64,000 bases of DNA from Streptosporangiales bacterium (GTDB lineage Bacteria; Actinomycetota; Actinomycetes; Streptosporangiales; WHST01). The position numbers were made by a program, and so were the translations under genes. The notes below the pieces were generated by a model. That model was given only the letters and a program-made list of their open reading frames with translations, searched no databases and had not been told where the DNA came from. The stretch lies in contig WHTA01000016.1 in NCBI GenBank assembly GCA_009379825.1, forward strand, positions 32,224 to 96,223, given 5' to 3'. The first letter of the stretch is position 1, and every line of letters begins with the position of its first letter. This document shows, piece by piece, positions 1 through 64,000 of this stretch.

Positions 1-1247
1 ACGACGTCGCGGCCGTGCTCGAACACGCCGACGGGCAGTACGCGGTCGCGTTCGACGACGTGCGTGGGGCGGCCTTCCCGCTCGCCGGCAACACCATGAC
101 GTCGCGTTCGCACTTCGCCGTCGCCATGGGATGTGCGGACATCGAGGTGGTCGGCAGGATCCAGCAGGCGCTGCGGGAGCCGCGGCCGTGTGCGTTCGTC
201 GAGCCCGGCGACGCGCCGGTGCTCGCGAACCACGACGCCGGCGGCGACCTGCTCGGTGACCTGCCGCTGCCGGTGCAGCACGAGCTCGACGCCGGCAGGT
301 ACTTCACGTCCGCGCTCGTGGTCGCGCGCGACACGCGTACGGGCAGGACCAACCTGTCGATCAACCGGCTGCAGGTGACGGGCCCGCGCGAGGTGCGTGC
401 GCTGTTGCTGCCTGGCCGGCTGCGGTCGATCCTCGCCGAGCACGAGGCGTCCGGGTCGGATCTCCAGGTGGCGTTGTGCGTGGGCGTGGACCCGTTGCTG
501 GCTTCGCAGTCCCCGGCACGGCCCGACCTGGACGACCTGGAGGTCGTAAGCGCCCTGCATCCGGGCGCACTGCCGGTGGTGCGGATCGGCGCGCTGCCGG
601 TGCCCGCGGGCGCGGAGATGGTGCTCGTCGGCAGCTTCCAGGCGGGCCGGCGCGAGGAGGAGGGCCCGTTCGGCGAGTACCCGCTGACCTACGGTCCCGC
701 CGGGCCGGCGCCGGTACTACAGCTGACCGACCGCTACTACCGCGACGACGCGCGGCTGCAGACCGTGCTCTCCGGCGGGCGGGAACACTTCTGGCTCGGT
801 GGGCTGCCGCGGGAGGCGCGGCTGCTCGAGGCGTTGCGTGGCAACGGTGTGGACGTCGCGGGCGTGCGGCTCACCGAAGGCAGCTCGTGCCGGATGCACG
901 CGGTGATCTCGTTGCCGACGCGCCGCGAAGGCACGCCGCGGCACGCGATCATGACCGCATGTACGGCGATCCCCACGGTGAAGCTCGTGACCGTCGTGGA
1001 CGACGACGTGGACGTGTTCGACGACGAGCAGGTGGAGTGGGCGGTGGCGACCCGGATGCAGGCCGACCGCGACCTGCTCGTCATCCCACACACTATCGGC
1101 AGCAGCCTGGACCCGTCCGCGGACGGCAGCACGTCGGCGAAGCTCGGCATCGACGCGACCAAGCCGCTCACCGACAACGAGCGGTTCGCGAAGATGCGCA
1201 CCCTCTCGGCGAAGCTCGACAGCTACGTCGCCGAGCTGGAGGACTGA
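1..1247 (+). CDS. UbiD-family (prenyl-FMN type) decarboxylase, 5-prime end cut by window edge
   Basis: ORF 15..1247 is open to the window start in the same frame. The translation is UbiD-like along its whole length (LSINRLQV, EGPFGEYPLTYG, GSSLDPS...AKLGIDATKP). Confidence 0.8.
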   Translation, partial: DVAAVLEHADGQYAVAFDDVRGAAFPLAGNTMTSRSHFAVAMGCADIEVVGRIQQALREPRPCAFVEPGDAPVLANHDAGGDLLGDLPLPVQHELDAGRYFTSALVVARDTRTGRTNLSINRLQVTGPREVRALLLPGRLRSILAEHEASGSDLQVALCVGVDPLLASQSPARPDLDDLEVVSALHPGALPVVRIGALPVPAGAEMVLVGSFQAGRREEEGPFGEYPLTYGPAGPAPVLQLTDRYYRDDARLQTVLSGGREHFWLGGLPREARLLEALRGNGVDVAGVRLTEGSSCRMHAVISLPTRREGTPRHAIMTACTAIPTVKLVTVVDDDVDVFDDEQVEWAVATRMQADRDLLVIPHTIGSSLDPSADGSTSAKLGIDATKPLTDNERFAKMRTLSAKLDSYVAELED

Positions 1248-1640
1248 CCGGGGACGCCGCCGCGTAGCCGGTCGGCCGTCCGTCGCAGCCGGTCGAGCAG
1301 CTCCGCGGGCGCCTCGTGCACGGTGAAGTCGGCGTCGAGCGCCACCAGGTGCTGCAGCAACGGGTCCAACGTATCCGCGCCGAGCCGGATCCGGCAGGTG
1401 TGCTCGTCGACCGGTTCGACGCGTCCGGGCAGCGCGCTGCGTAGCCGGGAGCGGACCACGTCCGCCGCCGCCTGCACGGTGGCGGTGACCGAGTAGCGGT
1501 ACGGCGCGGTGGTGAGGCTCTCGGTGACGTACGTGGCGTACGTCGTCGTACGGCAGCCGGCGCGGCGCGAAGCGGGTGCGGGTGGCGGTGGGCTCGGTGA
1601 CCCGGTCCACCCGGAAGGTGCGCCAGTCGCCGCGGTGCGG
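1223..1640 (-). pseudogene. Remnant of a WYL-domain (YafY-like) transcriptional regulator: C-terminal half only, internally frameshifted
   Basis: Two minus frames together read GDWRTFRVDRVTEPTATRTRFAPRRLP then TYATYVTESLTTAPYRYSVTATVQAAADVV...DADFTVHEAPAELLDRLRR. The frame switches near 1550. There is no HTH N-terminus; homology stops about 1630. Confidence 0.6.
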
Positions 1641-1652
1641 CCGTGGTCGACG

Positions 1653-1811
1653 GGCGGGCAGCTCGTGAACTTCCTGTTCGGCGCCAACGCCACGCCCGAC
1701 CGGGTCCGTGCCGCGTACGAGCCGGACACGTACCGCAGGCTCGTCGGGCTGAAGGCCGAGTACGACCCGGCCAACCTGTTCCGCCACAACCACAACATCC
1801 CGCCGGGCTGA
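1653..1811 (+). pseudogene. C-terminal ~50 aa remnant of a BBE-domain FAD-linked oxidase
   Basis: The tail of ORF 1509..1811 (GGQLVNFLFGANATPDRVRAAYEPDTYRRLVGLKAEYDPANLFRHNHNIPP) matches the conserved C-terminal end of FAD-linked/BBE oxidases. Nothing oxidase-like lies upstream. Confidence 0.6.
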
Positions 1812-1817
1812 CGGCGG

Positions 1818-2375
1818 TCAGTCGGCTCCGCAGATGGCGCCGAAGGCGGCCGCCAGCTCGGCGCGGTCTGGTGCGCCGGGGGAGACCAGCACCCGGATGG
1901 CGAAGCCGTCGACCGCCGCGCTCAGGGCGACGGCGGTCGGCCGGTCGACCAGGGTGCACAGCGTCTCCACGGTGCTCGCGGTGTAGCGCTCGGCCAGCTC
2001 CTGCAGGTGCGGCCGGTCCATCGCGGCCAGGCACAGCTGGTACTCGACCCGGGCCCGGCCGCGGTCGCTCGCGTAGTCGGTGACCAGTTCCACCAACGCC
2101 GGCACCAACTGCTGCGGCGCGCTGTCGGCCAGCGGCGCCGCCCACTCGCGCAGGTACTCCGCGTACTCGTCGACGAGCTTCGCCAGCACCCCGGCGAGCA
2201 GGTCGTCCAGCGAGTCGAAGTAGTACGTCGTGGACCCCAGGGGTACGTCCGCGGCCGCCGCGACGGTGCGGTGCGTGACGCCGCCCAGCCCGTTCTTCGC
2301 GACCAGGTCGTAGGCGGCCGCGACGATGCGCTCGCGGCGGCCGGGATCCGCTGGGCCGCGTGGCGTTCTCGACAT
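1818..2375 (-). CDS. TetR/AcrR family transcriptional regulator
   Basis: The N-terminal HTH (RRERIVAAAYDLVAKNGLGGVTHRTVAAAADVPLGSTTYYF) is typical of TetR. The gene lies 4 nt downstream of the SMR gene on the same strand. Confidence 0.9.
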   Translation of the reverse strand: MSRTPRGPADPGRRERIVAAAYDLVAKNGLGGVTHRTVAAAADVPLGSTTYYFDSLDDLLAGVLAKLVDEYAEYLREWAAPLADSAPQQLVPALVELVTDYASDRGRARVEYQLCLAAMDRPHLQELAERYTASTVETLCTLVDRPTAVALSAAVDGFAIRVLVSPGAPDRAELAAAFGAICGAD

Positions 2376-2379
2376 CCCG

Positions 2380-2700
2380 TCAGTGTGCCCCGGACAGGTT
2401 GAGCACCACGACGCCCCCGATGATCAACGCGATGCCGGCGACCTTGAGCACGGTGAGCGGCTCGGCGAAGACCACCAGTCCGACCACGGCGACAAGCGCG
2501 GTGCCCAGCCCGGCCCACAGGGCGTACGCGGTGCCCACCTGCATGGTCTTCAGGCAGAGCGTGAGCAGGCCGAACGCGGCGAGGTAGCCGACGACCATGC
2601 CGACGCTCGGCCACAGCCGGGTGAAGCCTTCGGACATCTTCATCATGGTGGTCGCGAACACCTCGACCACGATCGCGCTGACCAGGAACACCCAGGCCAC
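2380..2700 (-). CDS. SMR-family small multidrug efflux transporter (EmrE/QacE-like)
   Basis: 106 aa with four hydrophobic segments. The conserved membrane Glu is in TM1 (VVEVFATTMMK), followed by GTAYALWAGLG. Confidence 0.9.
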   Translation of the reverse strand: MAWVFLVSAIVVEVFATTMMKMSEGFTRLWPSVGMVVGYLAAFGLLTLCLKTMQVGTAYALWAGLGTALVAVVGLVVFAEPLTVLKVAGIALIIGGVVVLNLSGAH

Positions 2701-2721
2701 TTCTCACCCCATCACCGTTCT

Positions 2722-2757
2722 TGTACGTGCGTACATAAATAAGTGTACGCTCGTACA
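2722..2757. promoter_or_regulatory. Two copies of 14-bp palindrome TGTACGnnCGTACA (2722-2735, 2744-2757) flanking an AT-rich spacer; candidate TetR operators upstream of the SMR-TetR operon
   Basis: Read directly: TGTACGTGCGTACAtaaataagTGTACGCTCGTACA. Centres are 22 bp apart, in the 66-nt gap upstream of the SMR start. Confidence 0.5.
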
Positions 2758-2766
2758 TGAACGGTG

Positions 2767-5469
2767 TCACGCGTCGAGGGCGTCGCGGACCTCGGTGCGG
2801 GTGGCGACGCCGAGCTTGTGCAGGATGCTCGAGACGTGCACGGCGACGGTCTTCGGCGAGATGTACAGCCGCCTGGCCAGCTCGGCGTTGGTCAGCCCGT
2901 CGGCGACCAGCAGCGCCACCTCGCGCTCCCTGCGGGTGAACGCCGCGACGCCGCGCACCTCCCGCTGCCCGTCGTCGGGTTCCAGGCCGAGCAGCTCGCG
3001 TACGTGCGTCAGCTGCCGTACCCGCCAACCGCCCCACTTGGCCAGCAGCTCGCCGCCGAGAGCGGCGTACTCGGACGCGCGGTCGTAGGAGCCAGCGGCG
3101 AGCAGGCAGCGCGCCGCACCGACCGCGCCGGTGCCGCGCAGCGTGGCGGGCAGCGCCGTGGCCGCGGCCGCCGACCGGTAGCCGTCGACCGCGCGCTCGC
3201 CGTCGCCGTGTGCCTCGATCAGCTGCGCGTCGACCAGCGGCCTGAGACCGTCCCAGACGTGCGGGTCGAGCAGCTCCTCGTGCATCCGGTCCAGCCGGGC
3301 AAGCGGCAGCCCGGCGTGGAGCGCGGCGGCGATCAGGTCGTGTGCCTGCGAGCCGCTGCGCCATGACTGCATCGCCAGTGCGGCGAAGACCTCGTCGAGC
3401 GTGCGTTCTGCGGTCTCGACGTCGCCGCGCCTGCAGGCCAGGTGGAAGGCGATGGCGGGCACGGTGAGAGCGCCGAGGCTGGCGACGCCGAGCAGCTCGT
3501 CGAGCAGGTCCGCGGCCCGGTCCAGCTCGTCCGCCTCCAGGTAGAGGCCGCAGAGGAACACCGCGTGCCGGTCGGTACGGCTGCCGCGCCGCTGGTAGCT
3601 GCGGTCGCGGTCCCGGCCGTGCTCCAGTGCGGCGATGGCGGCGTCCAGGTCGCCGTCGCGCAGGGCTATCCGTGCCATGCCCTCGAAGTACGCGGAGACC
3701 GCGAGCGACTCGAAACCCGCGCGTTCGGCGTCCACGCGCATCCGTTCGAGCAGCGCCGTGTGTTCGGCGCTCGAGGCCGGCGGTGACTCGCGCACCACGT
3801 CGTCGAGCGCGCGGGCGGCGAGCACCCACTCGCCGAGCTGCTCGGCCTCGCCGGCCAGGCCGAGCAGCAGCACCTGGCCCTCCCGGTTCGTCGACCACCG
3901 CTCGGTGAGTGCGAGTCCCTTCTCCAGCTGCGCCGCCAGCCGCAGCTGCGGCTGCTCCAGCTGTTCCGCCAGCGCCTGGGCGCGCTCCGCCCAGCGGATC
4001 GCGTCGGCGAGGTCGTCGCGGTACTGCGCGGCGTGCGCGAGCGCCGTCATCGCCCAGCCCTGCTCGGCGCCGGCAGGCAGCTCGTCGACGAGGGTCTCCA
4101 GCTCCTTGGTCAGCGCCGCCGCCCGGTCGTGGGCCGCGGTGTGCAGGGCCACCTGCAGCAGCATCGCCAACGCCTCGGCGCGGTCGGCGGGTGTCGCCGC
4201 GAGCGCGAGCCAGCGCCGCCCGTACTCCGTGGCGTCCGCGCCGAGCTCGGTCAGCCAGGCGGCCCTGGCGGCCGTCGCGAGCAGCGTGGTGTCGTCGGCC
4301 GCCTCGTCGAGTCCCAGCTCGGCCAGCTGGAGTGCCTGGTACGGCGAGCCGATCGACAGGTACGAGACGGCGCCGCGTCGCGCCGCGTCGACCATGTCGT
4401 CGTACCTGCCAGCCGCATGCGCGTGGTGCGCGACCATCGCGGGGTCGGGGCTGCCGGCGGACAGCAGCGCGTCCAGGGCGGCCTCGTGCAGCCGCCGGCG
4501 CTGGCGGCCGAGCAGGCACTCCTGCACCGCCTCGCGGACGAGGGCGTGCCGGAAGCTGAACTCGTCGTCGCCGCTCTCCACCAGCACGCCACGGTCGACC
4601 AGCACCCGCAACGCGGTGATCAGACCGTCCTCGTCGACCTCGGTCACCGCGGCAAGCAGGTCGAACGGGATGCGGTAACCCAACACGGCGGCGGCTTCCA
4701 CGATCCGGCGGACCTGCGGCTCGAGGTCGTCCACGTGCCGGCGCAGTGCCTCCGCCAGGCTCCACGGCAGCGGGTGGTCGTCGAGCGCCTCCAGGTCACC
4801 GCCCTCATGGGTGCGGAGCAGCTCCTCGAGGAAGAACGGGTTGCCGCCGGTGCGCTGGTGCAGTGCCGCCACCGCGCGGTACGGGGCGGGCGCGCCCGTC
4901 ACGGCGGCGAGGAAGGCCGCCGTGTCCGGCTCGGCGAAGCGCTCCAGCCGCAGGTGCGAGACCGAGTGCCTGCGGTCCAGCCGGTCGAGCAGGCCGGTGA
5001 CCGGGTGCCGGCTGGTGACCTCGTCGGGACGGAAGGTGCCGACGAGCAGCAGCGGCCCGTCGTGGTCGGCCAGCCGCTCGAACAACGCCGCACTTTCCGA
5101 GTCGATCCAGTGCAGGTCTTCGAAGACCACGACGGCGGGCGCATCGCCCACCAGCCGGTCGGCGATGGTGACGCCGGCGTGCAGCCGTTCGACCGGGCTC
5201 AGGTCGGCGTCGGTGAGCTGGTGGCGGAGGTCCTCGTCCACGCCGGAGTGCGCGTCGATCGCGTCGAGCAGCACCTCGTACGGCCGGGCGAGCGAGCCGG
5301 GCTCCGCGCGCCCGACGAGCACCGCGGGCTGGCCGGGCAGTGCGGCGAGCAGCTCGTGCACGAGGCGGGTCTTGCCGATGCCGGGTTCCCCGGCGACGAT
5401 CGCGACCTGCGGACGGTGCGCCGCCGCGAGCTGCTCCAGCCTGCGCAGCTCGCGGTCTCGCCCGACCAT
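2767..5469 (-). CDS. LAL-type (large ATP-binding LuxR family) transcriptional regulator
   Basis: N-terminal Walker A (GEPGIGKTRL), a long helical/TPR-like middle, and a C-terminal LuxR HTH (REREVALLVADGLTNAELARRLYISPKTVAVHVSSILHKLGV). I place the start at ATG 5469 (MVGRDRELRRLE) rather than at the ORF-track start 5502. Confidence 0.9.
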   Translation of the reverse strand: MVGRDRELRRLEQLAAAHRPQVAIVAGEPGIGKTRLVHELLAALPGQPAVLVGRAEPGSLARPYEVLLDAIDAHSGVDEDLRHQLTDADLSPVERLHAGVTIADRLVGDAPAVVVFEDLHWIDSESAALFERLADHDGPLLLVGTFRPDEVTSRHPVTGLLDRLDRRHSVSHLRLERFAEPDTAAFLAAVTGAPAPYRAVAALHQRTGGNPFFLEELLRTHEGGDLEALDDHPLPWSLAEALRRHVDDLEPQVRRIVEAAAVLGYRIPFDLLAAVTEVDEDGLITALRVLVDRGVLVESGDDEFSFRHALVREAVQECLLGRQRRRLHEAALDALLSAGSPDPAMVAHHAHAAGRYDDMVDAARRGAVSYLSIGSPYQALQLAELGLDEAADDTTLLATAARAAWLTELGADATEYGRRWLALAATPADRAEALAMLLQVALHTAAHDRAAALTKELETLVDELPAGAEQGWAMTALAHAAQYRDDLADAIRWAERAQALAEQLEQPQLRLAAQLEKGLALTERWSTNREGQVLLLGLAGEAEQLGEWVLAARALDDVVRESPPASSAEHTALLERMRVDAERAGFESLAVSAYFEGMARIALRDGDLDAAIAALEHGRDRDRSYQRRGSRTDRHAVFLCGLYLEADELDRAADLLDELLGVASLGALTVPAIAFHLACRRGDVETAERTLDEVFAALAMQSWRSGSQAHDLIAAALHAGLPLARLDRMHEELLDPHVWDGLRPLVDAQLIEAHGDGERAVDGYRSAAAATALPATLRGTGAVGAARCLLAAGSYDRASEYAALGGELLAKWGGWRVRQLTHVRELLGLEPDDGQREVRGVAAFTRREREVALLVADGLTNAELARRLYISPKTVAVHVSSILHKLGVATRTEVRDALDA

Positions 5470-5735
5470 CACCGAACTGGCGCCGGCACGTGTTCCCCGC
5501 ACGCAGGTAGCGTACCTTCGCCGCGGCGCCCGCCCGCCTGTTCTGCGGCGGCCCTGCGTAGCCTCTTGCGGTGCCGCTTGGCCAGCGCGACCAGGCGGCC
5601 GCGTTCCGCAGCGGCGAGCAGGTCGTCGTGGTGTTGTCTGGCGAACGCCAGCAGTACGTCTGGGTGTGCGTACACGGTGGTCTCCTTGCTCTCGCGGACG
5701 TTCTCCATCGTCGTCCGGTAAGAGCCGGCTGCCAT
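5469..5735 (-). CDS. Small hypothetical protein (79-88 aa), translationally coupled to the LAL regulator
   Basis: ORF-track entry. Its TGA (5471-5469) shares one nt with the regulator ATG (5469-5467). The helical basic sequence is LLAFARQHHDDLLAAAERGRLVALAKRHRKRLRR. The start is ambiguous (5735 or ATG 5708). Confidence 0.45.
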   Translation of the reverse strand: MAAGSYRTTMENVRESKETTVYAHPDVLLAFARQHHDDLLAAAERGRLVALAKRHRKRLRRAAAEQAGGRRGEGTLPACGEHVPAPVR

Positions 5736-5869
5736 CGGGAGCGGTTACCTATCTTTGCGCGCCTGACCGGGTACGAACTGCCTACGCATACCTAGGCGGT
5801 TGTGCGGCGAGGCGCCGCTTGCGCCTACCCTTGAGCGACTCCCCCGACCGGGTGCAAGGACGGTGACCA

Positions 5870-7354
5870 ATGGCGGTCGTGGCCATCGACGCGGGTACGA
5901 CGATGATCAAGGCGGTTGCCTACGACGCCGAAGGCACCGAGCTCGCCATGACCCGCCGCCCGACCGCGGTGACCAGGCCGCGTCCCGGCCACGCGGAGCA
6001 GGACATGGGGGAGGTGTGGGACGCCGTCATGTCCTGCATCCGCTCGGTGCTCGCCGAGCTGGCCGAGCCGGTCGACGCGCTCGCGTTGACGGCACAGGGC
6101 GACGGCTGCTGGCTGGTTGATTCCGACCTCAGGCCGACCGGGCCCGCTGTGCTGTGGAACGACGGCAGGAGCGAGGACATCGTCGCCGGCTGGCGGGCCG
6201 GCGGCGTGCTCGACGAGGCGTTCAGGCGTACCGGGTGCATGGGTTTCTCCGGTCTGCCCAACGCGGTGCTCACCTGGCTGGCCGAGCAGGACCAGGACCG
6301 GCTGCAACGCTCCGCCGCGGCGTTGACCTGTGGCGGCTGGCTGTTCGCCAACCTCACCGGTGAGCTGGCGATGGACCACTCCGAGGCGGCGGCGCCGTGG
6401 CTGGACGTGCTGCAGGGTACGTACGCCGACGAGCTGCTCGACCTGTACGGCATGCCGTGGGCGCGCCGGCTGTTGCCGCCGCTGCGGCACGACGACGACC
6501 GCGTCGCGCCGGTGCGGCCGGAGGCCGCAACCGCACTGGGGATCGCGCCTGACACCCCGGTCGTGCTTTCGTCGTACGACATCGCCTCGACGGCGATCGG
6601 CGTCGGCGTCGTCGACGACCGGCAGGCGTGCAGCGTGCTCGGCACCACGTTGTGCACGGAAGCGGTCACCAGCCAACCGGACCTGCGCGCCCGGCCGGTA
6701 GGCCTGACCATCCCGCTCGGCGCGCCAGGCAGGTACCTGCGGGCGTTCCCCACGCTCGCCGGGTGCGACGTGCTCGACTGGAGCGCCGAGCTGCTCGGGC
6801 TGGCCGACGCCGCCGAGCTGTGTACGTTGGCCGCGACCGCGCCCGCCGGCGCCAGGGGCCTCAGCTTCCTGCCGTACCTGTCGCCGGCCGGCGAGCGCGT
6901 GCCGTTCCTCGACGCCGCTGCGCGCGGCTCGTTCGCCGGGTTGTCGTTCGACCACGACCGGGCCTGCGTGGCGCGGGCGATCGTGGAGGGGTTGACGTTC
7001 GTGATCCGCGACTGCCTGGCCGAGTGTCCCGTGGCACCCGTCGAGCTGCGGCTGTGCGGTGGCGGCGCGAACAGCGCCGAGTGGGGCCAGCTGATCGCCG
7101 ACCTGACCGGCGTGCCGACGCTACGTCCCGCCGACGCCGAGGTCGGCGCGAAGGGCGCGTTCCTGATGGCACAGGTGGCCACCGGGCGGGCCACCGACCT
7201 GCCGTCAGCCGTCGCCGCGTACGTGCGGCCGGCCGGTTCGTACGAGCCCGCGCCAGACACGGTTGCCAGGTACGACGAGCTGTTCGCCGCGTTCCGTGCC
7301 GCACGCGCGCATGCCGCGGCCGACTGGCACCGGTTGCGCGAGGTGGGCGCATGA
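5870..7354 (+). CDS. FGGY-family carbohydrate kinase (xylulokinase-like)
   Basis: N-terminus VAIDAGTTMIKAV, with a C-terminal FGGY domain (LRLCGGGANSAEWGQLIADLTG). Confidence 0.9.
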   Translation: MAVVAIDAGTTMIKAVAYDAEGTELAMTRRPTAVTRPRPGHAEQDMGEVWDAVMSCIRSVLAELAEPVDALALTAQGDGCWLVDSDLRPTGPAVLWNDGRSEDIVAGWRAGGVLDEAFRRTGCMGFSGLPNAVLTWLAEQDQDRLQRSAAALTCGGWLFANLTGELAMDHSEAAAPWLDVLQGTYADELLDLYGMPWARRLLPPLRHDDDRVAPVRPEAATALGIAPDTPVVLSSYDIASTAIGVGVVDDRQACSVLGTTLCTEAVTSQPDLRARPVGLTIPLGAPGRYLRAFPTLAGCDVLDWSAELLGLADAAELCTLAATAPAGARGLSFLPYLSPAGERVPFLDAAARGSFAGLSFDHDRACVARAIVEGLTFVIRDCLAECPVAPVELRLCGGGANSAEWGQLIADLTGVPTLRPADAEVGAKGAFLMAQVATGRATDLPSAVAAYVRPAGSYEPAPDTVARYDELFAAFRAARAHAAADWHRLREVGA

Positions 7355-8835
7355 CGGTGGCGGGGAGCGCGCCGCTGTACGTCGGTGTCGACCTGGGCAC
7401 GCAGAGCGTGCGCGCGTTGTGCGTGGACGGCGCCGGCGTCGTGCACGGCGCGGGCAGTGCCGCCCTGACCAGCCGGCGCGACGAGGAGCGGCACGAACAG
7501 GACCCGCGGTCGTGGTGGCAGGCCGTCGGTGCCGCCTGCCGGCAGGCCGTCGCCGGCGTGCCGGCGGACGCGGTCGCGGCGGTCGCGGTCGACGGCACCT
7601 CGGGCACCGTGGTGCTGACCGACGCCGCCGGCGAACCGCTGTCGCCCGGCGTGATGTACGACGACACCAGGGCAGCCGACGAGGTCGCCGAGATCAACGA
7701 GGTCGGCGCGCCGTTGTGGCAGGCGCTTGGCTACGGGCGGGTGCAGGCCGCGTGGGCGCTGCCCAAGCTGCGCAAGCTGTTGCGCGACGCCACGGGTGCG
7801 CGGGTCGCACACCAGGCCGACTTCGTCGCCGCGCGCCTGGCGGGCCGTCCGGTGGCCGCCGATACCAGCAACGCGTTGAAGAGCGGATGCGACCTGCGTG
7901 CCGTCGCGTGGCCGGCGGAGGTGTTCGACCGGCTCGGCATACCGCTCGAAGCGTTGCCCGACCTCGTCCTGCCTGGCACCGAGGTGGCCACCGTCGGTGC
8001 CGCCGCGGCCGCCGAGACCGGGCTGCCGGAGGGCGCGTCGATCATCGCCGGCATGACCGACGGGTGTGCCGCGCAGCTCGGCGCCGGCGCGCTCGACGTC
8101 GGTTCGTGGAACGCCGTCCTGGGCACCACGCTCGTGCTGAAGGGCGTGACCGGTGAGCTCGTGCACGACCCGCTGGGTGCCGTCTACTCGCACCGCGCGC
8201 CCGACGGCGGTTGGCTACCCGGTGGCGCGTCGAGCACCGGCGCCGGTGCGCTCACCGCCCGGCTGGCCGGCTGCGACCTGGACGCCCTGGCCGACCGTGC
8301 CGGCGGGTACGAGCCGAGCTCCGCGCTGGCGTACCCGCTGGCCGCCAGCCGCGGCGAGCGGTTCCCTTTCGTCGCACCGGAAGCCACCGGGTTCGTAATC
8401 GGCGACGCTGTGGACGACGTCGACCTGTACGCCGCGCTTGTGCAGGGCATCGCCTACGTGGAACGGCTGTGCTTCGACTACCTCGACCTGCTGCAGGCAC
8501 CGACATGCGGCCGGCTGGTGCTCACCGGCGGGGCCGCGCGCAGCCGCTACTTCTGCCAGTTGCGCGCAGACGTGCTCGGTCGGCCGGTGACGCTGGTGGA
8601 CAACGCGGAACCCGCGCTCGGCATGGCCGTGCTCGCCGCGTACGGCGTGGGCGCGGGCTCGCTGCCGGAGTGCGCGTCGCGCATGGTGCGGGTGACCGAG
8701 ACACTCGAACCGTCCGACCGTCGTGGTGAGGTGTTCAAGGAACCGTACGCACGACTGGTGGACGAGCTTCGCGTACGTGGTTGGCTCGATGCGCGCACGG
8801 CCGCGCACGCGTTGGAAAGGGCATCGGCTCGATGA
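7351..8835 (+). CDS. FGGY-family carbohydrate kinase, second paralog
   Basis: Start ATG 7351 overlaps the upstream stop (ATGA). Motifs include LYVGVDLGTQSVRAL and LVLTGGAARSRYFCQLRADVLG. This gene lies inside the longer track ORF 6628..8835. Confidence 0.9.
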   Translation: MTVAGSAPLYVGVDLGTQSVRALCVDGAGVVHGAGSAALTSRRDEERHEQDPRSWWQAVGAACRQAVAGVPADAVAAVAVDGTSGTVVLTDAAGEPLSPGVMYDDTRAADEVAEINEVGAPLWQALGYGRVQAAWALPKLRKLLRDATGARVAHQADFVAARLAGRPVAADTSNALKSGCDLRAVAWPAEVFDRLGIPLEALPDLVLPGTEVATVGAAAAAETGLPEGASIIAGMTDGCAAQLGAGALDVGSWNAVLGTTLVLKGVTGELVHDPLGAVYSHRAPDGGWLPGGASSTGAGALTARLAGCDLDALADRAGGYEPSSALAYPLAASRGERFPFVAPEATGFVIGDAVDDVDLYAALVQGIAYVERLCFDYLDLLQAPTCGRLVLTGGAARSRYFCQLRADVLGRPVTLVDNAEPALGMAVLAAYGVGAGSLPECASRMVRVTETLEPSDRRGEVFKEPYARLVDELRVRGWLDARTAAHALERASAR

Positions 8836-9455
8836 CTTGCGTAGTCCTCGTCAGGCACGGCGAGACCGTATGGCACGCGGAGAACAGGTACACGGGCAGC
8901 ACCGACGTCGCGCTGACCGACGAGGGCAGGGCGCAGGCCCAGGCGCTCGGCCGGTGGGCGAAGCACGCCGAGCTGGCCGCCGTGTACTGCTCCGACCTGT
9001 CGCGTTCCCGCGACACCGCGCTGCCCGCCGCGGAGGCGACCGTCCTGCCGCTGCGCGAGGAGCCGCGGCTGCGGGAGCTCGACTTCGGTTCGGGCGAGGG
9101 GCTCACGGCCGACGAGATGCGGGAGCGGTTCCCCGCGGCGCTGCAGGCGTTCCGCGCCGACCCGGCAGGCAACCCGCTGCCAGGCGGCGAACCTCCGGCC
9201 GCCGCGGTGGAGCGCGGCCTGGCCGCGTTGCGGGAGATCTGCAAACGGTGGCCGGACGACCGGGTCCTCGTGGTTGTGCACTCGACCTTGATCCGGCTGC
9301 TGCTGTGCGAGCTGCTCGGCCGGTCGATCAGCGACTACCGGCGGCTGTTCCCCTCCGTACGCAACTGCGCCATCACCGAGCTGTCGTTCGACGGCGAGCA
9401 GGTGGCGCTGCTCCAGTACAACGTGCCGACCGACGCTGAGAGGACCACCCGATGA
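8832..9455 (+). CDS. Histidine phosphatase family protein (phosphoglycerate-mutase-like)
   Basis: Catalytic RHG motif at the N-terminus (VVLVRHGETVWHAENRYTG). The ATG at 8832 overlaps the upstream stop (ATGA). Confidence 0.85.
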   Translation: MTCVVLVRHGETVWHAENRYTGSTDVALTDEGRAQAQALGRWAKHAELAAVYCSDLSRSRDTALPAAEATVLPLREEPRLRELDFGSGEGLTADEMRERFPAALQAFRADPAGNPLPGGEPPAAAVERGLAALREICKRWPDDRVLVVVHSTLIRLLLCELLGRSISDYRRLFPSVRNCAITELSFDGEQVALLQYNVPTDAERTTR

Positions 9456-10474
9456 CCCGGATCCTGGCCGCGGGCGACCACTTCGTGCTGCCGTCCATGC
9501 TGCGGTCGGCGCTCGTCGAGGAGCTCGGTGCCGACGCCGACATCGCCGAGCTGACGCTGCCGTGGCCGGTCGAGCCGTTCGGCCGGGTCGCCGAGGTCGA
9601 CGAGGCATCCGGGAGCGAGGACGAGCTCATCGAGGCGTTGTCCGGTGTCACCGTGTGCGTCACCCAGATGGGGCCGATCACCGAGCGCGTGCTCGCCGCC
9701 AGCCCGGACCTGCGGCTGTGCTGCGTCGGCCGCGGTGGCCCGGTGAACGTGAACCTGGCCGCCGCGTCCGAGCGTGGCGTGGCCGTCTGCAACGCGCCCG
9801 GCCGCAACGCCACCGCGACCGCGGAGCACACGGTCGCCCTGATCATGGCCGCGTTGCGGCAGGTGCCGCAGCGGCAGGCGGAGCTGCTCGCCGGCGAGTG
9901 GCGCAGCGACTACTACCGCTACTGCCAGGTCGGCCCTGAGCTGGCCGGCAGCACCGTGGGCCTGGTCGGCTACGGGGCGATCGGCCGGAAGGTGACCGAC
10001 ATCTTGCGCGGCTTCGGCGCCGAGGTACTCGTCTACGACCCGTACGCCGACCCGTCCGCGGTGCAGGACGTGGCGGAGCTCGTCGCGGACCTCGGCGAGC
10101 TGCTCAACCGCTCGCTCGTCGTCACGTTGCACGCAAGAGCCACCCCGGAGACCACCGGCCTGATCGGGCACGACCAGATCGCCGCGATGCCCGCCGGCTC
10201 GGTGCTCGTGAACGCCGCACGCGGCGCGCTGCTCGACTACGACGCGGTGTGCGACGCGCTGCACAGCGGCCAGCTGTTCGCCGCCGCGTTCGACGTCTTC
10301 CCGGAAGAGCCGCTGCCCGCCGACTCCCCACTGCGCACCGCACCGCGCGTGGTCATGACCCCGCACCTCGCGGGCGCGAGCAGGGACACCGCCCACAACG
10401 CGGCGACCATCGTGGCCGCCGAGGTAGGCAGGTTCACCCGCGGCGAACCCCTGCGCTACCAGGTCAACGGCTAG
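9452..10474 (+). CDS. D-isomer-specific 2-hydroxyacid dehydrogenase, NAD-binding
   Basis: Motifs GLVGYGAIGRKV (GxGxxG), NAARGALLD, DVFPEEPLP and TPHLAGAS. ATGA overlap with the upstream gene. Confidence 0.9.
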   Translation: MTRILAAGDHFVLPSMLRSALVEELGADADIAELTLPWPVEPFGRVAEVDEASGSEDELIEALSGVTVCVTQMGPITERVLAASPDLRLCCVGRGGPVNVNLAAASERGVAVCNAPGRNATATAEHTVALIMAALRQVPQRQAELLAGEWRSDYYRYCQVGPELAGSTVGLVGYGAIGRKVTDILRGFGAEVLVYDPYADPSAVQDVAELVADLGELLNRSLVVTLHARATPETTGLIGHDQIAAMPAGSVLVNAARGALLDYDAVCDALHSGQLFAAAFDVFPEEPLPADSPLRTAPRVVMTPHLAGASRDTAHNAATIVAAEVGRFTRGEPLRYQVNG

Positions 10475-10558
10475 CCGTGTGGCCGGAACCACACGTCTAC
10501 GCGGAACCACCGCCACCAGCTTCCGGTCGGAGGTGTGCGCGTACTCGAAGGGGGAGCG

Positions 10559-10747
10559 GTGAGGAACGACCAGCCGGATTTCAAGTGGTTGAGGAAGGGC
10601 GTGGCCAAGGCCAACGAGGGCATCGCCGACCGACTCAACTCCTCGGACTCGATCTACGAAGGCAACAATCGGCGCGGCAGCAGCGGCCGCGGGTCGCGCG
10701 ACCGACGCGGCGACGACACCGAAGGGCGGTCGCGGTCAGAGCGGTGA
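10559..10747 (+). CDS. Small hydrophilic hypothetical protein (62 aa)
   Basis: In frame with track ORF 10535..10747. GTG 10559 is preceded by GGGGGAG. The C-terminal half is Arg/Gly/Ser/Asp rich. No homology recognised. Confidence 0.35.
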   Translation: MRNDQPDFKWLRKGVAKANEGIADRLNSSDSIYEGNNRRGSSGRGSRDRRGDDTEGRSRSER

Positions 10748-10771
10748 CAGCAGCACCGGCCCCCGACCTGG

Positions 10772-11935
10772 CTACGGATACGGGTGGTTCGGCTCGCGGG
10801 CGGCGAGGGCGAGCGCTACGACCGCGGCGTCCGGTGGTGAGGTGACGTCGCGGCCGGTGGCTGCCGTAAACTTGTGCAACCGGTTCAGCACGGTGTTCCT
10901 GTGGCAGTATAGCTCGCGCGCGGTGTCCGCGAGTGAGCCGGTACGCAGATAGCTGACGACGGCGGCGAGCACCTCGTCGCCGTTGGCCAGCGTGTCGAGG
11001 CCACCGAGCGTGTCGTCGGTGAGGTCGGCGGCGAACTCGCCGAGCTGGGTCGCGGCGACCCTCACCCAGAGGTCGGCCGTGGTGTGCGGCGCCGGCGTGT
11101 CCGCAGGCAGCACGTGCAGTGTGGTCTCCGCCAGCCGCAGTGCTCGCGGCACCTGCCGCAAACCCCGTACGACCGGGCCGACCGCGCACCTGACGCCCTT
11201 GAACCACTGCGTCGCGCCGGTGGTGTGACGTGGCGGCAGCTGCACGATCACCGCAGTGGAGCTGGCCCGCTCGTGCATGTGCAGCCGCACACCGCGGGAG
11301 CTGAGTCGTTGCTGGGCCTTACGCAACGGCGTGAGTTGGTCCGGCGGCAGCGCCACTACGGCGAACCGCGCGTCCTCGTCGAAGTCGAGCACAGTGGCGA
11401 CCTGCCGGCACACGTCGGCGTGCCGGCCGTCGGAGTCGAGCAGGCGTGCGAACCAGCGTGCCCGTTCGTCCTGCTCCGCCCGCGCCATCTCGAGCACCCG
11501 CTGCTGGTACGCCGCGAGCACGCCCATGGAGTGCTGCTCGACGGCTTCCCAGACCCGCGGTCCCTCCACGACGAGACTGGCCATGTCCGCCGGCTGGGCC
11601 CGGTTGTACAACGCCTGCCAGACCACGCGGAAGTCTAGCCGCACGGCGTGGAGCAGCGCGTCGAGCGGCACGCCGGCCTCCGCTCGCGTCCTACCGACGT
11701 CGCTGGAGACCGCGGCGATCCGGTCCGGCACGGGGGTGCCTGTGATGAGCCGCAGGATCAGCAGGAAGCTGCGTCGCGCGTCCGCCCGAATGACATGTCT
11801 GGGGACCGTCTCTGCGGCGTACGGCTCGACCGCGCGGAGCTCCTCGACGAAGTCCTCGACCAACTCCTCGACCTGGTCGAGCAGGGTGCGGGCGAGGCGG
11901 GTCAGGGCCTCGGAAGCTGGTGCTGCGCCTGTCAT
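10772..11935 (-). CDS. PucR/CdaR-family transcriptional regulator
   Basis: C-terminal PucR HTH (ARELYCHRNTVLNRLHKFTAATGRDV). Start ATG 11935 is preceded by TGGAGG with a 5-nt spacer. Confidence 0.85.
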   Translation of the reverse strand: MTGAAPASEALTRLARTLLDQVEELVEDFVEELRAVEPYAAETVPRHVIRADARRSFLLILRLITGTPVPDRIAAVSSDVGRTRAEAGVPLDALLHAVRLDFRVVWQALYNRAQPADMASLVVEGPRVWEAVEQHSMGVLAAYQQRVLEMARAEQDERARWFARLLDSDGRHADVCRQVATVLDFDEDARFAVVALPPDQLTPLRKAQQRLSSRGVRLHMHERASSTAVIVQLPPRHTTGATQWFKGVRCAVGPVVRGLRQVPRALRLAETTLHVLPADTPAPHTTADLWVRVAATQLGEFAADLTDDTLGGLDTLANGDEVLAAVVSYLRTGSLADTARELYCHRNTVLNRLHKFTAATGRDVTSPPDAAVVALALAAREPNHPYP

Positions 11936-11945
11936 CGTGCCTCCA

Positions 11946-11961
11946 ATGTGCAGATGCACAT
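11946..11961. promoter_or_regulatory. Perfect palindrome ATGTGCAgaTGCACAT in the pucR / MFS divergent region; candidate operator
   Basis: Read directly. The 7-bp arms are exact reverse complements. It lies 11 nt upstream of the pucR start. Confidence 0.45.
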
Positions 11962-12027
11962 GTTAGGCGACCAAGATCGGTGCGAACTGCGATTGTCCGG
12001 CGCCGCCGGGTGGAGGACAGTAGCCAG

Positions 12028-13322
12028 ATGTCGACGAGCCGTACGTCCACCGCACAGAGAGCACGACGAACCCACGTACGGTCGCGGTCTGCGCGTTCAC
12101 CGGCACCGCACTCGAGTGGTACGACTACTACGTCTACGGCTCGGCCGCGGCGCTGGTATTCGGACACCAGTTCTTCCCCGACCTGAGCCCGCTCGCAGGC
12201 ACCATGGCGTCGTTCTCGACGTTCGCCGTGGGGTTCGTCGCCCGACCGCTCGGCGCTGCGCTCTTCGGTCACCTCGGCGACAGGTATGGCAGGCGGCGGA
12301 TGCTGCTGATCACCGTCGTCCTGATCGGCGTGGTGACCGGATGCATCGGCCTGCTGCCGGCGTACGCGCAGATCGGCGTGGCCGCGCCCATCCTGCTCGC
12401 GGTGCTGCGGGTGCTGCAGGGCATCTCGGTGGGCGGCGAGTGGAGCGGTGCCGCCACGCTGGCCGTCGAGCACGCGCCGCCGGAAAAGCGCGGTCGGTAC
12501 GGCGTCATGCCGCAGCTCGGCTCGCCGGTGGGTTCGCTGGCCGCCACCGGAGTGTTCGCGCTGGTGAGTCTGCTGCCCGATGCCCAGTTCGAGGCGTGGG
12601 GATGGCGCATACCGTTCGTGCTCGCGTTCCCGCTCCTGCTGCTCGCCCTGTGGGTACGGAGCAAGGTCGACGAGTCGCCGGTGTTCCAGGACATGCTCGC
12701 GGAGCAGCGGGAGCACAAGCTGCCGGTGGTCGAGCTGTTCCGTACCAGCAGCGTGCGGCTGGTCGTGGGCATCGCCGTGTCGTTGCTCGGCATCGGCGGC
12801 TACTACCTGTGCGGCACGTTCCTCATCAACTACGGGGCGGACACCGCACATATCGACCGCACCTGGTTGTTGAACGCGGCGGTGTGCGGCTCCGCCGTCA
12901 ACCTGTGTATCTATCCGCTCTTCGGCCGGCTGGCCGACCGGATCGGCGCCGCACCGATCGCCGTCGGCGGCGCGCTCGTGTCGGCGGTGGCGGCGTTCCC
13001 GCTGTTCTGGCTGGTCGGCATCGGCAGCCCCTGGACGGTCGGCTTCGCGATCGCCGCCGGCGTCGTCGTGGTGTCGGTGAGCTACGCCGCCTGCGGCCAG
13101 CTGCTCAGCGAGACCTTCACCGGCGCCGTGCGGTACTCGGGAGTCGGCCTGTCGTACAACCTCTCTGGCACGCTGAGCGGGTTCGTACCGCTCGGGGCGA
13201 CGGCGCTGCTCGCCGCCACCGAAGGCAGTCTGTGGGTCGTGGCCGGGTTCCTCTTCGTGCTCTCGTTGGTGACCGCAGGCGCCGCCGTCGCGGCACGCAG
13301 ACTGAAGGTGGTCGAACTGTGA
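12028..13322 (+). CDS. MFS transporter, metabolite:H+ symporter (MHS) type, with an apparent 5-prime frameshift
   Basis: Frame 0 reads RTVAVCAFTGTALEWYDYYVYGSAAALVFG...FVARPLGAALFGHLGDRYGRR, but has no start codon after the TAG at 12021. ATG 12028 (MSTSRTSTAQ) is in frame +1. Removing one AG from agagag (12056-12061) joins the two frames. Confidence 0.75.
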
Positions 13323-14338
13323 ACGGAGCTGATGTGAACGCCAGCGATGTCGACGACGGAGCGCAACCGGAGCACTTCTACCACCGGCTGGTGGGTCCCG
13401 AGCCCACTCCCGAGTTCCACGACCCGAGCGAGCTCGAGACGTACTGGGGTCGTCGCTGGGGTGCCGCCGACGAGGTGGGCGCGCTGCGGACGGTCCTCAT
13501 GCGGCGGCCGAGCAAGGGCCTCGCGGACATCACCGCGGACGCCTGGGACCCACGTGCCGGCGCCCTGGTCGACCCGGCCGGACGGTGGTACTGGCGCGGC
13601 GCAGAACCGCCGGACCTGGAGCGCGTCGACGAACAGCACGCCGGCCTCGTCGCCGCGCTGCGCGCGGAGCAGGTGGAGGTCGTCGAGGCGCCCAGGTACA
13701 CCACGGGCTACCCGAAGTCGGTGTTCACCCGCGACCCGTTGCTGACCGTGCCTGGTGGTGCGGTGATCACCAGGCTGGCGCCGCGGATGCGGCGCGGCGA
13801 GGAGGCGTCGGTGACGAAGGCCGTCGCCGAGCTCGGCATGCCGATCCTCGGCACGGTGGTCGGGCACGGGCTCGCTGAGGGCGGCACGTTCGTCAAGCTG
13901 CGCCGCGACCTCGCGGTGTTCGGGCTGTCCATCCGCTGCAACACCGAGGGCGCACGGCAGCTCGCGAGCCTGCTGGAACCGTTGGGGATCGAGCTGACGA
14001 CGATCACCCTGCCCGGCTACACCATCCACGTCGACGGCCAGTTCCACATGGTCGCCGAGGACCTCGCCCTGGCCAACACGCACCGGCTGCCGTACGAGTT
14101 CCTGGCACGGGTGGAGGCGTTGGGCATAAAGGTGATCACGCCGCACCCGGACGAGCAGAGCGCCTGCAACTCGCTGACCGTACGGCCGCGCCGGCTGCTG
14201 TTCCCCGCGCACTGCCCGCGGACCGCCGACCGGTTGACCACCGACGGCGTGGAGGTCGTGCCGGTGGCGTACGACGAGATCCTGAAGAACGGCGGCGGTA
14301 TCCACTGTTCCACCATGGAACTCGTGCGGGACTGGTAG
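13319..14338 (+). CDS. Guanidino-group modifying enzyme superfamily protein (amidinotransferase / DDAH / arginine-deiminase-like)
   Basis: The C-terminus NGGGIHCSTMELVRDW carries the catalytic Cys motif of this superfamily. GTG 13319 overlaps the MFS stop (GTGA). This is the terminal part of track ORF 11648..14338. Confidence 0.8.
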   Translation: MNGADVNASDVDDGAQPEHFYHRLVGPEPTPEFHDPSELETYWGRRWGAADEVGALRTVLMRRPSKGLADITADAWDPRAGALVDPAGRWYWRGAEPPDLERVDEQHAGLVAALRAEQVEVVEAPRYTTGYPKSVFTRDPLLTVPGGAVITRLAPRMRRGEEASVTKAVAELGMPILGTVVGHGLAEGGTFVKLRRDLAVFGLSIRCNTEGARQLASLLEPLGIELTTITLPGYTIHVDGQFHMVAEDLALANTHRLPYEFLARVEALGIKVITPHPDEQSACNSLTVRPRRLLFPAHCPRTADRLTTDGVEVVPVAYDEILKNGGGIHCSTMELVRDW

Positions 14339-14347
14339 ACCTGGTTC

Positions 14348-14968
14348 ATGCGACTCACACCTGCGGAACAAGACCGGCTCACCGTCTTCACGGTGGCGGA
14401 GCTGGCGCGGCGCCGGCGCGCCCGTGGCACCTTGCTCTCCGCGCCCGAGGTCACCGCGCTGGTGACGGACGCGGTGCTCGAGGCCGCGTGGGACGGCGCG
14501 AGCATGGCGGAGGTGATCGCGGCCGGGAGGTCCGCCGTACGGCCGGACGAGGTGCTGCCAGGCGTGACCGCGTTGGTGCGGTACGTCGAGGTCGACGCGC
14601 TCTTCCCCGCCGGCACGGCGCTCGTCGCGATCGACGACCCGCTCGGCACCGAGAGGGGTGACGACGATCCCGGTGCCGTGTTGGTGGCGGACGCCGAGCG
14701 GGAGCCGTACGCCGGGCGCGAGCGGGTCGACGTCGAGGTGACCAACACGGCGGACGTCGACGTGCACGTGTCGTCGCATTACCCGTTCTGGCAAGCGAAT
14801 GCGGCACTGTCGTTCGACCGCGGCCGTGCCCGCGGGTACCACCTGGACATCCCTGCCGGCAGCAACCTCTGCTTCCCGGCGGGCGCGACGGTGGTGGCGC
14901 GGCTGGTGGCGTCGGCCGGCACCGGGCAGGTGCCCGAGCTCGGTCTCGAGCGGGAAGGAGGCGCGTGA
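14348..14968 (+). CDS. ureAB: Urease gamma-beta fusion subunit
   Basis: The N-terminal 100 aa are UreA-like ([27 protein letters not shown]...). The C-terminal part is UreB-like (VEVTNTADVDVHVSSHYPFWQANAALSFDR...LDIPAGSNLCFPAG). Confidence 0.9.
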   Translation: MRLTPAEQDRLTVFTVAELARRRRARGTLLSAPEVTALVTDAVLEAAWDGASMAEVIAAGRSAVRPDEVLPGVTALVRYVEVDALFPAGTALVAIDDPLGTERGDDDPGAVLVADAEREPYAGRERVDVEVTNTADVDVHVSSHYPFWQANAALSFDRGRARGYHLDIPAGSNLCFPAGATVVARLVASAGTGQVPELGLEREGGA

Positions 14969-16647
14969 TGACGTTCGACCGCAGGACCTACGCCTCGGTG
15001 TACGGCCCGACCGTCGGCGACCAGGTGCGGCTGGCCGACACCGGCCTGGTGGTGGAGGTGACGGCCGACGACACCGAAACCGGCGACGAGGCGCTCGGCG
15101 GTTGCGGCAAGACGCTGCGGGAGGGCCTGCTCTCGACGAGCGGTGGCCGGTCGTCGGAGCTCGACCTGATCGTCACCAACGCCTTGCTGCTCGATCCGCT
15201 GCTCGGTGTGCGCAAGACGAACATCGGTGTGAAGGACGGCCGGATCGTGGGTATCGGCCGTGCCGGCTCACCGGACGTGCTCGACGGCGTCGACCTCGCC
15301 GTAGGCCCGCACACGGCCATCGTGCCGGCGGAAGGGCTGATCGCGACGCCGGGCGTGATCGACTCGCACGTGCACCTGTCCAGCCCGGCCATCCTCGACG
15401 TCGCGCTGTCTTCCGGTGTGACGACCGTCGTCGGGATGGGCCTCGGTGGCGTCTGGGACGTGGGCGTCAACCCGAAGCGCAACCTGGACCTGATGATCGA
15501 GGCCTGGCGGCAGGTGCCGGTGAACGTAGCGTTCCTCGCGCGCGGCTCGTCGGTGCGCAGGGCGCCGCTCGAGGCGGCAGTGCTCGGTGGCGCCGGCGGG
15601 TTCAAGGTGCACGAGGACTTCGGTGCGCAGCCGGCGGTCGTGGACACGTGCCTCGCCGTCGCCGACGCGGGCGACCTGCCGGTCGCGTTGCACACCGACT
15701 CGCTGAACGAGTCCGGGCTGCTGCGCGACACCCTCGACGCCACCCGCGGCCGCACCGTGCACGCGTACCACGTGGAAGGCGGCGGCGGGCATCCCGACCT
15801 GCTCGAGATCCTCGCGCAACCGCACGTGTTGGCGTCGTCGACGACGCCGACACTGCCATACACCGTGAACACGGTCGACGAGCTGTTCCCCATGACGATG
15901 ACCGTGCACCGGCAGAACGCGCTGCTGCCCGGCGATATCGACGTCACCCGCAGCCGGATCAGAGCGCACGCGATCGCCGCGGAGAACGCGCTGCACGATC
16001 TCGGTGCGGTGAGCATCGTGAACTCCGACTCGATGGGCATGGGCAGGATCGGCGAGACCATGCGCCGCACCTGGCAGCTTGCCGGGCACGCGAAGGCCAG
16101 CGATGCCGACCACCCCGGTGGGCACGACAACGAGCGGGTATTGCGCTACCTCGCGAAGGTCACCATCAACCCGGCGATCGCCCACGGCATGGCGGCGCAG
16201 ATCGGCAGCATCGAAGTTGGCAAGCTCGCCGACCTCGTGCTCTGGCACCCGGGGTGGTTCGGCGCGAAACCCGAGCTGGTGGTGAAGTCGGGCTTCGTGG
16301 CGTGGGGCCTCAGCGGTTCAGGCGCGGCCTCGACCAGGCTCGGCCAACCGCGCCGTTACCGCGCCTTCTTCGGCGGGATGGGCGGCGCGCCCGCACGGCT
16401 GGCGCACGTGTTCGTCGCGGCCGCTGCGCTCGACGACAGCCGGGCGCGCGGCCAGCTACCGGCCGGCGTGCAGTACCTACCGGTCACCGCGGCCAGACAG
16501 CTCACCAGGAGCGCCATGCGGCACAACACCTACGTGCCACGCGTCGAGGTGCCGAGGGACGGCAGCGCGGTACTCGTCGACGGCGTACCGACCGGCCTGC
16601 CGGCCGCGGAGTCGCTGCCGCTGACCCGCCTACACCACTTCGCCTGA
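14968..16647 (+). CDS. ureC: Urease alpha subunit
   Basis: Metal and catalytic motifs are present: DSHVHLSSP, GGFKVHEDFGA (carbamylated Lys position), LHTDSLNESG, HAYHVEGGGGHPD, NSDSMGMGRIGE. ATG 14968 is 7 nt after GGGAAGGAGG; the track start, GTG 14965, is the alternative. Confidence 0.95.
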   Translation: MTFDRRTYASVYGPTVGDQVRLADTGLVVEVTADDTETGDEALGGCGKTLREGLLSTSGGRSSELDLIVTNALLLDPLLGVRKTNIGVKDGRIVGIGRAGSPDVLDGVDLAVGPHTAIVPAEGLIATPGVIDSHVHLSSPAILDVALSSGVTTVVGMGLGGVWDVGVNPKRNLDLMIEAWRQVPVNVAFLARGSSVRRAPLEAAVLGGAGGFKVHEDFGAQPAVVDTCLAVADAGDLPVALHTDSLNESGLLRDTLDATRGRTVHAYHVEGGGGHPDLLEILAQPHVLASSTTPTLPYTVNTVDELFPMTMTVHRQNALLPGDIDVTRSRIRAHAIAAENALHDLGAVSIVNSDSMGMGRIGETMRRTWQLAGHAKASDADHPGGHDNERVLRYLAKVTINPAIAHGMAAQIGSIEVGKLADLVLWHPGWFGAKPELVVKSGFVAWGLSGSGAASTRLGQPRRYRAFFGGMGGAPARLAHVFVAAAALDDSRARGQLPAGVQYLPVTAARQLTRSAMRHNTYVPRVEVPRDGSAVLVDGVPTGLPAAESLPLTRLHHFA

Positions 16648-17238
16648 CGCGCGGCGTAGCTGTTCGCGTGCGTCGGCGACCCGCTGTTTGGCATCCGGCA
16701 AGGTGTCGTGCGCGTAGGTGCGGACGAGCTGCTCGAACCTGGCACGCGCCTCGTCGGTGTCACCGGTTTGGGACAATGTGAGTCCTCTGTCGTACAGCGC
16801 GGTCGCCACGTACCCACGCATCTTCGGTGTCGGGTCGTCACCGTAGGTGGAGATCACCCGGTCGAAGGTGGCCAGCGCCTCCGGCCAGTTCCCGCATCGA
16901 AGCTCGCGATGCCTTCGTGTACGTCGGCCAACGCAGCCGCCAGCCGGCTGCGTTCGCGGCGCTGCTGGCGGCGCATGGTGGCATAGGTGACGCCAGTCCA
17001 CCGTGCGTTCCCACCGGTGCTCCTCGAGCGTGTGGTGGCGCCAACGCGCGGGCATGGCGCTGACGCGCTCGCGCTGGGGAACCATGACCTGACCGTGGCC
17101 GAGCAGCAGCACCAGCCATAGGGCGACGGATGTCACAAGCCACTGCCAGTGCCCGGTCGCCACCCACAGCCCGACGCCGACGCCGGCTGCGGCGATGCCG
17201 GCGAGCCGCAGCAAGGTCGCTGTCCGGCGTACGTCCAC
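16630..17238 (-). CDS. Hypothetical membrane-anchored protein with TPR-like C-terminus
   Basis: Two N-terminal hydrophobic segments and C-terminal repeats (GNWPEALATFDRVISTYGDD...DTDEARARFEQLVRTYAHD). The middle ~30 codons read more protein-like in another frame (MRRQQRRERSRLAAALADVHEGIASFDAG), so a frameshift is possible. Confidence 0.45.
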   Translation of the reverse strand: MDVRRTATLLRLAGIAAAGVGVGLWVATGHWQWLVTSVALWLVLLLGHGQVMVPQRERVSAMPARWRHHTLEEHRWERTVDWRHLCHHAPPAAPRTQPAGGCVGRRTRRHRELRCGNWPEALATFDRVISTYGDDPTPKMRGYVATALYDRGLTLSQTGDTDEARARFEQLVRTYAHDTLPDAKQRVADAREQLRRASGEVV

Positions 17239-17310
17239 GGGGCGATCCCTCTTTCGGCTCGGGCAGTGGCTCGGCGTGAGGTTATCGTGCTGCCCGGGAG
17301 GTATCCAGTG

Positions 17311-18503
17311 CTATCGCGCCGGTCGCTTCCGCCGCGGCAGCGCGTACATCCGTGCCCACAGTGCTTCGAGCGGGCCCTTGTCGAAGAACCGTAGCCACAG
17401 GTGGGCAGCGGCGCCGACCACCGCACAGAGCACGGCGAAGAGTGCGAGCGTGCCCCACGGCCGCACCGGCCACAGCGTGCTCGCCAGGCCCAGGCCCCAG
17501 CCGTAGCACAGCGCCGAGGCGACGACGTTCTGCAGCACGTAGCACGACAGCGCCATCCGCCCGATCTCCGTCAGCCGGCGCTGGGTGAACCCCGGCTGCC
17601 GCCGCCGCTCGACGAGCATGGCGACCGCGCCGAGCAGGCCGAGTGCGACCAACGGAGCTGTGCCGTAACGCGTCAGCAGGAACGTCGCCGTCGTGCCGAC
17701 GGTGGAGGCGGCCAGGTCGAAGGCTAGCGCGACGGCGCCGACGACCAGCAGGGTGCGCCTGATCCGCGTCCCGTGTGGTTCGAACAGACCGGCGCGGAAG
17801 AGCTTCGCGCCGAGCAGGAACAGCACGATCGACAGCGGCAGGATGAGTAGTGGTTCCGCGCGCAGCAGGCCGGGGTTCTCCAGCCGGAACAGCACCTGCT
17901 GCCACCAGCTGCCATCGGTGTAGAGGGTCACAGAACCGACGTCGCGAGCGGTGGACTCCCCGGAGACGGCGACGCCGGCGACGAGCGCGGCGAGCAGCAC
18001 GACGTGCACCACACCCTGGGACCACAGCCAGATCCGTTGCGCACGCGGTGCTCTGGCCAGGATGACGGCCACGATCATGCCGGTGACCGCGTAGCCCATG
18101 AGCACGTCGAACTCGACCACGAGTACGTAGTGCAGCACGCCGTCGAGCAGCAGCAGGGTCGCGCGCCACGGGTAGCGACCCGGCCAGCTCCCGCCGCGGC
18201 GCGGGGTCGACCGATGCGGATGGCCAGGCCGATGCCGAACATCAGCGTGAGCATGCCGAGGAACTTGCCGTTCGCCAGCTCGCGGAAGAGCCACTCTGCG
18301 ACTGCTCCGGTGTCTGCGGCGAGCGCCGGCGGCTGTCTGAGGAGCATGCCGACCATGCCGGCCGGGTCGGCGAAGATCCAGATGTTCGTGGCGAGCGTGC
18401 CGAGGATGGCGACGCCGCGCGCCACGTCGAGCACGGCGATCCGGGTGGTGCCCAGGGATGCGGGTGTGGCTGCCTGGTCGGCTGCCGCGGGCGCCGGTGA
18501 CAT
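17311..18503 (-). pseudogene. DUF418 (YeiB-like) membrane protein, frameshifted
   Basis: The N-terminus from ATG 18503 (RIAVLDVARGVAILGTLATNIW...LMFGIGLAI) is in one frame. The remainder (WPGRYPWRATLLLLDGVLHYV...) is in track ORF 17311..18939. The junction is about 18180-18205. The span is 1193 nt, not a multiple of 3. Confidence 0.7.
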
Positions 18504-18582
18504 GCTCGGCACGGTACCATACGGACGTAATGTTTGGTCGACCCGAGGGATCGCTCGGTGGTCGAGGTACGAGGATGGGGCG

Positions 18583-19164
18583 ATGACCGCACACGACCCG
18601 CAGCGCCGCGCCGCGCTGGTGCGTGCGCTCGTCGAGATCGTGGCCGAGCGCGGCCTGGACGCGGTGAGCGTACGCGAGGTCGCGGCGCACGCCGACGTGT
18701 CGATCGGTGCCGTGCAGCACCATTTCCGCACGAAGTCGGCGATGTTGCAGGCGGCGATGGAGGACGTCGTCACGCGCTGGGCCGCCGAGCTCGACCGCGA
18801 AATCTCCGACGACCCGCCCAAGGCGTTGCGGCTGATCGCGCACCGGCTCGTCCCCGACCGGTCGGACGACGCGGACTCCCGGGTCTGGTTGGCGTTCGTC
18901 GCACGTGCCGCGGTCGAGGAGGAGCTCGCCGCGGTGCACGCCGACAGCATGCGCAAGCTGGAGGACTCGCTGGTGGCCGGCGCCATGACCGGACGGAGTG
19001 CGCCCGCGCGCCAGCGCCGGACGATCGCGGACGAGATGGCCGCGCTGATGGCGCTGGTGGACGGCCTCACCGTCGCCGTCCTGGTCGAACCGGATCGGAT
19101 GTCACCGCGCCGCGCCCGGACGATCCTCGACCGGCACCTCGACCACATGCTTGCCGGCGGTTGA
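18583..19164 (+). CDS. TetR/AcrR family transcriptional regulator
   Basis: ATG 18583 follows GAGGATGGGG. HTH is LVRALVEIVAERGLDAVSVREVAAHADVSIGAVQHHF. Divergent from the DUF418 gene. Confidence 0.9.
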   Translation: MTAHDPQRRAALVRALVEIVAERGLDAVSVREVAAHADVSIGAVQHHFRTKSAMLQAAMEDVVTRWAAELDREISDDPPKALRLIAHRLVPDRSDDADSRVWLAFVARAAVEEELAAVHADSMRKLEDSLVAGAMTGRSAPARQRRTIADEMAALMALVDGLTVAVLVEPDRMSPRRARTILDRHLDHMLAGG

Positions 19165-19243
19165 GCCGGTTGTTGGCTGCTGAGGCCTGTGGCAGACGCA
19201 ACGCCGTGCGGCGGGTCGGAGGCAGATCAGCGGCCCCGGCCGG

Positions 19244-22885
<3,642 letters not shown>

Positions 22886-22888
22886 CTG

Positions 22889-22903
22889 GATTGTTCAACA
22901 ATC
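22889..22903. promoter_or_regulatory. Palindrome GATTGTTCAACAATC (15-nt variant of the GATTGTTGACAATC motif) immediately upstream of the oxoprolinase gene
   Basis: Read directly. The 7-bp arms are exact reverse complements around one central nt. It sits in the 21-nt gap between the SnoaL-like gene stop and the oxoprolinase start. Confidence 0.5.
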
Positions 22904-22906
22904 GAT

Positions 22907-23351
22907 TCAGGCGGTGAGTGCGGCTGCCAGGGTGTCCCGCTGTCCGGTCAGCTCGGCCAGGCTCACCGGGTTCATGTAGTCGCGGTAGTGCGTGATCTTG
23001 CCGTCGCGCACCCGGATGATCCCGAGCGCGGTGACCCGGTACGGCCCGTCCATCACGTGCGACGTGCCGTGGTGCTCGATCTCGACGATCACGACCATCC
23101 GGGTCGGTGGTCTCGTACACGGCCATCTCGACGCCGGCGATCTCGAACGTCTCGCGCACCTTCGCCACCTGCGAGTGGTACGCCCTGATCTCGTCCTGCC
23201 CGGTCAGCCGGTCGGGCAGGCCCGCGACGGCGAACGGGTACTCGAGCACGCCGTCGGCGGCGAACAGGTCGGCGAAGTCGATGCCGTGCGTGCCCTCGAC
23301 CATCTTGCGTACCAGCTCCACGACCTCCCGCGGGGTCTTCGTGGTGGACAT
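22907..23351 (-). pseudogene. SnoaL-like / NTF2-fold protein, frameshifted
   Basis: ATG 23351 follows GGGAGG and reads MSTTKTPREVVELVRKMVEGTHG...MAVYETTDPD. It then continues in track ORF 22907..23098 (MVVIVEIEHHGTSHV...ITHYRDYMNP). The junction is about 23095-23105. The span is 445 nt. Confidence 0.65.
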
Positions 23352-23448
23352 GGTTGCCTCCCTGGCTAGCATCGGAACGATGGACCCGCTTAAAACATAC
23401 GGAACGCACGCCCCGGTTGTCGACGGGGCACAGTCCACGGGTGGCGCC

Positions 23449-24006
23449 ATGACGGAGAAGCAGCTGCGCGCCGACGCCAGGCGCAACCGGCTCAAGGTGC
23501 TCGAGGCCGCACAGCAGGCGTTCGCGGACGCGGGCGTCGGGGTGCCGCTCGACGACATCGCCCGCCGCGCCGGCGTCGGCGCCGGCACCGTCTACCGGCA
23601 CTTCCCCACCAAGGAGGCGCTGTTCGAGGCCGTCGTGCAACACCGCGTCGAGCAGCTGATCGAGGACGCCAAGCAGCGGGCGCGCGGCGACGACCCCGGG
23701 GAGGCGTTCTTCGGCTTCCTCGGTCGGCTGGCCGACACCGCGGCGGCGAAGAAGGACCTCACCGACGCGCTCGCCGGCGCCGGGGTCGCCACCGACTCCA
23801 ACATAGCGGCCGCGACCCAGGAGATGCAGGGCGCGCTAGGCGTCCTGCTGGATCGGGCTCAGCGGGCCGGTGCCGTACGGAAGGACGTGACGGGCGAGCA
23901 CCTGGTCGCGCTGTTGAAGGGCGCCCTCGTCGCCGTGCAGCACGGCGACGATCCCGACCTGGGGGCGCGCGTCTTCGCCGTCCTCACCGACGGGCTGCGC
24001 GCGTAA
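23449..24006 (+). CDS. TetR/AcrR family transcriptional regulator
   Basis: RADARRNRLKVLEAAQQAFADAGVGVPLDDIARRAGVGAGTVYRHFPTKEALF. An alternative upstream start is ATG 23380. Confidence 0.9.
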   Translation: MTEKQLRADARRNRLKVLEAAQQAFADAGVGVPLDDIARRAGVGAGTVYRHFPTKEALFEAVVQHRVEQLIEDAKQRARGDDPGEAFFGFLGRLADTAAAKKDLTDALAGAGVATDSNIAAATQEMQGALGVLLDRAQRAGAVRKDVTGEHLVALLKGALVAVQHGDDPDLGARVFAVLTDGLRA

Positions 24007-24010
24007 CGCG

Positions 24011-24481
24011 TCACGCGGTCTTGGTCACCGGCTCGGTGCGTACCGGGAAGTTCACCGAGTTCGCGATGAAGCAGAGCTCGTGCGCCTTCGGGTGCTGTGC
24101 TTCCGCACGTTCGACCATCGCCGGGTCGCTGACCGTCACCTGCGGGCGGAGCACGACGTCGGTGAAGTGGCCGCCGCCTTCGGGCGTCTGGGCCATGGTG
24201 CCGAGCGGCTCGTCGACGTAGCCGGTGACGACGACACCGGCCACTGCGCACAGGTGCAGGTACCAGAGCATGTGGCACTGCGACAGCGACGCGACGAGCA
24301 GCTGCTCAGGGTTCCACCGGTCCTTGTCGCCGCGGAACGCCGGGTCGGCCGTACCGGCCAGCGGGGGCGGCCCTTCGGCCGTGACCTCGTGCTCGCGGCC
24401 GTAGTCGCGGTAGCCGCTGGTGCCGGTGCCGCGGTTGCCGGCCCAGGTGACGGTCAGTTCGTACGAGTGCGTCTTCGCCAC
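24011..24481 (-). CDS. OsmC-family peroxiredoxin-like protein
   Basis: 156 aa from GTG 24481, preceded by GGGAGG. The paired Cys positions are SLSQCHMLWYL and AHELCFIANS. It lies 16 nt downstream of folD. Confidence 0.85.
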   Translation of the reverse strand: MAKTHSYELTVTWAGNRGTGTSGYRDYGREHEVTAEGPPPLAGTADPAFRGDKDRWNPEQLLVASLSQCHMLWYLHLCAVAGVVVTGYVDEPLGTMAQTPEGGGHFTDVVLRPQVTVSDPAMVERAEAQHPKAHELCFIANSVNFPVRTEPVTKTA

Positions 24482-24497
24482 CGTGCCTCCCGCGCGG

Positions 24498-25427
24498 TCA
24501 GAAGCCCATGCTGCCGCGCGCCGCCTCCGCGGCCGCGGCCATCTGCGCCGCACGCACGGTGGCGCGCAGCAGCCAGACGTCGGTGATCGGCCCGACGCCG
24601 CCTGGCACCGGTGTGACGGCTTCCGCGTGTTCGGACACCGAGGCGAAGTCGATGTCGCCGACCAACCTGGTGCGGCCGGTCTCCGGATCCTTGACCGGGT
24701 TGATCCCGACGTCGATCGCCAGCGCACCCTCCTTGACGTGCTCGCCGGTGATCAGACCCGGCACGCCGGCCGCGGACACCAGGATGTCCGCTTGCCGGGT
24801 GAGGTCGTACAGCTTGCCCGCCCGGTGCGTGTGCACGTCGCAGGACACGACGGTGGCATTGTTCGCCAGCGCCATGAAGACCATCGGCTTGCCGACGTTG
24901 TCGGAACGGCCGACGAAGACCATCAGGCTGTTCGCCAGCACCTCTTTCGGGTCCCTGCCGCTGTCGCGGTAGAACCGGTCGACGATGTGGAACACCGACG
25001 CCGGCGTCGAGGGCACGAAGCGTGGCCGGCCGAGCGCGAGCAGCCCGGTGTTGACCGGGTGCACCGACTCGATGTCCTTCGTCGGGTCGAGCGCGCGGTA
25101 GACGGCCACCTCGGACACCTGCTGCGGCAGCGGCCGCAGCACGAGGATCCCGGAGACCCGCGGGTCGGCGTCGAGCTTGCCGACCGTGGCGATCGCGTCG
25201 GCTTCGAGGACGTCGGCGGGCAGCGCCTCGCACGTGTAGTGGCACCCAACCTTGAGCGCCAGCTGCTCGAGCCGGCGCTGGTAGGTGTGTGACGGGTAGT
25301 CGTCGCCGGCGATCACCGTCGCGAGGCCGGGTCTGATGCCCTTCTCCGCCAGCGCAGCGACGTCGGCCGCGACCTCCTTCTCCAGGTCGTCGGCGTACGC
25401 GTTACCGTCGATGCTGACGGCCGTCAT
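24498..25427 (-). CDS. folD: Bifunctional methylene-THF dehydrogenase / methenyl-THF cyclohydrolase (FolD-like)
   Basis: Motifs ILVLRPLP, GRSDNVGKPM and VTPVPGGVGPIT. The start shares one nt with the upstream stop (TAATG). Confidence 0.85.
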   Translation of the reverse strand: MTAVSIDGNAYADDLEKEVAADVAALAEKGIRPGLATVIAGDDYPSHTYQRRLEQLALKVGCHYTCEALPADVLEADAIATVGKLDADPRVSGILVLRPLPQQVSEVAVYRALDPTKDIESVHPVNTGLLALGRPRFVPSTPASVFHIVDRFYRDSGRDPKEVLANSLMVFVGRSDNVGKPMVFMALANNATVVSCDVHTHRAGKLYDLTRQADILVSAAGVPGLITGEHVKEGALAIDVGINPVKDPETGRTRLVGDIDFASVSEHAEAVTPVPGGVGPITDVWLLRATVRAAQMAAAAEAARGSMGF

Positions 25428-26062
25428 TACTGGTCACCCGTTTCTGCGTCGAGGTCGGGGAACAGGTCGTCGAGCTCGTCGAGGGCATCTTCGACGGCGG
25501 CGAGGTTCGCGTCGGCGGTCTCGCTGAACTTCTCGTCCAGGTCACCGGCCTCGACGTTCAGGTCGACCAGCTGACCGGCCGACGCCGCCGTGAGGTAACA
25601 TATGGTGGCCGCGATGGCCAGGTCGCCCTGGAGGTTCGTGTTGCTCTGGTGCAGGGCGGCCGCGATCTGCGCCAGCCGGGCCGCGATGTCGGTCATCCGC
25701 AGCGGCACCTCGGCGGCGCCCTCGGCGGCCATCCGCACCCGTTCCTCGTATCCCGGTGACTTGTCACGGAACGCCGTGAGCAGCGCCTCGTACGCGGTGG
25801 CGTCCGCGTCCACCAGCGGCAGTGCCTCTGCACGCAACGCGTCCGCCGCCTCGGCCAGCTGTTCCGCGTTGGGCAGCTGCTTGGTGGAGTAGCGCGCGAC
25901 CATCGCCACCAGCGCGGCGGCCATCCCGATGCTCACCGCGCACGCGCCACCGCCACCGGGTGCCGGGGTGCGGGCGGCGATGCGGTCGAGAAACGAGCTC
26001 ACGGTCTCCGTGTCGACCAGTGAACGACTGACCGCCCCTGCGCGCTCGTCGTTATCCCTCAT
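25427..26062 (-). CDS. Cyclodeaminase/cyclohydrolase family protein (FtcD C-domain / FchA-like)
   Basis: FLDRIAARTPAPGGGGACAVSIGMAAALVAMVARYS is the family signature. Confidence 0.85.
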   Translation of the reverse strand: MRDNDERAGAVSRSLVDTETVSSFLDRIAARTPAPGGGGACAVSIGMAAALVAMVARYSTKQLPNAEQLAEAADALRAEALPLVDADATAYEALLTAFRDKSPGYEERVRMAAEGAAEVPLRMTDIAARLAQIAAALHQSNTNLQGDLAIAATICYLTAASAGQLVDLNVEAGDLDEKFSETADANLAAVEDALDELDDLFPDLDAETGDQ

Positions 26063-26133
26063 GAGTGGAGTCTCTCAGAACCGGCGACGTCCTTGTAGAG
26101 GCGACCGGTTTCCCTATGGTGACTTCCGTTTAC

Positions 26134-27831
26134 TCAGGAGAGACCGAGGATCTCGTCGTTCTCGTCCAGATCGATGTGAGCGGCTGCGGGTGACTTGCTC
26201 AGCCCAGGCATGGTGCGCATCTCGCCGCAGAGCGGGTAGACGAAGCCTGCGCCGACCGAGGCGCGCACCTCGCGTACCGGCAGCCGCCACCCGGTCGGTG
26301 CGCCGGTGAGCGCAGGGTCCGACGAGATGGACAGGTGGGTCTTCGCGATGCACACCGGCAGCTTGCCGAAGCCGGCCCGCTCGTAGGTGTCGAGCTGCCG
26401 CTCGGCCGCGGGGGAGTAGTCCACGCCGTCGGCGCCGTAGACCTTGCCCGCGACGGTCTCGATCTTCTCCCGCAGGCTCGCCGAGTCCGGGTAGAGCAGC
26501 TGGAACTCGTTCGGCTCGTTGGCCGCCTCCGCGACTGCCTCGGCCAGCTCAGCTGCGCCGCGTCCGCCGTCCGCGAAGTGGGTGCACACCGCCGACCTGG
26601 CGCCCATCTCGGCGGCGATCTGCCGGATCGCCTCGTGCTCGCTGGGGTGGTCGGTGGGGAACGCGTTGATGGCGACGACCGCGGGCACGCCGTGCTGCCT
26701 GATGTTCTCGATCTGCTTGCGCAGGTTCGCCGCACCGATCGCCACGTCGTCCGGGTTCTCCTCGAGCAGCGCGGGTGGCAGCTCCTTGCCGGCGACGATC
26801 TTGTACTTTCCGGAGTGCGCCTTGAGCGCACGCACGGTGGCCACGACGACGGCCGCGTCCGGCTGCTCGCCGGAGACCCGGCACTTGATGTTGAAGAACC
26901 GCTCCGCGCCCATGTCCGCGCCGAAGCCCGCTTCCGTGATGTGGAAGTCGCTGCAGCGCAGGCCGATCAGGTCGGCGACGACGGACGAGTTGCCGGTGGC
27001 GATGTTGCCGAACGGGCCGGCATGTACGAGCACCGGCGTGTTCTCCAGCGTCTGCAGCAGGTTCGGCTTGATCGCCTCGCGCATGATGACGGCCATCGAG
27101 CCGGCGGCGTGCAGCTGCTCCGCGGTGACCGGCTCGCCCGCCCTGGTGTAGCCGATCACGATGTTGCCCAGCCGCTGCCGCAGGTCGGTGAGCGAGCTGG
27201 TGAGGCCGAGCACGGCCATCACCTCGGACGCCGCGGTGATGTCGAACCCGGTCTGCCGCGGCACGCCGTCCATCCGCGAGCCGAGGCCGACGATGATGTT
27301 GCGCAGCGCCCGGTCGTTCACGTCTAGCACGCGGCGCCAGGTGATCTGGTTCAGGTCCAGGTCGAGCTCGTTGCCCTGGAACAGATGGTTGTCGATCATC
27401 GCCGACAGCAGGTTGTGCGCCGCGGTCACCGCGTGCGAGTCGCCGGTGAGGTGCAGGTTCAGCAGCTCCATCGGCACGACCTGGCTGTAGCCGCCGCCGG
27501 CCGCGCCGCCCTTGATGCCGAAGGTCGGCCCCATCGACGGCTGCCTGATGGCGATGGACGCCTTCTTGCCGATGTGCTTGAACGCCTGGCCGAGACCGAC
27601 CGTCGTGGTGGTCTTGCCCTCGCCCAGCGGCGTCGGCGTGATCGCGCTTACCACGACGTACTTGCCGCGCTCGCGGGTCTTCAGGTGCTCGATCGCGTCG
27701 AGCTTCACCTTCAGGACGTCGTCCCCGTACGGCTGCAGCAGATGACTAGCGAGACCCATCTCGTTCGCGATGTCCTCGATGGGTTTCATCGACGCGGACC
27801 GAGCGATTTCGAGGTCGCTTGGGAACGCCAT
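26134..27831 (-). CDS. fhs: Formate--tetrahydrofolate ligase
   Basis: 565 aa with motifs PSDLEIA, TPLGEGKTTTTVGL, GPTFGIKGGAAGGGY and CIAKTHLS. Confidence 0.95.
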   Translation of the reverse strand: MAFPSDLEIARSASMKPIEDIANEMGLASHLLQPYGDDVLKVKLDAIEHLKTRERGKYVVVSAITPTPLGEGKTTTTVGLGQAFKHIGKKASIAIRQPSMGPTFGIKGGAAGGGYSQVVPMELLNLHLTGDSHAVTAAHNLLSAMIDNHLFQGNELDLDLNQITWRRVLDVNDRALRNIIVGLGSRMDGVPRQTGFDITAASEVMAVLGLTSSLTDLRQRLGNIVIGYTRAGEPVTAEQLHAAGSMAVIMREAIKPNLLQTLENTPVLVHAGPFGNIATGNSSVVADLIGLRCSDFHITEAGFGADMGAERFFNIKCRVSGEQPDAAVVVATVRALKAHSGKYKIVAGKELPPALLEENPDDVAIGAANLRKQIENIRQHGVPAVVAINAFPTDHPSEHEAIRQIAAEMGARSAVCTHFADGGRGAAELAEAVAEAANEPNEFQLLYPDSASLREKIETVAGKVYGADGVDYSPAAERQLDTYERAGFGKLPVCIAKTHLSISSDPALTGAPTGWRLPVREVRASVGAGFVYPLCGEMRTMPGLSKSPAAAHIDLDENDEILGLS

Positions 27832-27963
27832 GTTGCGGCTCCTTAGGAGGGAAACAGCCGGCGGCGACGCACCGGATCAGATGTCTGCCGGGCACGAATG
27901 GTGCCCCTACTGGAAGTTGAGCAAAAGCTAGCCGGCTCGTCCATCATCTGGGCCAGAGTTCCA

Positions 27964-28593
27964 TCATGTGGGGGCGGCGGTGGTGGTCAGGCCGTACTCG
28001 AGGCCGGCGTCGGCGACCGCCTCCCAGAGGTACTGCCCGGACGACCGCTCGCAGTGCAACAGGTACGACGGGCGGTCACCGGTGGAGGCACCGCCGGCGT
28101 CGTCGCGTACGACGTCGGTCACGAGCTTCGTCACCGAGCTCCGGAAGGCGCCACCGTCGGGTACGAAGGTGTCGCTGAGGTCGACGGCGCACAGCTTGGC
28201 GAGGACGTCCGCGGCCGCGTGGCCGGTCAGCCGCATCATCGCCCTGCCGTGCGTGGCGTCGACGATCGAGACCAGGTCGGGGTCGGCCTCGGCCTGCTGC
28301 TCCAGCCACTCGGTGAGCTTCGGCAGCTCCGCGACGTCCGCGAGCAGCAGCCACTCGCCCGGCCCGGAGCCGACGACGAGCGCCTCGTCGCCCGCGTCCC
28401 TGCTGGTGCGGCCGAACCTGGTGCCGAGCGCCGTGGCCATCGGCCCGGTGGCGGCCGCGCGTACCAGCAGCTTGCCGTACGACGACTCGTCGGTCAGGGT
28501 GAGCGCGCCGTCGCCCCGGCCGGCGGCCACGGTGGTGATCGGGCTGCGGGCGACCGGCGGCGGGCCGGTGTAGTTGCCAGTCGTGTCAGGCAC
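27964..28593 (-). CDS. soxG: Sarcosine-oxidase-family gamma subunit (N-methylglutamate dehydrogenase subunit D by context)
   Basis: About 209 aa, directly after the alpha subunit with an 8-nt overlap. SoxG-like sequence (SYGKLLVRA...GEWLLL...). Confidence 0.8.
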   Translation of the reverse strand: MPDTTGNYTGPPPVARSPITTVAAGRGDGALTLTDESSYGKLLVRAAATGPMATALGTRFGRTSRDAGDEALVVGSGPGEWLLLADVAELPKLTEWLEQQAEADPDLVSIVDATHGRAMMRLTGHAAADVLAKLCAVDLSDTFVPDGGAFRSSVTKLVTDVVRDDAGGASTGDRPSYLLHCERSSGQYLWEAVADAGLEYGLTTTAAPT

Positions 28594-31444
28594 GCTGCCT
28601 CTCCCCCTCAGGATCGACGTGGGCGTGGTGCGTGTGGACGCGCGCCGGTATCCGGTTGCCGTCGGGGAGCAGCACGGTGAGCCGGGTGCCGGGTTCGGCC
28701 AGCCGCGACTCGACCTGCGCCAGGCACACCGACCGGTTCAGTGTCGGCGACATCCGGCTGGACGTGATCCTGCCGACGATGCGGTTGCCGTCCACCAGCT
28801 GGCTGGCCTCGGTCGGCACGACCGACGGCTCCTCGGTCTGCACCGCGACCAGCATCGGGTACTCGCCGGCCGCCGCCTGCCAACGCAGCTCGGGCAGCCC
28901 GGCGAAGTCGGGCTTGTCCAGCTTGATCGCCCAATCGATGCCGGCGGTGAACGCCTTGGTGAGGCCGTCGGTGTCCTGGCCCACGATGAAGTGGCCCTTC
29001 TCCAGCCGCAGGACCCGTTGCGCCTCCATGCCGAACGGCCGGATGCCGAGGTCCTTGCCGTGGGCGAACAGCTGCTCCCACACGTGCAGGCCGTAACCCG
29101 CAGGCACGTGCAGCTCGTAGCTCAGCTCACCGGTGAAGCCGATCCGCCACAGCACGCAGTCCGGCACGCCCGCGACGGTGCCCGTACGGACGTGCATGTA
29201 GGGGAATGCGTCGGTGGACAGGTCGACGCCGTCGACCAGCCGCTCCAACAGCTGCCGGCTCTTCGGGCCGGCGACGTTCATGCTCGCGTACGTCGTGGTG
29301 ACCGGCGTGACGTGCACCCGCCACTCGGGGTGCTCGGTCTGCAGCCAGTTCTCCACCCACTCCCAGACGCCGCCGGCGCCGGACGAGGTGGTGCTCATCA
29401 GGTAGTGGTCCTCGGCCAGCCGGCCGGTCACGCCGTCGTCGAGCACGACCCCGTCGTCGGCACACATGACGCCGTACCTGACCCGGCCGACGTCGAGCCG
29501 CTGCCACTTGTTGACGTACAGCTGCTCGAGCAGCTTCGGGACATCCGGGCCGCGTAGGTCCAGCTTGCCGATGGGGGTGACGTCGATGACGCCGACGTTC
29601 TCCCTGACGTTGCGGGCCTCGGCCTGTGCGTCGCCGTAGTGGTCCGGCCTGATCCAGGCGCCGGCGACCATCGGCTGGCCGTTGTGCCGGTCGTGCCACT
29701 CCTGCATCGGCGAGTGCCGCACCGGCTCGAAGATGCGTCCGGCGAGTGCGCCGAGGCTGACCGGCGCGTACGGCGGGCGCCACGTGGTGGTGCCGGTGTC
29801 CGCGATGGACTTGCCGGTCGCGCGGGCGTGCGCGGCGATGGTGTTCATCAGCTCCAGCTTGCCCTGCACGGTGCCCATGGTGGCGGTGGTGTAGCGCTTG
29901 GCCAGCTCGACGCTGTCGTAGCCCTCGGCGACGGCCTGCTTGATGTCCTTGGTGGTGACGTCCTCGGAGAAGTCGACGAAGCCGTGCGTCTGCGAGACGA
30001 ACATCTCCCGGTGCCGGGCGGGCTCGAGCGCAGGGACGTCGACCGGGTCGCCCGGCTGCGGCAGGGTGCGCGCGTCGTCCGGGCGCGTGGGCACGTCGGC
30101 GAACGCCAGCGTGAAGGCCCGCGCCTCGCGCGCCGCGGCGCGCCCGGTGGCGCTGCCGTGCTCGACCAGCTGCTCGGCGGTGCCGTCGCCGCAGAGGCCA
30201 CCGGTGGCGAAGACACCGTCGGACAGCGCGTTCACGTTCGGTACGAACCTGGCCGCCGTCGGGTCGTAGGTGGGCTGGTCGCCGGCCATGTTGAGCAGCG
30301 ACGTGGGCGCCGTCCACCCGGTGGCCGTGACGAACAGGTCGCACTGCACGGTCTTGCCGTTCGCCAGGTCGACCTGGCGAACCTGGCCGCGGCCGGACGC
30401 GCGGAGCACGTCGCCGCCGCGGCGGGCGTCCTCGACGTGCACGACGTCCACGCCGGCCCGGCGCAGGTCGCCGACCACGGCGTCCCCTTCGGCGTTCGCC
30501 GTGAGCACCACCGCGCGGGTGCCCGGCCGTACCGCGTAGAGGTTGACCAGCCGCCGGACGGCGGTGGACAGCATCACGCCGGGCAGGTCGCTGCCCTGGA
30601 AGACGTACGGCCGCTCGATCAGGCCGGCCGCCACCACGAGCGCCTTGGCGCGCGCCTTCACCAGGCGCTCCTTCGGGCCGAGCCCGTTGCCTGGCACCGA
30701 GCGCTGCACTACGGAGATCCAGTTGTCGTCGTAGCGGCCGAGCACGGTGGCGTCGGTCATGACCTCGATGGTGTCGAGCTGCGCCACCCGGTCGCGGAGC
30801 TCGGCGAGCAGGTCGAGGTCGTCCTGGCTGCCCCAGCGCAGGTGGCCGCCGAGCTGGTGCTCCTCCTCGACGAGCAGCACCTGCGCGCCGTCCTCCGCCG
30901 CGGCGATCGCGGCCGCGAGGCCGGCCGGGCCACCGCCGGCCACCAGGACGTCCGGGTGGGCGTACCGCTTGTCGTAGCCCTCGGCCGACGTGCCAGGGCT
31001 GATCTCACCGGCATTGACGAACCGCTGCAGTACCCGCTCGTACGCCGGCCACAGCCGCTGCGGCTTGATGAAGGTCTTGTAGTAGAAGCCGGCGGAGAGG
31101 AACCTGCCGGCGAGCTGGTTGATGGCCTTCAGGTCGTACTTGAGCGACGGCCAGGTGTTCTGCGAGCTCACCTGGATGCCGCCCGTGACCAGCCGGTGCC
31201 CGGCGCGCACGTTCGGCTCGTCGTCGACCTGCAGCACGCAGCCGGGGTCGAGGAAGCTCGCGGTGAGGATGCCGCGGGGCCGGTGGTACTTGAAGCTACG
31301 CGACATCACCCGCACACCGGCGGCGGCCAGTGCGGAGGCGATGGTGTCGCCGGCGTACGCCGTGCAGGGCTTGCCGTTCCAGCTGAAGGACAGTGGCTGG
31401 CTGCGGTCGATGACCTCGCCGGACTGGCGGGCAAGGCGGCTCAT
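28586..31444 (-). CDS. soxA: Sarcosine-oxidase-family alpha subunit (N-methylglutamate dehydrogenase subunit C by context)
   Basis: ATG 31444 (MSRLARQSGE...FSWNGKPCTAYAGDTIASAL...KYHRPRGI), an NAD/FAD Rossmann (DVLVAGGGPAGLAAA), and a C-terminal GcvT-like folate-binding domain. Confidence 0.9.
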   Translation of the reverse strand: MSRLARQSGEVIDRSQPLSFSWNGKPCTAYAGDTIASALAAAGVRVMSRSFKYHRPRGILTASFLDPGCVLQVDDEPNVRAGHRLVTGGIQVSSQNTWPSLKYDLKAINQLAGRFLSAGFYYKTFIKPQRLWPAYERVLQRFVNAGEISPGTSAEGYDKRYAHPDVLVAGGGPAGLAAAIAAAEDGAQVLLVEEEHQLGGHLRWGSQDDLDLLAELRDRVAQLDTIEVMTDATVLGRYDDNWISVVQRSVPGNGLGPKERLVKARAKALVVAAGLIERPYVFQGSDLPGVMLSTAVRRLVNLYAVRPGTRAVVLTANAEGDAVVGDLRRAGVDVVHVEDARRGGDVLRASGRGQVRQVDLANGKTVQCDLFVTATGWTAPTSLLNMAGDQPTYDPTAARFVPNVNALSDGVFATGGLCGDGTAEQLVEHGSATGRAAAREARAFTLAFADVPTRPDDARTLPQPGDPVDVPALEPARHREMFVSQTHGFVDFSEDVTTKDIKQAVAEGYDSVELAKRYTTATMGTVQGKLELMNTIAAHARATGKSIADTGTTTWRPPYAPVSLGALAGRIFEPVRHSPMQEWHDRHNGQPMVAGAWIRPDHYGDAQAEARNVRENVGVIDVTPIGKLDLRGPDVPKLLEQLYVNKWQRLDVGRVRYGVMCADDGVVLDDGVTGRLAEDHYLMSTTSSGAGGVWEWVENWLQTEHPEWRVHVTPVTTTYASMNVAGPKSRQLLERLVDGVDLSTDAFPYMHVRTGTVAGVPDCVLWRIGFTGELSYELHVPAGYGLHVWEQLFAHGKDLGIRPFGMEAQRVLRLEKGHFIVGQDTDGLTKAFTAGIDWAIKLDKPDFAGLPELRWQAAAGEYPMLVAVQTEEPSVVPTEASQLVDGNRIVGRITSSRMSPTLNRSVCLAQVESRLAEPGTRLTVLLPDGNRIPARVHTHHAHVDPEGERQRA

Positions 31445-31692
31445 GAGTTCTCCTGGACGGGACGCGTCCGGTTCGACAAGGTGTGCCTCTCGACGCTGAA
31501 GTGCTGCCGGCACCCGGTGGAGTGGTACCAGGTCTCCACGGTCCAGCCGAAGACGTTCGCCCTCGTGTAGAGGTAGGTGCGCCACTGCGTCGGGGTGGTC
31601 GTCGCGGGATCCGGTCGGGAGGTCTTCTCGCCGACATACCTGAACTCGGTCACGTTACGCGGCCCGCACCAGGGGCACCGTAGAAGCATCAT
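31441..31692 (-). CDS. soxD: Sarcosine-oxidase-family delta subunit
   Basis: 83 aa, MMLLRCPWCGPRNVTEFRYVGE...WYHSTGCRQHF (Zn-ribbon type SoxD). Start and stop overlap both neighbours. Confidence 0.85.
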   Translation of the reverse strand: MMLLRCPWCGPRNVTEFRYVGEKTSRPDPATTTPTQWRTYLYTRANVFGWTVETWYHSTGCRQHFSVERHTLSNRTRPVQENS

Positions 31693-32939
31693 CAGTGACC
31701 CACCGCCGCAGCGCCCTTCTCGCCTACCAGGGTTCCGTTCGCGAAGCGTTCCAACCCGAAGGCCTCGATGATCTTCGGAGTGCGCTGCGTCGCGATGCAC
31801 TCCGCCATGGCCTCGCCGCTGACCGGGCCGGCCTTGAAGCCGTACGTGCCCCAGCCGACGTCGACGAGGAAGCCGTCTACGCCGGTGAAGCCCATGATCG
31901 GGCTGAAGTCTGGCGTCATGTCGCAGAGACCGGCCCACTGCCGCAGCAGCCGCATCTTCGCCAGCGCGGGCATCAGCTCGAGCACGTGCCCGGCCAGGCC
32001 CTCGATGAACTCCAGCGAGCCGCGGGTGGAGTACGACGCGAACGGGTCGACGCTCGCCCCGAACACCAGCTCGCCCCTGTCCGTCTGGCTGACGTACACG
32101 TGCAGCGAGCCGGAGACGATCACCGTCTCGAGGAACGGCCGTACCGGCTCGGTGACGGCCGCCTGCAGCGGGAAGGTCTGGATCGGCAGCGGCACCCCGG
32201 CCATGTCCGCGATGGTGCTCGCCCAGCCGGCCGTGGCGTTGACCACGGTGCCGGCGGCGATGGTGCCGCGGTTGGTGCGTACGCCCGTGACCTTGCCGCC
32301 GGACACCTCGATGCCGGTGACCTCGGTGTTCTGGTGGATGTGCACGCCGGCGGCGTCCGCGCCGCGGGCGTACCCCCAGACGACGGCGTCGTGCCTGATG
32401 ATGCCGCCAGGCGGGTGGTAGAGCGCGCCCTGGATCGGGTACCTGGCGCCGGCGGAGACGTCCAGGTGAGGCACTCGCCGCTTGATCTCGTCCGGGTAGA
32501 TCACCCGGGAGTCGACACCCTGCAGCTTGTTGACCTCTGCGCGCCAGTGCATGGTGCGGAGCGAGGAGTCGTTGTGCGCCAACGTCATGTGCCCGCGCTG
32601 CGAGAACATCACGTTGAAGTTCAGCGTCGCCGACAGCTCCTCGTAGAGGTGGAGCGAGCGGTCGTAGAAGGCCACTCCCTCCGGCGTCAGGTAGTTGGAC
32701 CTCACGATGGCCGTGTTGCGACCAGAGCCACCACTGCCGATGTAGCTCTTGTCGACGACGGCCACGTTGCGGATGCCGTGGTTGGTTGCCAGGTAGTACG
32801 CCGTGGCGAGCCCGTGCACCCCGCCGCCGATCACGACGACGTCGTAGCTGGGGCGGAGGTCGTGCGGTCGCCAAGCGGCCGGCCACTCGCGGTGCGTGAG
32901 GCCGTTGCGGAAGAGGCGCCAGGCCGAGTATCGAGTCAT
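31692..32939 (-). CDS. soxB: Sarcosine-oxidase-family beta subunit (FAD dependent; N-methylglutamate dehydrogenase subunit A by context)
   Basis: 415 aa with YDVVVIGGGVHGLATAYYLA and a DAO-family fold. Confidence 0.9.
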   Translation of the reverse strand: MTRYSAWRLFRNGLTHREWPAAWRPHDLRPSYDVVVIGGGVHGLATAYYLATNHGIRNVAVVDKSYIGSGGSGRNTAIVRSNYLTPEGVAFYDRSLHLYEELSATLNFNVMFSQRGHMTLAHNDSSLRTMHWRAEVNKLQGVDSRVIYPDEIKRRVPHLDVSAGARYPIQGALYHPPGGIIRHDAVVWGYARGADAAGVHIHQNTEVTGIEVSGGKVTGVRTNRGTIAAGTVVNATAGWASTIADMAGVPLPIQTFPLQAAVTEPVRPFLETVIVSGSLHVYVSQTDRGELVFGASVDPFASYSTRGSLEFIEGLAGHVLELMPALAKMRLLRQWAGLCDMTPDFSPIMGFTGVDGFLVDVGWGTYGFKAGPVSGEAMAECIATQRTPKIIEAFGLERFANGTLVGEKGAAAVGH

Positions 32940-33018
32940 GCTCCGAGCAGAGTATGCGTGAGAGGAAACGTTGTCTACTGGTGGTGAACGAGTTGCAACG
33001 CTTTTTACTGAACGCGCT

Positions 33019-33609
33019 TCACCCGTTGGTCGGCAGCGCCTTTATGCTGAGGAACTTGACCGGGAGTTCGTGCAGCTCGACCGGGCCGTGGGGGACATCC
33101 CCGGCGAACTGGAGGGAATCGCCCGGCTCCAGGGTGTAGGAGTTGTCCCCGACCGCGTAGCCGAGCCGGCCCGCCTGGACGTGGATCAGCTCGGTGCCGC
33201 TGTGCTGGAACAGCGGGAACACCTTCGTGCGCCTGGTGATCGTCACCACCACGGGTTCGAGCATGTCGTACGGGTACCGCATCCGGCCGAGTGACTGGTA
33301 ACGCGAGCCGTGCCGGGAGCCGCGGTGCTCGATGTCCAGGCCGCGCCCGGACTTGATGTGGATGACGTCGTGCTCCTCGTCGAGCCCACGGAAGAACGCC
33401 GTGACGGGGACGTTGAGTGCGCTGCTGAGCCTGGCCAGGGTGCTGAGGCTGGCGGAGGCTTTCGCGTTCTCGATCTTGGACAGCATGCTCTTGGAGAGCC
33501 CACTGCGGTCGGCGAGGTGGGCGACGCTCCAGCCCATGGCCGACCGGAACTCCCGAACCCGCTGCGCGATCACCTTCTCCAGCGCGTCTTCCAGCGGTGT
33601 CGCTGCCAC
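33019..33609 (-). CDS. XRE-family HTH regulator with C-terminal cupin domain
   Basis: N-terminal HTH (IAQRVREFRSAMGWSVAHLADRSGLSKSMLSKIENAK) plus a cupin (HSGTELIHVQAGRLGY...GDSLQFAGDVPHG). Confidence 0.85.
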   Translation of the reverse strand: MAATPLEDALEKVIAQRVREFRSAMGWSVAHLADRSGLSKSMLSKIENAKASASLSTLARLSSALNVPVTAFFRGLDEEHDVIHIKSGRGLDIEHRGSRHGSRYQSLGRMRYPYDMLEPVVVTITRRTKVFPLFQHSGTELIHVQAGRLGYAVGDNSYTLEPGDSLQFAGDVPHGPVELHELPVKFLSIKALPTNG

Positions 33610-33698
33610 ATCCCCTCCTCATCGGTGATCGTCCGAAGAGCCTACGGCACGCCGACGGCTTAGAGTGTCCGTCCAGGCCGTGTTGGCAGGAGGGCTTC

Positions 33699-34430
33699 GT
33701 GGAACGGCAGCTGACGTCGATGAAGCTGACCGAGGGTGTCGCCGAGCACATCCGCGGCATGATCCACCGTGGTGAGCTCGGGCCGGGCGACCGGCTGCCG
33801 CCGGAGCGCGAGCTGGCCGAGGAGCTCGGCGTGGCGCGGGCGAGCCTGCGGGCGGCGATCAAGTCGCTGGAGGACCGCGGGTACGTCATGGTGCGCCGCG
33901 GGTCGCGCGGCGGCACGTTCGTCACCGAGCTGACCAGGCCGTTCAGCGAGTGGCGCGAGCACGTACGGCAGCAGCGCGGCGAGATCGACGAGATCATCGA
34001 CTTCCGGATCGCCCTGGAACAGCGCGCCGCCGAGCTGGCTGCCACCAGACGCGACGTCAACGACCTGAGCCAGCTGCGTAGCGCCATCAAGGCGATGGAG
34101 AACTCGGAGAGCCGCGCGGCGTTCCGGCTCTCCGACTCGCAGTTCCACTCCGGGGTGGCGAGCGCGGCGCGCAACACCAGGCTGCGCGCCGGCATCGACC
34201 AGACCCGCGGCGAGCTGTTCAGCCCGCACGACCTGCTGGAGTACGTCGAGCCGAAGGACGAGTCGATCGAGGATCACCGGGCGATCTACGACGCGATCAG
34301 GCGGAAGAGCGCAGAGCAGGCGGGCCGTCTGATGGCCGCGCACGTGGAACGTACCCGGGAGCAGCTGCGGGTGATCGTCCTGCAGGACTCCAAGCGCAAA
34401 GGCGGCCGGCGTACCAAGTCGTCGCCCTGA
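33699..34430 (+). CDS. GntR family (FadR-type C-domain) transcriptional regulator
   Basis: GDRLPPERELAEELGVARASLRAAIKSLEDRGYVMVRRGSRGGTFV plus an FCD-like helical domain. GTG 33699 is 6 nt after AGGAGGG; ATG 33720 is the alternative. Confidence 0.85.
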   Translation: MERQLTSMKLTEGVAEHIRGMIHRGELGPGDRLPPERELAEELGVARASLRAAIKSLEDRGYVMVRRGSRGGTFVTELTRPFSEWREHVRQQRGEIDEIIDFRIALEQRAAELAATRRDVNDLSQLRSAIKAMENSESRAAFRLSDSQFHSGVASAARNTRLRAGIDQTRGELFSPHDLLEYVEPKDESIEDHRAIYDAIRRKSAEQAGRLMAAHVERTREQLRVIVLQDSKRKGGRRTKSSP

Positions 34431-34569
34431 CGGCGGCGGTGACTCGGTGTCTGAGGGTTGACGCAGAGCGGTTCTTGGGTGTTGCATTCCCAAAGGTCTG
34501 TGGTTCGGACCTTAGACCGCCCGCTGTCGCGCGGCGTCGGTTGCCGTTCATCCGAGGGGAGCGATGGGC

Positions 34570-35490
34570 ATGTGCGGGATCGTCGGTCTCCATCTCAAGC
34601 GCGAGTCCGCGCACCAGCCCCTGGGCGCGCACCTGGCCGAGATGCTCGACTGCATGACCACCAGGGGACCTGACTCTGCGGGCATCGCCCTCTACGCCGA
34701 TCCGCTGCCGGGTGGTAGGCAGCGCTACTCGGTGCGGCTGCCGGAGCACGTGGACGCGGCCGAGGTCGCGAGGCGGGCCGGCATCGAGCTGGGGGACGAG
34801 GTCGCGGTCGAGAGCCTGCGGCCGGACGGTGCCGCGCTCGTCGCCGCCGGCGCGCCCGAGCAGGTCTCGGAAGCGATCCTGACCGCCGAGTCGGACGCGG
34901 TCGTCGTCGGCCACGGCACGGCCATCGAGATGTTCAAGGACGTCGGCTCGCCGCGCTCGATCTGCGACAGGTACGGCATCGCGCAGCGGTCGGCGTACCA
35001 AGGTGTCGGCCACACGAGGATGGCTACCGAGTCCGCGGTAACTACCGACGGCTCGCACCCGTTCGCCGTCGCGTCCGATCTCGTGCTGGTGCACAACGGT
35101 GCGTTCTCCAACTACGCCACCGTGCGGCGCAAGCTCGAACGCGAGGGCATCCGCTGCGTCACGGACAACGACTCCGAGGTCTGCGCGCGATACGTCGCGT
35201 GGCAGATGAGCCGTGGAGCGGATCTCGAGGACGCGCTGCGCATGGTGCTCAAGGAGCTGGACGGCTTCTACACGTTGCTGGTGTCGACGGCTGACGAGTT
35301 CGCGGTCGTACGCGACTCCTTCGCCTGTAAACCGGCGGTGATCGCGGAGAACGACGACTACGTGGCGTTCGGGTCGGAGTTCCACGCACTCGCGTCGCTG
35401 CCCGACGTCGGCAAGGCGACCGTGTTCGAGCCGATGCCGGAGGAGATCCATATCTGGCGCAGGGGAGACGGTCGCGGATGGTCGCAGTGA
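34570..35490 (+). CDS. Class-II glutamine amidotransferase domain protein (GlxB / N-methylglutamate synthase subunit A-like)
   Basis: Begins MCGIVGL, so the Ntn nucleophile Cys directly follows Met. The track ORF starts 6 nt earlier. Confidence 0.85.
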   Translation: MCGIVGLHLKRESAHQPLGAHLAEMLDCMTTRGPDSAGIALYADPLPGGRQRYSVRLPEHVDAAEVARRAGIELGDEVAVESLRPDGAALVAAGAPEQVSEAILTAESDAVVVGHGTAIEMFKDVGSPRSICDRYGIAQRSAYQGVGHTRMATESAVTTDGSHPFAVASDLVLVHNGAFSNYATVRRKLEREGIRCVTDNDSEVCARYVAWQMSRGADLEDALRMVLKELDGFYTLLVSTADEFAVVRDSFACKPAVIAENDDYVAFGSEFHALASLPDVGKATVFEPMPEEIHIWRRGDGRGWSQ

Positions 35491-36191
35491 TGGGGGAGGT
35501 GTCGGTGTCGGACGCTGTCACGTTGGACTGCGGGGAGCTGTCCACCAGGGAGATCAACCGTGAGCTCGGGTCGCTGCCGGACGGCACGACCGCACGCATC
35601 GTCGAGCCGTGGGGCAGGCACAACCTCGCGGTCGGGCTTGCCAACCGCATCGACATACGCATCGCGGGCGGCGCCGGTTACTTCATCGGCGGTCTCGGCG
35701 ACGGGCCGGACATCACGGTCGACGGCTTCGTCGGCTGGTCGGTGGCCGAGAACCTGATGAGCGGCACGGTGCGGGTGCGCGGCAACGCGTCGGAGTGCGC
35801 GGGTGCGTCCAGTCACGGCGGGTTGCTGGTGATCGAGGGCGACGCCTCGTCGCGCGCCGGGATCTCGCTGAAGGGCGGCACGATCGTCGTCGCGGGCGAT
35901 GTCGGGCACATGAGCGGCTTCATGGCCCAGGCCGGCACGATGCTGGTCGGCGGCGATGCCGGGCACGCGCTCGGCGACTCGCTGTACGAGACGGTGATCT
36001 ACGTGGCCGGCAAGGTCGCGTCCCTCGGCTCGGACGCCCGCATCGAGGAGATGACCGAGGCCGACGTGGCCGTCGTGGAGGAGCTGGTGAAGGGCGCCGG
36101 CTTCGACCACATCGACCCGCAGAACGTCACGAGGGTCGCCTCGGCGAAGCAGCTGTACAACTTCGACGCGCTGAAGGGGCAGAGCTACTGA
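35478..36191 (+). CDS. GXGXG-motif protein (glutamate synthase C-terminal domain-like, GlxC / N-methylglutamate synthase subunit B-like)
   Basis: Repeated beta-helix motifs (RIAGGAGYFIGGLGDGPDITVDG, VRGNASECAGASSHGGLLVIEGD, IVVAGDVGHMSGFMAQAGTMLVGGDAG). Confidence 0.85.
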   Translation: MVAVMGEVSVSDAVTLDCGELSTREINRELGSLPDGTTARIVEPWGRHNLAVGLANRIDIRIAGGAGYFIGGLGDGPDITVDGFVGWSVAENLMSGTVRVRGNASECAGASSHGGLLVIEGDASSRAGISLKGGTIVVAGDVGHMSGFMAQAGTMLVGGDAGHALGDSLYETVIYVAGKVASLGSDARIEEMTEADVAVVEELVKGAGFDHIDPQNVTRVASAKQLYNFDALKGQSY

Positions 36192-37564
36192 TGAGTGATT
36201 CAGCCGACCACAGCGCGCCAGACGAGAACATCAGGACGAGCAACACGTTCCCGCCCGACGTGCTCAGGGACATCCAGCTGATGGCCGCCGAGGGCAGGTA
36301 CGAGATCCGCGGCTGGGGAGCCAAGCGGGCCGTGCCCAGCTTCGACGACCTGGTGTTCCTCACCGCGTCTGCGTCCAGGTACCCGCTCGAGGGGTACAGG
36401 GAGCGCTGCGACACGACGACCGTGCTCGGCAGCCGTTACGCGAGCAAGCCACTGGAGCTCGCGATCCCCATCACCATCGCGGGCATGAGCTTCGGGGCGC
36501 TGTCCGCGAACGCCAAGGAGGCGCTGGGCCGTGCCGCGACCGCCGTCGGCACGTCGACCACGACGGGCGACGGCGGCATGACGGCCGAGGAGCGCAAGGC
36601 GTCGAAGACGCTGGTGTACCAGTGCCTGCCGTCCAGGTACGGGTTCAACCCCGCCGACCTGCGTGCAGCGGACGCGATCGAGGTCGTCATCGGGCAGGGC
36701 GCCAAGCCGGGCGGTGGCGGCATGCTGCTCGGCCAGAAGGTCAGCGAGCGGGTCGCGGAGATGCGCACCCTGCCCGCCGGTATCGACCAGCGGTCGGCGA
36801 GCCGGCACCCGGACTGGGTGGGTCCCGACGATCTCCGCATAAAGATGGAGGAGCTGCGCGAGGCGACCTCGTGGGAGAAGCCGATCTACGTCAAGGTCGG
36901 TGCGACCAGGGTGGCCAACGACGTCAAGCTCGCGGTCGCGGCCGGTGCGGACGCCGTCGTGGTCGACGGCATGCAGGGCGGCACGGGCGCGACGCAGGAC
37001 GTGTTCATCGAGCACGCCGGCATCCCCTCGCTGCCCGCGGTGCGGCTGGCGGCGGAGGCGCTGCGCGAGGTCGGTAAGGAAGACGAGGTGCAGCTCATCG
37101 TCTCCGGCGGCATCAGGACGGGCGCCGACGTCGCGAAGGCGCTGGCGCTCGGCGCGGACGCCGTCTCCATCGGCGTCGCTCCGCTGGTGGCCCTTGGCTG
37201 CAACTCGCGTACGTACGTCAAGGACGGCAAGGAGCACGACGCCACCGCCGACTACGCCGCCATCGGGGCCACGCCAGGGCACTGCGACCGGATGCACACC
37301 GGCCGGTGCCCGGTCGGTATCGCGACCCAGGACCCCGAGCTCGCCTCCCGGTTGGATCCGGACTGGGGAGCGCAGCGGGTGGCGAACTACCTGAAGGCGT
37401 TGACCATGGAGGTCACCACGCTGGCCCGCGCGTGCGGGAAGTCCAGTGTGCACAACCTCGAACCAGAGGATCTGGTGGCGCTGACCATCGAAGCCGCGGC
37501 GATGGCCCAGGTGCCACTCGCCGGCACCAACTGGATACCCGGTCACCCCAAGGGCGGTTGGTGA
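36191..37564 (+). CDS. FMN-binding glutamate synthase family protein (GlxD / N-methylglutamate synthase subunit C-like)
   Basis: Motifs IAGMSFGALS, VIGQGAKPGGGGMLLG, VVVDGMQGGTGAT and IVSGGIRTGADVAKALALGAD. TGATG overlap with the upstream gene. Confidence 0.9.
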   Translation: MSDSADHSAPDENIRTSNTFPPDVLRDIQLMAAEGRYEIRGWGAKRAVPSFDDLVFLTASASRYPLEGYRERCDTTTVLGSRYASKPLELAIPITIAGMSFGALSANAKEALGRAATAVGTSTTTGDGGMTAEERKASKTLVYQCLPSRYGFNPADLRAADAIEVVIGQGAKPGGGGMLLGQKVSERVAEMRTLPAGIDQRSASRHPDWVGPDDLRIKMEELREATSWEKPIYVKVGATRVANDVKLAVAAGADAVVVDGMQGGTGATQDVFIEHAGIPSLPAVRLAAEALREVGKEDEVQLIVSGGIRTGADVAKALALGADAVSIGVAPLVALGCNSRTYVKDGKEHDATADYAAIGATPGHCDRMHTGRCPVGIATQDPELASRLDPDWGAQRVANYLKALTMEVTTLARACGKSSVHNLEPEDLVALTIEAAAMAQVPLAGTNWIPGHPKGGW

Positions 37565-38973
37565 CAGAACGAGTCGACGACAAGCCGACCGCGAGAAGGA
37601 TTGAGGAGAATCTGGTGGCTGACGAACGCGACCGAATGCTCAAGCAGGCCGAGAAGGACGGCATCGAATTCTTCCTCGCGATGTTCGTCGACATGCACGG
37701 CAAGCCGTGCGCGAAGGCGGTCCCGGCCAGCGCCGTCGACCAGCTCTTCGAGAACGGCGCCGGCTTCGCCGGTTTCGCGGTCGGCGACATCGGGCAGTCG
37801 CCCGCCGACCCCGACCTGGCGGCGATGCCCGACCCGACGTCGTACACCCGGCTGCCGTGGCAGCCCACCGTGGCCGTAGTGCACTGCGATCCCTACGTCG
37901 ACGGTGAGCCTTGGCCGTACGCGCCGCGGGTCATCCTCCGCCGCCAGCTCGACCGGCTGCGCGACGAACGCGGCTGGGTGCTGAAGACCGGCGTGGAAGC
38001 CGAGTACATGCTGGTGCGGCGTACCCCTGACGGTGGCATCGAGATCGCCGACCAGCTCGACACCGCCGAGAAGCCGTGTTACGAGGCCAAGGGCCTGAGC
38101 AGGATGTGGGGACACCTCTCCACGGTGTCGGCGTACATGAACGAGCTCGGCTGGGCGAACTACGCCAACGACCACGAGGACGGCGCCGGGCAGTTCGAGC
38201 AGAACTTCGCGTTCGCGGACGCGTTGACGACCGCGGACCGGGCGATCTTCCTGCGCTACATGGTGCACGTGCTCGCGCACGAGGCCGGCATGGCGGCGAC
38301 GTTCATGCCCAAGCCGTTCAGCCAGTACACCGGCAACGGCCTGCACACCCACCTGAGCATCTGGGACACCGACGACAACCCGTTGTTCGAGACCGACCAC
38401 GATGCGCGCGGCCTCGGCCTGAGCGGCTTGGCGTACCAGTTCATGGGCGGGCTGGTCGAGCACGGCCGCGCGATGGCCGGGCTGATCTGCCCGACGGTCA
38501 ACTCCTACAAGCGCATCGGCGTGGGCGCCCCGAACTCGGGGTCCACCTGGGCGCCGGCGTACAACGCGTACGGCGGCAACAACCGCACGGTGATGCTGCG
38601 GGTGCCCGAGGGCGGCCGGATGGAACACCGTGGTGTGGACGGCTCCGCGAACCCGTACCTGGCCTTCGCCGGTCTGCTGGCGGCCGGCCTGGACGGCGTG
38701 GACAGGGGCGCCGATCCCGGTGAGCCGGTGAGCGACGACCTGTTCGCGCTGTCCGGCGACGAGGTCGCGGGGCGCGGTATCGAGCGGCTGCCGGCCACGC
38801 TGCTCGAGGCCGTCGACGAGCTGGCCGGCGACAAGGTGCTGCGCAGCGCGCTCGGCGAGGTGCGCAGCGGCGACTACGTGGACTACTACGCCGGCGTGAA
38901 GCGCCGCGAGTTCCTCGAGTACCACGCGGCGGTCAGCGACTGGGAGGTCAACAGGTACCTCACGTTGTTCTAA
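37561..38973 (+). CDS. Glutamine synthetase family protein (type III-like; gamma-glutamylmethylamide synthetase candidate by context)
   Basis: Motifs GVEAEYMLV, NDHEDGAGQFEQNF, FMPKP...GNGLHTHLSIW and NSYKRI...WAPAYNAYGGNNRTVMLRVP. GTGA overlap with the upstream gene. Confidence 0.9.
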   Translation: MTERVDDKPTARRIEENLVADERDRMLKQAEKDGIEFFLAMFVDMHGKPCAKAVPASAVDQLFENGAGFAGFAVGDIGQSPADPDLAAMPDPTSYTRLPWQPTVAVVHCDPYVDGEPWPYAPRVILRRQLDRLRDERGWVLKTGVEAEYMLVRRTPDGGIEIADQLDTAEKPCYEAKGLSRMWGHLSTVSAYMNELGWANYANDHEDGAGQFEQNFAFADALTTADRAIFLRYMVHVLAHEAGMAATFMPKPFSQYTGNGLHTHLSIWDTDDNPLFETDHDARGLGLSGLAYQFMGGLVEHGRAMAGLICPTVNSYKRIGVGAPNSGSTWAPAYNAYGGNNRTVMLRVPEGGRMEHRGVDGSANPYLAFAGLLAAGLDGVDRGADPGEPVSDDLFALSGDEVAGRGIERLPATLLEAVDELAGDKVLRSALGEVRSGDYVDYYAGVKRREFLEYHAAVSDWEVNRYLTLF

Positions 38974-39009
38974 GCCCATCGGGGGTCTTGAAAGGGAGGA
39001 AAGACGACG

Positions 39010-39306
39010 ATGTCTGACCCTGACCCACGGATCGAGTCGATGCTCAACCGCGACCTGGTGAGTGCCGTGATCTTCACCGTCGCGATGTGGCTCGTCCTCG
39101 TGTTCACCTATCTGATGGTCGTATCGATCGCGCCTGGCGCGCTGCTGCGCATCGTGCTCGGCGTGGCCATGCTCGCACTCGGTGGCTTCAACACGGCATC
39201 GATGGTTGCCCTCATCCAGCGGTACCGGCAGCACAGGAACGTCATCTACACCGAGGACCTGCGCCACCTGGACATGGGGCGCGCAGCGAAGGCGGGCAAG
39301 TCATGA
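39010..39306 (+). CDS. Small membrane protein (98 aa, two predicted TM segments), uncharacterised
   Basis: The track ORF is preceded by AAAGGGAGGAAAG. Hydrophobic stretches are VIFTVAMWLVLVFTYLMVV and VLGVAMLALGGFNTASMVALI. Confidence 0.6.
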   Translation: MSDPDPRIESMLNRDLVSAVIFTVAMWLVLVFTYLMVVSIAPGALLRIVLGVAMLALGGFNTASMVALIQRYRQHRNVIYTEDLRHLDMGRAAKAGKS

Positions 39307-39722
39307 GCGCGCCCGCGAGGTCACGGCAGTCGGGCCGCAGCCAGTTCGTCGACGCCGCCGTGCTGCTGGTGTTGCTGTTCACCACGCTGTTCGTCACCAC
39401 CTGGATCGTGGAACGGACGTCCGCCGACACCGGCGGCGGTGACACCGAGGCGGTCAAGAGCGTCGACGAGCTGCCCATCTCCGGTGCCGAGCGTGCCCAG
39501 TACCAGCGCATGATCGACCAGGGCCTGGTCGACGAGGCGACGGTGAACCAACAGGTCGCCGACAACGCGCCGTCGAAGGACAAGTACCCGATCAACCCGG
39601 TGCTGCTCCTGGCGACGGCGCTGCTGCTGCTCGGCTACCTGGCGTTCGTGTATCGCGTGTCGTTCAAGGAGTACCGAGAGGTCATCGAGCACAAGTTCGA
39701 CCGGTTGGATGGGCGATCATGA
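39303..39722 (+). CDS. Membrane protein (139 aa; TM, ~70-aa polar loop, TM), uncharacterised
   Basis: ATG 39303 overlaps the upstream stop (ATGA). It lies inside track ORF 39087..39722. The TM segments are AAVLLVLLFTTLFVTTWIV and VLLLATALLLLGYLAFVY. Confidence 0.6.
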   Translation: MSAPARSRQSGRSQFVDAAVLLVLLFTTLFVTTWIVERTSADTGGGDTEAVKSVDELPISGAERAQYQRMIDQGLVDEATVNQQVADNAPSKDKYPINPVLLLATALLLLGYLAFVYRVSFKEYREVIEHKFDRLDGRS

Positions 39723-39886
39723 GTGCGACGACGCTGCTCGAGCTCGGGGCCTGGGTACTCAGTGCGGTGATCGCCATCTGGCTCGTCGTGGACGTGGTCA
39801 AGACCGGCAGGAAGTACGACGAGGACTTCCTCACCAGCACGGTGGAGGACCTCGACGACATCTCAGGTGAGGGGTCGCGGCCATGA
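39719..39886 (+). CDS. 55-codon single-TM ORF not in the ORF track
   Basis: My translation is MSATTLLELGAWVLSAVIAIWLVVDVVKTGRKYDEDFLTSTVEDLDDISGEGSRP. It has ATGA overlaps at both ends (39719-39722 and 39883-39886). Confidence 0.5.
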   Translation: MSATTLLELGAWVLSAVIAIWLVVDVVKTGRKYDEDFLTSTVEDLDDISGEGSRP

Positions 39887-41313
39887 GTGAGAGCGTGCAG
39901 ACCGCGGAGAGGCCGGATCACCTCTCGCTACGCAAGGTGCTCTCGCCGATCCACATCTGGGGTCTCGGCGTGGGCATTGTGCTCGTCGGTGAGTTCATGG
40001 GCTGGAACTTCTCGGTCGAGAAGGGCGGCATGTACGGCGGCCTGGTCGCGTGCTGGGTCGTCGGTCTGCTCTACACCGCGATCGTGATGATCAACTCGGA
40101 GGTCACCTCCGCCATCCCCGCCGCCGGCGGCCAGTACGCGCAGGCGAAGCACACCATCGGCCCGCTGATGGCGTTCAACGTCGGGCTCTACCTGACGCTG
40201 GCGTACACCATGCTGGAGGCGGCGAACGCCAACGTGCTCGGTTACCTGCTGACCACCATGTCCACGGTGCTCGGCAGCCAGACCGAGCTGAGCGCGTACC
40301 CGTTCGCCGTGCTCGCGATCCTCGGCCTCGCCTGGCTGAACTACCGCGGCATCTTCGTCACGCTGTCGGTGAACTTCCTGATCACCGGCTTCGCGTTCCT
40401 CACCATCGTGGCGCTGTTCATCGGCGTCGCCGGCTGGAACCCGTCGGGCACCATGGCGCTGCAGGGCCTGACCGGTGACCTCGCGAACGGCCTGCCGTAT
40501 GGCTGGATCGGCGTGGTCGCGGCCTGTCAGTTCGGCATGTGGTACTACCTCGGCATCGAGGGCACCGCCCAGGCGGCGGAGGAGTGCCGGTCGGCGCCGC
40601 GGGCGATCCCGCTGGGCAGCATGGCCGGGATCATGACGCTGATCATCGCCGCGACGCTCACCTGGTACGTGTGTGCGGGCCTGGTGCCGTGGCAGTACCT
40701 CGGCACGGCGATCACACCGCTGTTCGACGCGGCGAGGGTCACCGGCAACGGCGTGCTCGTACTGCTGCTGATGTTCGGCACGTTGTTCGCCACCTTGGCG
40801 TCGGCGAACGGCTGCATCACCGACGCCTCGCGTGCGTGGTTCTCGATGGGCCGCGACAGGTACCTGCCGGAGTGGTTCGGCGCAGTGCACCCGCGCTACC
40901 GCACGCCGTTCAGGGCGATCGTGTTCCTGGTTCCGATCGCCATCGCGTTCGCGATCCTGCCGATCCTGCTGCAGCGCGACACGTTGCTCTCGACGGTGAT
41001 CACGTTCTCGATCCTGTCCGGGCTGTTGATGTACGCGTTCATGGGGCCGAACTTCATCAGGTTCAGGCGGCTGTGGCCGCTCGGCAGCATCCCGCGGCAG
41101 TACACCCTGCCGTTCCACCCGGTGCCGGCGATCATGCTGATCCTCATCGTCGGGCTGGTGTTCTTCGCGACCTTCCTCGGCTACGGTGTCGCGCTGATCT
41201 CGGTGCTGGCGTTCTACCTGCTGGCGTCGGTGTGGTTCGTTGCGCGGAGGTTCAAGCACGTGGACAAGGACGCCCAGTTCACCGCGCCACTACCGAGACC
41301 GCGTGGGTACTGA
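39883..41313 (+). CDS. APC-superfamily permease, ethanolamine-permease (EAT)-like
   Basis: 476 aa with about 12 hydrophobic segments. N-terminus LSLRKVLSPIHIWGLGVGIVLVGEFMGWNFSVEKGG is typical of EAT-type permeases. Confidence 0.9.
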   Translation: MSESVQTAERPDHLSLRKVLSPIHIWGLGVGIVLVGEFMGWNFSVEKGGMYGGLVACWVVGLLYTAIVMINSEVTSAIPAAGGQYAQAKHTIGPLMAFNVGLYLTLAYTMLEAANANVLGYLLTTMSTVLGSQTELSAYPFAVLAILGLAWLNYRGIFVTLSVNFLITGFAFLTIVALFIGVAGWNPSGTMALQGLTGDLANGLPYGWIGVVAACQFGMWYYLGIEGTAQAAEECRSAPRAIPLGSMAGIMTLIIAATLTWYVCAGLVPWQYLGTAITPLFDAARVTGNGVLVLLLMFGTLFATLASANGCITDASRAWFSMGRDRYLPEWFGAVHPRYRTPFRAIVFLVPIAIAFAILPILLQRDTLLSTVITFSILSGLLMYAFMGPNFIRFRRLWPLGSIPRQYTLPFHPVPAIMLILIVGLVFFATFLGYGVALISVLAFYLLASVWFVARRFKHVDKDAQFTAPLPRPRGY

Positions 41314-41975
41314 TGGACGCCAGGTTGCTGCTGTTCCTCGTCGTGGCGGCGGTCGTCGCCGCGGCGGGGGCGGTGCTGCACGCCCGTAAACGCGCTCGCG
41401 TGCGGGACGAGCGCGGCCGGTTGTTCGCTGCCGTGCAGCCGCTGTTCACCGACGTCTCCGTCACGCAGGACGACGTGTCGTTCCCCGTGCTCACCGGTTC
41501 GCGGGCCGGCCACCGGTGGCGGCTGGAGCCGATCGTCGACTCGCTCACGTTCCGGAAGCTCCCGGTGCTCTGGCTCGCGGTGACGTGCTACGCGGAGCTC
41601 GAGGTGCGGGCACCGGTGTCGGTGCTGCTGCGGCCGACGGGCAACGAGTTCTACTCGCCGAACGCGCGCTACCAGCACCGGCTGCCGCTGCCGGACGGCT
41701 GCCCAGAGCACGCCAGGGCAGCCGCGGCGGAGCCGGTGGGCGACGTCGAGCTCGGCGCAGTCACCGAGCTGCTCGATGCGGACCGCACGAAGGAGGTCGT
41801 GCTGTCCGCTCGCGGGCTGCGTGTCGTACGACAGGTGACCGAAGCCGAGTCCGGACCGTACCGGGTGGGCCGGCGGGTGGACCTGGGGGCTCCGGTGCTG
41901 CCGGCGGCGGAGATCGCCGAGCTGTGCGACGTGCTGCTGGCCACCGTGACCGACCGGCAGGCGGTGGCGCGGTGA
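41313..41975 (+). CDS. Hypothetical protein with N-terminal TM anchor (220 aa)
   Basis: ATG 41313 shares one nt with the permease stop (TGATG). The N-terminus is MDARLLLFLVVAAVVAAAGAVL. No family recognised. Confidence 0.6.
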   Translation: MDARLLLFLVVAAVVAAAGAVLHARKRARVRDERGRLFAAVQPLFTDVSVTQDDVSFPVLTGSRAGHRWRLEPIVDSLTFRKLPVLWLAVTCYAELEVRAPVSVLLRPTGNEFYSPNARYQHRLPLPDGCPEHARAAAAEPVGDVELGAVTELLDADRTKEVVLSARGLRVVRQVTEAESGPYRVGRRVDLGAPVLPAAEIAELCDVLLATVTDRQAVAR

Positions 41976-42262
41976 CCGTGCTCTCCCGGGCCAGGCAACA
42001 GCTCACCCGGACCCCGCTGCTCGTGCTGCTGACCGCGGCGGTGCTGCCTGGCGTCGGGCACGTCGTGCTCGGGCGGCCGTACCGCGGCCTGATGTTCGTG
42101 TTCTACATCCTGCTGCTCGGCATCATCACCGTGCACGTCGCTGACCCGGACAGGTCGTTCCTCGGCAGGTACGCGGGCGGCATCTTCGTCTACGCAATCA
42201 GCCTGATGGACGCCTACCGGCTCGCCGCCCGGGACCGGGCCGAGGCTCAGGCGCGCTCGTAG
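41972..42262 (+). CDS. Small membrane protein (96 aa)
   Basis: GTG 41972 overlaps the upstream stop (GTGA). Sequence LLVLLTAAVLPGVGHVVLGRPYRGLMFVFYILLLGIITV...GGIFVYAISLMDAYRLA. Confidence 0.55.
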   Translation: MTVLSRARQQLTRTPLLVLLTAAVLPGVGHVVLGRPYRGLMFVFYILLLGIITVHVADPDRSFLGRYAGGIFVYAISLMDAYRLAARDRAEAQARS

Positions 42263-42714
42263 CGCGCGTCGACGACCTGGTAGCCGACCTCGCGGAGCAC
42301 GTTGTCCATGGCGATCCGCAACACCGCCGGGTCGCTGGCGTCGATGCGGATCCGCCAGCCGGCCGTGGTGTCGCCGCCCAGATAGCTGCCAGCCACGGTG
42401 ATCCGCTGATCCTGGACGGTGCCTTCGCACGTCATCCAGTGCGGGCTCTGGTGCCACGAGTCGCACCAGACGGCGACCGCCGTGCCCGGGTCGGCGCCGT
42501 CGCCGAGCAGCAGGAAGCCGTCCTGTTCGACACCGTCGGTCGTCCAGGTGTACGCGACGGTGGCGAAGCTGCCGCGCGCCGCCGGTCGCACGGTGGCGGT
42601 GGCCGGTGACTCGCCGTATGGGTCGTCGGGCATCAGCCGCATCCTCGAGGTGCCCACCCAGGTCCCGGTCAGCGCGGCCATCGTCTGCCTGGTGCGGATG
42701 CTCGCTGCGCTCAT
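42247..42714 (-). CDS. Hypothetical protein, DUF1579-like beta-rich domain
   Basis: LTGTWVGTSRMRLMP...FATVAYTWTTDGVEQDGFLLLG...VWCDSWHQSPHWMTCEG...WRIRIDASD...YERA. The family assignment is from memory of the pattern only. Confidence 0.6.
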   Translation of the reverse strand: MSAASIRTRQTMAALTGTWVGTSRMRLMPDDPYGESPATATVRPAARGSFATVAYTWTTDGVEQDGFLLLGDGADPGTAVAVWCDSWHQSPHWMTCEGTVQDQRITVAGSYLGGDTTAGWRIRIDASDPAVLRIAMDNVLREVGYQVVDARYERA

Positions 42715-42751
42715 GGCCCGACCCTAGTGTCGGCCGCCGGCCGTGGCCTCT

Positions 42752-43528
42752 TCAATCTTGCGGTGTCAGGATCGCCAGGGCGACCAGCACCGGCGGCTCC
42801 TGCGTGTACTGCGGCCGCAGCCACACGTCGCGGTGCACGCGTTCCGTGCCGGTGCGGATCACCACCGGCTGCGGCGCGGCACCGACCGTCATGCCCTCGC
42901 CGGGGACCAGCCGGGTGAGCGGGTCGGCCGCCGGCCCGATGCCGGCGGCGAGCACCCGGTAGCGGCCGGGCGGTACGGCCGGCAGCTCGTATGGGCCGGG
43001 GCGCAGCAGGTACTGCCCCGTGATCGGCCGGCTCTGCGCGATCGCGTGCGGGAACAGCCCGATGTACACCGCGCTCTCGGTCGGGCAGTACACCGTGCCG
43101 CGCACCACGGCCGTGGACGTAGAGGGCTGGCTGCGTGCGATGGCCGTCGAGGCCGGGCGGTCGAGCGCGTCGGGCAGCCGGCGGAACTCGTCCGGAGCGA
43201 CCCCGACGAGCTTGCGGAACCTGGTGGAGAACGTGCCGAGGCTGTCGAAGCCGACCGCGAAGCACGCATCGGTCACCGACGCACCCTCGGTGACCAGCAG
43301 CCGCTTGGCCAGGTCGAAGCGCAGGGCCGTGCGGAACTCGCCGGGCGGGATGCCGACCACGGAACGGAACAGCCGGGCCAGGTGGAACGGGCTGTAACCG
43401 ACGGCATCGGCGAGGTCGTGCAGCGTCAGCTTGGTCTGCACCTCGGCACGCATCAGCTCGATCACGGCGTCGATCGTCTCGAGCCGCCGACCGTCGTCCT
43501 GCTCGGTGAGCGTGGCCTGCCCCGTCAT
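42752..43528 (-). CDS. AraC-family transcriptional regulator (N-terminal HTH, unknown C-domain)
   Basis: LTLHDLADAVGYSPFHLARLFRSVVGIPPGEFRTALRFDLAKRLL...VTDACFAVGFDSLGTFSTRFRKLVGVAPDEFRR. Confidence 0.85.
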   Translation of the reverse strand: MTGQATLTEQDDGRRLETIDAVIELMRAEVQTKLTLHDLADAVGYSPFHLARLFRSVVGIPPGEFRTALRFDLAKRLLVTEGASVTDACFAVGFDSLGTFSTRFRKLVGVAPDEFRRLPDALDRPASTAIARSQPSTSTAVVRGTVYCPTESAVYIGLFPHAIAQSRPITGQYLLRPGPYELPAVPPGRYRVLAAGIGPAADPLTRLVPGEGMTVGAAPQPVVIRTGTERVHRDVWLRPQYTQEPPVLVALAILTPQD

Positions 43529-43563
43529 TGCCGCACACCATAGTCAGCCGCACCGACAACGGA

Positions 43564-43600
43564 AGCGGGTGGCAACCGACCAGGTCGGTTGCCACCCGCT
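43564..43600. terminator. Perfect 17-bp stem / 3-nt loop hairpin downstream of the MFS gene
   Basis: AGCGGGTGGCAACCGAC cag GTCGGTTGCCACCCGCT, read directly. It sits between the MFS stop (43622) and the araC start (43528). No U-tract. Confidence 0.55.
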
Positions 43601-43621
43601 GCGACAGCTACGAGGGCAGAA

Positions 43622-45004
43622 CTACTCGGCGCCTGCGGCGGCCTTCTGCTTCTCGATGTCGGGGACGTCGGTGCCGCGCACCGACGCTCCCGCGGTCTCC
43701 TTCGCGAAGTAGACGGCGATCAGGCCGACCACGCTCGCGGCCATCAGGTAGAACGCGGGGAAGTAGTTGCCGATCTTCTCCGTGCCCCAGGTGTTGATCG
43801 CCGGCGTCGGTCCACCGGCGAGCGCCGTGGCCACGTTGTAGGTGAGCGCGAACGCGAAGTACCTGATGTGCGTGGGGAACATGGCAGGGAACGTCGCGGA
43901 GATCGTGCTCAGCTGCGGCACGTAGACGATGCCGAGCCCGACGAGCGCGAGGATCTTCACCGGGATCGGCGCGTTGAGCATCAGGTAGAACGCCGGCAGG
44001 GCGAGGACGAACAACGCCGTGCCGGAGAAGAACCACGACGGGCGCCTACCCCATCTGTCGGACGCGGAGCCGCCGAGCGCCATCAGCGCCATCATCACCG
44101 CGTACATGATCGCCGTGAGGCCGAGTGCCCAGTTCTCGCTGAGTCCTGCGCCCTTCGGGTTGCCCAGGTAGCTGACCATGTACGTGAACAACGTGTAGTT
44201 GTGCACGTTCAGCATGAGCACCATGCCGAAGCAGATGACGATGGGCTTCCAGTGCTTCGCCAGGTCCTTGAACTGCGCCGCGGTCTGCTGCTCCTGGGCG
44301 CCTTCGGCCGCCAGCTCCTTGAAGACCGGGGTGTCCTCCAGCTTCGACCTCATGTAGAGGCCGAACAGGCCGATCGGTCCGGAGAGCAGGAACGGGATCC
44401 GCCAACCCCACGAGTCGAAGTCCGCCTGGCCAACGATGGTGAGCACCAGCAGGCTGACCCCGGTGCCGGCGAGGAACCCGGTCAGCGTGCCGAACTCCAG
44501 GAAGCTGCCGTAGAAGCCGCGCTTCTTGTCCGGCGAGTACTCGGCCATGAACGTCGCGGCGCCCCCGTACTCCCCGCCGGCCGCCAGGCCCTGCACGACA
44601 CGCATCAGCACGAGGATGATCGGCGCGACCACCGAGATGGTGGAGAAGCTCGGGATACAACCGATGATGAACGTGCCACCAGCGATCAGGATGACGGTGA
44701 AGGCAAGGATCTTCTGCCGACCGACGCGGTCACCGATGGCGCCGAAGATTCCCGCACCCAGCGGTCGCACCACGAACGGCACCGCGAAGATGGTGAAGAC
44801 GAGCATCTGCCGCAGGAATGCCGGCATGCTCTCGGGTAGGAAGTGGATCCCGATCTGAGCGCTGAGGAAGCCGTACAGCCCGTAGTCATACCACTCGATG
44901 GCGTTGCCGATCGCCGAGCCGGCGATCGCACGATGCAACGTCTTCTTCTCTTCTTGCGGCGAAAGTCCGCCAGCCCCTGCGGGTGCGGCTTCCTGTGACC
45001 CCAT
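43622..45004 (-). CDS. MFS transporter, metabolite:H+ symporter (MHS; ProP/KgtP-like)
   Basis: GSAIGNAIEWYDYGLYGFLS...VRPLGAGIFGAIGDRVGRQK with 12 hydrophobic segments. GGAGGTGACCC precedes the ATG. Confidence 0.9.
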   Translation of the reverse strand: MGSQEAAPAGAGGLSPQEEKKTLHRAIAGSAIGNAIEWYDYGLYGFLSAQIGIHFLPESMPAFLRQMLVFTIFAVPFVVRPLGAGIFGAIGDRVGRQKILAFTVILIAGGTFIIGCIPSFSTISVVAPIILVLMRVVQGLAAGGEYGGAATFMAEYSPDKKRGFYGSFLEFGTLTGFLAGTGVSLLVLTIVGQADFDSWGWRIPFLLSGPIGLFGLYMRSKLEDTPVFKELAAEGAQEQQTAAQFKDLAKHWKPIVICFGMVLMLNVHNYTLFTYMVSYLGNPKGAGLSENWALGLTAIMYAVMMALMALGGSASDRWGRRPSWFFSGTALFVLALPAFYLMLNAPIPVKILALVGLGIVYVPQLSTISATFPAMFPTHIRYFAFALTYNVATALAGGPTPAINTWGTEKIGNYFPAFYLMAASVVGLIAVYFAKETAGASVRGTDVPDIEKQKAAAGAE

Positions 45005-45112
45005 CGGGTCACCTCCTCTGGGTTTTCGGTTTGCTCTGTCTAGTCGAACCGCCGCCGAGCGCGTCCGGCCGGGGTTTGCCGGATGCTCAGCGATCCCCCT
45101 TGTTTCGAACGG

Positions 45113-46372
45113 CTAGCCGCCTGCGACCCCTGTCGCGACGGACTTCTCCCAGATATCGATCGCCGCGTCGACCTCATCGGCATTCACGACGAGTGCGGGG
45201 ATCATGCGTACCACGTTGCCGTGGGCACCGCACGTTAGCAGGAGCAGCCCGTTCTCGGCAGCCGTCTGCTGTACCCGGTTTGCGGTGGGTGTGTCGGGAC
45301 GTCCGTCGGCGTCGACGAACTCCGAACCGAGCATCAGTCCGAGTCCACGGACGTCGCCGATGCCCTTGTGCTGTGCTGCTACGTTGCGTAGTCCCGCTTC
45401 GAGCCGGCTGCCCATCGCCTTCGCGTTGGTAACAAGCCCTTCGTCGTCGATGACGTCCAGGGTGGCCAGCGCAGCCGCGCACGAGACCGGGTTGGCGCCG
45501 TAGGTGCCGCCCTGCGAGCCGGGCCAGGCCTTGCTCATCACCTCCTCGCTCGCCGCGATCGCCGACAGTGGGAACCCGCTTGCGATGCCCTTGGCGATGG
45601 TGAGCACGTCCGCCCGCACGTCGAAGTGGTCGTGCCCCCAGTACTCGCCGGTGCGCCCGAATCCGGTCTGGATCTCGTCGACGACGAGCAGGATGCCGTG
45701 CTTGTCGGCACGCTCCCGCAGGCCCGCGAGGAAGCGGGTGTTCGCCGGCACGTAGCCGCCCTCACCGAGCACCGGCTCCACGAAGAACGCGGCGGTGTCG
45801 TTCGGCGGCGCGGTGGTGGCGAGCACGTAGTCGAGCTCCTGCAGCGCGAAGTCGGTCGCCTGCTCGACGGTCCAGCCGTACCGGTACGCGTTCGGGAACG
45901 GCGAGACGACGATGTTGGACGGCAGCGGCCCGATGCCGGCGCGGAACTTCGGCCCGGACGTGGTCATCGCGGCCGCGCCGTAGGTGCGGCCGTGGAACGA
46001 GCCGTGGAAGACCACGATGTTCTGCTTGCCGGTGGCCTGCCGTACCAGCCGCATGCTGGCCTCGATGGCCTCGCTGCCGGAGTTCACGTAGAACAGCCGG
46101 TCCAGGCCGGCGGGGAGCGCGCTGCCGAGCCTGGCGGTCAGGTCGCGCAGCGGCTTGCTCAGGATGGTCGTGTACTGGCCGTGGATCAAGGTGGCGACCT
46201 GGCGCTGGGCCGCCTCCACTACCTTCGGATGGCAGTGGCCGGTCGAGGTGACGCCGATCCCGGCGGTGAAATCCAGGTACTGCCGACCCTCGTCATCGTA
46301 GATGTAGACGCCCTCGCCACGGGCTGCGTGGACGGGCGTTGCTTGCTTGAGCTGTGGCGACAGCTCGGTCAT
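45113..46372 (-). CDS. gabT: Class-III PLP aminotransferase (4-aminobutyrate aminotransferase-like)
   Basis: Motifs DFTAGIGVTSTGHCHP, NSGSEAIE, LLVVDEIQTGFGRTG and a TIAKG Lys motif. ATG 46372 follows GAGGAG. Confidence 0.9.
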   Translation of the reverse strand: MTELSPQLKQATPVHAARGEGVYIYDDEGRQYLDFTAGIGVTSTGHCHPKVVEAAQRQVATLIHGQYTTILSKPLRDLTARLGSALPAGLDRLFYVNSGSEAIEASMRLVRQATGKQNIVVFHGSFHGRTYGAAAMTTSGPKFRAGIGPLPSNIVVSPFPNAYRYGWTVEQATDFALQELDYVLATTAPPNDTAAFFVEPVLGEGGYVPANTRFLAGLRERADKHGILLVVDEIQTGFGRTGEYWGHDHFDVRADVLTIAKGIASGFPLSAIAASEEVMSKAWPGSQGGTYGANPVSCAAALATLDVIDDEGLVTNAKAMGSRLEAGLRNVAAQHKGIGDVRGLGLMLGSEFVDADGRPDTPTANRVQQTAAENGLLLLTCGAHGNVVRMIPALVVNADEVDAAIDIWEKSVATGVAGG

Positions 46373-46388
46373 GGGCTGCTCCTCGTAG

Positions 46389-46402
46389 GATTGTTGACAA
46401 TC
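46389..46402. promoter_or_regulatory. Palindrome GATTGTTGACAATC in the gabT / gabD divergent region (candidate GntR operator)
   Basis: Read directly. The 6-bp arms are exact reverse complements with a 2-nt spacer. It is an identical 14-mer to the site at 51709. Confidence 0.55.
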
Positions 46403-46540
46403 GCGCAGCATACAAACTCACCCGCGGGGAGAACAGTACCTGCGTCTCAAAGATTGACATTGCGTGAACGGGGGAGGTGGTTGGACGGCCGCTCTGCGTA
46501 GGCTGGCAGCAGGAGTTCGCGGACAAGGAGTGTTAGCTAC

Positions 46541-48010
46541 ATGACCAGTACGCAAGAGACCGCGGTGGTGGATGCGGTCCGCAAGGAGCTCTTCATCGAC
46601 GGTGTCTGGCGCCCCGCCGAAGGAGGCAAGGTATTCGACGTCGAGGACCCTTCGACCGGCAAGCCGCTCTGTTCGGTGGCCGACGGCTCCTCTGCCGATG
46701 GTTTCGCTGCGCTCGACGCCGCGACCGCCGCACAGGCGTCCTGGGCCGCCACCCCGCCGCGGGAGCGCGGCGAGATCCTGCGCCGGGCGTACGAGAAGGT
46801 GGTGGCCAGGAAGGACGAGCTCGGCCTGCTCATGACGCTTGAGATGGGTAAGCCGGTCGCCGAGGCCACCGGTGAGATCCTCTACGCGGCCGAGTTCCTC
46901 CGCTGGTTCGCCGAGGAGGCCGTGCGGGTCGAGGGCGGCTACCAGACGTCGGCGGACGGCAAGAGCCGAGTGATGATCATGCGCCAGCCGGTCGGGCCGT
47001 GCCTGTTGATCACGCCGTGGAACTTCCCGACCGCGATGTTCACCCGCAAGGTCGCACCGGCGCTCGCGGCCGGCTGCACCGCAGTGTTCAAGCCGTCCGA
47101 GTTCACCCCGCTGTCGGCGCTCGCGATGACGGAGATCTTCACCGAGGCAGGGCTGCCTGCCGGCGTGCTCAACGTGGTGCCGACCACCGACGCCGGTGGC
47201 CTGATGGAGCCGTTGATCAAGGACGGCCGGGCCAGGAAGCTGTCGTTCACCGGGTCCACCGCGGTGGGCAAGAAGCTGCTGGCGCAGTGCGCCGACAACG
47301 TCATGCGCACGTCGATGGAGCTCGGTGGCAACGCGCCGTTCATCGTCTTCGAGGACGCGGACGTCGACCAGGCGGTCGACGGCGCGATGCTCGCGAAGAT
47401 GCGCAACATCGGCGAGGCCTGCACGGCGGCCAACCGGCTGTACGTGCACGAGTCGGTGGCCGAGGAGTTCTCCCGCAAGCTCGCCGACAAGATGGGCGCG
47501 CTGACCGTCGGCCGCGGCGTGGACGACGGCGTGAACGTCGGCCCGCTGATCAACAGCCAGGCGGTGGAGAAGGTCGACCGGTTGGTCACCGACGCCGTCA
47601 GCAAGGGCGCGACGGCGGTCATCGGCGGCCAGCGCGGCGACGGCGACGGGCACTTCTACCCGCCGACGGTGCTCACCGACGTGCCGGTCGACGCCGACCT
47701 GCGGCGTGCGGAGATCTTCGGCCCGGTCGCTCCGATCGTCACGTTCGGCAACGAGGAGGAGCTGCTCGAGCAGGCCAACGACACCGAGTACGGCCTGGTG
47801 ACGTACGTCTTCACCACGAACTTCGCCCGCGCGCTGCGGGTGTGCGAGCGGCTGGAGAGCGGCATGGTCGGCCTGAACCAGGGCATCGTGGCCAACGCCG
47901 GCGCCCCGTTCGGCGGGGTGAAGCACTCCGGCCTCGGCCGGGAGGGTGGCCGGCTCGGCATCGAGGAGTTCCTCGAGGTCAAGTACATCGCTACACCGAA
48001 CCCGCACTGA
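46541..48010 (+). CDS. gabD: NAD(P)+-dependent succinate-semialdehyde dehydrogenase (aldehyde dehydrogenase family)
   Basis: 489 aa with ITPWNFP, FTGSTAVGK, MELGGNAP and EACTAANR (catalytic Cys). AAGGAG lies upstream of the ATG. Confidence 0.9.
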   Translation: MTSTQETAVVDAVRKELFIDGVWRPAEGGKVFDVEDPSTGKPLCSVADGSSADGFAALDAATAAQASWAATPPRERGEILRRAYEKVVARKDELGLLMTLEMGKPVAEATGEILYAAEFLRWFAEEAVRVEGGYQTSADGKSRVMIMRQPVGPCLLITPWNFPTAMFTRKVAPALAAGCTAVFKPSEFTPLSALAMTEIFTEAGLPAGVLNVVPTTDAGGLMEPLIKDGRARKLSFTGSTAVGKKLLAQCADNVMRTSMELGGNAPFIVFEDADVDQAVDGAMLAKMRNIGEACTAANRLYVHESVAEEFSRKLADKMGALTVGRGVDDGVNVGPLINSQAVEKVDRLVTDAVSKGATAVIGGQRGDGDGHFYPPTVLTDVPVDADLRRAEIFGPVAPIVTFGNEEELLEQANDTEYGLVTYVFTTNFARALRVCERLESGMVGLNQGIVANAGAPFGGVKHSGLGREGGRLGIEEFLEVKYIATPNPH

Positions 48011-48034
48011 CCCGGTCACGACGTCCGCGGGTCC

Positions 48035-48068
48035 ACGGCGCGGCTGCCCGGCTGGGTAGCCGCGCCGT
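48035..48068. terminator. 11-bp stem hairpin between convergent gabD and small-ORF array
   Basis: ACGGCGCGGCT gcccggctgggt AGCCGCGCCGT, read directly. Confidence 0.5.
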
Positions 48069-48125
48069 CCCGTCTCACTCGCGTGCCCGGTCACTGCTGG
48101 CGGGACGGCCCGCTTCGCGCGCTCG

Positions 48126-48530
48126 TCACTGGTCCTGCTGGCGGGCCGTACCGCGGTCTGGTGCCGTCGTACGGTGCAGCCGGTCGTAGCCCGCCATGAT
48201 CCGCCGGACCTCGTTGGCGGTGGAGCGGTCGCGGTCGGTGGCGGGGTTGCTCGGCAGTGCCTGACGCAGCTCCTGACGTGCTCCCAGCCACGACTTCCGC
48301 GTCTCCGCGACCCAGGTCTGCGCGGGCTTCGCGCCGCAGGCCTGCTGCTCGCTCAGCGCGTCCATGAATATCTCCCCGTGGCCGAGGACCCTGGCGATCT
48401 GCTCCCGCAGGCCACTCTCCTCGGGTTTCCTGAGCTGGCGGACGAGTAGCGCGAGGGCGTTGCGCTCGCTGTTGACGCTCCCGCGCTCGACCGCCGTTCT
48501 TCGTTGGCTCGTGGTGGACTCGTGCCTCAT
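48126..48530 (-). CDS. Uncharacterised small protein, paralog 1 of a 4-member tandem family
   Basis: ATG 48530 is 4 nt after GAGGAG (MRHESTTSQRR...). It shares the family pattern SERNAL..., IARVLGHGE and W..ARQELRQ with the three upstream paralogs. Confidence 0.5.
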   Translation of the reverse strand: MRHESTTSQRRTAVERGSVNSERNALALLVRQLRKPEESGLREQIARVLGHGEIFMDALSEQQACGAKPAQTWVAETRKSWLGARQELRQALPSNPATDRDRSTANEVRRIMAGYDRLHRTTAPDRGTARQQDQ

Positions 48531-48621
48531 CTGACTCCTCATGTAGGCCGGATGGTCGTCACGCTCCTCGTCGAGCCACCGCTCGCCGGGTCTGTCGCAC
48601 GAGGTGCGGGGGACGCTACGG

Positions 48622-49107
48622 TCATCGCTGTTCCTGGCGCGTGTCGGACGACTGGCTGCGGGGCTTGCGCTCGTCGCGGCGCTCGTCCGGCCGCGGGTTC
48701 GCCCGGGTGGGGGTGCTGCCGCGGGTTTGCTCCAGGTACCTGGTCCTCGCCCGGTCGCGGATCTGGTCCGTCTCGGTCAGGACGCGGGCGATCGTCCAGT
48801 TGGGACGGGTCGACCGCAGGGCCTCGCGTGCGTCACTCCACGTCTGTTGGGCTCGGCCGGGCTCGGTGCGGTCGGCGTCGGTGTTGCTGCCCCACGGGGT
48901 CAGCATGCTGAGCTTGTGGGCGTACCTGTGCCCATGACCAAGGACGGCGCCCGCCTTGGCCATCACGTCCTCGTCGGTCGGGCTTTACCTGACTTCACCG
49001 ACCTGCAGCTCGAGGAGCGCCAGTTCGAGGCGAACGGCGCTGCGTTCGTCGTCGAGCCAGGACGAGTTGCCCATGGCGCGCGCATTGCATGGGGACTCGT
49101 GCGGCAT
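48622..49107 (-). pseudogene. Paralog 2 of the small-protein family, interrupted by in-frame TAA (48985-48987)
   Basis: ATG 49107 follows AGGAGG. It reads MPHESPCNARAMGNSSWLDDERSAVRLELALLELQVGEVR, then a stop, then SPTDEDVMAKAGAVLGHGHRYAHKLSML... in the same frame. The track lists only the distal 114 aa. Confidence 0.5.
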
Positions 49108-49158
49108 CGCGGCCTCCTGTCGGCTCACTCCTCCTCCTGCCGCACGCCGGACGACTGG

Positions 49159-49554
49159 CTACGGGTGGGCCCGGCCGTCGGCCCGGTACCGGTCGGTGGC
49201 CTTGTTGCGGGCCTGATCCGTCTCGGCCAGCAGCTTCTGCACCATCCGGCCGGGGCCGGCCGAGCGCAGCCCTTCGCGCACGTCGGTCCACGCCCGGCGG
49301 GCGCGCTTGGCCTCGGCACGGGTGGCCTCGGTGTTGCTGCTGCAGGCCCGCAGCATGCCCACCTGGTGGGCGTACGCGTGCCCGTGGGCGATGACGGCGC
49401 CCATCTTGTCGACCAGGGTCTTGTCCAGCTGGCCGTACTGGAGTTCGATGTGCATCTGCAGTCGAGACGCCTCGCCGCGTACGGCGTCCCGCTCGTCCTC
49501 GAGCCAGAACGAGTCGGCCGTGTTGCGGGGGTTGCTGGGGAGCTCGAACGCCAT
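49159..49554 (-). CDS. Paralog 3 of the small-protein family
   Basis: ATG 49554 follows AGGAGGAG. Sequence FWLEDERDAVRGE...MGAVIAHGHAYAHQVGML...SSNTEATRAEA...AWTDVREGLRS...AETDQARNKATDRY. The conserved tail PTRSQSSGVRQEEE continues in another frame to 49125. Confidence 0.55.
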   Translation of the reverse strand: MAFELPSNPRNTADSFWLEDERDAVRGEASRLQMHIELQYGQLDKTLVDKMGAVIAHGHAYAHQVGMLRACSSNTEATRAEAKRARRAWTDVREGLRSAGPGRMVQKLLAETDQARNKATDRYRADGRAHP

Positions 49555-49681
49555 CGTGGCACTCCTCCTACCGGGTCGTGGACCCGCTCGGATGTCCCTG
49601 CGGTACGACTGGTTCCGGACCGACGCGGTCTACGACGAAGGGTTACCGAGTGTGCTCGGTCCCGGCAGGAGGGGCGCGCCG

Positions 49682-50143
49682 TCACCGGTCGGGTCGTGCA
49701 GGACCCGGCTTGCGCTCTGCTGGCTCGCGTCGCTCGTCCCGGTCGCGCGTGCTTGTGCGTGCACGGCCCTGGGTCAGCAACCCACGGTGCAAGCCCAGGG
49801 TGTCTTTGAAATGCCCGCGCGTGTCCGCGGTGCGCAGCTCCTTCAGGGCGTCGTGCCAAGCCCCCTGGGACTGCGTTGCCTCGGCGCGGGCCGCCGGGGT
49901 GTTGTTCGGGTACGCGGTCAGCAGAGTCAGCTGGACGGCGTAGCGGTGACCGTTGGCCATGGCCGCACCGGCCTTGGTCATCAGCTGCTTGTCCGCATCG
50001 GAGTGCCCGAGCTTGGCCACCCCGCGCTCCAGGAATCCCACTGCGGAGCTGACTCGCTCCCGCTCCCGGTCCACTGCATGCATAGCGGCGACGTTGTCCC
50101 GCGTCTCGGCCGGGATCTCGAACCTGTTCTGGTCACGCTGCAT
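49682..50143 (-). CDS. Paralog 4 of the small-protein family
   Basis: VDRERERV...TKAGAAMANGHRYAVQLTLL...PNNTPAARAEA...AWHDALKELRT. The C-terminal tail is Arg/Asp/Glu rich, like paralog 2. Confidence 0.5.
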   Translation of the reverse strand: MQRDQNRFEIPAETRDNVAAMHAVDRERERVSSAVGFLERGVAKLGHSDADKQLMTKAGAAMANGHRYAVQLTLLTAYPNNTPAARAEATQSQGAWHDALKELRTADTRGHFKDTLGLHRGLLTQGRARTSTRDRDERREPAERKPGPARPDR

Positions 50144-50236
50144 GGTGCGTCACGGTAGTGCCTCGGGTACATGCCGTGGGGTGGTCAGGCGCCGCGTAGC
50201 GCACCGCGGCGGCCGGGGCGCCGCGCGCGGTGGTGG

Positions 50237-50905
50237 TTACTCCAGGTGGTTGGAGAGCCGGTTGATGGCGTCCTGCATGTGGGCGTCGAGGAACTCCAGC
50301 GCGCCGGCGCCGTCGCCGTTCTTGATCGCCAGGACGATCTTTTCGTGCTCGTTCACCAGGTCGGACGACGTGCTGTACATCGGGGGCAGGGCGGAGAGGC
50401 ACATCCGGGTCTCGACCAGCAAGGTGGTGGCCATCCGCTGCAACCGCGGGCTCTCCGAGGCCGCGACGAGCGCCTCGTGGAACGCCAGGTCGGCCTTGCT
50501 CAGCGCCGCCGAGTCGCCACGGTCCGCCGCCCTGGTCATCTTGGCCAGCACCTTCGCCAGGGTGGCCGCGGTGCGTTCCGGGTGGCGTTCCAGGATCAGC
50601 CGCACGGCGGCGCTCTCCACCGCCGTGCGCGCGGCGTAGATGTCGATGATGTCCGCCGTGGTCAGTTCGGTGACGAACAGCCCGCGGTGGCGTACGGCGC
50701 GCAGCAGTCCCTCCTGGACGAGACGCTGCATCGCCTCGCGCACCGGCCCGCGACTGACGTTGAACCGCTGGGCGAGGTCGACCTCGCCCAGCTGGTCGCC
50801 CTGCGCGAACGCGCCGGACATGATCGCTTCCCTGAGCTGGTCGGCGATCAGCCCGGCGGTGGCTTGCCGGCTGATCGGCTTGAGTCCATCGGCTGACGCC
50901 GCCAT
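50237..50905 (-). CDS. GntR family (FadR/FCD type) transcriptional regulator
   Basis: GDQLGEVDLAQRFNVSRGPVREAMQRLVQEGLLRAVRHRGLFV plus an FCD helical domain. It lies 20 nt downstream of the isomerase-like gene. Confidence 0.9.
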   Translation of the reverse strand: MAASADGLKPISRQATAGLIADQLREAIMSGAFAQGDQLGEVDLAQRFNVSRGPVREAMQRLVQEGLLRAVRHRGLFVTELTTADIIDIYAARTAVESAAVRLILERHPERTAATLAKVLAKMTRAADRGDSAALSKADLAFHEALVAASESPRLQRMATTLLVETRMCLSALPPMYSTSSDLVNEHEKIVLAIKNGDGAGALEFLDAHMQDAINRLSNHLE

Positions 50906-50925
50906 GTGAGGGCTCCTCGTGCCGG

Positions 50926-51684
50926 TCAGTTCGTTGCCGGCGCGGCACCGCCGGCGCTTCGATTCTCGAACAACGTGCCGAGCCCGGTGCGCGGTGTGGT
51001 GTCACCGGCCAGCCGCAGGCCCTCCCACGCGGTCACCTGGTTCGCGGTGAGCACCGGTTTGCCGACCCGCGCCTCCAGGGCGTCGAGCCAGGCGACCGAG
51101 TGCAGCGCAGTGTCGGGCAGCAGCACCGCGTCTGCGTCCGCGTGGTCACCGCCGACGGCCAGCGCGAGGACGGCAGCCTCGTCGAGCGTGCCCACGTCGC
51201 CGGCCAGGAAGATGCCCTCGCTGCCGAAGTTGACCACGTCCAGGCCGCCGTCGCCGAGGAACTCCACGAACTTGCTCGCCACGTCCTCCGGGTACGTGGC
51301 CGCGACCGCGACCCTGCGGGCGCCGACCGCGTGGCAGGCGCGCGCGAACGCGATCGACGTGCTCGACGCGGGGGCGCCGGCCGTCTCCGTCAACGTGCGC
51401 GCCTGTTCCGCGGCACCGTCCCAGCCGAACACGAAGCTGCCGCTGGTGCACGCCCACACCACCGACTGCGGCTGATGGTGCGCGGTGAGCTGGCGCCAGC
51501 CGGCGGCGAGCTCCTCCGGCTGGCCGACGGCGAGCAGCGCCTCGACCGTGTGCGGAACGTCCTGCTCAGTGGTGTGTACCAGCGGCAACGCGACGTCCGG
51601 GCCGAGCAGTTTGGCGAGCAGCGGGTAGTCGTCCTCGGCGGCATGACCCGGGTAGAGCATGCCAACGGTCGTGCGTGTAGTCAC
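50926..51684 (-). CDS. Asp/Glu-racemase superfamily protein, maleate-isomerase/arylmalonate-decarboxylase-like, paralog 1 (Cys/Asp variant)
   Basis: VGMLYPGHAAEDDYP, first catalytic motif WACTSGSF, and LLPDTAL in the second position (Asp where paralog 2 has Cys). GTG 51684 is 5 nt after ACGGAGG. The track start, TTG 51720, lies inside the palindrome. Confidence 0.8.
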   Translation of the reverse strand: MTTRTTVGMLYPGHAAEDDYPLLAKLLGPDVALPLVHTTEQDVPHTVEALLAVGQPEELAAGWRQLTAHHQPQSVVWACTSGSFVFGWDGAAEQARTLTETAGAPASSTSIAFARACHAVGARRVAVAATYPEDVASKFVEFLGDGGLDVVNFGSEGIFLAGDVGTLDEAAVLALAVGGDHADADAVLLPDTALHSVAWLDALEARVGKPVLTANQVTAWEGLRLAGDTTPRTGLGTLFENRSAGGAAPATN

Positions 51685-51708
51685 GGCCACCTCCGTGTAC
51701 GACGGGAA

Positions 51709-51742
51709 GATTGTTGACAATCCTACTCTGCGTTTCTACCGT
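51709..51742 (+). promoter_or_regulatory. Palindrome GATTGTTGACAATC (51709-51722) overlapping a promoter-like TTGACA (51714-51719) -17 nt- TACCGT (51737-51742) facing the dehydrogenase gene
   Basis: Read directly. The -35 hexamer is embedded in the palindrome. The spacing was counted by hand. Confidence 0.55.
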
Positions 51743-51791
51743 CAGCCTGGTCCAGTACTTACGAAACTTGCGAAATCCTTGGTGGTGATAC

Positions 51792-53024
51792 ATGCCAGCG
51801 AAGACCGCGCGGCGACCGTACCTGAGGGTGATCTGGTCCGACCCGGAAAGTGACGCGACCGGATACCTGGTGGTCGATCGGCTGGTCACCGGCATCGGCA
51901 CTGGCGGGCTGCGAACGCGCGCCGGTTGCACCCTGGAGGAGGTCGAGGACCTCGCCAGGGAGATGTCGCTGAAGGTCGGCGCCTACGGCGTGCCCGTCGG
52001 GGGCGCCAAGGGCGGCATCGACTACCCGCCGGACGCCCCCGACGTGGACGAGGTGCGGCTGCGCTACGTCCAGGCGATGCGCCCGTACCTCGACAGCATG
52101 TGGACCACCGCCGCAGACTTCGGCACCCCGCAGGCCAGCTTGGACCAGGTGTTCGAGCGGGCCGGGCTCGGTTCCTCGTCGCTACGCGCAGGCCTGCGTC
52201 GTAGCCCCGACCCGGAGGCGACCGCCGCGGACGTCAAGCGGCAGTTCGTCGACGGCGAGGAGGGCCTCACCATGCCCGCGCTGATCGGCGGGTACGGCGT
52301 CGCGGAGGCAGGCCTGGCCGGCCTGGAAGGGCTCGGCATCGCGCCTGCGGAAGCGACCGCGGTCGTCCAGGGCTTCGGTGCCATGGGCGGTTCCACGGCG
52401 CTATACCTGGCGAAGGCCGGGGTGCGGGTGGTCGGCATCAGCGACGCGCAAGGGCTGCTGGTGAACACCGAACGCGGCCTGGACGTGCCGGCGCTGCTCG
52501 CGGCGCGCTCGCCCGCGGGTGCCATCGACCGTGCGGTGCTGCGGTCGGACGACACCGAGCTGCCGGGCAGCGCCTGGCTCGACCTCGACGTCGACCTGCT
52601 GGTGCCGGCGGCGGTCTCGTACACGATCACCACGCAGAACTGCGCGCAGGTCAAGGCGCGGTTGATCGCCGAGGCGGCGAACGTCCCCATCACCCCGGAC
52701 GCGGAACGGTCGCTCACCGACCGCGGCGTGGTCGTCGTCCCCGACTTCGTCGCGAACGCGGGTGCGGCCGTCTGGGCGTGGTGGGTCGTGCTCGGCCTGG
52801 TGACCGGTCCCGCCGATTCCCGTTCCCTCCTCTCCAAGCATGTGCGGCCGCTGGTCGGCCAGCTGATCGATGCCTGGCGGGAGAACTCAACCCCACCCCG
52901 CGAAGCCGCTGCGCGGATCGCGGAGGAGAACCTTGCCCGCAACGTGGAGCGCTACGGCGGTGTGGTCGAACGCGTTCCGCTGTTCGAGGCAGGAGCACAA
53001 GCAGCAGGACTCACCAGGAGCTGA
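51792..53024 (+). CDS. Glu/Leu/Phe/Val dehydrogenase family protein
   Basis: GVPVGGAKGGIDY (catalytic Lys motif) and an NAD domain (AVVQGFGAMGGSTALYLAKAGVRVVGISD). 410 aa. Confidence 0.9.
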   Translation: MPAKTARRPYLRVIWSDPESDATGYLVVDRLVTGIGTGGLRTRAGCTLEEVEDLAREMSLKVGAYGVPVGGAKGGIDYPPDAPDVDEVRLRYVQAMRPYLDSMWTTAADFGTPQASLDQVFERAGLGSSSLRAGLRRSPDPEATAADVKRQFVDGEEGLTMPALIGGYGVAEAGLAGLEGLGIAPAEATAVVQGFGAMGGSTALYLAKAGVRVVGISDAQGLLVNTERGLDVPALLAARSPAGAIDRAVLRSDDTELPGSAWLDLDVDLLVPAAVSYTITTQNCAQVKARLIAEAANVPITPDAERSLTDRGVVVVPDFVANAGAAVWAWWVVLGLVTGPADSRSLLSKHVRPLVGQLIDAWRENSTPPREAAARIAEENLARNVERYGGVVERVPLFEAGAQAAGLTRS

Positions 53025-53035
53025 AGGGAACGGAA

Positions 53036-53536
53036 GTGGCCAGATACATCGAGATCTCGTTGGACAAGCGCGGCGTGAGTTGCACCGCCGTGCTGTTGGA
53101 CGAGCAGGCGCCCCGCACCTGCGAGGCGGTGTGGAACGCACTGCCGATGGGCAGCGACGCGTACCACGCGAAGTACGCGCGCAACGAGATCTACACGCTC
53201 GTACAGGCGTTCGCCGACCCGGAGCCTGGCAGGGAGAACACCACCATCACCCCGATCCCCGGTGACGTCGCGTACTTCTCCTTCGAGAAGTGGCAGATCG
53301 CGACGCCGTCGCACGGGTACTCGTCCGCGGAGGAGGCCCACAAGGGCGCCGACATCGTGGACATCGCGCTGTTCTACGAGCGCAACAACCTGCTGCTGAA
53401 CCCGGACTACGGGTTCGTGCCGGCCAACATCTTCGCGACCATCGTCGAAGGCCTGCCGGAGATCGCGGCCGCGAGCCAGGACCTCTGGAAGCGTGGCGTG
53501 GAGGGCGAGACCCTCTCCATCCGCCGCAAGGAGTAA
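53036..53536 (+). CDS. DUF3830-like (cyclophilin-like fold) protein
   Basis: GTG 53036 follows GAAGGGAA. The sequence IEISLDKRGVSCTAVLLDEQAPRTCEAVWNALP...GDVAYFSFE resembles DUF3830 members as I recall them. Confidence 0.7.
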   Translation: MARYIEISLDKRGVSCTAVLLDEQAPRTCEAVWNALPMGSDAYHAKYARNEIYTLVQAFADPEPGRENTTITPIPGDVAYFSFEKWQIATPSHGYSSAEEAHKGADIVDIALFYERNNLLLNPDYGFVPANIFATIVEGLPEIAAASQDLWKRGVEGETLSIRRKE

Positions 53537-53619
53537 CGCACCGACCGGGCACAACCCGGTCGTACCGAACCGACCCCCTGGCCGACAGCGGCCAGGGGGT
53601 CGGTCTGTCGAGCGGTGGG

Positions 53620-54420
53620 TCAGGCGAAGAGGCGCTGGCCGTTCGGTGGTGGCGTGATGCCGCAGGCGCGCAGCGCCGCCCACATGGTCACCTGGTTGGC
53701 GGAGAGCACCGGCTTGCCGAGTGCCTCCTCCAGCGGCGGGATGGCGTCGTACGTCGGCAGGTTGGTGCAGCTGAGGAAGAGCGCCTGGGCGTCCGGGTGG
53801 TCCGCGTCGACGCCGAGCTGTGTCACCTCGTCGTAGCCGACCTGCCAGATGTGGTCGAGCAGCCCCAGGTGTGCGCTCGACGTGACGGACACCCCGGCTT
53901 CGCCGAGGAAGTCGTGCAGCCGGACGGTGACGCTCTCCACGTACGGTGTGGCGACGGCGATGCGTTTGATGCCGAGGTGCTCCAACGCCTCGAGCAGTGC
54001 GCCTGACGTGGTGAGCGCGGCCGGGGCGCCGGTGGTGGACATGGCCTCGCGCAGCTCGCGTTCGCCCTCCATGCCGCCGACGAAGCTGCCGGACGTGCAG
54101 AGGTACGCGACCACCTCGGGCTCCGCGGTGAGCACTTCGGCGGTGCCGGACTGCACGATGCTGGTCTCGCTGACCAGCTGTGCCATCTCGACGGTGACGG
54201 GCACGGCGAGGCGGGGCGTGCGGGTGACGTACAGCGACACGTCGTCGGGCACCCAGCGCCAGACCTCCCGGTCGAGCGCGAAGTCGTACGGCGCGACGAT
54301 CCCGACGCCGTGCTGGGGCAGCAGCGGTATCGGCACGGTGACCCGAACCGTGTTCGCGGGGGCGTCGAGCGCGACGGCCTCGGCGGTTTCAGTGGCAGCC
54401 CGCTGCCCGTCCAGGTCCAA
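53620..54420 (-). CDS. Maleate cis-trans isomerase family protein (Asp/Glu racemase superfamily), paralog 2 (Cys/Cys)
   Basis: Both catalytic Cys motifs are present (YLCTSGSF and LFLSCTNLPT). TTG 54420 is 7 nt after AAGGAG. Confidence 0.85.
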   Translation of the reverse strand: MDLDGQRAATETAEAVALDAPANTVRVTVPIPLLPQHGVGIVAPYDFALDREVWRWVPDDVSLYVTRTPRLAVPVTVEMAQLVSETSIVQSGTAEVLTAEPEVVAYLCTSGSFVGGMEGERELREAMSTTGAPAALTTSGALLEALEHLGIKRIAVATPYVESVTVRLHDFLGEAGVSVTSSAHLGLLDHIWQVGYDEVTQLGVDADHPDAQALFLSCTNLPTYDAIPPLEEALGKPVLSANQVTMWAALRACGITPPPNGQRLFA

Positions 54421-54480
54421 TCACCCACTCCTTTCCCCAGCAGCCGCATGCTCACAGAACACTAGTGTCCCGGCTCCAAG

Positions 54481-54494
54481 AGTTGTTGACAATC
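54481..54494. promoter_or_regulatory. Variant palindrome AGTTGTTGACAATC in the divergent region between isomerase paralog 2 and the 2-hydroxyacid dehydrogenase
   Basis: Read directly. The core TTGTTGACAATCCTAC is shared with the site at 51711. TATGTT (54507-54512) lies 6 nt before GTG 54519. Confidence 0.5.
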
Positions 54495-54518
54495 CTACGA
54501 TTGCTGTATGTTTCGCGC

Positions 54519-55484
54519 GTGTCCGCACGTCCAACGATCGCCGTTCTCTGCAAGGACTCACGGCCGCCGAAGATGGCCGAGGTCGAGGCCCTTGCCGAGG
54601 TACGTTACGCCTCCGCCGCCGAGCTGCCCACTGCCGTTGCAGGTGCCGACGTGCTCTTCATGTGGGACTTCCTCTCCTCGGCCCTCGTCGACGCGTGGCC
54701 GGCCGCCAGGCAGCTGCAGTGGATCCACCAGGCCGCGGCCGGGGTGGACAAGGTGCTGCTGCCCGAGGTGGTCGCCAGCGACGTCGTCGTCACCAACTCC
54801 CGCAACGTCTTCGACCAGGCGATCGCCGAGTACGTGCTCGGCCTAGTGCTTTCGTTCGCGAAGGACTTCCCGCGCACGCTCGAGCTGCAGCGCGAGCACA
54901 CCTGGCAGCACCGCGACTCCGAGATGATCGCCGGCAAGCAGGCCGTCGTCGTCGGGGTGGGGCCGATCGGCCGGGCGACCGCCAGGTTGCTGCGCGCTGC
55001 CGGCCTCCGGGTGCGCGGCGTCGGCCGTACGGCGCGTACCGGCGACGAGGACTTCGGCGACGTGCTCGCGTCGAGCGACCTGCTGCAGGTGCTGCCTGGC
55101 GCCGACTACGTGGTCGTCGCCGCCCCGCTGACTCCCGCCACCCGCGGCATGTTCGACGCCGCGGCGTTCGACGCCATGCAACCGACCGCCCGGTTCGTGA
55201 ACATCGGGCGGGGTGAGATCGTGGTGCAGGACGAGATGGTCGAGGCACTGGTGACCGAGCGGATCGCGGGCGCCGCGCTCGATGTCTTCGAGGAGGAACC
55301 GCTGCCTGCCGATTCGCCGCTGTGGGAGATGCCCAACGTCGTGGTCTCACCGCACATGTCCGCGGACTTCATCGGCTGGCTGGACGTGCTCGCCGACGTG
55401 TTCGTGGACAACTTCACCCGGTGGCACGCAGGGCAGTCACTGCGCAACGTGGTGGACAAGCAGCTGGGTTACGTCGCTTCGTAG
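54519..55484 (+). CDS. D-isomer-specific 2-hydroxyacid dehydrogenase, NAD-binding
   Basis: Motifs VVGVGPIGRATARLL, NIGRGEIV, DVFEEEPLP and SPHMSA. I prefer GTG 54519 to the track start 54465, which would run through the palindrome. Confidence 0.85.
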   Translation: MSARPTIAVLCKDSRPPKMAEVEALAEVRYASAAELPTAVAGADVLFMWDFLSSALVDAWPAARQLQWIHQAAAGVDKVLLPEVVASDVVVTNSRNVFDQAIAEYVLGLVLSFAKDFPRTLELQREHTWQHRDSEMIAGKQAVVVGVGPIGRATARLLRAAGLRVRGVGRTARTGDEDFGDVLASSDLLQVLPGADYVVVAAPLTPATRGMFDAAAFDAMQPTARFVNIGRGEIVVQDEMVEALVTERIAGAALDVFEEEPLPADSPLWEMPNVVVSPHMSADFIGWLDVLADVFVDNFTRWHAGQSLRNVVDKQLGYVAS

Positions 55485-55508
55485 GCTGCGTATATTTCAA
55501 TCGAGTCG

Positions 55509-56927
55509 ATGGGACTGTCGATGACTACCGAGGTCGCGCACCTCACCGCCACCGAGTTGCTGGCGGCGTACGAGAAGAAGGAGCTCTCGCCGGTCGAGGC
55601 GACGCAGGCGGCGCTCGACCGGATCGCCGCCGTGGACGAGCAGCTCAACGCGTACTGCCTGGTCGACGCCGACAGTGCGCTCGGGCAGGCCAGGGAGTCC
55701 GAGCAGCGGTGGCAGCGTGGTGAGCCCGCCGGTCCGGTGGACGGCGTGCCGACGTCGGTCAAGGACATGTTCCTCACCCGCGGCTGGCCGACACTGCGCG
55801 GTTCCCGCACGGTCGACGCCGACCAGAAGTGGGAGGCGGACGCGCCGTGCGTCGCGCGGCTGCGGGAGAGCGGTGCGGTGCTCGTCGGCAAGACCACCAC
55901 CCCCGAGCTGGGCTGGAAGGGTGTCACGGACAACCCGCTCACCGGCGTGACGCGGAACCCGTGGGACCTCACCCGCACGCCCGGTGGCTCGAGTGGCGGC
56001 AGCTCCGCGGCGGTGGCCGCGGGGATGGCGCCGCTGTCCGTGGGTACCGATGGCGGCGGGTCCGTCCGCATCCCCGGCGCGTTCAGCGGCATCTTCGCGC
56101 TGAAGCCGACGTACGGCCGGATCCCGCTCTACCCGTCGAGCCCGTTCGGCACCCTCGCGCACGCCGGCCCGATGACCTGGACCGTGGACGACGGCGCGCT
56201 GCTGCTCGACGTGATCAGCGCACACGACGCGCGGGACTGGTCGGAACTGGCGCCGCCGGTGGGGTCGTTCGTGGACGCGCTCGGCGACGGCGTGCAGGGG
56301 CTGCGCATCGCGTTCAGCCCCGACCTGGGGTTCGTGGACGTGCACCCGGAGGTGGCCGCGGCCGTCCGCGACGGCGTGGCGGCCTTCGGCGCGGCCGGCG
56401 CGCACGTGGAGGAGGCGTCCCCGGGCTTCGCCGACCCCGTCGAGACGTTCAATGTGCTCTGGTACTCGGGCGCGGCGAAGTTCGTCGAGCCGCTCACCGA
56501 CGAGCAGCGCGGGCTGCTCGACCCTGGGCTGCGCGAGATCTGCGCGCAGGGCGCGACGTACTCCGCGCTGGACTACCTGGAGGCGACGGCGCAGCGGATG
56601 GCGCTCGGTGTGGCGATGGGCGAGTGCCACGAGAACTACGACCTGCTGGTGACGCCGACCATGCCGATCCCGGCGTTCACCGCCGGCCGCGAGGTGCCCG
56701 AGGACTGGTCGCAGCCGCGGTGGACGAGCTGGTCGCCGTTCACCTACCCGTTCAACCTCACCCAGCAGCCGGCGGCGACGGTGCCGTGCGGGTTCACCGC
56801 GAGCGGGCTGCCGATCGGCCTGCAGATCGTGGGCCCGCGGCACGCCGACGCCGCCGTGCTCGCGGCGGCGAAGGCGTTCCAGGACGCCAAGCCCTGGACG
56901 GCCACCCGCCCCACCCTGGAGTCCTGA
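55509..56927 (+). CDS. Amidase-signature family amidase
   Basis: GVPTSVKD (catalytic Lys) and GGSSGGSSAAVAAGMAPLSVGTDGGGSVRIPGAFSG (Ser-cisSer signature). Confidence 0.9.
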   Translation: MGLSMTTEVAHLTATELLAAYEKKELSPVEATQAALDRIAAVDEQLNAYCLVDADSALGQARESEQRWQRGEPAGPVDGVPTSVKDMFLTRGWPTLRGSRTVDADQKWEADAPCVARLRESGAVLVGKTTTPELGWKGVTDNPLTGVTRNPWDLTRTPGGSSGGSSAAVAAGMAPLSVGTDGGGSVRIPGAFSGIFALKPTYGRIPLYPSSPFGTLAHAGPMTWTVDDGALLLDVISAHDARDWSELAPPVGSFVDALGDGVQGLRIAFSPDLGFVDVHPEVAAAVRDGVAAFGAAGAHVEEASPGFADPVETFNVLWYSGAAKFVEPLTDEQRGLLDPGLREICAQGATYSALDYLEATAQRMALGVAMGECHENYDLLVTPTMPIPAFTAGREVPEDWSQPRWTSWSPFTYPFNLTQQPAATVPCGFTASGLPIGLQIVGPRHADAAVLAAAKAFQDAKPWTATRPTLES

Positions 56928-56966
56928 CCCGCCGGCCCGGGGCCTGCGGCGCGGCCACAGCCCCAA

Positions 56967-57020
56967 CGCCACGTTGCGGCTTCGTCGTCGTGGTAGCGAC
57001 AGTAAAGCCGCAACGTGGCG
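56967..57020. terminator. 16-bp stem / 22-nt loop hairpin between convergent amidase and XRE-TPR genes
   Basis: CGCCACGTTGCGGCTT ... AAGCCGCAACGTGGCG, read directly. Confidence 0.5.
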
Positions 57021-57099
57021 GTAACTAGGTAGCTCGCGAGTAAGCCTGGGCGGTCGGGCGATCGGACGGGCCGCGAGGTGGCGTTGAGCGCCCTCCCGC

Positions 57100-58308
57100 T
57101 CACTCCAGGCCCAGGGTTCCTGACAGTTCGCGTAGCGCGAGGTCGCCGCCGTGTTCGGTGTGGAGTAGATCGGTCACCAGCGCGATGACGACCGGGTGTC
57201 CGGTGACGAACTCGGGTGCGAGGCTGTGAGCGTAGGTGAGTGCGTCAATGGCTGCCGGCAGGTTGCGGCGCTGCGTGTGGGCGCGAGCGACGTCGAGTTG
57301 GTGTCGCGCCTGGCGTTCCGGGGACAGCGGCGAGGCGTCGAAGGCTTCCGCGACGCGCAGCGCTGCGCCCGCGTCTCCGAGATGGACGGCGACGGTGACA
57401 CGGTGCAGCGTTGCGTTGTCTGGGCCGAACTCCGTGCCGTAGTCGTTGCGTCCGCGCCCGACGCGGCCGGCGAGTTCGTCGGCGGAATCGAGGTGCTTGT
57501 ATGCGGCGTCGGCGTCGGCGTCGGCGTGGTCGAGGCGTGCCTCGGCGAGTGCGGATTGTAGGTGGAGCACGCCAGTCAGAGATAGGGCACCGACGTCGCC
57601 CTCTTCGACGCGTGCTGCAAGCGCATCGATGGCCGACGATGCAGTGCGGAGGGCGTGGGTGTAGTGGCGGGCGCTCTGAAACACGATGCACAGGCGGAAT
57701 GACCCTTCGGCCATCAGCAGCGCATCTCCGGTGCGCTCGGCGGCGGCGATGCCGCGGTCTGCGGCGACCCAGGCGGCTGGGAACTCGCCGAGGTTCGACA
57801 GGACCGCCGCCAGGGCGTGGTATGCGCGAGCGAGCGACACGTACGCCTGTCGTCGGTCGCGGCCTTTCGTCGTGCGGGCTGCGCTTTCCAGCTCGGGCAG
57901 CCGCGCCGCGAGCCGGTCGCGGACGTGTTCGTACTTGGAGGCATGAACGTACTGCCACGCCTCGGATACGGCATCCGCAAGCTCGGTTGTATCGGTCGAG
58001 TCATGGGCCGCGAGGACGGCGGTCAGTGCATCGGAGGACGCGAGCGCGAGCGCCAGATCACCCGCCACACTCGGTGCCTCATGGGCGGCGGCGGGCGTGG
58101 CCGGCGCCAGGTCAGCGACGGGAACGTCGAGAGCATCGGCCAGTCGCTCTAGCACCGACATACGGTCGATGTGCCGTGCGCCGCGCTCGACCTGTGAGAG
58201 CCAGGTCTCGGACCGACCGACCAGCCGGGCGAACTCGCGCTGCGAGAGGCCGCGTTGCTTGCGCAGTCGGGCGATGGTCCGTCCGAGCTGGTTTGAGAGG
58301 TCGCTCAC
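57100..58308 (-). CDS. XRE-family HTH regulator with long TPR-like C-terminal domain
   Basis: LGRTIARLRKQRGLSQREFARLVGRSETWLSQVERGARHI, followed by about 300 aa of helical repeats. Confidence 0.85.
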   Translation of the reverse strand: MSDLSNQLGRTIARLRKQRGLSQREFARLVGRSETWLSQVERGARHIDRMSVLERLADALDVPVADLAPATPAAAHEAPSVAGDLALALASSDALTAVLAAHDSTDTTELADAVSEAWQYVHASKYEHVRDRLAARLPELESAARTTKGRDRRQAYVSLARAYHALAAVLSNLGEFPAAWVAADRGIAAAERTGDALLMAEGSFRLCIVFQSARHYTHALRTASSAIDALAARVEEGDVGALSLTGVLHLQSALAEARLDHADADADAAYKHLDSADELAGRVGRGRNDYGTEFGPDNATLHRVTVAVHLGDAGAALRVAEAFDASPLSPERQARHQLDVARAHTQRRNLPAAIDALTYAHSLAPEFVTGHPVVIALVTDLLHTEHGGDLALRELSGTLGLE

Positions 58309-58613
58309 CCTGGCAACTTTGACGGTCCCGGCGTCAGAAACTCCACCCGCGTAGCTGCGATGTATGGCTGGCGCTCACGCAGGTACTCCACTGTGTGGGG
58401 CGCGCGCTCGTGCGCCTCGAAAGCGGCACGATCTGCGTACAACTCGTAGTGCACCCGCGCCAGCGGCTCACCATCGATCGTGTGCGTGGTGTAGACGAGC
58501 GTGCCCGGCTCGTCGTCCCGGATACCCGGTGCGGTCTTGGCAACGAGTGCGTCGTACGCCGCTGCTGCATCCGCGTCCTTCAAGTCGAAGCGCACCACGA
58601 GCCCGAACATCAT
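58305..58613 (-). CDS. Antibiotic-biosynthesis-monooxygenase (ABM) domain protein
   Basis: 102 aa from ATG 58613, preceded by GGAAGG: MMFGLVVRFDLKD...LVYTTH...YELYADRAAFEAHERAPH. The stop overlaps the XRE start (ATGA). Confidence 0.75.
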   Translation of the reverse strand: MMFGLVVRFDLKDADAAAAYDALVAKTAPGIRDDEPGTLVYTTHTIDGEPLARVHYELYADRAAFEAHERAPHTVEYLRERQPYIAATRVEFLTPGPSKLPG

Positions 58614-58707
58614 GACCAGCCTTCCATCGCCAGCACCTCGCGTTTCACAGCGTACTTGGAGTGCGGCCAAGTCTTCGACCGCGGTAACGGTAGCAGCACA
58701 TTGAGTA

Positions 58708-58736
58708 TTGACCCGCACTTTTTGTGCGGCTACTGT
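58708..58736 (+). promoter_or_regulatory. Promoter-like element TTGACC -17 nt- TACTGT
   Basis: Read directly. The spacer itself forms a small hairpin, CCGCACtttttGTGCGG. An ATG at 58745 lies 8 nt after the -10. Confidence 0.4.
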
Positions 58737-58890
58737 CGGTCGACATGACCTGGCCAGGAACAGCAGCCGCGACGCCGGCTCGGATGGAACACCGGGCCGA
58801 GGTCGCGTTGAGGACGAGGCGGGGCGGATCGCCGGATCCCCGAGCCGGCGACCGCTCCGCCGAGCAACGCGGGTGTGGTGAAGAGGAGGC

Positions 58891-59181
58891 GTGAGGGGGA
58901 TGAGGGGTGACGGTGCAGGCGGTGACGGATCCGCTGAGGACGGTGCTCTGGACGTGGAGCAGCTCGTGGCCATGCATGCGCGGTTGCGGGCCGAGCGCGG
59001 CGAGTGGACTGCGGAACAGTTGGCGGCGCTGGACTCGCTGGCTCGCGCTCAGCGGTTCGATGGCATCGAGGCCTACGAGGCTGCTGAGATCGAGTCGCTG
59101 ATCCAACGTGGCCATGTGCATGGCGCGCGGAAGCGGCTGACCGAGGCGAGGCGCCGCACCAGGTCGGAGCCGGACCACTAG
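58891..59181 (+). CDS. Hypothetical helical protein
   Basis: Track ORF. GAAGAGGAGG lies upstream and ATG 58900 is an alternative start. The sequence DVEQLVAMHARLRAERGEWTAEQLAALDSLARAQRFDGIEAYEAAEIESL is protein-like. No family recognised. Confidence 0.35.
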   Translation: MRGMRGDGAGGDGSAEDGALDVEQLVAMHARLRAERGEWTAEQLAALDSLARAQRFDGIEAYEAAEIESLIQRGHVHGARKRLTEARRRTRSEPDH

Positions 59182-59298
59182 AGCCGGGTCGGGGTCCGTG
59201 CCTGATAGTCCCCGAGGTCGGGCACGGCCCCGCCCCCTTTGATCCCGCCGGTGTGACCCACCCCGGCGGTCGCCCTGAGAGATCGAGAGGAACCCGAA

Positions 59299-59517
59299 GT
59301 GAAGGACGAGCTGCAGAATCTGTACGGTGTCGACCTGACGAACGCGACATGGCGGAAGTCGACCTTTTCAAACCCGGAAAACTGTGTCGAGGTCGCGTTG
59401 ATCGCTGGTGGTGTGGCGGTGCGGGACTCGAAGAACCCGCAGCGCGGCGCGCTGGTGTTCGACAACGCCGAGTGGCGCGCGTTCGTCCGCGGCGCGGCGG
59501 CCGGCGAATTCAGCTAG
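59299..59517 (+). CDS. DUF397 (BldB-like) small protein
   Basis: WRKSTFSNPENCVEVALIAGGVAVRDSKNP...LVFDNAEWRAFVRG is the DUF397 signature. Confidence 0.85.
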   Translation: MKDELQNLYGVDLTNATWRKSTFSNPENCVEVALIAGGVAVRDSKNPQRGALVFDNAEWRAFVRGAAAGEFS

Positions 59518-59530
59518 CCGCATGGTGAGG

Positions 59531-59567
59531 CTGCCCGCCGCGATCGCGCCCCTGGACCGGCGGGCAG
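59531..59567. terminator. 10-bp stem hairpin after the DUF397 gene
   Basis: CTGCCCGCCG (17-nt loop) CGGCGGGCAG, read directly. Confidence 0.4.
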
Positions 59568-59659
59568 ACAGTCGGACCGGGCGGGTAGGTCACGTCCCCG
59601 TGCCGCCCGCCCGGCCGGCACACACCGTGCGACCCGTACCGGACGCGAACGGAGCAGTC

Positions 59660-59764
59660 ATGCACGACAGGACCGAACCAGCGCACAGGGACAAGGTCGG
59701 TCTTGTCCTACTCGCGGTGGCGCTTGTCGCCTCGGTCGTGTTCTGGGCCCTGGCCACCACCTGA
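59660..59764 (+). CDS. Possible 34-aa hydrophobic peptide
   Basis: ATG 59660 is 5 nt after GGAG. The sequence is MHDRTEPAHRDKVGLVLLAVALVASVVFWALATT. It is too short to verify. Confidence 0.25.
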   Translation: MHDRTEPAHRDKVGLVLLAVALVASVVFWALATT

Positions 59765-60143
59765 CCACTCGCGCTCGCGCGATGGCCCGTGCGAGCCCCC
59801 GACAGCACCGGCGGCACCGAATGGAGGACCGACCCGCGGCAGTGACCGCTAACGATGACGACGCACTCCGTGCCACCTCGCCCGGCCGGGCCGGCGAGGT
59901 GGTCACGGCCTACCGTGACGCCCGCCGCGCCGCCGCCGCGCTCGGTGAGGCTCTGCGGCGGGGTGGCTCCACTGCCGAGGACCTGGCGACTGTCACGCCG
60001 AGCCTTGACGATGCCTGCTAGCCCGTCCTGCACGTCCACCTCACCAAGACCGGAGCCGGTCGGCTCCACCGCTTGCTCAGGTCCGAGACGGCCACGCCGG
60101 CTCGGATGAGCGGGGACGCCCCGCCCGAGAACCCGGGCTCGCA

Positions 60144-60356
60144 TCACAGGCCGAGGAAGGCGAGGACGATGCCCACCGCCGAGCCCAGGATGATCATGAG
60201 CGCGAAGACGATGAGGCCGACGAACATGCCCTTGCCTCGCCGCTCCTGCGGCGGTGGGCCGGCCGAGCCGCGGTGGTAGATCGTGTACGGCGCGGCGTAC
60301 TCGATGAGCACCGGCATGCCGGAACGGGTGTCGACCGTGGTCTCCGCCTTGCCCAC
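60144..60356 (-). CDS. Small protein with C-terminal TM segment
   Basis: Track ORF with the tail GMFVGLIVFALMIILGSAVGIVLAFLGL. The frame stays open upstream of GTG 60356 (…PGRYQVRFHTSYFFIKVGKAE…), so the N-terminus may be truncated. Confidence 0.4.
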   Translation of the reverse strand: MGKAETTVDTRSGMPVLIEYAAPYTIYHRGSAGPPPQERRGKGMFVGLIVFALMIILGSAVGIVLAFLGL

Positions 60357-60393
60357 CTTGATGAAGAAGTAGGAGGTGTGGAACCGGACCTGA

Positions 60394-60501
60394 TACCGGC
60401 CAGGCGGCAGGAAGTACGCCGACGCGGCCGTGCTCGCGGCAGCGAAGGTGTTCCAGGACGCCAGGCCGTGGATGGACGCCCGCCCCAGCCTGGGCGTCTG
60501 A
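60394..60501 (+). pseudogene. Relic of the 3-prime end of a second amidase gene
   Basis: 60421-60503 aligns by hand to 56847-56929 (the end of the intact amidase) with 70/83 identical nt. It translates to YADAAVLAAAKVFQDARPWMDARPSLGV plus a stop, versus HADAAVLAAAKAFQDAKPWTATRPTLES plus a stop. Confidence 0.65.
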
Positions 60502-60506
60502 CCACG

Positions 60507-61161
60507 TCAGCTCAGCCCTGCGTCGTGGGCGAGGATGGCGAGCTGGGTGCGGTTGTTCATGCCCAGCTTGGTGAGTAGCCGGGAGATGTGTGCCTTGACC
60601 GTCGCGACGCTCATGTAGAGCTCGCCGGCGATCTCGGCGTTCGACTTGCCGACGGCGGGCGCGACGACGACCTCGCGCTCCCTGTCGCTGAGCTGTTCGA
60701 CCAGCCGGCCGGCGCGCAGCCGGCGGTCGTCGCCGCTGTCGGCGAGGTGGCCGATCAGCTGACGGGTGACGGAAGGCGACAGCATCGGGTCACCGGCCGC
60801 GACCCGCGACACGGCGCGGACGATCTCCTCGGGCGGGCTGTCCTTCAGCAGGAAGCCGCTCGCGCCGGCACGCAGCGCGCGCATCACGTGCTCGTCGGTG
60901 TCGAACGTGGTGAGTACGATCACCTCGGGCGCGTCCGCGCGGGTGCGCAGCTGCTCGGTCGCGGTGAGGCCGTCCAGCTTCGGCATCCGGATGTCCATCA
61001 GCACGACGTCGGGGGAGTGGGTGCGGGCGGCGGCGGCGACGTCCGCGCCGTCGGTCACCTCCGCGACGACGTCGAGCTTCGGTGCCGCCGAGGATCATCC
61101 GCAGGCCGGCGAGGACCAGTGGGTCGTCGTCGACGAGCAGTACCCGTACAGGTTCGCTCAC
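60507..61161 (-). pseudogene. NarL/LuxR-family response regulator, frameshifted in the receiver domain
   Basis: GTG 61161 overlaps the kinase stop (GTGA) and reads VSEPVRVLLVDDDPLVLAGLRMILGG. Track ORF 60507..61058 then continues in another frame (...DVVLMDIRMPKLDG...LSDREREVV...EIAGELYMSVATVKAHISRLLTKLG). The junction is about 61078-61084. The span is 655 nt. Confidence 0.7.
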
Positions 61162-62318
61162 GTCGGCCACGGTAGCCACGCCTCAAGTCCGAACTCGCCG
61201 GCGGGGGTACGTCCGTGGCTCAGCCGCCCGCCGGCCAGCTCGGCCCGCTCGGTCATGCCGATCAGGCCGGTGCCCGCCCCGGGGACGCCGGTGGGCTCGT
61301 CGGTCGGCGGCAGCGCGTTGCGCGCCCGCACGGTCAGTCCCGCGCCAGGGCCGCCGTGCACGTCCAACGTGACCGGCATGCCAGGAGCGTGCTTGCGTGC
61401 GTTGGTCATTGCCTCCTGCACCACGCGGTACGCGGTCCTGCCGACGCTTGCCGGCACCGAGTCCACGTCGTCGACGTGTTCGTCGTACGTCACCTGCACG
61501 CCGGCCGCCTGCGCCGCGTTCACCAGCTCGCGCACCGTGGCGAGCGTCGGCTGCGGGTAGTCGCCGTTGCCGTCCGTGATGCCGGTGCGGAGTACGCCGA
61601 TCACCTCGCGGAGGTCCTGGAGCGCCTGGTGGGTGCTGTTGCGTATCACCTTCAACGACGCGGCGACCTCGTCGGTCGGTGCATCGCGGCGGAACTCCAG
61701 TGCCCCGACATGCATGCTCAGGAGCGAGAGCCGGTGCGCCAGCACGTCGTGCATCTCCCTGGCGATGTGCTCGCGCTCCAGTTGCTTCGCCTCGTCCACC
61801 CGCTGCTGTTGTTCCGCTTCGGCGCGGCGTGCCATGGAGAGCAGCAGCTGTCGCCTCGCCCGGACGAAGCTGCCCCAGGCGAACAGCGCGACGCCGGACG
61901 CGACCACGATCACCAGGTGCCCGGTGTAGGGCAGCGGAGCGATCGGGTAAAGCAGCGGCATCGCCAGCCAGGATGCCACGAGCAGTGCGGTGAGCGCCGC
62001 GCCGACGGGGAGCCGCCGGTGGATCGTGGTGCGGGTGAGGTTGATGGCGGCGGGGATCCCGATGGCCGGCGCGACGACGACGAGCGCCGCCGGCACGACC
62101 GTGCTCGCCACCGGCAGCCGCCGCCACGCGAACAGGGCCACACAGCCGAGCACCGCCCCGGCGGCGTCGACGGCCACGAGCGCGGTCGACACCGGTGGCT
62201 CGGCGACCGCGTAACCGGTCACGCCGAAGGCGGCGACGAGCACCAAAAAGGGCCACGTAGCCGACCTCCCGCACCCATTCGCGGCGGGTGCGGCGGGTGC
62301 GCGGCGGTGCGGGTGCAC
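61158..62318 (-). CDS. Sensor histidine kinase (HisKA_3 / NarX-type)
   Basis: N-terminal TM segments, an H-box (REHIAREMHDVLAHRLSLL), and a C-terminal HATPase (NARKHAPG...GTGLIGMTERAELAGG). Confidence 0.9.
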   Translation of the reverse strand: MHPHRRAPAAPAANGCGRSATWPFLVLVAAFGVTGYAVAEPPVSTALVAVDAAGAVLGCVALFAWRRLPVASTVVPAALVVVAPAIGIPAAINLTRTTIHRRLPVGAALTALLVASWLAMPLLYPIAPLPYTGHLVIVVASGVALFAWGSFVRARRQLLLSMARRAEAEQQQRVDEAKQLEREHIAREMHDVLAHRLSLLSMHVGALEFRRDAPTDEVAASLKVIRNSTHQALQDLREVIGVLRTGITDGNGDYPQPTLATVRELVNAAQAAGVQVTYDEHVDDVDSVPASVGRTAYRVVQEAMTNARKHAPGMPVTLDVHGGPGAGLTVRARNALPPTDEPTGVPGAGTGLIGMTERAELAGGRLSHGRTPAGEFGLEAWLPWPT

Positions 62319-62490
62319 CGTCGCTCTCCGGCAGCAACAGCGCGGACAGCAGCCAGCGCTGGTCGTGCTCTGGGGCAGCAGGTTGGGCGCAGCTCATGTC
62401 GCGGAACACCACGGGGCGGCGGTGCGAGCAGACAGCAACCTGCGGCTATTCGCCCTAGCCGTTGGTCGATGCGGCATGCACGTTCGGCCG

Positions 62491-62525
62491 ACGCGACGCG
62501 ACGCGACGCGACGCGACGCGACGCG
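62491..62525. repeat. Pentanucleotide microsatellite (ACGCG)x7, followed by a degenerate eighth unit ACGCC
   Basis: Read directly, in the intergenic region between the kinase start and the GT39 gene. Confidence 0.9.
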
Positions 62526-62630
62526 ACGCCGCGCCGCCGTCCGCCAGGCTGCTGCCATGCCACACCCACGCGTACGGACCAGCCCACGGAGCTCGAAGGG
62601 GCGGCGTTACCGCGCTTCGCCGCCGGACCG

Positions 62631-64000
62631 GTGCTCGCCATCGCGGGTGCGACGAGCCTCGTGCTCCTGCTCAACAGCGGCCGCGGCGGGTACCTGGCCG
62701 ACGAGGTCTACTTCATCCGTGCCGGCAACCGTCCATCGTTCGGCTACGCGGACCAGCCGCCGCTTGTGCCGCTGCTGGCCCGCTTCCTCGACGACCTGTT
62801 CCCCGGACTCGCTGGTGTGGCTGCGGCTGCCGATGACGCTGCTCGCCGGCGTGGGCGTGGTGCTGAGCGTGCTGCTCGCCAGGGAGTTCAGCGGGTACGC
62901 GGCCGCGCCCAGTGGCTGGCCGCGGCCGCGTACCCGCTGTCGCCGCTGCTGCTCGGGTTCGGCCGCGTGCTCGCGACGTACTCCATCGACCCGGTGCTGT
63001 GGACGTTGGCGATCTGGCTGCTCGTCCGCTGGTTGCGGCTGTGGCACCACGGCGTGCGCGCGGACCGTTATCTGCTGCTCTTCGGCTTGGTCATCGCGCT
63101 GGACGTACAGGTGAAGTACCTGGTGGGTGGCTTCCTCGTCGTGCTCGCCGTGGCGGTGCTCGCGGTCGGGCCGCGGCGCCTGTTGCTGCGCCCGATGCTC
63201 TGGCTGGGCGCGGCGGTCACCGTGCTCACGATGATCCCTGGCGTGCTCTGGCAGGCGAGCCACGGCTGGCCGCAGCTGGAGATGGCGCAGGTGCTCTCCA
63301 AGGGCGCGAAGCTGATCTGGGAGCCGGCCTGGTTCGTGCCCGCCGTCGTCGTAGGTGCCGGGTTGCCCGGTGGGTTCCTGTTGTGTGCCGGCCTGTGGCG
63401 GCTGGTGCGGACGGAACAGCTGCGCCCGTACCGGTGTCTCGGGTGGGCGGCCATCGGCACCACGGTGCTGTTCGCGGTCACCGGCGGTGGGTTCTACTAC
63501 GCCGCGGGGTTGCTGCCGCTCGGCGTGGCGGCCGCCACGCCGAGCGGCAGCAACCCCGCGGCGGCACGGTGGTGGCGGTGGGTGCCCACGGTGCCCGCGT
63601 GCGTGGTGGCGGCGGTGCTCGTCGGGGTGAGCACGTTCGCCACGGCGACGCCAGGCATGGGCCTCAGCGGCGGCTGGTCCGAGGTGGCCAAAGGCACCGC
63701 CGCGGCCTACCGCGACCTGCCCGCGCAGCAGCGGGACAGGACGGTCGTCATGGCGCACTGGTACTTCCAGGCCGCCGCGGTGGAGAAGTTCGGCCCGCGG
63801 TACGGCCTGCCGGAACGGGTTTACAGCTCGAACCGCGGGTACTGGTACTTCGGCGCGCCGCCGGCCGGCACCGAGCGGGTGCTGTACGTCGGTGGCAGCG
63901 CGCGCGAGTTGCGCCGGTCGTTCGGCAACGTGCGGCGGGTCGACACCGTCGACGGGCTCGGCTCGGGCACGGCCGGCTCGAACAAGGACGTCCCCCTCTG
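62631..64000 (+). CDS. Glycosyltransferase family 39 (ArnT/PMT-like) membrane protein, 3-prime end beyond window; internal out-of-frame segment
   Basis: Frame 0 reads GYLADEVYFIRAGNRPSFGYADQPPLVPLL, and later YPLSPLLLGF...HGWPQLEMA...NRGYWYFGAPP to the window end. Between about 62800 and 62895 the family-like sequence (SLVWLRLPMTLLAGVGVVLSVLLAREFSG) is in frame +1. The start GTG 62631 is tentative. Confidence 0.7.
   Translation, partial: MLAIAGATSLVLLLNSGRGGYLADEVYFIRAGNRPSFGYADQPPLVPLLARFLDDLFPGLAGVAAAADDAARRRGRGAERAARQGVQRVRGRAQWLAAAAYPLSPLLLGFGRVLATYSIDPVLWTLAIWLLVRWLRLWHHGVRADRYLLLFGLVIALDVQVKYLVGGFLVVLAVAVLAVGPRRLLLRPMLWLGAAVTVLTMIPGVLWQASHGWPQLEMAQVLSKGAKLIWEPAWFVPAVVVGAGLPGGFLLCAGLWRLVRTEQLRPYRCLGWAAIGTTVLFAVTGGGFYYAAGLLPLGVAAATPSGSNPAAARWWRWVPTVPACVVAAVLVGVSTFATATPGMGLSGGWSEVAKGTAAAYRDLPAQQRDRTVVMAHWYFQAAAVEKFGPRYGLPERVYSSNRGYWYFGAPPAGTERVLYVGGSARELRRSFGNVRRVDTVDGLGSGTAGSNKDVPL

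Follow-up and report, generated by a model that had tools for sequence, protein, structure and literature searches.

Textbooks present ureases as nickel enzymes with a single substrate and a requirement for dedicated chaperones. The locus examined here, part of a 64-kb stretch of Streptosporangiales DNA analysed as a whole (the window), carries a urease homologue in one operon with a transporter and a guanidino-modifying enzyme (GME), and this raises the question of which compound the urease homologue hydrolyses. The window UreC belongs to a widespread soil-actinobacterial clade whose members routinely receive the annotation 'urease subunit alpha', and at least 444 metagenome stretches were confirmed to encode a relative of it. 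Our best explanation, offered tentatively and with nearly even confidence, is that the operon may degrade a carboxylated guanidino compound in two steps, a deimination and then the hydrolysis of the resulting ureido compound by the urease-fold enzyme.

Gene organization of the locus

The gene order read from the sequence is PucR on the minus strand, followed on the plus strand by an MFS transporter, a dimethylargininase (DDAH)-like enzyme, ureAB and ureC. The PucR/CdaR-type transcriptional regulator (10772 to 11935 or 11959; HTH_30, 1.6e-14, and GGDEF_2, 1.7e-8, in Pfam) is divergent from the operon and has RsbRD_N and PucR-like_N among its precomputed domain matches. Its start is likely ATG 11935 (387 amino acids), with GGAGG upstream, whereas the longest open reading frame (ORF) begins at GTG 11959. 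In 21 related loci a homologue of this regulator is likewise oriented divergently from the MFS gene or from ureAB. A palindrome, TGTGCA-GA-TGCACA, lies at 11947 to 11960 in the PucR/MFS intergenic region, and its half-sites are invariant in 7/7 operons of the PucR-MFS-GME-UreAB-UreC type while neighbouring bases vary. Judged by this conservation, the palindrome is a candidate operator.

The earlier note described a run of four genes, MFS-GME-ureAB-ureC, and both the gene content and the junctions that it gave agree with the sequence. MFS and GME overlap by GTGA (13319 to 13322), GME and ureAB are separated by 9 nucleotides (14339 to 14347), and ureAB and ureC overlap in TGATG (14966 to 14970), just before which stands GGGAAGGAGG. 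The next gene, a TPR-repeat ORF on the minus strand (16630 to 17238), converges on ureC and shares 18 nucleotides with its 3' end, also as described. This ORF is the end of the unit; it is not conserved across related loci, where the flanks differ. That the arrangement is beyond chance was likewise confirmed, because the five-gene block, PucR included, is found again in six other genomes (five Nonomuraea species and a second Streptosporangiales MAG) at 67-84% protein identity and with unrelated flanks.

The urease homologue and its clade

UreAB (14348 to 14968, plus strand, 206 amino acids) is a fusion of the urease gamma and beta subunits (PF00547, 1.3e-30; PF00699, 2e-22). UreC (14965 or 14968 to 16647, plus strand, 559 or 560 amino acids) is a urease alpha homologue that matches H. 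pylori UreB (1E9Y) at E=3e-144, and PF00449 and PF01979 complete the urease domain set. The catalytic residues of canonical ureases include His219, Asp221, the flap His320 and Arg336 (K. aerogenes numbering). In UreC every metal ligand is present (H135, H137, K214 at the carbamyl-Lys position, H243, H269 and D355), as are the catalytic H216, D218, H315 (flap His) and R333, and none of these positions varies among 174 clade sequences. The claim that every Ni-ligand and catalytic motif is retained holds for the ligands and the catalytic His, Asp and Arg residues but goes too far for the motifs, since the flap and three loops of the active site have been remodelled. The flap reads MTVHR rather than the canonical MVCHH (Cys to Val), the Gly280 loop is two residues shorter (HVEG-GGGH-PD versus HxEGAGGGHAPD), SDSMGMGR replaces SDSQAMGR (Ala366 to Gly, S. 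pasteurii numbering), and the Ala170 loop (same numbering) is about 8 residues shorter (G-GVWDVGVNP versus GTGPADGT...TPG). These four elements are remodelled in 174/174 clade members; in canonical ureases they surround the urea nitrogens.

UreC scores 585 against the urease-alpha equivalog model TIGR01792 (cut-off 680) and 581 against NF009685 (cut-off 907), and passes only the permissive subfamily model NF009686, while the canonical UreC from the Nonomuraea gerenzanensis cluster L089 reaches 874 and 1086 on the first two models. UreAB also scores below the cut-off of NF009671 (217.5 against 243). The window UreC is 59-84% identical to members of a large actinobacterial ure(AB)C clade and 45-49% identical to canonical ureases, and its locus has the features of this clade: ureAB is fused and accompanied by ureC, the Gly280 loop carries a double deletion, the flap contains VH(R/K), PucR is divergently oriented and accessory genes are missing. 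The common clade module combines PucR, UreAB and UreC with an MHS transporter of the organic-acid/zwitterion type, which to our knowledge is not a known type of urea transporter. Clade loci are surrounded by amine, guanidino and ureido catabolic genes. A few have genes of the arginase family, whose enzymes release urea, and one has a Urt-like ABC transporter that scores below urea-transporter cut-offs. Many clade loci have no deiminase, so that their substrate would need to come in by import as such, which weakens the ureido-product reading. The tip of the flap varies between subclades that have different gene partners; this favours that reading, although the correlation may simply reflect phylogeny.

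Searches with tblastn using actinobacterial UreF, UreG and UreD queries bore out the absence of ureD, ureF and ureG from the window; the same queries detected accessory genes in the canonical clusters L088 and L089. These genes were also found near clade UreC in 0 of about 95 loci (flanks of up to 10 kb). However, N. terrae, which has the same operon type, carries ureG at another place in its genome, Microbispora sp. CA-102843 carries a clade UreC and UreG on one chromosome, and ure(AB)C-only and canonical cluster types occur together in S. coelicolor and S. erythraea. Because these four carry ureG or a canonical cluster elsewhere, the suggestion that the urease relies on no accessory genes cannot be upheld as a claim of independence. 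The description 'accessory-less urease' is correct for the gene arrangement, but the arrangement is not new, as ure(AB)C-only clusters have been reported in S. coelicolor (SCO5525-SCO5526) and S. avermitilis (PMC2492869, PMC3293853, PMC5489568). Our literature search found no functional study of these Streptomyces clusters, which are known as a genomic observation.

The guanidino-modifying enzyme and the M20 gene in the urease slot

The GME gene (plus strand, ending at 14338; PF19420, PF02274) starts at GTG 13319, within the GTGA overlap, or at GTG 13334, which has GGAG 5 nucleotides upstream; the 316-amino-acid NCBI call cuts off a conserved N-terminal motif. Assignment to the GME superfamily was correct, and the best solved relative is P. 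aeruginosa DDAH (profile match 2e-29; PDB 1H70, 3RHY). Residues E187, H237 and C330 align with the DDAH triad E114/H162/C249, which places the protein among the penteins, and the triad is invariant in 77 family members; the protein has 953 homologues. DDAH residues D66, R85 and R132 also match conserved GME residues, although the two proteins are only about 25-30% identical and GME has about 85 extra N-terminal residues. DDAH D60 and E65 face K133 and R138 in the alignment, and the alpha-amino-binding side of the GME pocket probably differs from that of DDAH. An identity as dimethylargininase proper was rejected (NF045658 score 80, cut-off 450).

M20 genes lie beside or near the GME orthologue in about 42 of 82 other GME loci, and 36 loci have neither M20 nor urease nearby. 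The M20 partner passes the carbamoylase models TIGR01879 (269 bits, cut-off 204) and NF006772. In Microtetraspora fusca the order is PucR-MFS-GME-M20, with M20 occupying the ureAB-ureC slot. Urease-linked and M20-linked GMEs have 43 invariant columns in common, among them those of the triad and of the counterparts of R85 and R132, which bind the carboxylate in DDAH, and a single alignment position separates the two groups. Because catalytic and predicted substrate-binding residues are shared, the same GME product would be expected in both.

These observations can be accommodated by a pathway in which PucR would control the removal of the guanidino group from a compound that bears a carboxylate, the inferred substrate class, of which an arginine-derived acid is an example. 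In the order of reactions that we infer, the MHS-type proton symporter would bring the compound in, and the DDAH-like Cys hydrolase would convert the guanidino to a ureido group, freeing ammonia or a methylamine. UreAB-UreC would then split the N-substituted ureido group, rather than free urea, into amine, CO2 and NH3. This last step would use the chemistry that converts urea to NH3 and carbamate, and an M20 carbamoylase would fill the same role in orthologous operons. The more general proposal in the earlier note, import and breakdown of a guanidino or ureido compound by one unit, gains support from the relationship of GME to DDAH, the M20 adjacency and the catabolic neighbours of the clade. 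By extension, the ure(AB)C clade might consist of accessory-independent urease-fold amidohydrolases for N-substituted ureas, here the ureido acid from the deiminase, a proposal that we regard as plausible but somewhat doubtful.

Alternative readings and comparison with known systems

The strongest competing explanation, in our judgement a less likely one, is that UreAB-UreC is an ordinary second Ni urease that acts on free urea and is matured in trans by UreD/F/G from a canonical cluster at another site in the genome. It would recover nitrogen from urea that arises in guanidino catabolism through enzymes of this operon or of other loci. The intact ligands and catalytic residues in 174/174 clade members, and the match of UreC to solved ureases at about 1e-144, are what such an enzyme would display, and the ureido-product reading is weakened because all residues known to be needed for urea hydrolysis are conserved. 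For no member of the urease family is a physiological substrate other than urea known to us. Maturation in trans is consistent with UreG in N. terrae and Microbispora sp. CA-102843 and with the two cluster types in S. coelicolor and S. erythraea. However, clade members share genomes with a canonical urease, and a distinct role is favoured because of this coexistence. The arginase-family genes and the Urt-like transporter at some clade loci favour free urea and weaken the ureido-product reading. DDAH/ADI-type hydrolases yield ureido products, not urea, so that no enzyme of the operon is expected to free urea, and release of urea by GME is unlikely. An ordinary urease also sits poorly with the absence of ureD/F/G around clade UreC genes in about 95 loci, unlike in canonical clusters, with an equivalog score below a cut-off that canonical actinobacterial UreC passes, and with transporters of the organic-acid type. 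The ureido-product reading is favoured because a carbamoylase holds the urease slot in orthologous operons, and because the elements remodelled clade-wide surround the urea nitrogens in canonical ureases; both points count against an ordinary urease. The clade has been reported to group with proteobacterial ureEF(AB)CGD ureases (PMC2492869), which fits an ordinary enzyme. Taken together, a non-urea substrate for the urease homologue seems to account slightly better for these comparisons than urea does.

It is improbable that GME is instead a guanidine or methylguanidine deiminase (or amidinohydrolase) that makes urea directly for the urease homologue. Such an activity would neatly account for the GME-urease pairing, since in DDAH chemistry the substituted amine leaves, and a small guanidine would presumably leave urea; guanidine use is also widespread in microbes (PMC11410670, PMC12186494). 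However, the R85/R132-equivalent carboxylate binders are invariant in the family and point to an anionic substrate, the transporter is of the organic-acid/zwitterion type, and the usual carbamoylase partner would be idle if the product were urea. Moreover, no guanidine riboswitch (ykkC or other classes) and no Rfam match at E<=1 were found in 10400-17400.

The transporter gene (12028 to 13322, plus strand) encodes an MHS-family MFS metabolite/H+ symporter (TIGR00883, 5.6e-96) whose nearest named relatives are ShiA, ProP, TcuC and KgtP. The assumption that it is an intact operon gene was not borne out. ATG 12028 sits in a different frame from the gene body, at 41 nucleotides from a conserved AACCC versus 39 and 36 in homologues, and the in-frame ORF (12204 to 13322, 372 amino acids; homologues 430-437) is without TM1. 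With about 58 N-terminal residues lost to the wrong frame, the TIGR00883 score of 322 bits falls below the cut-off of 443, but the family match is clear. A second assembly carries the identical frameshifted sequence; the two may share reads, and a sequencing error is possible. This frameshift, like the 36 GME loci without M20 or urease, weakens the ureido-product reading. That the operon is decaying or silent in the source genome, with the urease homologue an inactive relic, is nevertheless improbable, as the loss of TM1 on which the two assemblies agree is set against full-length GME, UreAB and UreC with all catalytic residues, clear purifying selection on the clade across genera and an intact transporter in six related genomes.

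Should the clade be chaperone-free or act on substituted ureas, surveys of the nitrogen cycle and of biomineralisation would overestimate ureases when they count urease genes. In that case a new degradation route for guanidino compounds would also be defined, and the enzyme would offer a natural experiment on the re-engineering of the urease active site and its metallation. Hydrolysis of N-substituted ureas would represent the first physiological non-urea substrate in the urease family and a third fold for ureido-group removal, after CN-hydrolase and M20. Even if the enzyme proves to be an ordinary second urease, the analysis documents an unstudied but conserved operon for guanidino compounds, in which GME is paired with M20 or urease and a palindrome is the candidate operator for PucR.

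The closest known relatives are the Streptomyces ure(AB)C-only clusters, which likewise have fused gamma-beta plus alpha, no adjacent ureD/E/F/G and a canonical cluster in the same genome. Streptomyces members of the clade are 64-67% identical to the window UreC and have the same signature, but the sampled Streptomyces loci have Amidohydro_3, MFS and/or TPP enzyme genes after ureC, whereas here a DDAH-like gene precedes ureAB. Canonical UreABC systems with UreDEFG (K. aerogenes, S. pasteurii, H. pylori and N. gerenzanensis L089) have the same fold, subunits, ligands and catalytic residues. The window urease differs from them in its 45-49% identity, flap Val, short loops, lack of nearby accessory genes and score below the TIGR01792 cut-off, and it is without the true urtABCDE that adjoins L089. 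The Helicobacter mustelae iron urease UreA2B2 (PDB 3QGA) is a second paralogue that works without accessory proteins and shows that such independence is possible in the urease fold; it is not specifically related to the window UreC (460 bits, where H. pylori UreB scores 485), and is a urea hydrolase that keeps the canonical loop motifs. The logic proposed for the operon is similar to that of the GME-M20 operons and of the established two-step route of the agmatine deiminase AguA and the N-carbamoylputrescine amidohydrolase AguB, in which a pentein-fold deiminase forms a ureido compound and a second hydrolase frees CO2 and NH3. The second enzyme here has a urease fold, in contrast to the CN-hydrolase or M20 fold of those systems.

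Gene organization and regulation of the operon

The five genes listed in an earlier note are all present between 10772 and 17238 of the window (G+C content of 71%), and the same region is found in the Logan assembly of run SRR10173838. The first gene, on the minus strand, encodes a PucR-type regulator with HTH_30 and GGDEF_2 domains. On the plus strand are genes for an MHS-family MFS transporter with a disrupted 5' end, a DDAH/ADI-like guanidino-modifying enzyme (GME, 334–339 amino acids), a fused urease gamma-beta protein (UreAB, 206 amino acids) and a urease alpha homologue (UreC, 559/560 amino acids). Database entries with 100% identity exist for GME and UreC, so that the window matches a Streptosporangiales MAG. 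The tight junctions described previously were also recovered, namely GTGA between the MFS and GME genes (13319–13322), a 9-nucleotide gap preceding ureAB, and a TGATG overlap ahead of ureC with GGGAAGGAGG upstream. A TPR ORF extending to 17238 is convergent with ureC and shares 18 nucleotides with its stop region, as had been claimed.

The GME gene can be read from GTG 13319 or from GTG 13334, which has GGAG upstream. The NCBI annotation (316 amino acids) starts downstream of a family-wide N-terminal motif, H22...GPEP (including H22, P27 and E28; 13319–13391), and this start is probably too late. Because the shorter call drops the conserved motif, the longer starts, and hence tight coupling to the MFS gene, are more likely.

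The regulator probably starts at ATG 11935, with GGAGG ahead of it on the minus strand. Between this start and the MFS gene lies the palindrome TGTGCA-GA-TGCACA (11947–11960), a candidate PucR operator whose TGTGCA-N2-TGCACA half-sites are invariant in 7 of 7 operons of this type and whose surrounding bases vary. Sigma-70 consensus promoters and intrinsic terminators were not detected, which is uninformative at 71% GC. Directly upstream of the regulator gene (5870–10474) is an operon that encodes two FGGY kinases, a His_Phos_1 phosphatase and a D-2-hydroxyacid dehydrogenase. The dehydrogenase was rejected as a member of the urease operon, since its gene closes an FGGY-FGGY-phosphatase operon that the Nonomuraea loci lack; it clusters loosely with a dehydrogenase recurrent in loci that pair GME with an M20 gene. 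An FGGY kinase also lies directly 3' of MFS-GME in a Rhodococcus locus (L034, 10998–12506), and this proximity may be a coincidence or a hint of a polyol or sugar-acid part in the substrate.

The GME and exchange of its partner gene

A scan with a GME profile, using one genome per species, yielded 80 loci. The arrangement PucR-MFS-GME-UreAB-UreC recurs in N. cypriaca, N. longispora, N. terrae, N. jiangxiensis, Nonomuraea sp. MG754425 and a second Streptosporangiales MAG, with protein identities of 55–84% and unrelated flanking genes. In ~42 other loci, from hosts including Microbacteriaceae, Microtetraspora, Streptomyces, Kineosporia and Solirubrobacterales, an M20 gene is adjacent to GME or within ~7 kb of it. 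The M20 protein passes the hydantoinase/carbamoylase model TIGR01879 (269 versus 204) as well as an allantoate-amidohydrolase subfamily model, and is therefore taken to be a ureido-group amidohydrolase. Microtetraspora fusca, from the same order as the window, carries PucR-MFS-GME-M20, which is the window operon with M20 replacing UreAB-UreC.

At 36 GME loci without M20 or urease, the contexts looked heterogeneous. A locus of this kind in Brevibacterium sp. RIT 803 (L053, 5996–15690) places PucR-MFS-GME beside a 412-amino-acid Amidohydro_1 gene and a hydantoinase-A/S-Me-THD/NCS1-permease cluster, a third GME context whose neighbours once more point to the chemistry of ureido compounds and hydantoins.

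The GME family profile matches P. aeruginosa DDAH at 2e-29 and, much more weakly, 2-nitroimidazole nitrohydrolase, human DDAH-1, arginine deiminases and amidinotransferases. GME residues E187, H237 and C330 align to the DDAH triad (E114, H162 and C249), and D139, R158 and R206 align to D66, R85 and R132, which in structure 1H70 bind the guanidino and carboxylate groups of the substrate. In contrast, DDAH residues D60 and E65 correspond to K133 and R138 of GME, a difference suggesting that the substrate might differ on its alpha-amino side, as in a 2-oxo, 2-hydroxy or N-acyl acid. The urease-linked (7) and M20-linked (34) GMEs have 43 invariant columns in common, including the triad and D139, R158, R206, K133 and R138, and differ systematically at only one position. 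The parsimonious reading is that both groups share one reaction and one class of substrate. GME would turn a carboxylated guanidino compound into the corresponding ureido compound and release NH3 or an amine. Recurrent neighbours in the M20-type loci (polar-amino-acid ABC transporters, a D-2-hydroxyacid dehydrogenase, in some loci an agmatinase-family gene, and a TPP enzyme best matching 5-guanidino-2-oxopentanoate decarboxylase) would fit arginine-derived acids.

The UreC clade, its partners and its accessory genes

The earlier note held that UreC retains its nickel-binding and catalytic motifs. This is true of the six ligands, including the carbamyl-Lys position K214, and of the catalytic residues (H216, D218, the flap His H315 and R333 are also present), but not of the flap and active-site loops. 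The flap Cys is replaced by Val (MVCHH to MTVHR), HxEGAGGGHAPD reads HVEG-GGGH-PD, SDSQAMGR reads SDSMGMGR, and the Ala170 loop (S. pasteurii numbering) is shorter by ~8 residues and contains a Trp (GVWDVGVNP). In inhibitor structures of S. pasteurii urease, the Ala170 carbonyl loop, Gly280 loop, Ala366 and flap make contact with the nitrogens of urea or act as a gate to the pocket, and these are exactly the elements that are remodelled. UreC scores 585 bits on TIGR01792 (cut-off 680) and UreAB scores 217 on NF009671 (cut-off 243). A special kinship with the H. mustelae Fe-urease was considered and none was found.

The 120 database proteins closest to the window UreC are 61–84% identical to it and come from Nonomuraea, Actinoallomurus, Streptomyces, Microbispora, Actinomadura, Saccharopolyspora, Janibacter and others. 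A double deletion is common to 174 of 202 aligned UreC sequences, all 174 of which retain the ligands and catalytic residues and have Val for Cys321 and Gly for Ala365 (H. pylori numbering); sister groups exhibit intermediate states. The loops close to the metals do not vary within the clade, and the flap tip varies between partner groups in a way that may simply follow phylogeny.

In genome and metagenome contexts, the common module of the clade is a divergent PucR gene, UreAB, UreC and an MHS transporter. The commonest partner is a ~555-amino-acid Amidohydro_3 protein (26 of 136 immediate neighbours), which is probably the key to the clade's substrate. Examples are found in L085 (9702–11396), L093, L104, L117 and 20+ metagenome loci, sometimes with such genes flanking ureAB-ureC on both sides; the protein has no NCBIfam match at E<=1e-20. 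Other partners are a PRK08199-type TPP enzyme, an aminobutyraldehyde-type aldehyde dehydrogenase, a copper amine oxidase, a CN-hydrolase, an aminotransferase and, occasionally, arginase-family genes. A TPP enzyme common to these loci and the GME-M20 loci was rejected, as the latter carry a PRK07524-like protein. The DDAH-like gene is a partner only in the window's subclade.

By tblastn, PAD_porph (agmatine-deiminase-like) genes were absent near clade ureases in 88 sampled loci. The one case seen is in Microtetraspora fusca (L002, BBYK01000048.1). There, an operon of PAD_porph, an Opp-type ABC transporter and fused ureAB (1–6445, cut by the locus end) adjoins PucR-MFS-GME-M20-PAD_porph (7209–13273). 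A pentein-fold deiminase is thereby paired with a fused urease gene for a second time, independently of the first. SCO5527 is a candidate second PAD_porph case from the gene order in PMC3293853. An accessory-less fused ureA(B)-ureC pair on Streptomyces sp. NBC_00637 plasmid NZ_CP109047.1 (L086, 6282–8647), whose UreC is 49% identical to that of the window and has a VHR flap, lies inside an NRPS-type cluster with adenylation/condensation genes, phosphotransferases and a 2OG-Fe(II) oxygenase. This context suggests that a urease homologue might have a biosynthetic role.

Accessory genes were sought by tblastn with UreF, UreG and UreD of a Frondihabitans plasmid cluster and UreG of N. gerenzanensis, queries that recover the genes in both canonical clusters (L088 and L089). 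The proposed lack of ureDEFG stands for the three genes queried, UreD, UreF and UreG, none of which was detected in the 64 kb, in the six sister operons or in 88 further clade loci with flanks up to 8–10 kb. Since they are missing at all sampled clade loci, local absence is a property of the clade. In relatives, the absence does not extend to the whole genome. N. terrae (L005; P0262), which has the window's operon type, has an annotated UreG, and Microbispora sp. CA-102843 carries a clade UreC and UreG on one 9.84-Mb contig. S. coelicolor has SCO1231–1236 plus SCO5525–5526 (PMC3293853), and S. erythraea has ureABCFGD (PMC2667423) and also a clade ureC gene. The clade urease may be matured in trans by UreDFG encoded elsewhere. 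The N. gerenzanensis entry NZ_LT559118.1 (L089) is an 11.85-Mb chromosome that a plasmid collection lists as 'plasmid I'. It has a canonical urtABCDE-ureABC-ureFGD region and no window-type UreC (best match 46.7%).

Substrate of the urease homologue

We hypothesize, with somewhat less than even confidence, that UreAB-UreC acts on a non-urea substrate, the ureido product of GME. This reading is favoured because UreAB-UreC displaces a carbamoylase, the GME active sites are identical in both operon types, the associated transporters are of the organic-acid type, clade members coexist with a canonical urease, curated equivalog thresholds are failed, and elements near the urea nitrogens and pocket gate are remodelled. 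Hydrolysis of R-NH-CO-NH2 to NH3 and a decarboxylating carbamate differs from the urease reaction only in the substituent.

These points weigh against UreAB-UreC being an ordinary second urease, which we regard as unlikely but as the most credible alternative. It would agree with the wholly conserved catalytic machinery, with the minority of clade loci that have arginase-family and Urt-like genes nearby, and with relatives in which UreDFG could act in trans; there is also no known precedent for a non-urea substrate of a urease. Likewise in its favour, SCO5526 has been reported to be phylogenetically close to proteobacterial ureEF(AB)CGD ureases (PMC2492869).

It is quite improbable that GME is a guanidine or methylguanidine deiminase producing urea for this enzyme, given the conserved carboxylate binders, the type of transporter, M20 as a partner, and the absence of a guanidine riboswitch or other RNA element upstream of the operon. 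Urea is not an expected product of a DDAH/ADI-type enzyme.

The MFS gene bears on a last possibility. Its only plausible start codon, ATG 12028, does not share a reading frame with the rest of the gene, and no in-frame ATG, GTG or TTG occurs between the upstream stop (12021) and 12204, so that the in-frame ORF lacks the first transmembrane helix (TM1). The leader from the ATG to a conserved AACCC is 41 nucleotides, versus 39 and 36 in homologues (430–437 amino acids), reflecting a net +2/-1 indel (12028–12204). The Logan assembly (L090), possibly built from the same reads, matches this 5' sequence exactly. That the operon is decaying in this genome has the smallest chance of all, and a small share of the probability is given to none of these four readings.

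The operon is real, conserved and uncharacterised, and a urease-fold ureidohydrolase is its most interesting reading, plausible yet unproven. A search of full-text literature covering few subscription journals returned no functional study of the clade or description of its active-site signature, and no description of GME-M20 or GME-urease operons, a weak negative. Streptomyces ure(AB)C-only clusters have been on record since 2008 (PMC2492869; also PMC3293853, PMC5489568). Canonical ureases are only 45–49% identical to the window UreC, and the canonical UreC of N. gerenzanensis passes TIGR01792 with a score of 874, whereas the window UreC fails. An Actinoallomurus relative (76%) has a Urt-like ABC system scoring well below urea-transporter cut-offs, unlike the true UrtA/UrtB that adjoin the canonical N. 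gerenzanensis urease.

Follow-up and report, generated by a model that had tools for sequence, protein, structure and literature searches.

A recurring palindrome predicted to be the operator of a FadR-subfamily GntR regulator in a Streptosporangiales gene cluster

What is the role of a palindrome that recurs in three divergent intergenic regions of a Streptosporangiales bacterium, and which protein would bind it? In the window, i.e., the whole 64-kb stretch of DNA that we analysed, GATTGTTGACAATC occurs as two exact copies on the + strand, at 46389-46402 (O1) and 51709-51722 (O2), and a variant palindrome, AGTTGTTGACAATC, lies at 54481-54494 (O3), in agreement with the original prediction. 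The start codons on either side of O1 are the ATG of gabT (46372), at a distance of 16 nt, and that of gabD (46541), at 138 nt; O2 is flanked by the GTG of amd1 (51684), at 24 nt, and the ATG (51792) of a Glu/Leu/Phe/Val-type (ELFV) dehydrogenase gene, at 69 nt; and O3 by the TTG of amd2 (54420), at 60 nt, and the GTG of hadh (54519), at 24 nt. The CCTAC said to lie beyond all three palindromes can be read directly from the sequence in the orientations proposed: at O2 (51722-51726) and O3 (54494-54498) it comes after the palindrome on the + strand, and at O1 it is found on the opposite strand, facing gabT (+ strand GTAGG, 46385-46389). The repeat had also been called improbable by chance, and shuffling bears this out, with 0.06 matches expected at up to two mismatches and none of 100 shuffles giving as many as observed. 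A 22-bp weight matrix, trained on sites from other genomes, scored at only three places in the window, namely O1-O3 (37.6, 29.0, and 24.2 bits), and pointed to no fourth operator there, the runner-up reaching 4.2 bits and the maximum over 20 shuffles 9.4.

The genes around these sites make up an uncharacterised amide/amino-acid breakdown cluster. O1 separates a gabT-like class-III aminotransferase gene (45113-46372, - strand; Pfam) from a gabD-like succinate-semialdehyde dehydrogenase gene (46541-48010, + strand; aldehyde dehydrogenase by Pfam). Downstream of gabT, and probably co-transcribed with it, lies the gene for an MFS metabolite/H+ symporter (43622-45004, - strand), a synteny also seen in loci L004 and L005. 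At O2, an operon of amd1 (50926-51684, - strand; Amdase/EutA-like, Asp/Glu-racemase superfamily) and gntR (50237-50905, - strand) faces the ELFV dehydrogenase-like gene (51792-53024, + strand; Pfam), 11 nt behind which a DUF3830 gene (53036-53536, + strand; PDB 3kop, an uncharacterised protein) probably belongs to the same operon. O3 lies between amd2 (53620-54420, - strand; Pfam), a second Amdase/EutA-like paralogue whose translation start, a TTG with AAGGAG as its Shine-Dalgarno sequence, agrees with L004, and hadh (54519-55484, + strand), encoding a D-2-hydroxyacid dehydrogenase and followed 24 nt later, in the same operon, by the gene for an amidase-signature amidase (55509-56927, + strand). 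The amd1-gntR synteny extends to L002-L005 and many of L006-L125. The window also holds genes for a second GntR (33720-34430), an AraC-type regulator (42752-43528), and an HTH_31 protein (57100-58308).

In four related Streptosporangiales contigs, with regulators 65-83% identical to the local one, the element recurs in the corresponding divergent intergenic regions between diverged flanks, and an invariant block of 17-18 bp stands within otherwise diverged intergenic DNA in L002-L005, L031, L071, L076, and L092. O1 is kept in the gabT/gabD divergon of L004, L005, L031, L071, and L092, O2 is conserved between diverging flanks in L002, L003, L005, L031, and L071, and the AG variant of O3 occupies the same place in L003; among the matches listed, about 70 actinobacterial loci have GATTGTTGACAATCCTAC at the O3 position. 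When the 18-mer RRTTGTTGACAATCCTAC was scanned against 185,579 species genomes, at least 120 matches were obtained, and 75 of the 120 listed fall in this same gene cluster in many actinobacterial families (Mycolicibacterium, Streptomyces, Saccharopolyspora, Kribbella, Actinomadura, Spirillospora, Amycolatopsis, and others). A GntR gene is visible within 8 kb in 34 of these 75 listed loci, and wherever a cluster locus shows the amd1-gntR operon, a site lies next to it; the association of element and regulator is thus strong across the loci as a set. Fifteen further listed matches lie near a GntR/FCD homologue, eight within 250 nt and seven within 8 kb, which places the 18-mer beside such genes in Proteobacteria (Burkholderiales and Alphaproteobacteria), Planctomycetes (Isosphaeraceae), and one Firmicute as well. 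Extra sites found outside the 18-mer selection have the consensus GATTGT(C/T)(G/A)ACAATC.

Which protein would recognise such a site? The product of gntR joins an N-terminal GntR winged helix-turn-helix (PF00392, 66 bits against a cut-off of 27) to a C-terminal all-helical FCD effector domain (PF07729, 91.9 bits against 24.3), and its recognition helix, NVSRGPVREA, is conserved across the element-linked regulators. We therefore regard it as the best candidate binder, as it travels with the element, its homologues adjoin the 18-mer, and its helix-turn-helix resembles those of PhnR and PrpR (55% and 43% identity, respectively, without a gap, and a shared SRGP(V/L)REA helix); the original choice of this protein as the obvious candidate is borne out on the same grounds. 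It is highly probable, as far as sequence comparison can tell, that a dimer of this FadR-subfamily GntR uses the three palindromes as its operators.

Operators of the FadR subfamily consist of palindromic TKGT/ACMA boxes, of which those with a 2-nt GT-AC spacing are less common (PMC4494728). The site in the regulator's own divergon, TTGT-TG-ACAA, lying upstream of the amd1-gntR operon, is of this palindromic type, and the TTGT-NN-ACAA half-sites, which had been proposed to fit FadR-type operators, indeed match the 2-nt-spaced class (PMC4494728). Within that class, the published motif of the PhnR group and of the GntR-type PrpR group, the latter from Gammaproteobacteria, is ATTGT(C/T)(G/A)ACAAT (PMC4494728), both groups use ATTGTYRACAAT, and the sites predicted by regulon reconstruction are ATTGTTGACAAT for PhnR and, ahead of its own operon, GATTGTCGACAATC for Pseudomonas aeruginosa PA0797, known as PrpR or PmiR (PMC4494728 supplement). 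EMSA shows that PA0797 binds the region of its own promoter (PMC9765439); the protein also leaves a DNase footprint at the prpB promoter, and 2-methylisocitrate releases it (PMC9728974). Like the local protein, it is a FadR-subfamily GntR with an FCD domain, and both systems combine a GATTGTCGACAATC-type operator with an SRGPLREA-type recognition helix. It is a repressor freed by a metabolite and holds Zn2+ on D143/H147/H192/H214, four ligands that the local GntR keeps as D139/H143/H187/H209 in a sequence alignment. The two proteins are modestly similar overall (PDB 7xp0, E = 3.7e-18), and PrpR/PmiR, unlike the local regulator, targets prpBCD of the methylcitrate cycle; no prp-type family was matched among the scanned cluster and neighbouring proteins. 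Of the contacts that PmiR makes with 2-methylisocitrate, the R95 equivalent is kept, whereas T and A stand in the alignment opposite R184 and S218, respectively, so this compound is not expected to be the local effector.

PhnR of Burkholderiales (TIGR03338, phnR_burk) is the best NCBIfam match of the local GntR, which at 127.2 bits stays far below the cut-off of 271.5 for a PhnR equivalog, and the PhnR helix-turn-helix is the most similar one (55% identity, NVSRGPVREAFRALEQAGLL). Its predicted sites, ATTGTTGACAAT, lie in divergons, are often flanked by GTAG/CTAC, and serve autoregulation; an ATTGTTGACAAT-type operator is present here too, and the PhnR motif is itself a prediction of comparative genomics. 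The PhnR regulon comprises phosphonate-utilisation genes, whereas general family scans matched no phosphonate-utilisation family among the genes of the local cluster. More broadly, FadR-subfamily members such as B. subtilis GntR, MdcY, and UxuR share with the local protein the winged helix-turn-helix, the all-helical FCD domain, and the palindromic TKGT/ACMA site, and the two operons of a divergon are commonly controlled from one site, as proposed here; their targets and effectors are different, and the 3-nt spacing (TGGTnnnACCA) is the one found in most of the studied members. In E. coli, gabD and gabT are controlled by CsiR, a GntR/FadR-type repressor of csiD-lhgO-gabDTP. The local GntR is not its orthologue (NF008576, 66.8 bits against a cut-off of 218), and operator, gene order, and co-regulated genes are all different.

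How would binding at these sites act on transcription? The TTGACA embedded in the palindrome is, as a sequence prediction, the -35 of the rightward promoters. At O2, it lies (51714-51719) 17 nt from a TACCGT (51737-51742), as had been pointed out, which gives the ELFV dehydrogenase-DUF3830 genes a putative + strand promoter at 51714-51742; L002, L003, and L005 likewise have TACCGT at this distance, and L031 and L071 have TAGCCT there. The putative hadh-amidase promoter (54486-54512, + strand) has its TTGACA inside O3 (54486-54491) and a -10, TATGTT, at 54507-54512. A leaderless hadh mRNA starting from GTG 54519, as originally suggested, is consistent with the position of TATGTT 6 nt ahead of this codon and with the conserved start, conservation in L003 beginning exactly at the GTG; less consistent is the spacer to TTGACA of only 15 nt, versus 17-18 nt in relatives. 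Across unique high-GC sites, TAnnnT follows the embedded TTGACA after 16-18 nt in 72 of 97, which favours the predicted occlusion of the -35 by a repressor, and 26 sites have GTG or ATG 5-9 nt beyond the rightward -10.

On the other strand, the CCTAC flank is best read, beyond a mere extension of the operator, as the candidate -10 TAGGAT of an opposing promoter. The TAGGAT of amd1-gntR (51720-51725, - strand) takes its last three bases from operator positions 14-12 on the minus strand, and TAnnAT stands in this register, reading towards amd1, at all 32 unique amd1-proximal sites. The corresponding count for amd2 (TAGGAT at 54492-54497, - strand) is 23 of 23 amd2-proximal sites and is partly circular, most of these having been picked by the 18-mer scan, whose query includes CCTAC and makes the counts at hadh/amd2 partly circular. 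Towards gabD, TAGGAT (46386-46391, + strand) is found at 9 of 12 gabD-proximal sites. For gabT, the -10-like TATGCT (46407-46412, - strand) precedes O1 by 4 nt on the gabT strand, which would place the gabT transcription start within the operator; hexamers of the TATGCT/TATCGT/TAGATT type stand 3-6 nt upstream of the operator at 10 of 23 gabT sites. With a TTGACA -35 on one strand and a TAGGAT -10 on the other, each operator would cover two promoters. A promoter scan of the E. coli type called no promoter at any of the three operator regions; the calls made here follow the looser actinobacterial -10 rule, TAnnnT, together with conservation across loci.

We thus propose a model in which the GntR protein would act as a repressor rather than an activator, sitting without inducer on GATTGT-YG-ACAATC and obstructing RNA polymerase at both of the divergent promoters that a site serves. 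Its operator would contain the -35 of the rightward ELFV dehydrogenase-DUF3830 and hadh-amidase promoters, overlap TAGGAT, the -10, and the predicted start of transcription of the leftward amd1-gntR and amd2 units and of gabD, and lie at about +1 of gabT-MFS. Three sites would in this way control six transcription units, the regulator's own included, and gntR, as the second gene of amd1-gntR, would regulate itself. The repressor is probably freed when a small-molecule intermediate of the pathway binds the FCD domain; this effector is probably a carboxylate or hydroxy-acid, attached via a bound metal ion.

The palindromes might instead serve another regulator, either the second GntR, the AraC-type or the HTH_31 protein of the window, or one encoded elsewhere. 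An AraC gene likewise lies behind the MFS gene in L004, and several Streptomyces loci have the gabT/gabD site with no GntR within 8 kb; yet none of these three genes accompanies the element across loci as amd1-gntR does. The recognition helix of the second GntR (VARASLRAA) is different, and its longer LPPERE turn is seen, in the helix-turn-helix comparison, only in the 3-nt-spaced PdhR and LldR2. TTGT-NN-ACAA palindromes are not known as sites of AraC or XRE proteins, and we consider this explanation improbable. A block composed of nothing but overlapping core promoter elements would account for TTGACA and TAGGAT both lying inside the 18-mer and for its promoter-like behaviour across loci, but operator positions 1-5 (GATTG) are conserved as strongly as the remainder and belong to neither hexamer. 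Moreover, gabT and amd1 sites with a CG centre (GATTGTCGACAATC) lose TTGACA and keep perfect dyad symmetry, and PhnR and PrpR are predicted to use this very palindrome, with binding to the DNA region that carries it shown for PrpR; a promoter with no regulator therefore seems very improbable.

That the element acts in RNA, as a short hairpin of the 5' untranslated region affecting translation or stability, is suggested by gabT, where the palindrome stands 16 nt ahead of the ATG and directly upstream of the Shine-Dalgarno GAGGAG. Against this, the stem would be weak (five or six A/U-rich pairs around a loop of 2-4 nt), the element occurs in both orientations relative to genes, no Rfam family matches, and the hadh copy, upstream of the predicted leaderless start, would stay untranscribed, so that we hold this reading to be extremely improbable. 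Chance similarity, a dispersed repeat, or a mobile-element remnant has nothing but the repetition itself in its favour; the shuffles, the position kept in orthologous divergons across families, and the lack of any flanking repeat structure speak against it, and the first two effectively refute it.

Binding of the three palindromes by the local GntR amounts to a solid but fairly ordinary regulon prediction, the operator type being already known from PrpR/PmiR and PhnR regulators. More tentatively, and with rather less than even confidence, we suggest that the regulon marks an undescribed catabolic pathway conserved in many actinobacterial families, together with a letter-identical 18-bp promoter-operator cassette reaching from Actinobacteria to Proteobacteria, in which the same bases would serve as the -35 of one promoter, as the -10 of its divergent partner, and as the palindrome for a repressor. 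Such a pathway would comprise the two EutA/Amdase-like isomerase/decarboxylase paralogues, the divergent ELFV dehydrogenase, DUF3830, the D-2-hydroxyacid dehydrogenase, and the amidase, would feed an omega-amino acid into the gabT/gabD shunt, and would have a metal-chelating acid as its inducer. The amidase matches NCBIfam NF004815 with 762.7 bits against a cut-off of 506.

The three palindromes O1, O2 and O3 are very probably operators of the local FadR-subfamily (FCD) regulator GntR, and each of them lies within a divergent intergenic region (3/3). According to Pfam and NCBIfam profile searches, O1 (46389-46402) has on its left a gabT-like aminotransferase gene (45113-46372, minus strand), with an MFS symporter gene (43622-45004, minus) after it, and on its right a gabD-like aldehyde dehydrogenase gene (46541-48010, plus). 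O2 (51709-51722) separates the Amdase/EutA-like gene amd1 (50926-51684, minus), with gntR (50237-50905, minus) 20 nt from it, from a Glu/Leu/Phe/Val (ELFV)-type dehydrogenase gene (51792-53024, plus) and the DUF3830 gene after it (53036-53536, plus). O3 (54481-54494) lies between a second Amdase/EutA-like gene, amd2 (53620-54420, minus), and the D-2-hydroxyacid dehydrogenase gene hadh (54519-55484, plus), after which comes an amidase gene (55509-56927, plus). Searches of PDB sequences with the amidase, amd2, dehydrogenase and DUF3830 products returned nothing closer than distant or uncharacterised relatives, which gave no clue to a substrate.

A 14-mer search of the window located GATTGTTGACAATC at both O1 and O2 and the variant AGTTGTTGACAATC at O3. 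The window has a G+C content of about 70%. With at most two mismatches, dinucleotide-preserving shuffles gave an expectation of 0.06 matches, and the observed count was reached in none of 100. A 22-bp weight matrix derived from sites of other genomes scored only these three positions in the window, at 38, 29 and 24 bits, the next-best position reaching 4 bits and the shuffle maximum 9.4. The recurring palindrome of the original prediction was thus confirmed by direct sequence, shuffles and weight matrix alike. Weak matches at 27384 and 37599 were dismissed as chance in the matrix scoring. A degenerate, half-site-like GATTGACATTG occurs in the gabD leader (46452-46462), 50 nt downstream of O1; it showed no conservation in alignable relatives and no score with the 22-bp matrix.

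Four related Streptosporangiales contigs (L002-L005) carry the same genes in the same arrangement, with regulators 83, 70, 68 and 65% identical to that of the window, which itself is identical to a protein from a Streptosporangiales MAG. One of these contigs carries a gas-vesicle cluster as an insertion between gntR and gabD, and a second has two-component-system and ABC-transporter genes separating amd2 from the dehydrogenase-DUF3830 operon. GATTGTTGACAATCCTAC was found in every corresponding divergon present in these contigs, the hadh site of L003 being an AG variant. The operator block of 17-18 bp is the only long invariant stretch in the intergenic alignments, where it forms a classical phylogenetic footprint.

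One genome per species (185,579 species) was scanned with RRTTGTTGACAATCCTAC, for which about 70 chance matches were estimated from base composition; at least 120 stretches matched and were sorted by tblastn with the window proteins. Among the matches listed, 75 of 120 lie in the same gene cluster, their carriers including Mycolicibacterium/Mycobacterium, Streptomyces, Saccharopolyspora, Amycolatopsis, Actinoalloteichus, Kribbella, Actinomadura, Spirillospora, Segeticoccus and others. In another 8 (Burkholderiales, Isosphaeraceae, a Rhodobiaceae MAG, Granulosicoccus, Paenarthrobacter and a Firmicute) a GntR/FCD gene with 28-48% identity to that of the window is no more than 250 nt away; 7 others, from Inquilinus, Alphaproteobacteria MAGs and M. 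vaccae, have such a gene within 8 kb, and 30 have neither cluster nor GntR/FCD gene, 10 of these being in low-G+C genomes and likely chance matches. Also among the matches listed, the identical 18-mer stands next to genes for GntR homologues of 30-41% identity, in Proteobacteria and one planctomycete (L079 4311-4328 and 6379-6396; L009 1840-1857; L105 4173-4190; L025 239-256; L075 43-60). The neighbours at the Proteobacteria and planctomycete loci are genes for a HAD hydrolase, M20 peptidase, FAD oxidoreductase, peptide-type binding protein, carboxyltransferase and enoyl-CoA hydratase, and such different neighbours in the proteobacterial loci indicate that the element travels with the regulator and not with the enzymes. 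Further sites at cluster loci, not picked by the scan, yield the consensus GATTGT(C/T)(G/A)ACAATC, which with a CG centre is a perfect 14-bp palindrome. Five Kribbella loci (L018, L070, L078, L082, L107) carry many extra sites close to the consensus, no more than 8 kb from the cluster; some are intragenic, where ATTGTCGACAAT can encode Ile-Val-Asp-Asn, and these sites could represent an expanded regulon or a coding coincidence.

As to the protein that binds, the amd1-gntR operon is next to a site at every locus where the operon was seen, and the helix-turn-helix (HTH) segment NVSRGP(V/L)REAMQRLVQEGLL is nearly invariant in the cluster regulators and in the alphaproteobacterial ones adjoining the same 18-mer. 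FadR-subfamily sites consist of TKGT/ACMA boxes, with 2-nt GT-AC spacing in a minority of groups, named as GntR, HpxS, HypR, MdcY, PrpR and UxuR (PMC4494728), and the TTGT..ACAA half-sites indeed fit this pattern in both boxes and spacing. In the supplement (PMC4494728), PhnR sites have the same 2-nt spacing; PhnR of Burkholderiales has the HTH NVSRGPVREAFRALEQAGLL and sites ATTGTTGACAAT, often with GTAG/CTAC flanks, while PrpR of P. aeruginosa (PA0797) has the HTH ISRGPLREAIHRLEGLRLL and the site GACGATTGTC-GACAATCAAG, in which GATTGTCGACAATC is contained. EMSA shows that PA0797 binds to the region upstream of itself, and it is a repressor of the prp operon (PMC9765439). Within the prpB promoter it protects a pair of adjacent sites; it coordinates Zn2+ through D143/H147/H192/H214, and 2-methylisocitrate releases it from DNA (PMC9728974). 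PDB 7xp0, one of the three best PDB matches to the window's GntR, has exactly the HTH of PA0797. The window's HTH aligns without gap to those of PhnR (55% identical) and PrpR (43%), whereas PdhR and LldR2, the sequences compared that have 3-nt-spaced sites, contain an extra residue (LPPERE). The second GntR/FCD protein of the window (33720-34430, plus) has this extra residue as well, together with a different helix (VARASLRAA). The published PhnR and PrpR sites and the binding by PA0797 provide the decisive link of the local GntR to the element, and its candidacy as binder, proposed originally, is upheld by the adjoining operon, the conserved HTH and the kinship to the PhnR/PrpR class. The NCBIfam PhnR model is its best match but scores well under the cut-off; from this and the HTH comparison, the regulator forms a separate orthologous group of the same specificity class, rather than being an orthologue of PhnR or PrpR. 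Neither a REAMQRL helix nor a GACAATCCTAC flank occurs in any group of the PMC4494728 supplement, in the portion covered.

Aligned with PmiR (that is, PA0797), the window's GntR keeps the metal ligands D139, H143, H187 and H209 as well as R93, but differs at two of the positions through which PmiR contacts 2-methylisocitrate. The effector is likely a metal-bound acid other than 2-methylisocitrate.

Binding of the palindromes by another regulator is supported neither by the co-occurrence nor by the helix type. Chance or a dispersed repeat is excluded by the shuffle expectation and by the recurrence of the sites in the corresponding divergons of relatives and in the same cluster genome-wide. Promoter elements alone are likewise excluded as the source of the conserved block: positions 1-5 (GATTG) lie outside both hexamers, and where the centre is CG, TTGACA is lost but the symmetry persists. 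A rival reading takes the element as an RNA hairpin, yet the stem would be weak, the element falls outside the predicted transcript at hadh, and a scan of 42000-58500 gave no Rfam match.

In none of the three operator regions did E. coli-type scans find a promoter or a terminator. The promoters were read from conservation, from TAnnnT as the -10 rule for Actinobacteria, and from how frequent leaderless mRNAs are in these bacteria. The CCTAC continuation of the 14-mers, TTGACA 17 nt from TACCGT, and TATGTT 6 nt ahead of GTG 54519 are all present as first described. Among the matches listed, TAnnnT, mostly as TAGCGT, TAGCCT or TACCGT, follows the embedded TTGACA by 16-18 nt in 72 of 97 unique high-G+C 18-mer occurrences, and GTG or ATG lies 5-9 nt past it in 26 of the 72. 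This spacing and these counts support two predictions: that TTGACA is the -35 for transcription to the right, and that the hadh mRNA is leaderless. The -10 of L003 and L004 has the GTG start 6-7 nt after it, and the window and L003 are near-identical from just upstream of the hadh GTG onwards. The leaderless start suggested for GTG 54519 stands as regards the 6 nt from TATGTT, a spacing conserved in relatives, but this -10 is only 15 nt from TTGACA, a weaker arrangement than theirs.

The leftward hexamer is composed of the flank and the first three operator bases. It reads TAnnAT in 32/32 unique amd1-proximal sites, many not picked by the scan (TAGGAT, TAACAT, TAGCAT, TAAGAT, TACGAT, TATTAT), in 23/23 amd2-proximal and in 9/12 gabD-proximal sites, always toward the gene concerned. 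CCTAC might instead extend the operator half-site, as GTAG...CTAC on both sides of some sites (L058, L092) and tandem gntR-gabT loci that keep CTAC without a divergent gene would favour; against this, sites upstream of amd1 fix only T-A-n-n-A-T and vary in the middle bases. Since only the -10-defining positions are fixed, we prefer to read CCTAC as the predicted -10 of an opposite-strand promoter, with transcription starting inside the operator. For gabT, TAnnnT lies 3-6 nt upstream of the operator in 10/23 sites (TATGCT, 46412-46407, in the window), so that the operator would span +1; it is directly followed by the Shine-Dalgarno sequence. At L035 (2424-2441), L066 (3000-3017) and about 35 similar loci of Actinomadura, Saccharopolyspora and Spirillospora, the hadh site is TTGACAATCCTACgaacgcttccTAGCGTGTCAATgcc, which gives TTGACA/TAGCGT rightward and TTGACA/TAGGAT leftward in the same ~40 bp and looks like two fully overlapping divergent consensus promoters.

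We propose that a GntR dimer on each operator would keep RNA polymerase off two divergent promoters, that three operators would thus control six units, amd1-gntR included (autoregulation), and that a pathway intermediate would lift repression; here we infer the direction of control as well as the transcription starts and the effector. The model would put the starts about 7 nt past TACCGT (near 51749), at GTG 54519, and within the operators for amd1 (about 51713), amd2 (about 54485), gabD (about 46398) and gabT (about 46400). The operator class and mode of action are already known, and the general principles of GntR regulation are unchanged. In the searchable literature, which included one supplement in part, we found neither this actinobacterial regulon nor its pathway described. 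Queries on DUF3830 and on GntR with gabT/gabD or amidase gave nothing relevant to Actinobacteria, and 12- to 14-mer palindrome strings met only unrelated primer sequences, while the shorter string ATTGTCGACAAT led to the PrpR paper. The result is a testable model of three operators, six promoters and one autoregulated repressor for a gene cluster that is widely conserved in Actinobacteria. It would extend the PrpR/PhnR operator class to Actinobacteria and suggests that the core elements of two divergent promoters can incorporate a single palindrome; this compact promoter-operator design and the widely conserved pathway are its main interest. The repressor-operator pair could serve to find the inducer, and hence the pathway, or as a ready-made inducible switch for high-GC Gram-positive bacteria.

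Several smaller features accompany the cluster. An AraC-family regulator gene (42752-43528, minus) is directly downstream of the MFS gene, and L004 has an AraC gene in the same position. Between gntR and gabD, the region 48126-50143 (AT skew -0.32) contains four small minus-strand ORFs without Pfam match, two of them paralogous, with repeats ~450 nt apart; in L004 this slot is taken by the gas-vesicle cluster and in L002 by DUF2997/radical-SAM genes, so it is a variable insert. Elsewhere in the window, a hydantoinase/oxoprolinase gene (19244-22894, minus) is separated by 140 nt from a divergent TetR-family gene (23035-24006); the 13-bp palindrome in this gap, ATTGTTCAACAAT (22890-22902), is probably the operator of that TetR.

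Follow-up and report, generated by a model that had tools for sequence, protein, structure and literature searches.

A GntR-linked gene cluster of actinobacteria as a putative variant of ectoine/hydroxyectoine catabolism

Introduction

The DNA presented above belongs to a 64-kb stretch from a Streptosporangiales bacterium, hereafter the window, in which two paralogs of the Asp/Glu-racemase superfamily (MiA and MiB) occur together with a GDH-family dehydrogenase, a DUF3830 protein, a D-2-hydroxyacid dehydrogenase (HADH) and an amidase. Which compound would such a gene set degrade? A sequence-only reading had found no pathway that it could name, and the enzyme set indeed matches no described pathway; yet transporters, EutD-like hydrolases, an ectoine hydroxylase (EctD) and homology to the eut/ssd/atf proteins of S. 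meliloti do point to the stress protectants ectoine/hydroxyectoine as substrate. A literature search returned no paper on this cluster. With a rough probability of 0.55, we read it from sequence comparison as a so far undescribed form of ectoine/hydroxyectoine catabolism in actinobacteria that would operate without the canonical EutB, EutC, EutD and EutE.

Results and discussion

Gene content and extent of the locus

All seven flagged genes (50237-56927) are present, with high-GC codon bias (GC3 0.88-0.96) and Pfam matches that each exceed the gathering cut-off, and profile searches against Pfam and NCBIfam bore out their initial identifications. The layout had to be revised in two respects: the paralogs do not both flank the locus, as MiA forms its left end and MiB lies in its middle, and the boundaries had been drawn too narrowly, as a shared operator and conserved synteny bring in an aminotransferase, an MFS transporter and an aldehyde dehydrogenase (ALDH) gene (43622-48010).

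43622..45004, minus strand: ProP-type MFS transporter (metabolite/H+ symporter); Pfam Sugar_tr/MFS_1
45113..46372, minus strand: class-III (omega-) aminotransferase, candidate Atf/DoeD counterpart; Pfam Aminotran_3, 399 bits
46390..46401, no strand: operator 1, ATTGTTGACAAT, exact palindrome; aminotransferase/ALDH divergent promoter
46541..48010, plus strand: succinate-semialdehyde-type ALDH, candidate Ssd/DoeC counterpart; NCBIfam SSADH subfamily
50237..50905, minus strand: GntR/FCD transcription regulator; Pfam GntR and FCD
50926..51684 (longest ORF to 51720), minus strand: MiA, EutA-like, Asp/Glu-racemase superfamily, Cys/Asp; Pfam Amdase
51710..51721, no strand: operator 2, ATTGTTGACAAT, exact; MiA/GDH divergent promoter
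51792..53024, plus strand: GDH-family amino-acid dehydrogenase; Pfam ELFV_dehydrog_N and ELFV_dehydrog
53036..53536, plus strand: DUF3830 cyclophilin-like protein; Pfam DUF3830, 195.6 bits
53620..54336 (longest ORF to 54420), minus strand: MiB, EutA-like, Cys/Cys; Pfam Amdase
54482..54493, no strand: operator 3, GTTGTTGACAAT, one mismatch; MiB/HADH divergent promoter
54519..55484 (longest ORF from 54465), plus strand: D-isomer-specific 2-hydroxyacid dehydrogenase (HADH); Pfam 2-Hacid_dh_C, 174 bits
55509..56927, plus strand: amidase-signature amidase (Ser-cisSer-Lys); Pfam Amidase, 342 bits

The starts of MiA (~51684), MiB (~54336) and HADH (~54519) probably lie downstream of those of the longest ORFs, and the aminotransferase likely begins at the ATG at 46372, which has a GAGGAG ribosome-binding site (longest ORF to 46411). 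The ProP-type MFS gene is probably co-transcribed downstream of the aminotransferase gene; a search of the spacer between them (45005-45112) found no operator.

A shared operator

The operator is a 12-bp palindrome, ATTGTTGACAAT, located at three divergent promoters, exact at 46390 and 51710 and with one mismatch at 54482 (GTTGTTGACAAT); the rest of the 64-kb window holds just two matches with two mismatches. Related loci (1.52 Mb) contain 170 exact copies, almost all in intergenic regions of the cluster, and metagenome contigs (0.53 Mb) a further 96. The palindrome occurs in the ALDH/AT3 intergenic regions of 46 related loci and, in exact form, in the HADH/MiB regions of 37; in the window it joins the aminotransferase, MFS and ALDH genes (43.6-48.0 kb) to the core. 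It also precedes the ProP-like MFS ortholog in Microlunatus (L085), a BCCT gene in L012, both EhuB and an EutD-like hydrolase in Glaciibacter L078, and lies in the divergent EhuB/MiA regions of four loci (L112, L111, L155, L105). The GntR/FCD regulator is presumed to bind this site: Streptomyces loci with IclR in place of GntR lack the exact palindrome, and the GntR-bearing Streptomyces loci L018 and L049 carry it. We regard the genes as almost certainly a single co-regulated catabolic system, which would be a substrate-inducible regulon under a putative GntR/FCD repressor acting via ATTGTTGACAAT.

Conservation across related loci

Comparative genomics, a check proposed with the sequence-only reading for DUF3830 neighbourhoods, covered 76 long loci and found the cluster in 80 metagenome contigs as well. 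DUF3830, amidase, HADH, MiA, MiB, GntR, aminotransferase and ALDH genes co-occur in shuffled orders, each in 61-71 of the 76 long loci (HADH 67, aminotransferase 65, GntR 64, ALDH 63, amidase 61), DUF3830 being the most constant member. The gene set is widespread in soil actinobacteria, with representatives in Streptosporangiales, Pseudonocardiaceae, Streptomyces, Rhodococcus, Mycobacterium, Rubrobacteraceae and Microbacteriaceae, and one Myxococcota genome also carries it. HADH is absent from the Pendulispora cluster, the amidase from Glaciibacter L078 and from L066, and EutB, EutC and EutE from all loci.

The GDH-family gene, initially counted among the core, occurs in 4 of the 76 long loci and is a lineage-restricted, minority accessory whose distribution is confined to the window, L001, L002, L012, L023 and a small number of metagenome contigs. 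Its product keeps the catalytic GGAKGG motif; against what we take to be the E. coli GdhA sequence, K114 and K128 are conserved and K92 reads as Thr, the predicted replacement of the Lys contacting the side chain of glutamate. Accessory genes for tartrate/D-malate dehydrogenase, for a FAD oxidase of GlcD type and for a TPP enzyme are found in about 40 Pseudonocardiaceae loci; since all accessory genes, including the GDH-like one, handle 2-oxo or D-2-hydroxy acids, a 2-oxo-acid intermediate is suggested.

Enzymes and transporter of the cluster

The DUF3830 protein is ~61-65% identical to PDB 3KOP (E = 8e-65), its predicted model (pLDDT 85) has the Pictet-Spenglerases KslB/McbB as next fold matches (TM ~0.6), and about 60 residues, many polar, are invariant in its family; a full-text literature search for DUF3830 returned nothing. 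The amidase scores 763 bits against NCBIfam PRK06169 (cut-off 506), carries the motifs GGSSGGS, GGGSVR and VKD, and has among its PDB relatives an aryl acylamidase and the ring-opening 6-aminohexanoate cyclic-dimer hydrolase. For HADH, the best NCBIfam match is Dhydh_Halo (225 bits, below its cut-off), with PDB matches 3HG7 and 5MH5 and the Arg/Glu/His residues seen in GRGE, EEEP and SPH; to our knowledge, no D-2-hydroxyacid dehydrogenase is an imine reductase. The ALDH reaches 579.6 bits with the SSADH subfamily (cut-off 646) and the MFS transporter, 50% identical to its Pendulispora (L081) and 60% to its L002 counterpart, 396.7 bits with ProP (cut-off 544). GABA-type transaminase models score above DABA-type ones for the aminotransferase, whose DABA-transaminase match stays below cut-off.

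Evidence on the substrate

As the window itself yielded no Ehu, EutD-like or EctD gene, the link to ectoines runs via orthology to other loci. There, components of the ectoine/hydroxyectoine ABC transporter (EhuB, EhuC or EhuD, and EhuA) score above their NCBIfam equivalog cut-offs, both beside DUF3830 in Streptomyces and in metagenome loci L112 and L155, where their genes stand between those of MiB and MiA. Ehu genes occur in 13 of the 80 metagenome contigs, and in related loci they are often embedded between the two paralogs. The best PDB match of the cluster-linked binding protein is EhuB 2Q88 (1e-45), a structure solved with ectoines (PMC5924519). An Ehu neighbour alone is no proof of catabolism, because actinomycete Ehu transporters are also found with genes for ectoine biosynthesis, as in Nocardiopsis (PMC5884947). 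In Pendulispora L081, the two Amdase paralogs enclose a ProP-like MFS gene.

Ornithinicoccus, Microlunatus and two metagenome loci encode an M24 hydrolase and an ArgE/DapE deacylase in the interval that separates MiB from MiA; in the Glaciibacter L078 cluster, the two genes lie upstream of HADH. The hydrolase has ectoine hydrolase DoeA/EutD as its best family (407-426 bits, below the equivalog cut-off) and shares 43-51% identity with EutD of S. meliloti. In Rhodococcus tibetensis L069, the one genome with this association, an ectoine hydroxylase gene (EctD; TIGR02408, 413 bits, cut-off 336.5) follows 35 bp after GntR and is the last gene of the operon.

The earlier label of the paralogs as maleate-isomerase-like holds at the level of the superfamily, but their nearest named family is EutA (TIGR02990), with 95 bits for MiA and 112.6 bits for MiB, both below the cut-off of 318. 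E-values for MiB are 1.9e-32 (EutA), 2.6e-20 (AMDase) and 3e-16 (maleate isomerase). Plasmid matches of both paralogs are mainly annotated eutA genes, the closest homolog (40%) adjoining ehuCDAB, an amidohydrolase, an ALDH and 'ectB'. Maleate isomerase and AMDase were thus rejected as nearest relatives; maleate isomerase structures are detectable as relatives, and public databases annotate MiA homologs as 'maleate cis-trans isomerase'.

Taking transporters, EutD-like hydrolases, the ectoine hydroxylase and the S. meliloti homology together, we favour an ectoine-family solute as substrate at slightly better than even odds, a judgement based on genomic context and family models. As the EutA, DoeA-like, ProP-like, SSADH-like and DABA-transaminase matches all stay below equivalog cut-offs, there is room for a related but different substrate. 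The chief alternative, to which we give a distinctly smaller but real chance, is a regulon for the breakdown of some other small, zwitterionic N-containing compound that Ehu-like, ProP-like and BCCT carriers can import. Compounds related to ectoine, cyclic amino acids of amidino or guanidino type and N-acylated diamino acids (N-acetyl-DABA, for instance) are candidates, and the logic of ring or amide hydrolysis, alpha-carbon chemistry, omega-transamination and oxidation would be unchanged. The sub-threshold scores of the ectoine-specific enzymes (EctD in L069 excepted) are consistent with this alternative, as are the GABA- rather than DABA-type aminotransferase, arginase/agmatinase-family and urea-amidolyase-associated genes in variant loci L012 and L066, and class I/II aminotransferases in some loci with weak best matches including MppQ, GntC and VioD (enzymes making cyclic guanidino amino acids). 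In contrast, several independent lineages have Ehu components above the curated cut-offs for ectoine/hydroxyectoine, one operon holds a genuine EctD, and among named proteins the M24 protein, the ALDH and both paralogs come closest to those of the S. meliloti ectoine pathway.

Catalytic residues of the paralogs

MiB (53620-54420) carries both catalytic Cys in YLCTSGSF and FLSCTNL, whereas MiA (50926-51720) combines WACTSGSF with LLPDTAL, placing Asp at the second position. This asymmetry, noticed from the sequence alone, is real: phmmer against AMDase variants set LLPD of MiA opposite LLSC (C188), a joint MAFFT alignment of 110 orthologs, the kind of test named beforehand as able to overturn it, paired the Asp with the second catalytic Cys, and HHalign of the two ortholog families placed PDT against SCT with 99.96% probability. 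Because the states are invariant among orthologs (Cys/Asp in 57/57 MiA, Cys/Cys in 55/55 MiB), the Asp is a conserved feature and no chance substitution.

A lost catalytic Cys is often the sign of a pseudo-enzyme, and the MiA and MiB genes adjoin in most loci; MiA could be an inactive partner of MiB, or one with a purely structural or regulatory function, whose Asp has no catalytic role. We consider this improbable: MiA is more conserved than MiB (58% vs 46% mean column identity), WACTSGSF, PDTA and TANQVT are invariant in its orthologs, and the Thr, Ser and Tyr of the AMDase carboxylate ('dioxyanion') hole (residues listed in PMC4996985) are present in both paralogs. Moreover, transporter or hydrolase genes separate MiA from MiB in many loci, which does not suggest obligate co-translation.

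A racemase-superfamily pair next to an amidase, an omega-aminotransferase and an ALDH would also fit salvage of D-/L-2,4-diaminobutyrate (Dab) or of D-amino-acid amides or oligomers (for example gamma-poly-D-Dab or cell-wall-derived amides), in which the amidase frees the monomer, MiB/MiA racemise it and the aminotransferase and ALDH lead to aspartate; actinomycetes are reported to make poly-D-Dab and to use a cofactor-independent Dab racemase for it (PMC8225329). This reading is more doubtful still, as the carriers are of compatible-solute types rather than peptide or cationic amino-acid permeases, the invariant Cys/Asp paralog is needless for a racemase, and HADH, DUF3830, the EutD-like hydrolase and EctD are left without a role. 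A lower N-heterocycle pathway of the nicotinate/pyridine type, with the amidase acting on maleamate and a maleate cis-trans isomerase yielding fumarate, could draw on the public name of MiA homologs, the two Cys of MiB and the structural relatives, but is very improbable given that maleate isomerase is the weakest of the three MiB matches, MiA lacks the second Cys, the recurring families in ~170 loci include no ring-hydroxylating or ring-cleaving genes, and the omega-aminotransferase, ALDH and compatible-solute transporters find no place in it.

Proposed route

Under the preferred ectoine reading, the regulon would serve uptake and breakdown of ectoine, 5-hydroxyectoine or both, or of a very similar compound, with amidase, DUF3830, HADH and the Cys/Asp paralog putatively standing in for EutB-E. 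The solute would be imported by the ProP-like MFS carrier (in relatives by EhuABCD or a BCCT carrier instead), and its alpha-carbon (C4) epimerised by MiB. MiA may then abstract the alpha-proton with its single thiol base and eliminate the beta-hydroxyl in a cofactor-independent dehydration; this dehydratase role, drawn by analogy, is tentative. The resulting cyclic imine or enamine would be opened and deacetylated by DUF3830 and the amidase to a 4-amino-2-oxo-acid skeleton; a deacetylase function of the amidase is plausible at somewhat under even odds, and a ring-opening or imine-hydrolysing DUF3830 enzyme the most speculative assignment of the route. HADH would reduce the 2-oxo group or, in this lineage, the GDH-like enzyme without the glutamate-specific Lys might reductively aminate it. 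Finally, conversion of the terminal amine to a carboxylate by the omega-aminotransferase together with the SSADH-like ALDH could yield aspartate, malate or oxaloacetate; that these two enzymes act as Atf/Ssd analogs we rate as an even bet. The order of steps is not fixed, since Pendulispora lacks HADH and L078 and L066 lack the amidase.

Comparison with known systems

The cluster is better described as a variant within a known type of pathway than as an orphan. The experimentally studied eut/ssd/atf ectoine locus on S. meliloti pSymB encodes an ALDH 46% identical over its full length, an aminotransferase 30% identical, and an EutA that is 35% identical to MiB and likewise Cys/Cys. Regarding MiA, the comparison with single-Cys arylmalonate decarboxylase drawn from the sequence alone is borne out in that the opposite site is retained: AMDase has Gly74/Cys188, and the corresponding residues of MiA are Cys (74) and Asp (188). 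Loss of one Cys on the way from racemase to dehydratase has a precedent (PMC3958920) in trans-3-hydroxy-L-proline dehydratase, a Cys/Thr enzyme derived from the Cys/Cys proline racemase/epimerase type, to which the Cys/Asp protein MiA may be a counterpart.

Gene content and layout of the locus

All genes named in the sequence-only reading were recovered in the window. Owing to a G+C content of about 70% in the cluster region, open reading frames were chosen there by codon-position GC and then checked against Pfam and NCBIfam, which gave the following features:

43622-45004, minus strand: ProP-like MFS carrier
45113-46372, minus strand: class-III aminotransferase (AT3)
46541-48010, plus strand: succinate-semialdehyde-type ALDH
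48126-48542, about 48622-49107, 49159-49554 and about 49826-50122, minus strand: three to four small ORFs, tandem paralogs in a spacer
50237-50905, minus strand: GntR/FCD regulator
50926-51684, minus strand: MiA, the Cys/Asp paralog
51792-53024, plus strand: GDH-family dehydrogenase
53036-53536, plus strand: DUF3830 protein
53620-54336, minus strand: MiB, the Cys/Cys paralog
54519-55484, plus strand: D-2-hydroxyacid dehydrogenase (HADH)
55509-56927, plus strand: amidase-signature (AS) amidase

The product of 55509-56927 belongs to the amidase signature family, with scores of 342 bits for PF01425 and 763 bits for PRK06169 (cut-off 506), and the Ser-cisSer-Lys motifs VKD, GGSSGGS and GGGSVR are readable in its translation. 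The GDH-like gene, present in just 4 of the 76 long loci compared, encodes a protein that keeps GGAKGG with its catalytic Lys and the equivalent of K114, carries Thr at the equivalent of K92 (all relative to an approximate E. coli GDH reference sequence) and stays far under the cut-offs of the GDH equivalog models (124 bits vs 620). In glutamate dehydrogenases, the Lys in GGxKGG is catalytic and another Lys, K92, binds the glutamate gamma-carboxylate; the window enzyme is a member of the ELFV family and probably not specific for glutamate.

A spacer of 2.2 kb (48011-50236) separates the ALDH gene from the GntR gene in the window, and in the nearest relatives (loci L001 and L002) the two genes abut without it. 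The small spacer ORFs have high GC3 and a mutual identity of 38-48%, and they gave no match in Pfam or NCBIfam. Because they lack a homolog in any fetched locus and show no homology to a pair of small membrane ORFs within the Marinactinospora cluster, they were treated as an insertion outside the system. In Marinactinospora rubrisoli (locus L087, 7076-7907), two paralogous hydrophobic ORFs of 131 and 137 aa, with no Pfam match, lie between the HADH and DUF3830 genes.

Several further genes were observed around the locus. Upstream lie a type-III glutamine-synthetase-like ligase (37306-38973; TIGR03105, 593 bits vs cut-off 470), an ethanolamine-permease-like APC transporter (39883-41313) and an AraC-family regulator (42752-43528), and the genes of 37306-43528 could be a separate locus for amine utilisation by gamma-glutamylation. 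A second gene resembling ProP/metabolite-H+ symporters was seen at about 12075-13232 (plus strand) as a tblastn match only, 37% identical to the MFS carrier of the Pendulispora cluster. Downstream, 3' of the amidase gene, lies a gene for an XRE-family regulator of 402 aa (57100-58308, minus strand) that is unique to the window among the loci. It is followed by an ABM-domain protein inside ORF 58305-58973 and by genes for a LuxR-type response regulator (60507-61058) and a HisKA_3 histidine kinase (61158-62318). The ORF of the response regulator enters the receiver-domain profile only at position 29, which may reflect a miscalled start or a truncated gene.

The Cys/Cys and Cys/Asp paralogs

Both paralogs are members of the Asp/Glu racemase superfamily with an AMDase-like fold, scoring 74.9 and 107.4 bits against PF17645 (gathering cut-off 25.9). 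The sequence-only reading had pointed to an Asp in place of the second catalytic Cys in one of them, and this asymmetry holds: since phmmer, MAFFT and HHalign agree on the second catalytic position, a misalignment can be discounted. Against AMDase structures, phmmer places YLCTSGSF and FLSCTNL of MiB on positions 74 and 188, and does the same with WACTSGSF and LLPDTAL of MiA, whose Asp is thereby paired with Cys188. In a joint MAFFT alignment (110 orthologs, 80 genomes), the Cys/Asp pair occurs in 57/57 MiA and Cys/Cys in 55/55 MiB, and HHalign of the two ortholog families, at a probability of 99.96%, aligns PDT to SCT.

The CTS motif of the paralogs and a Tyr (ATYP / TPYV) align with T75, S76 and Y126 of AMDase, an enzyme whose features include a Thr-Ser-Tyr carboxylate hole and the Gly74/Cys188 pair (PMC4996985). 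Judging from these residues, MiA and MiB probably bind a carboxylate and act at its alpha-carbon. The likeness to AMDase thus covers the fold, the PF17645 match and the retained carboxylate hole, and MiA has the same Cys pattern, with a thiol at 74 and none at 188, as the engineered 'inverted' AMDase G74C/C188S (3IXL). However, natural AMDases are Gly74/Cys188, a pair that neither paralog has, and the genomic context points to no malonate substrate. An assignment as AMDase was rejected, with Cys at 74 in both paralogs, Asp at 188 in MiA, and 77 and 98 bits vs a cut-off of 225 for NF052327.

Among named families, both match EutA best (TIGR02990; 95 and 113 bits, cut-off 318), and MiB shares 35% identity and the Cys/Cys pair with S. 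meliloti EutA; by these scores the paralogs would be EutA relatives and not equivalogs. Their matches across plasmids are mostly annotated eutA genes, and the closest plasmid homolog (40%) adjoins ehuCDAB, an amidohydrolase, an ALDH and an 'ectB' transaminase. In Prauserella oleivorans (locus L034, 14756-16482), a TRAP-type binding-protein homolog adjoins a third EutA-like gene, which shares 37% identity with S. meliloti EutA and lies about 5 kb from the DUF3830 gene.

A common operator defines one regulon

A palindrome screen found ATTGT-NN-ACAAT in 101 of 130 divergent intergenic regions. Within the window, the exact palindrome stands at 46390 (between the aminotransferase and ALDH genes) and 51710 (between MiA and GDH), and a copy with one mismatch at 54482 (between MiB and HADH); the rest of the 64 kb holds just two matches with two mismatches (37445, 37600), and no other palindrome was found in 37306-43528. 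In 1.52 Mb of related loci, 170 exact copies were counted, nearly all in cluster promoters, and 0.53 Mb of metagenome contigs gave 96 more. A GT..AC core is typical of GntR-family operators. Streptomyces loci in which an IclR regulator replaces GntR are without the exact motif, and the GntR-bearing loci L018 and L049 have it, so that ATTGTTGACAAT is presumed to be the candidate binding site of the GntR/FCD protein.

Because the operators sit in the aminotransferase/ALDH, MiA/GDH and MiB/HADH spacers, the genes fall into a three-operon layout, in which AT3-MFS diverges from ALDH, GntR-MiA from GDH-DUF3830, and MiB from HADH-amidase. The promoters of the aminotransferase (46386-46412, TTGTCAACAATCCTACGA) and HADH (54480-54506, TTGTTGACAATCCTACGA) have more in common than the 12-bp palindrome, and the operator or promoter element may continue on its 3' side. 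The unit is wider than originally flagged and is one regulon.

Conservation and distribution of the cluster

Window proteins were mapped onto a comparison set of 80 genome loci around DUF3830 relatives. The unit is larger than the one grouped as unassigned in the sequence-only reading, as AT3 and ALDH also travel along: DUF3830, amidase, HADH, MiA, MiB, GntR, aminotransferase and ALDH are found together in highly variable order. Among the carriers are Pseudonocardiaceae, Streptomyces, Rhodococcus, Mycobacterium, Nocardioidaceae, Actinocatenispora, Rubrobacteraceae and Glaciibacter; Ornithinicoccus, Microlunatus, Actinomadura, Marinactinospora and the myxobacterium Pendulispora came from additional look-ups. 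The species-representative genome collection has DUF3830 relatives in at least 590 stretches, and at least 471 metagenome contigs carry relatives of MiA. As DUF3830 had no match among 72,556 plasmid records, an annotated catabolic-plasmid context for it is lacking.

DUF3830 is the most constant member of the cluster, and in a Streptomyces locus (L073) it is the sole cluster gene kept beside an Ehu operon. The amidase is missing in Glaciibacter (L078), where an M20 deacylase is present. In about 40 Pseudonocardiaceae loci (L004, L011 and L033 among them), the cluster is lengthened by three genes, a tartrate/D-malate dehydrogenase (TIGR02089, above cut-off) 3' of ALDH, and a GlcD-like FAD oxidase (D-2-hydroxyacid) and a TPP enzyme (PRK07586, 788 bits) 3' of DUF3830, all of which share cluster transcription units and act on 2-oxo or D-2-hydroxy acids.

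The window protein scores 195.6 bits against PF12903 (cut-off 26) and matches PDB 3KOP at E = 8e-65, and is a DUF3830 member. The cyclophilin-like 3KOP, from Arthrobacter sp. FB24, a structural-genomics entry without assigned function, is orthologous to it, at 61-65% identity and a TM of 0.9 against the model. After 3KOP, a fold search returned only fold-level neighbors at TM ~0.6 and 13-22% identity, namely the Pictet-Spenglerases KslB/McbB and an atypical cyclophilin, TM1367; their likeness to DUF3830 is confined to the fold. The Pictet-Spenglerases, enzymes of iminium chemistry, are the nearest functional neighbors, and about 60 residues of DUF3830 are invariant, including Cys, His, Glu and Asp. 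Ring-opening or imine hydrolysis is tentatively assigned to it.

Transporters and enzymes that suggest ectoine as a probable substrate

Few bacterial stress protectants are made as widely as ectoine and hydroxyectoine, which also constitute a nitrogen-rich nutrient pool. Five lines of evidence converge on ectoine/5-hydroxyectoine as the likely substrate. Ehu ABC, BCCT and ProP-type MFS transporters are the classical families of compatible-solute importers. An ABC transporter lies within or abuts the cluster in Streptomyces, Mangrovactinospora, Glaciibacter and 13 of 80 metagenome contigs, in six of the latter between MiB and MiA. Its subunits pass the NCBIfam equivalog cut-offs for EhuB, EhuC or EhuD, and EhuA, and the binding protein has its best PDB match in 2Q88, an EhuB crystallised with ectoines (PMC5924519). 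The operator stands in the divergent regions between EhuB and MiA, and also 5' of EhuB in Glaciibacter. Other lineages have a BCCT carrier instead, with two operators upstream of its gene in locus L012, and still others have the ProP-type MFS carrier of the window, whose gene lies between the two paralogs in Pendulispora and under operator control in Microlunatus. Polar amino-acid ABC and APC transporters beside the Actinocatenispora clusters look generic and not Ehu-like, and were not counted as evidence.

Enzymes point the same way. An M24 hydrolase and an ArgE/DapE deacylase lie between MiB and MiA in Ornithinicoccus, Microlunatus and two metagenome loci, and upstream of HADH in Glaciibacter; the hydrolase finds its best family in DoeA/EutD (407-426 bits vs cut-off 613) and is 43-51% identical to S. 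meliloti EutD. In Rhodococcus tibetensis (L069, 15294-18039), a gene for EctD, an ectoine hydroxylase passing its NCBIfam equivalog cut-off, starts 35 bp after MiB-MiA-GntR and is followed by an MFS_1 gene on the same strand; a sister species (L070) is without both genes. Compared with the S. meliloti pSymB locus, ALDH is 46% and the aminotransferase 30% identical.

Against the ectoine reading stand the sub-threshold enzyme matches and an EctD linkage seen in one genome. The aminotransferase scores higher against GABA-type models, and EutD-like genes occur in a minority of related loci. The 64-kb window holds no Ehu, EutD or EctD gene; tblastn with an EutD-like query found no M24 homolog there, and approximate queries for the biosynthetic EctC and EctD found none in the window and matched only EctD of R. 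tibetensis. PDB sequence searches with the amidase, HADH and GDH-like proteins returned generic family relatives only, with no clue to the substrate.

Proposed route and alternative explanations

For the chemistry of the paralogs, the proline racemase superfamily offers a precedent. Its Cys/Cys members are racemases or epimerases and its Cys/Thr members trans-3-hydroxy-L-proline dehydratases, and a Thr-to-Cys mutant of the hydroxyproline dehydratase regains epimerase activity (PMC3958920). Replacement of one Cys on a cofactor-independent two-base scaffold thus turns an epimerase into a beta-hydroxy-amino-acid dehydratase, and both paralogs can occur in one catabolic context (PMC3958920). The parallel, by our comparison, is one of analogy and not of homology, as the fold is DapF-like there and of the Asp/Glu racemase/AMDase type here, and the replacing residue is Thr there and Asp here.

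Like hydroxyproline, 5-hydroxyectoine is a cyclic beta-hydroxy-alpha-amino acid. In the route we propose, MiB would epimerise C4, and the single thiolate of MiA would remove the alpha-proton while its Asp assists departure of the beta-hydroxyl, giving an imine/enamine from which hydrolysis yields a 2-oxo acid. Such a product would explain the near-constant HADH, a 2-oxo-acid reductase, the amino-acid dehydrogenase added in the window's lineage without the glutamate-specific Lys (K92 to Thr), and the D-malate dehydrogenase, GlcD-like oxidase and TPP enzyme of Pseudonocardiaceae. The AS amidase would be the obvious deacetylase, DUF3830 would open or hydrolyse a cyclic imine/amidine, and the aminotransferase and ALDH would take the parts of Atf and Ssd, with a 4-aminobutanoate skeleton as substrate. 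The route would end in aspartate, D-malate or oxaloacetate, according to what C2 carries, and ectoine itself would enter after hydroxylation or EutD-like ring opening.

The roles of the individual enzymes are put forward as hypotheses that range from doubtful to about evenly balanced. To the whole 5-hydroxyectoine route, assembled from unrelated parts (Cys/Cys epimerase, Cys/Asp dehydratase, DUF3830, AS amidase and HADH/GDH-like enzymes), we give a probability of roughly one in five. That the Cys/Asp paralog is, as part of this route, a cofactor-independent beta-eliminating dehydratase of the Asp/Glu-racemase superfamily is an equally speculative proposal.

The main alternative is that the cluster handles a different but related zwitterionic substrate. 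It is consistent with the sub-threshold scores and with variants from Rubrobacteraceae and Solirubrobacteraceae (L012, 9032-9964; L066, about 4433-9962) in which an arginase/agmatinase-family gene, a ureohydrolase, adjoins DUF3830, in L066 together with a urea-amidolyase-associated (UAAP-like) gene; these variants are hints that some family members handle guanidino/amidino compounds. Set beside the Ehu carriers and the EctD linkage, we consider this alternative unlikely, though worth keeping in mind. Less likely are a salvage of DABA or D-amino-acid amides, and a reading in which MiA is a dead subunit, MiA having a mean column identity of 58%, higher than the 46% of MiB.

Seven pathway ideas were dropped because of the transporter, operator and EutD/EctD context. 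Cyclic-imide (succinimide/maleimide) metabolism, pantothenate hydrolysis to pantoate and beta-alanine, 2-oxoglutaramate/omega-amidase, D-isoglutamine or peptidoglycan-amide salvage, 5-aminovaleramide or lactam degradation, and a GABA shunt all fail to account for the Ehu, BCCT and ProP carriers in combination with the omega-aminotransferase and ALDH. The maleamate/maleate reading of public annotation (nicotinate or pyridine lower pathway), contradicted by context and family scores, is effectively excluded: it does not explain the Ehu/BCCT/ProP carriers together with the omega-aminotransferase and ALDH, MiA has Asp and not Cys at the second site, MiB matches maleate isomerase structures (3e-16) more weakly than AMDase (2.6e-20) or EutA (1.9e-32), and companion genes of the maleate pathway were found in none of the loci examined.

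Thus, the locus is best described as an undescribed actinobacterial variant of a putative ectoine/hydroxyectoine catabolic regulon, holding two functionally unassigned protein types, DUF3830 and the Cys/Asp EutA-like paralog. The observation behind the sequence-only reading was confirmed, but its label "unassigned" has been partly superseded by the ectoine-type context. The cluster is common and widespread; were the proposal true, DUF3830 (and with it PDB 3KOP) and the Cys/Asp class would each receive a first function, and the main ectoine sink or turnover route of soil actinomycetes would be identified. It would also bring a natural Cys/Asp type of catalysis to a superfamily with uses in biocatalysis (AMDase, maleate isomerase) and provide an operator/repressor pair usable in biosensors. 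Such a sink would also matter to producers of industrial ectoine in actinomycete hosts.

Comparison with known ectoine catabolism

To our knowledge, ectoine catabolism has been characterised only in Proteobacteria. We found no published description of the cluster in the literature on ectoine catabolism and related enzymes, and a literature search for DUF3830 returned no papers. A survey of 2026 in AEM (PMC13188858), in the accessible part of its text, calls ectoine catabolism previously undescribed in Gram-positives and presents putative EutD-based Gram-positive clusters, predicted from context only. As in the present family, these have BCCT, Ehu or MFS transporters, EutE is replaced by another amidohydrolase, and their M20 'abgB' matches the M20 deacylase of the Ornithinicoccus and Microlunatus versions. 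Since the probes named in that text are EutD and EutB, the EutD-less majority of the present family would be unseen by this approach, and the same text, figures aside, makes no mention of DUF3830, the AS amidase, HADH or the Cys/Asp paralog.

The canonical eutABCDE-ssd-atf system differs in several respects. EutD is absent from the window and most loci, EutB, EutC and EutE are absent (no tblastn match of the S. meliloti proteins at E <= 1e-8 in the window and 87 loci), and four constant genes, those for the AS amidase, DUF3830, HADH and the Cys/Asp paralog, have no canonical counterpart. The canonical regulator is the MocR/GabR-type EnuR, whereas here a GntR/FCD regulator with a ATTGTnnACAAT operator is found, its Pfam domains being GntR and FCD and EhuR/MocR models scoring just 24 bits on it. 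The window has a ProP-like MFS carrier where the canonical system has EhuABCD or UehABC. In contrast to these differences, the window shares with the canonical system the EutA-like MiB, the SSADH-like ALDH and the class-III aminotransferase, the latter two being operator-linked homologs of Ssd/DoeC and Atf/DoeD. The organisation as a catabolic regulon is likewise alike, related loci carry EhuABCD and the EutD-like M24 hydrolase, and in orthologous clusters elsewhere EhuABCD, above the equivalog cut-offs, stands under the same operator.
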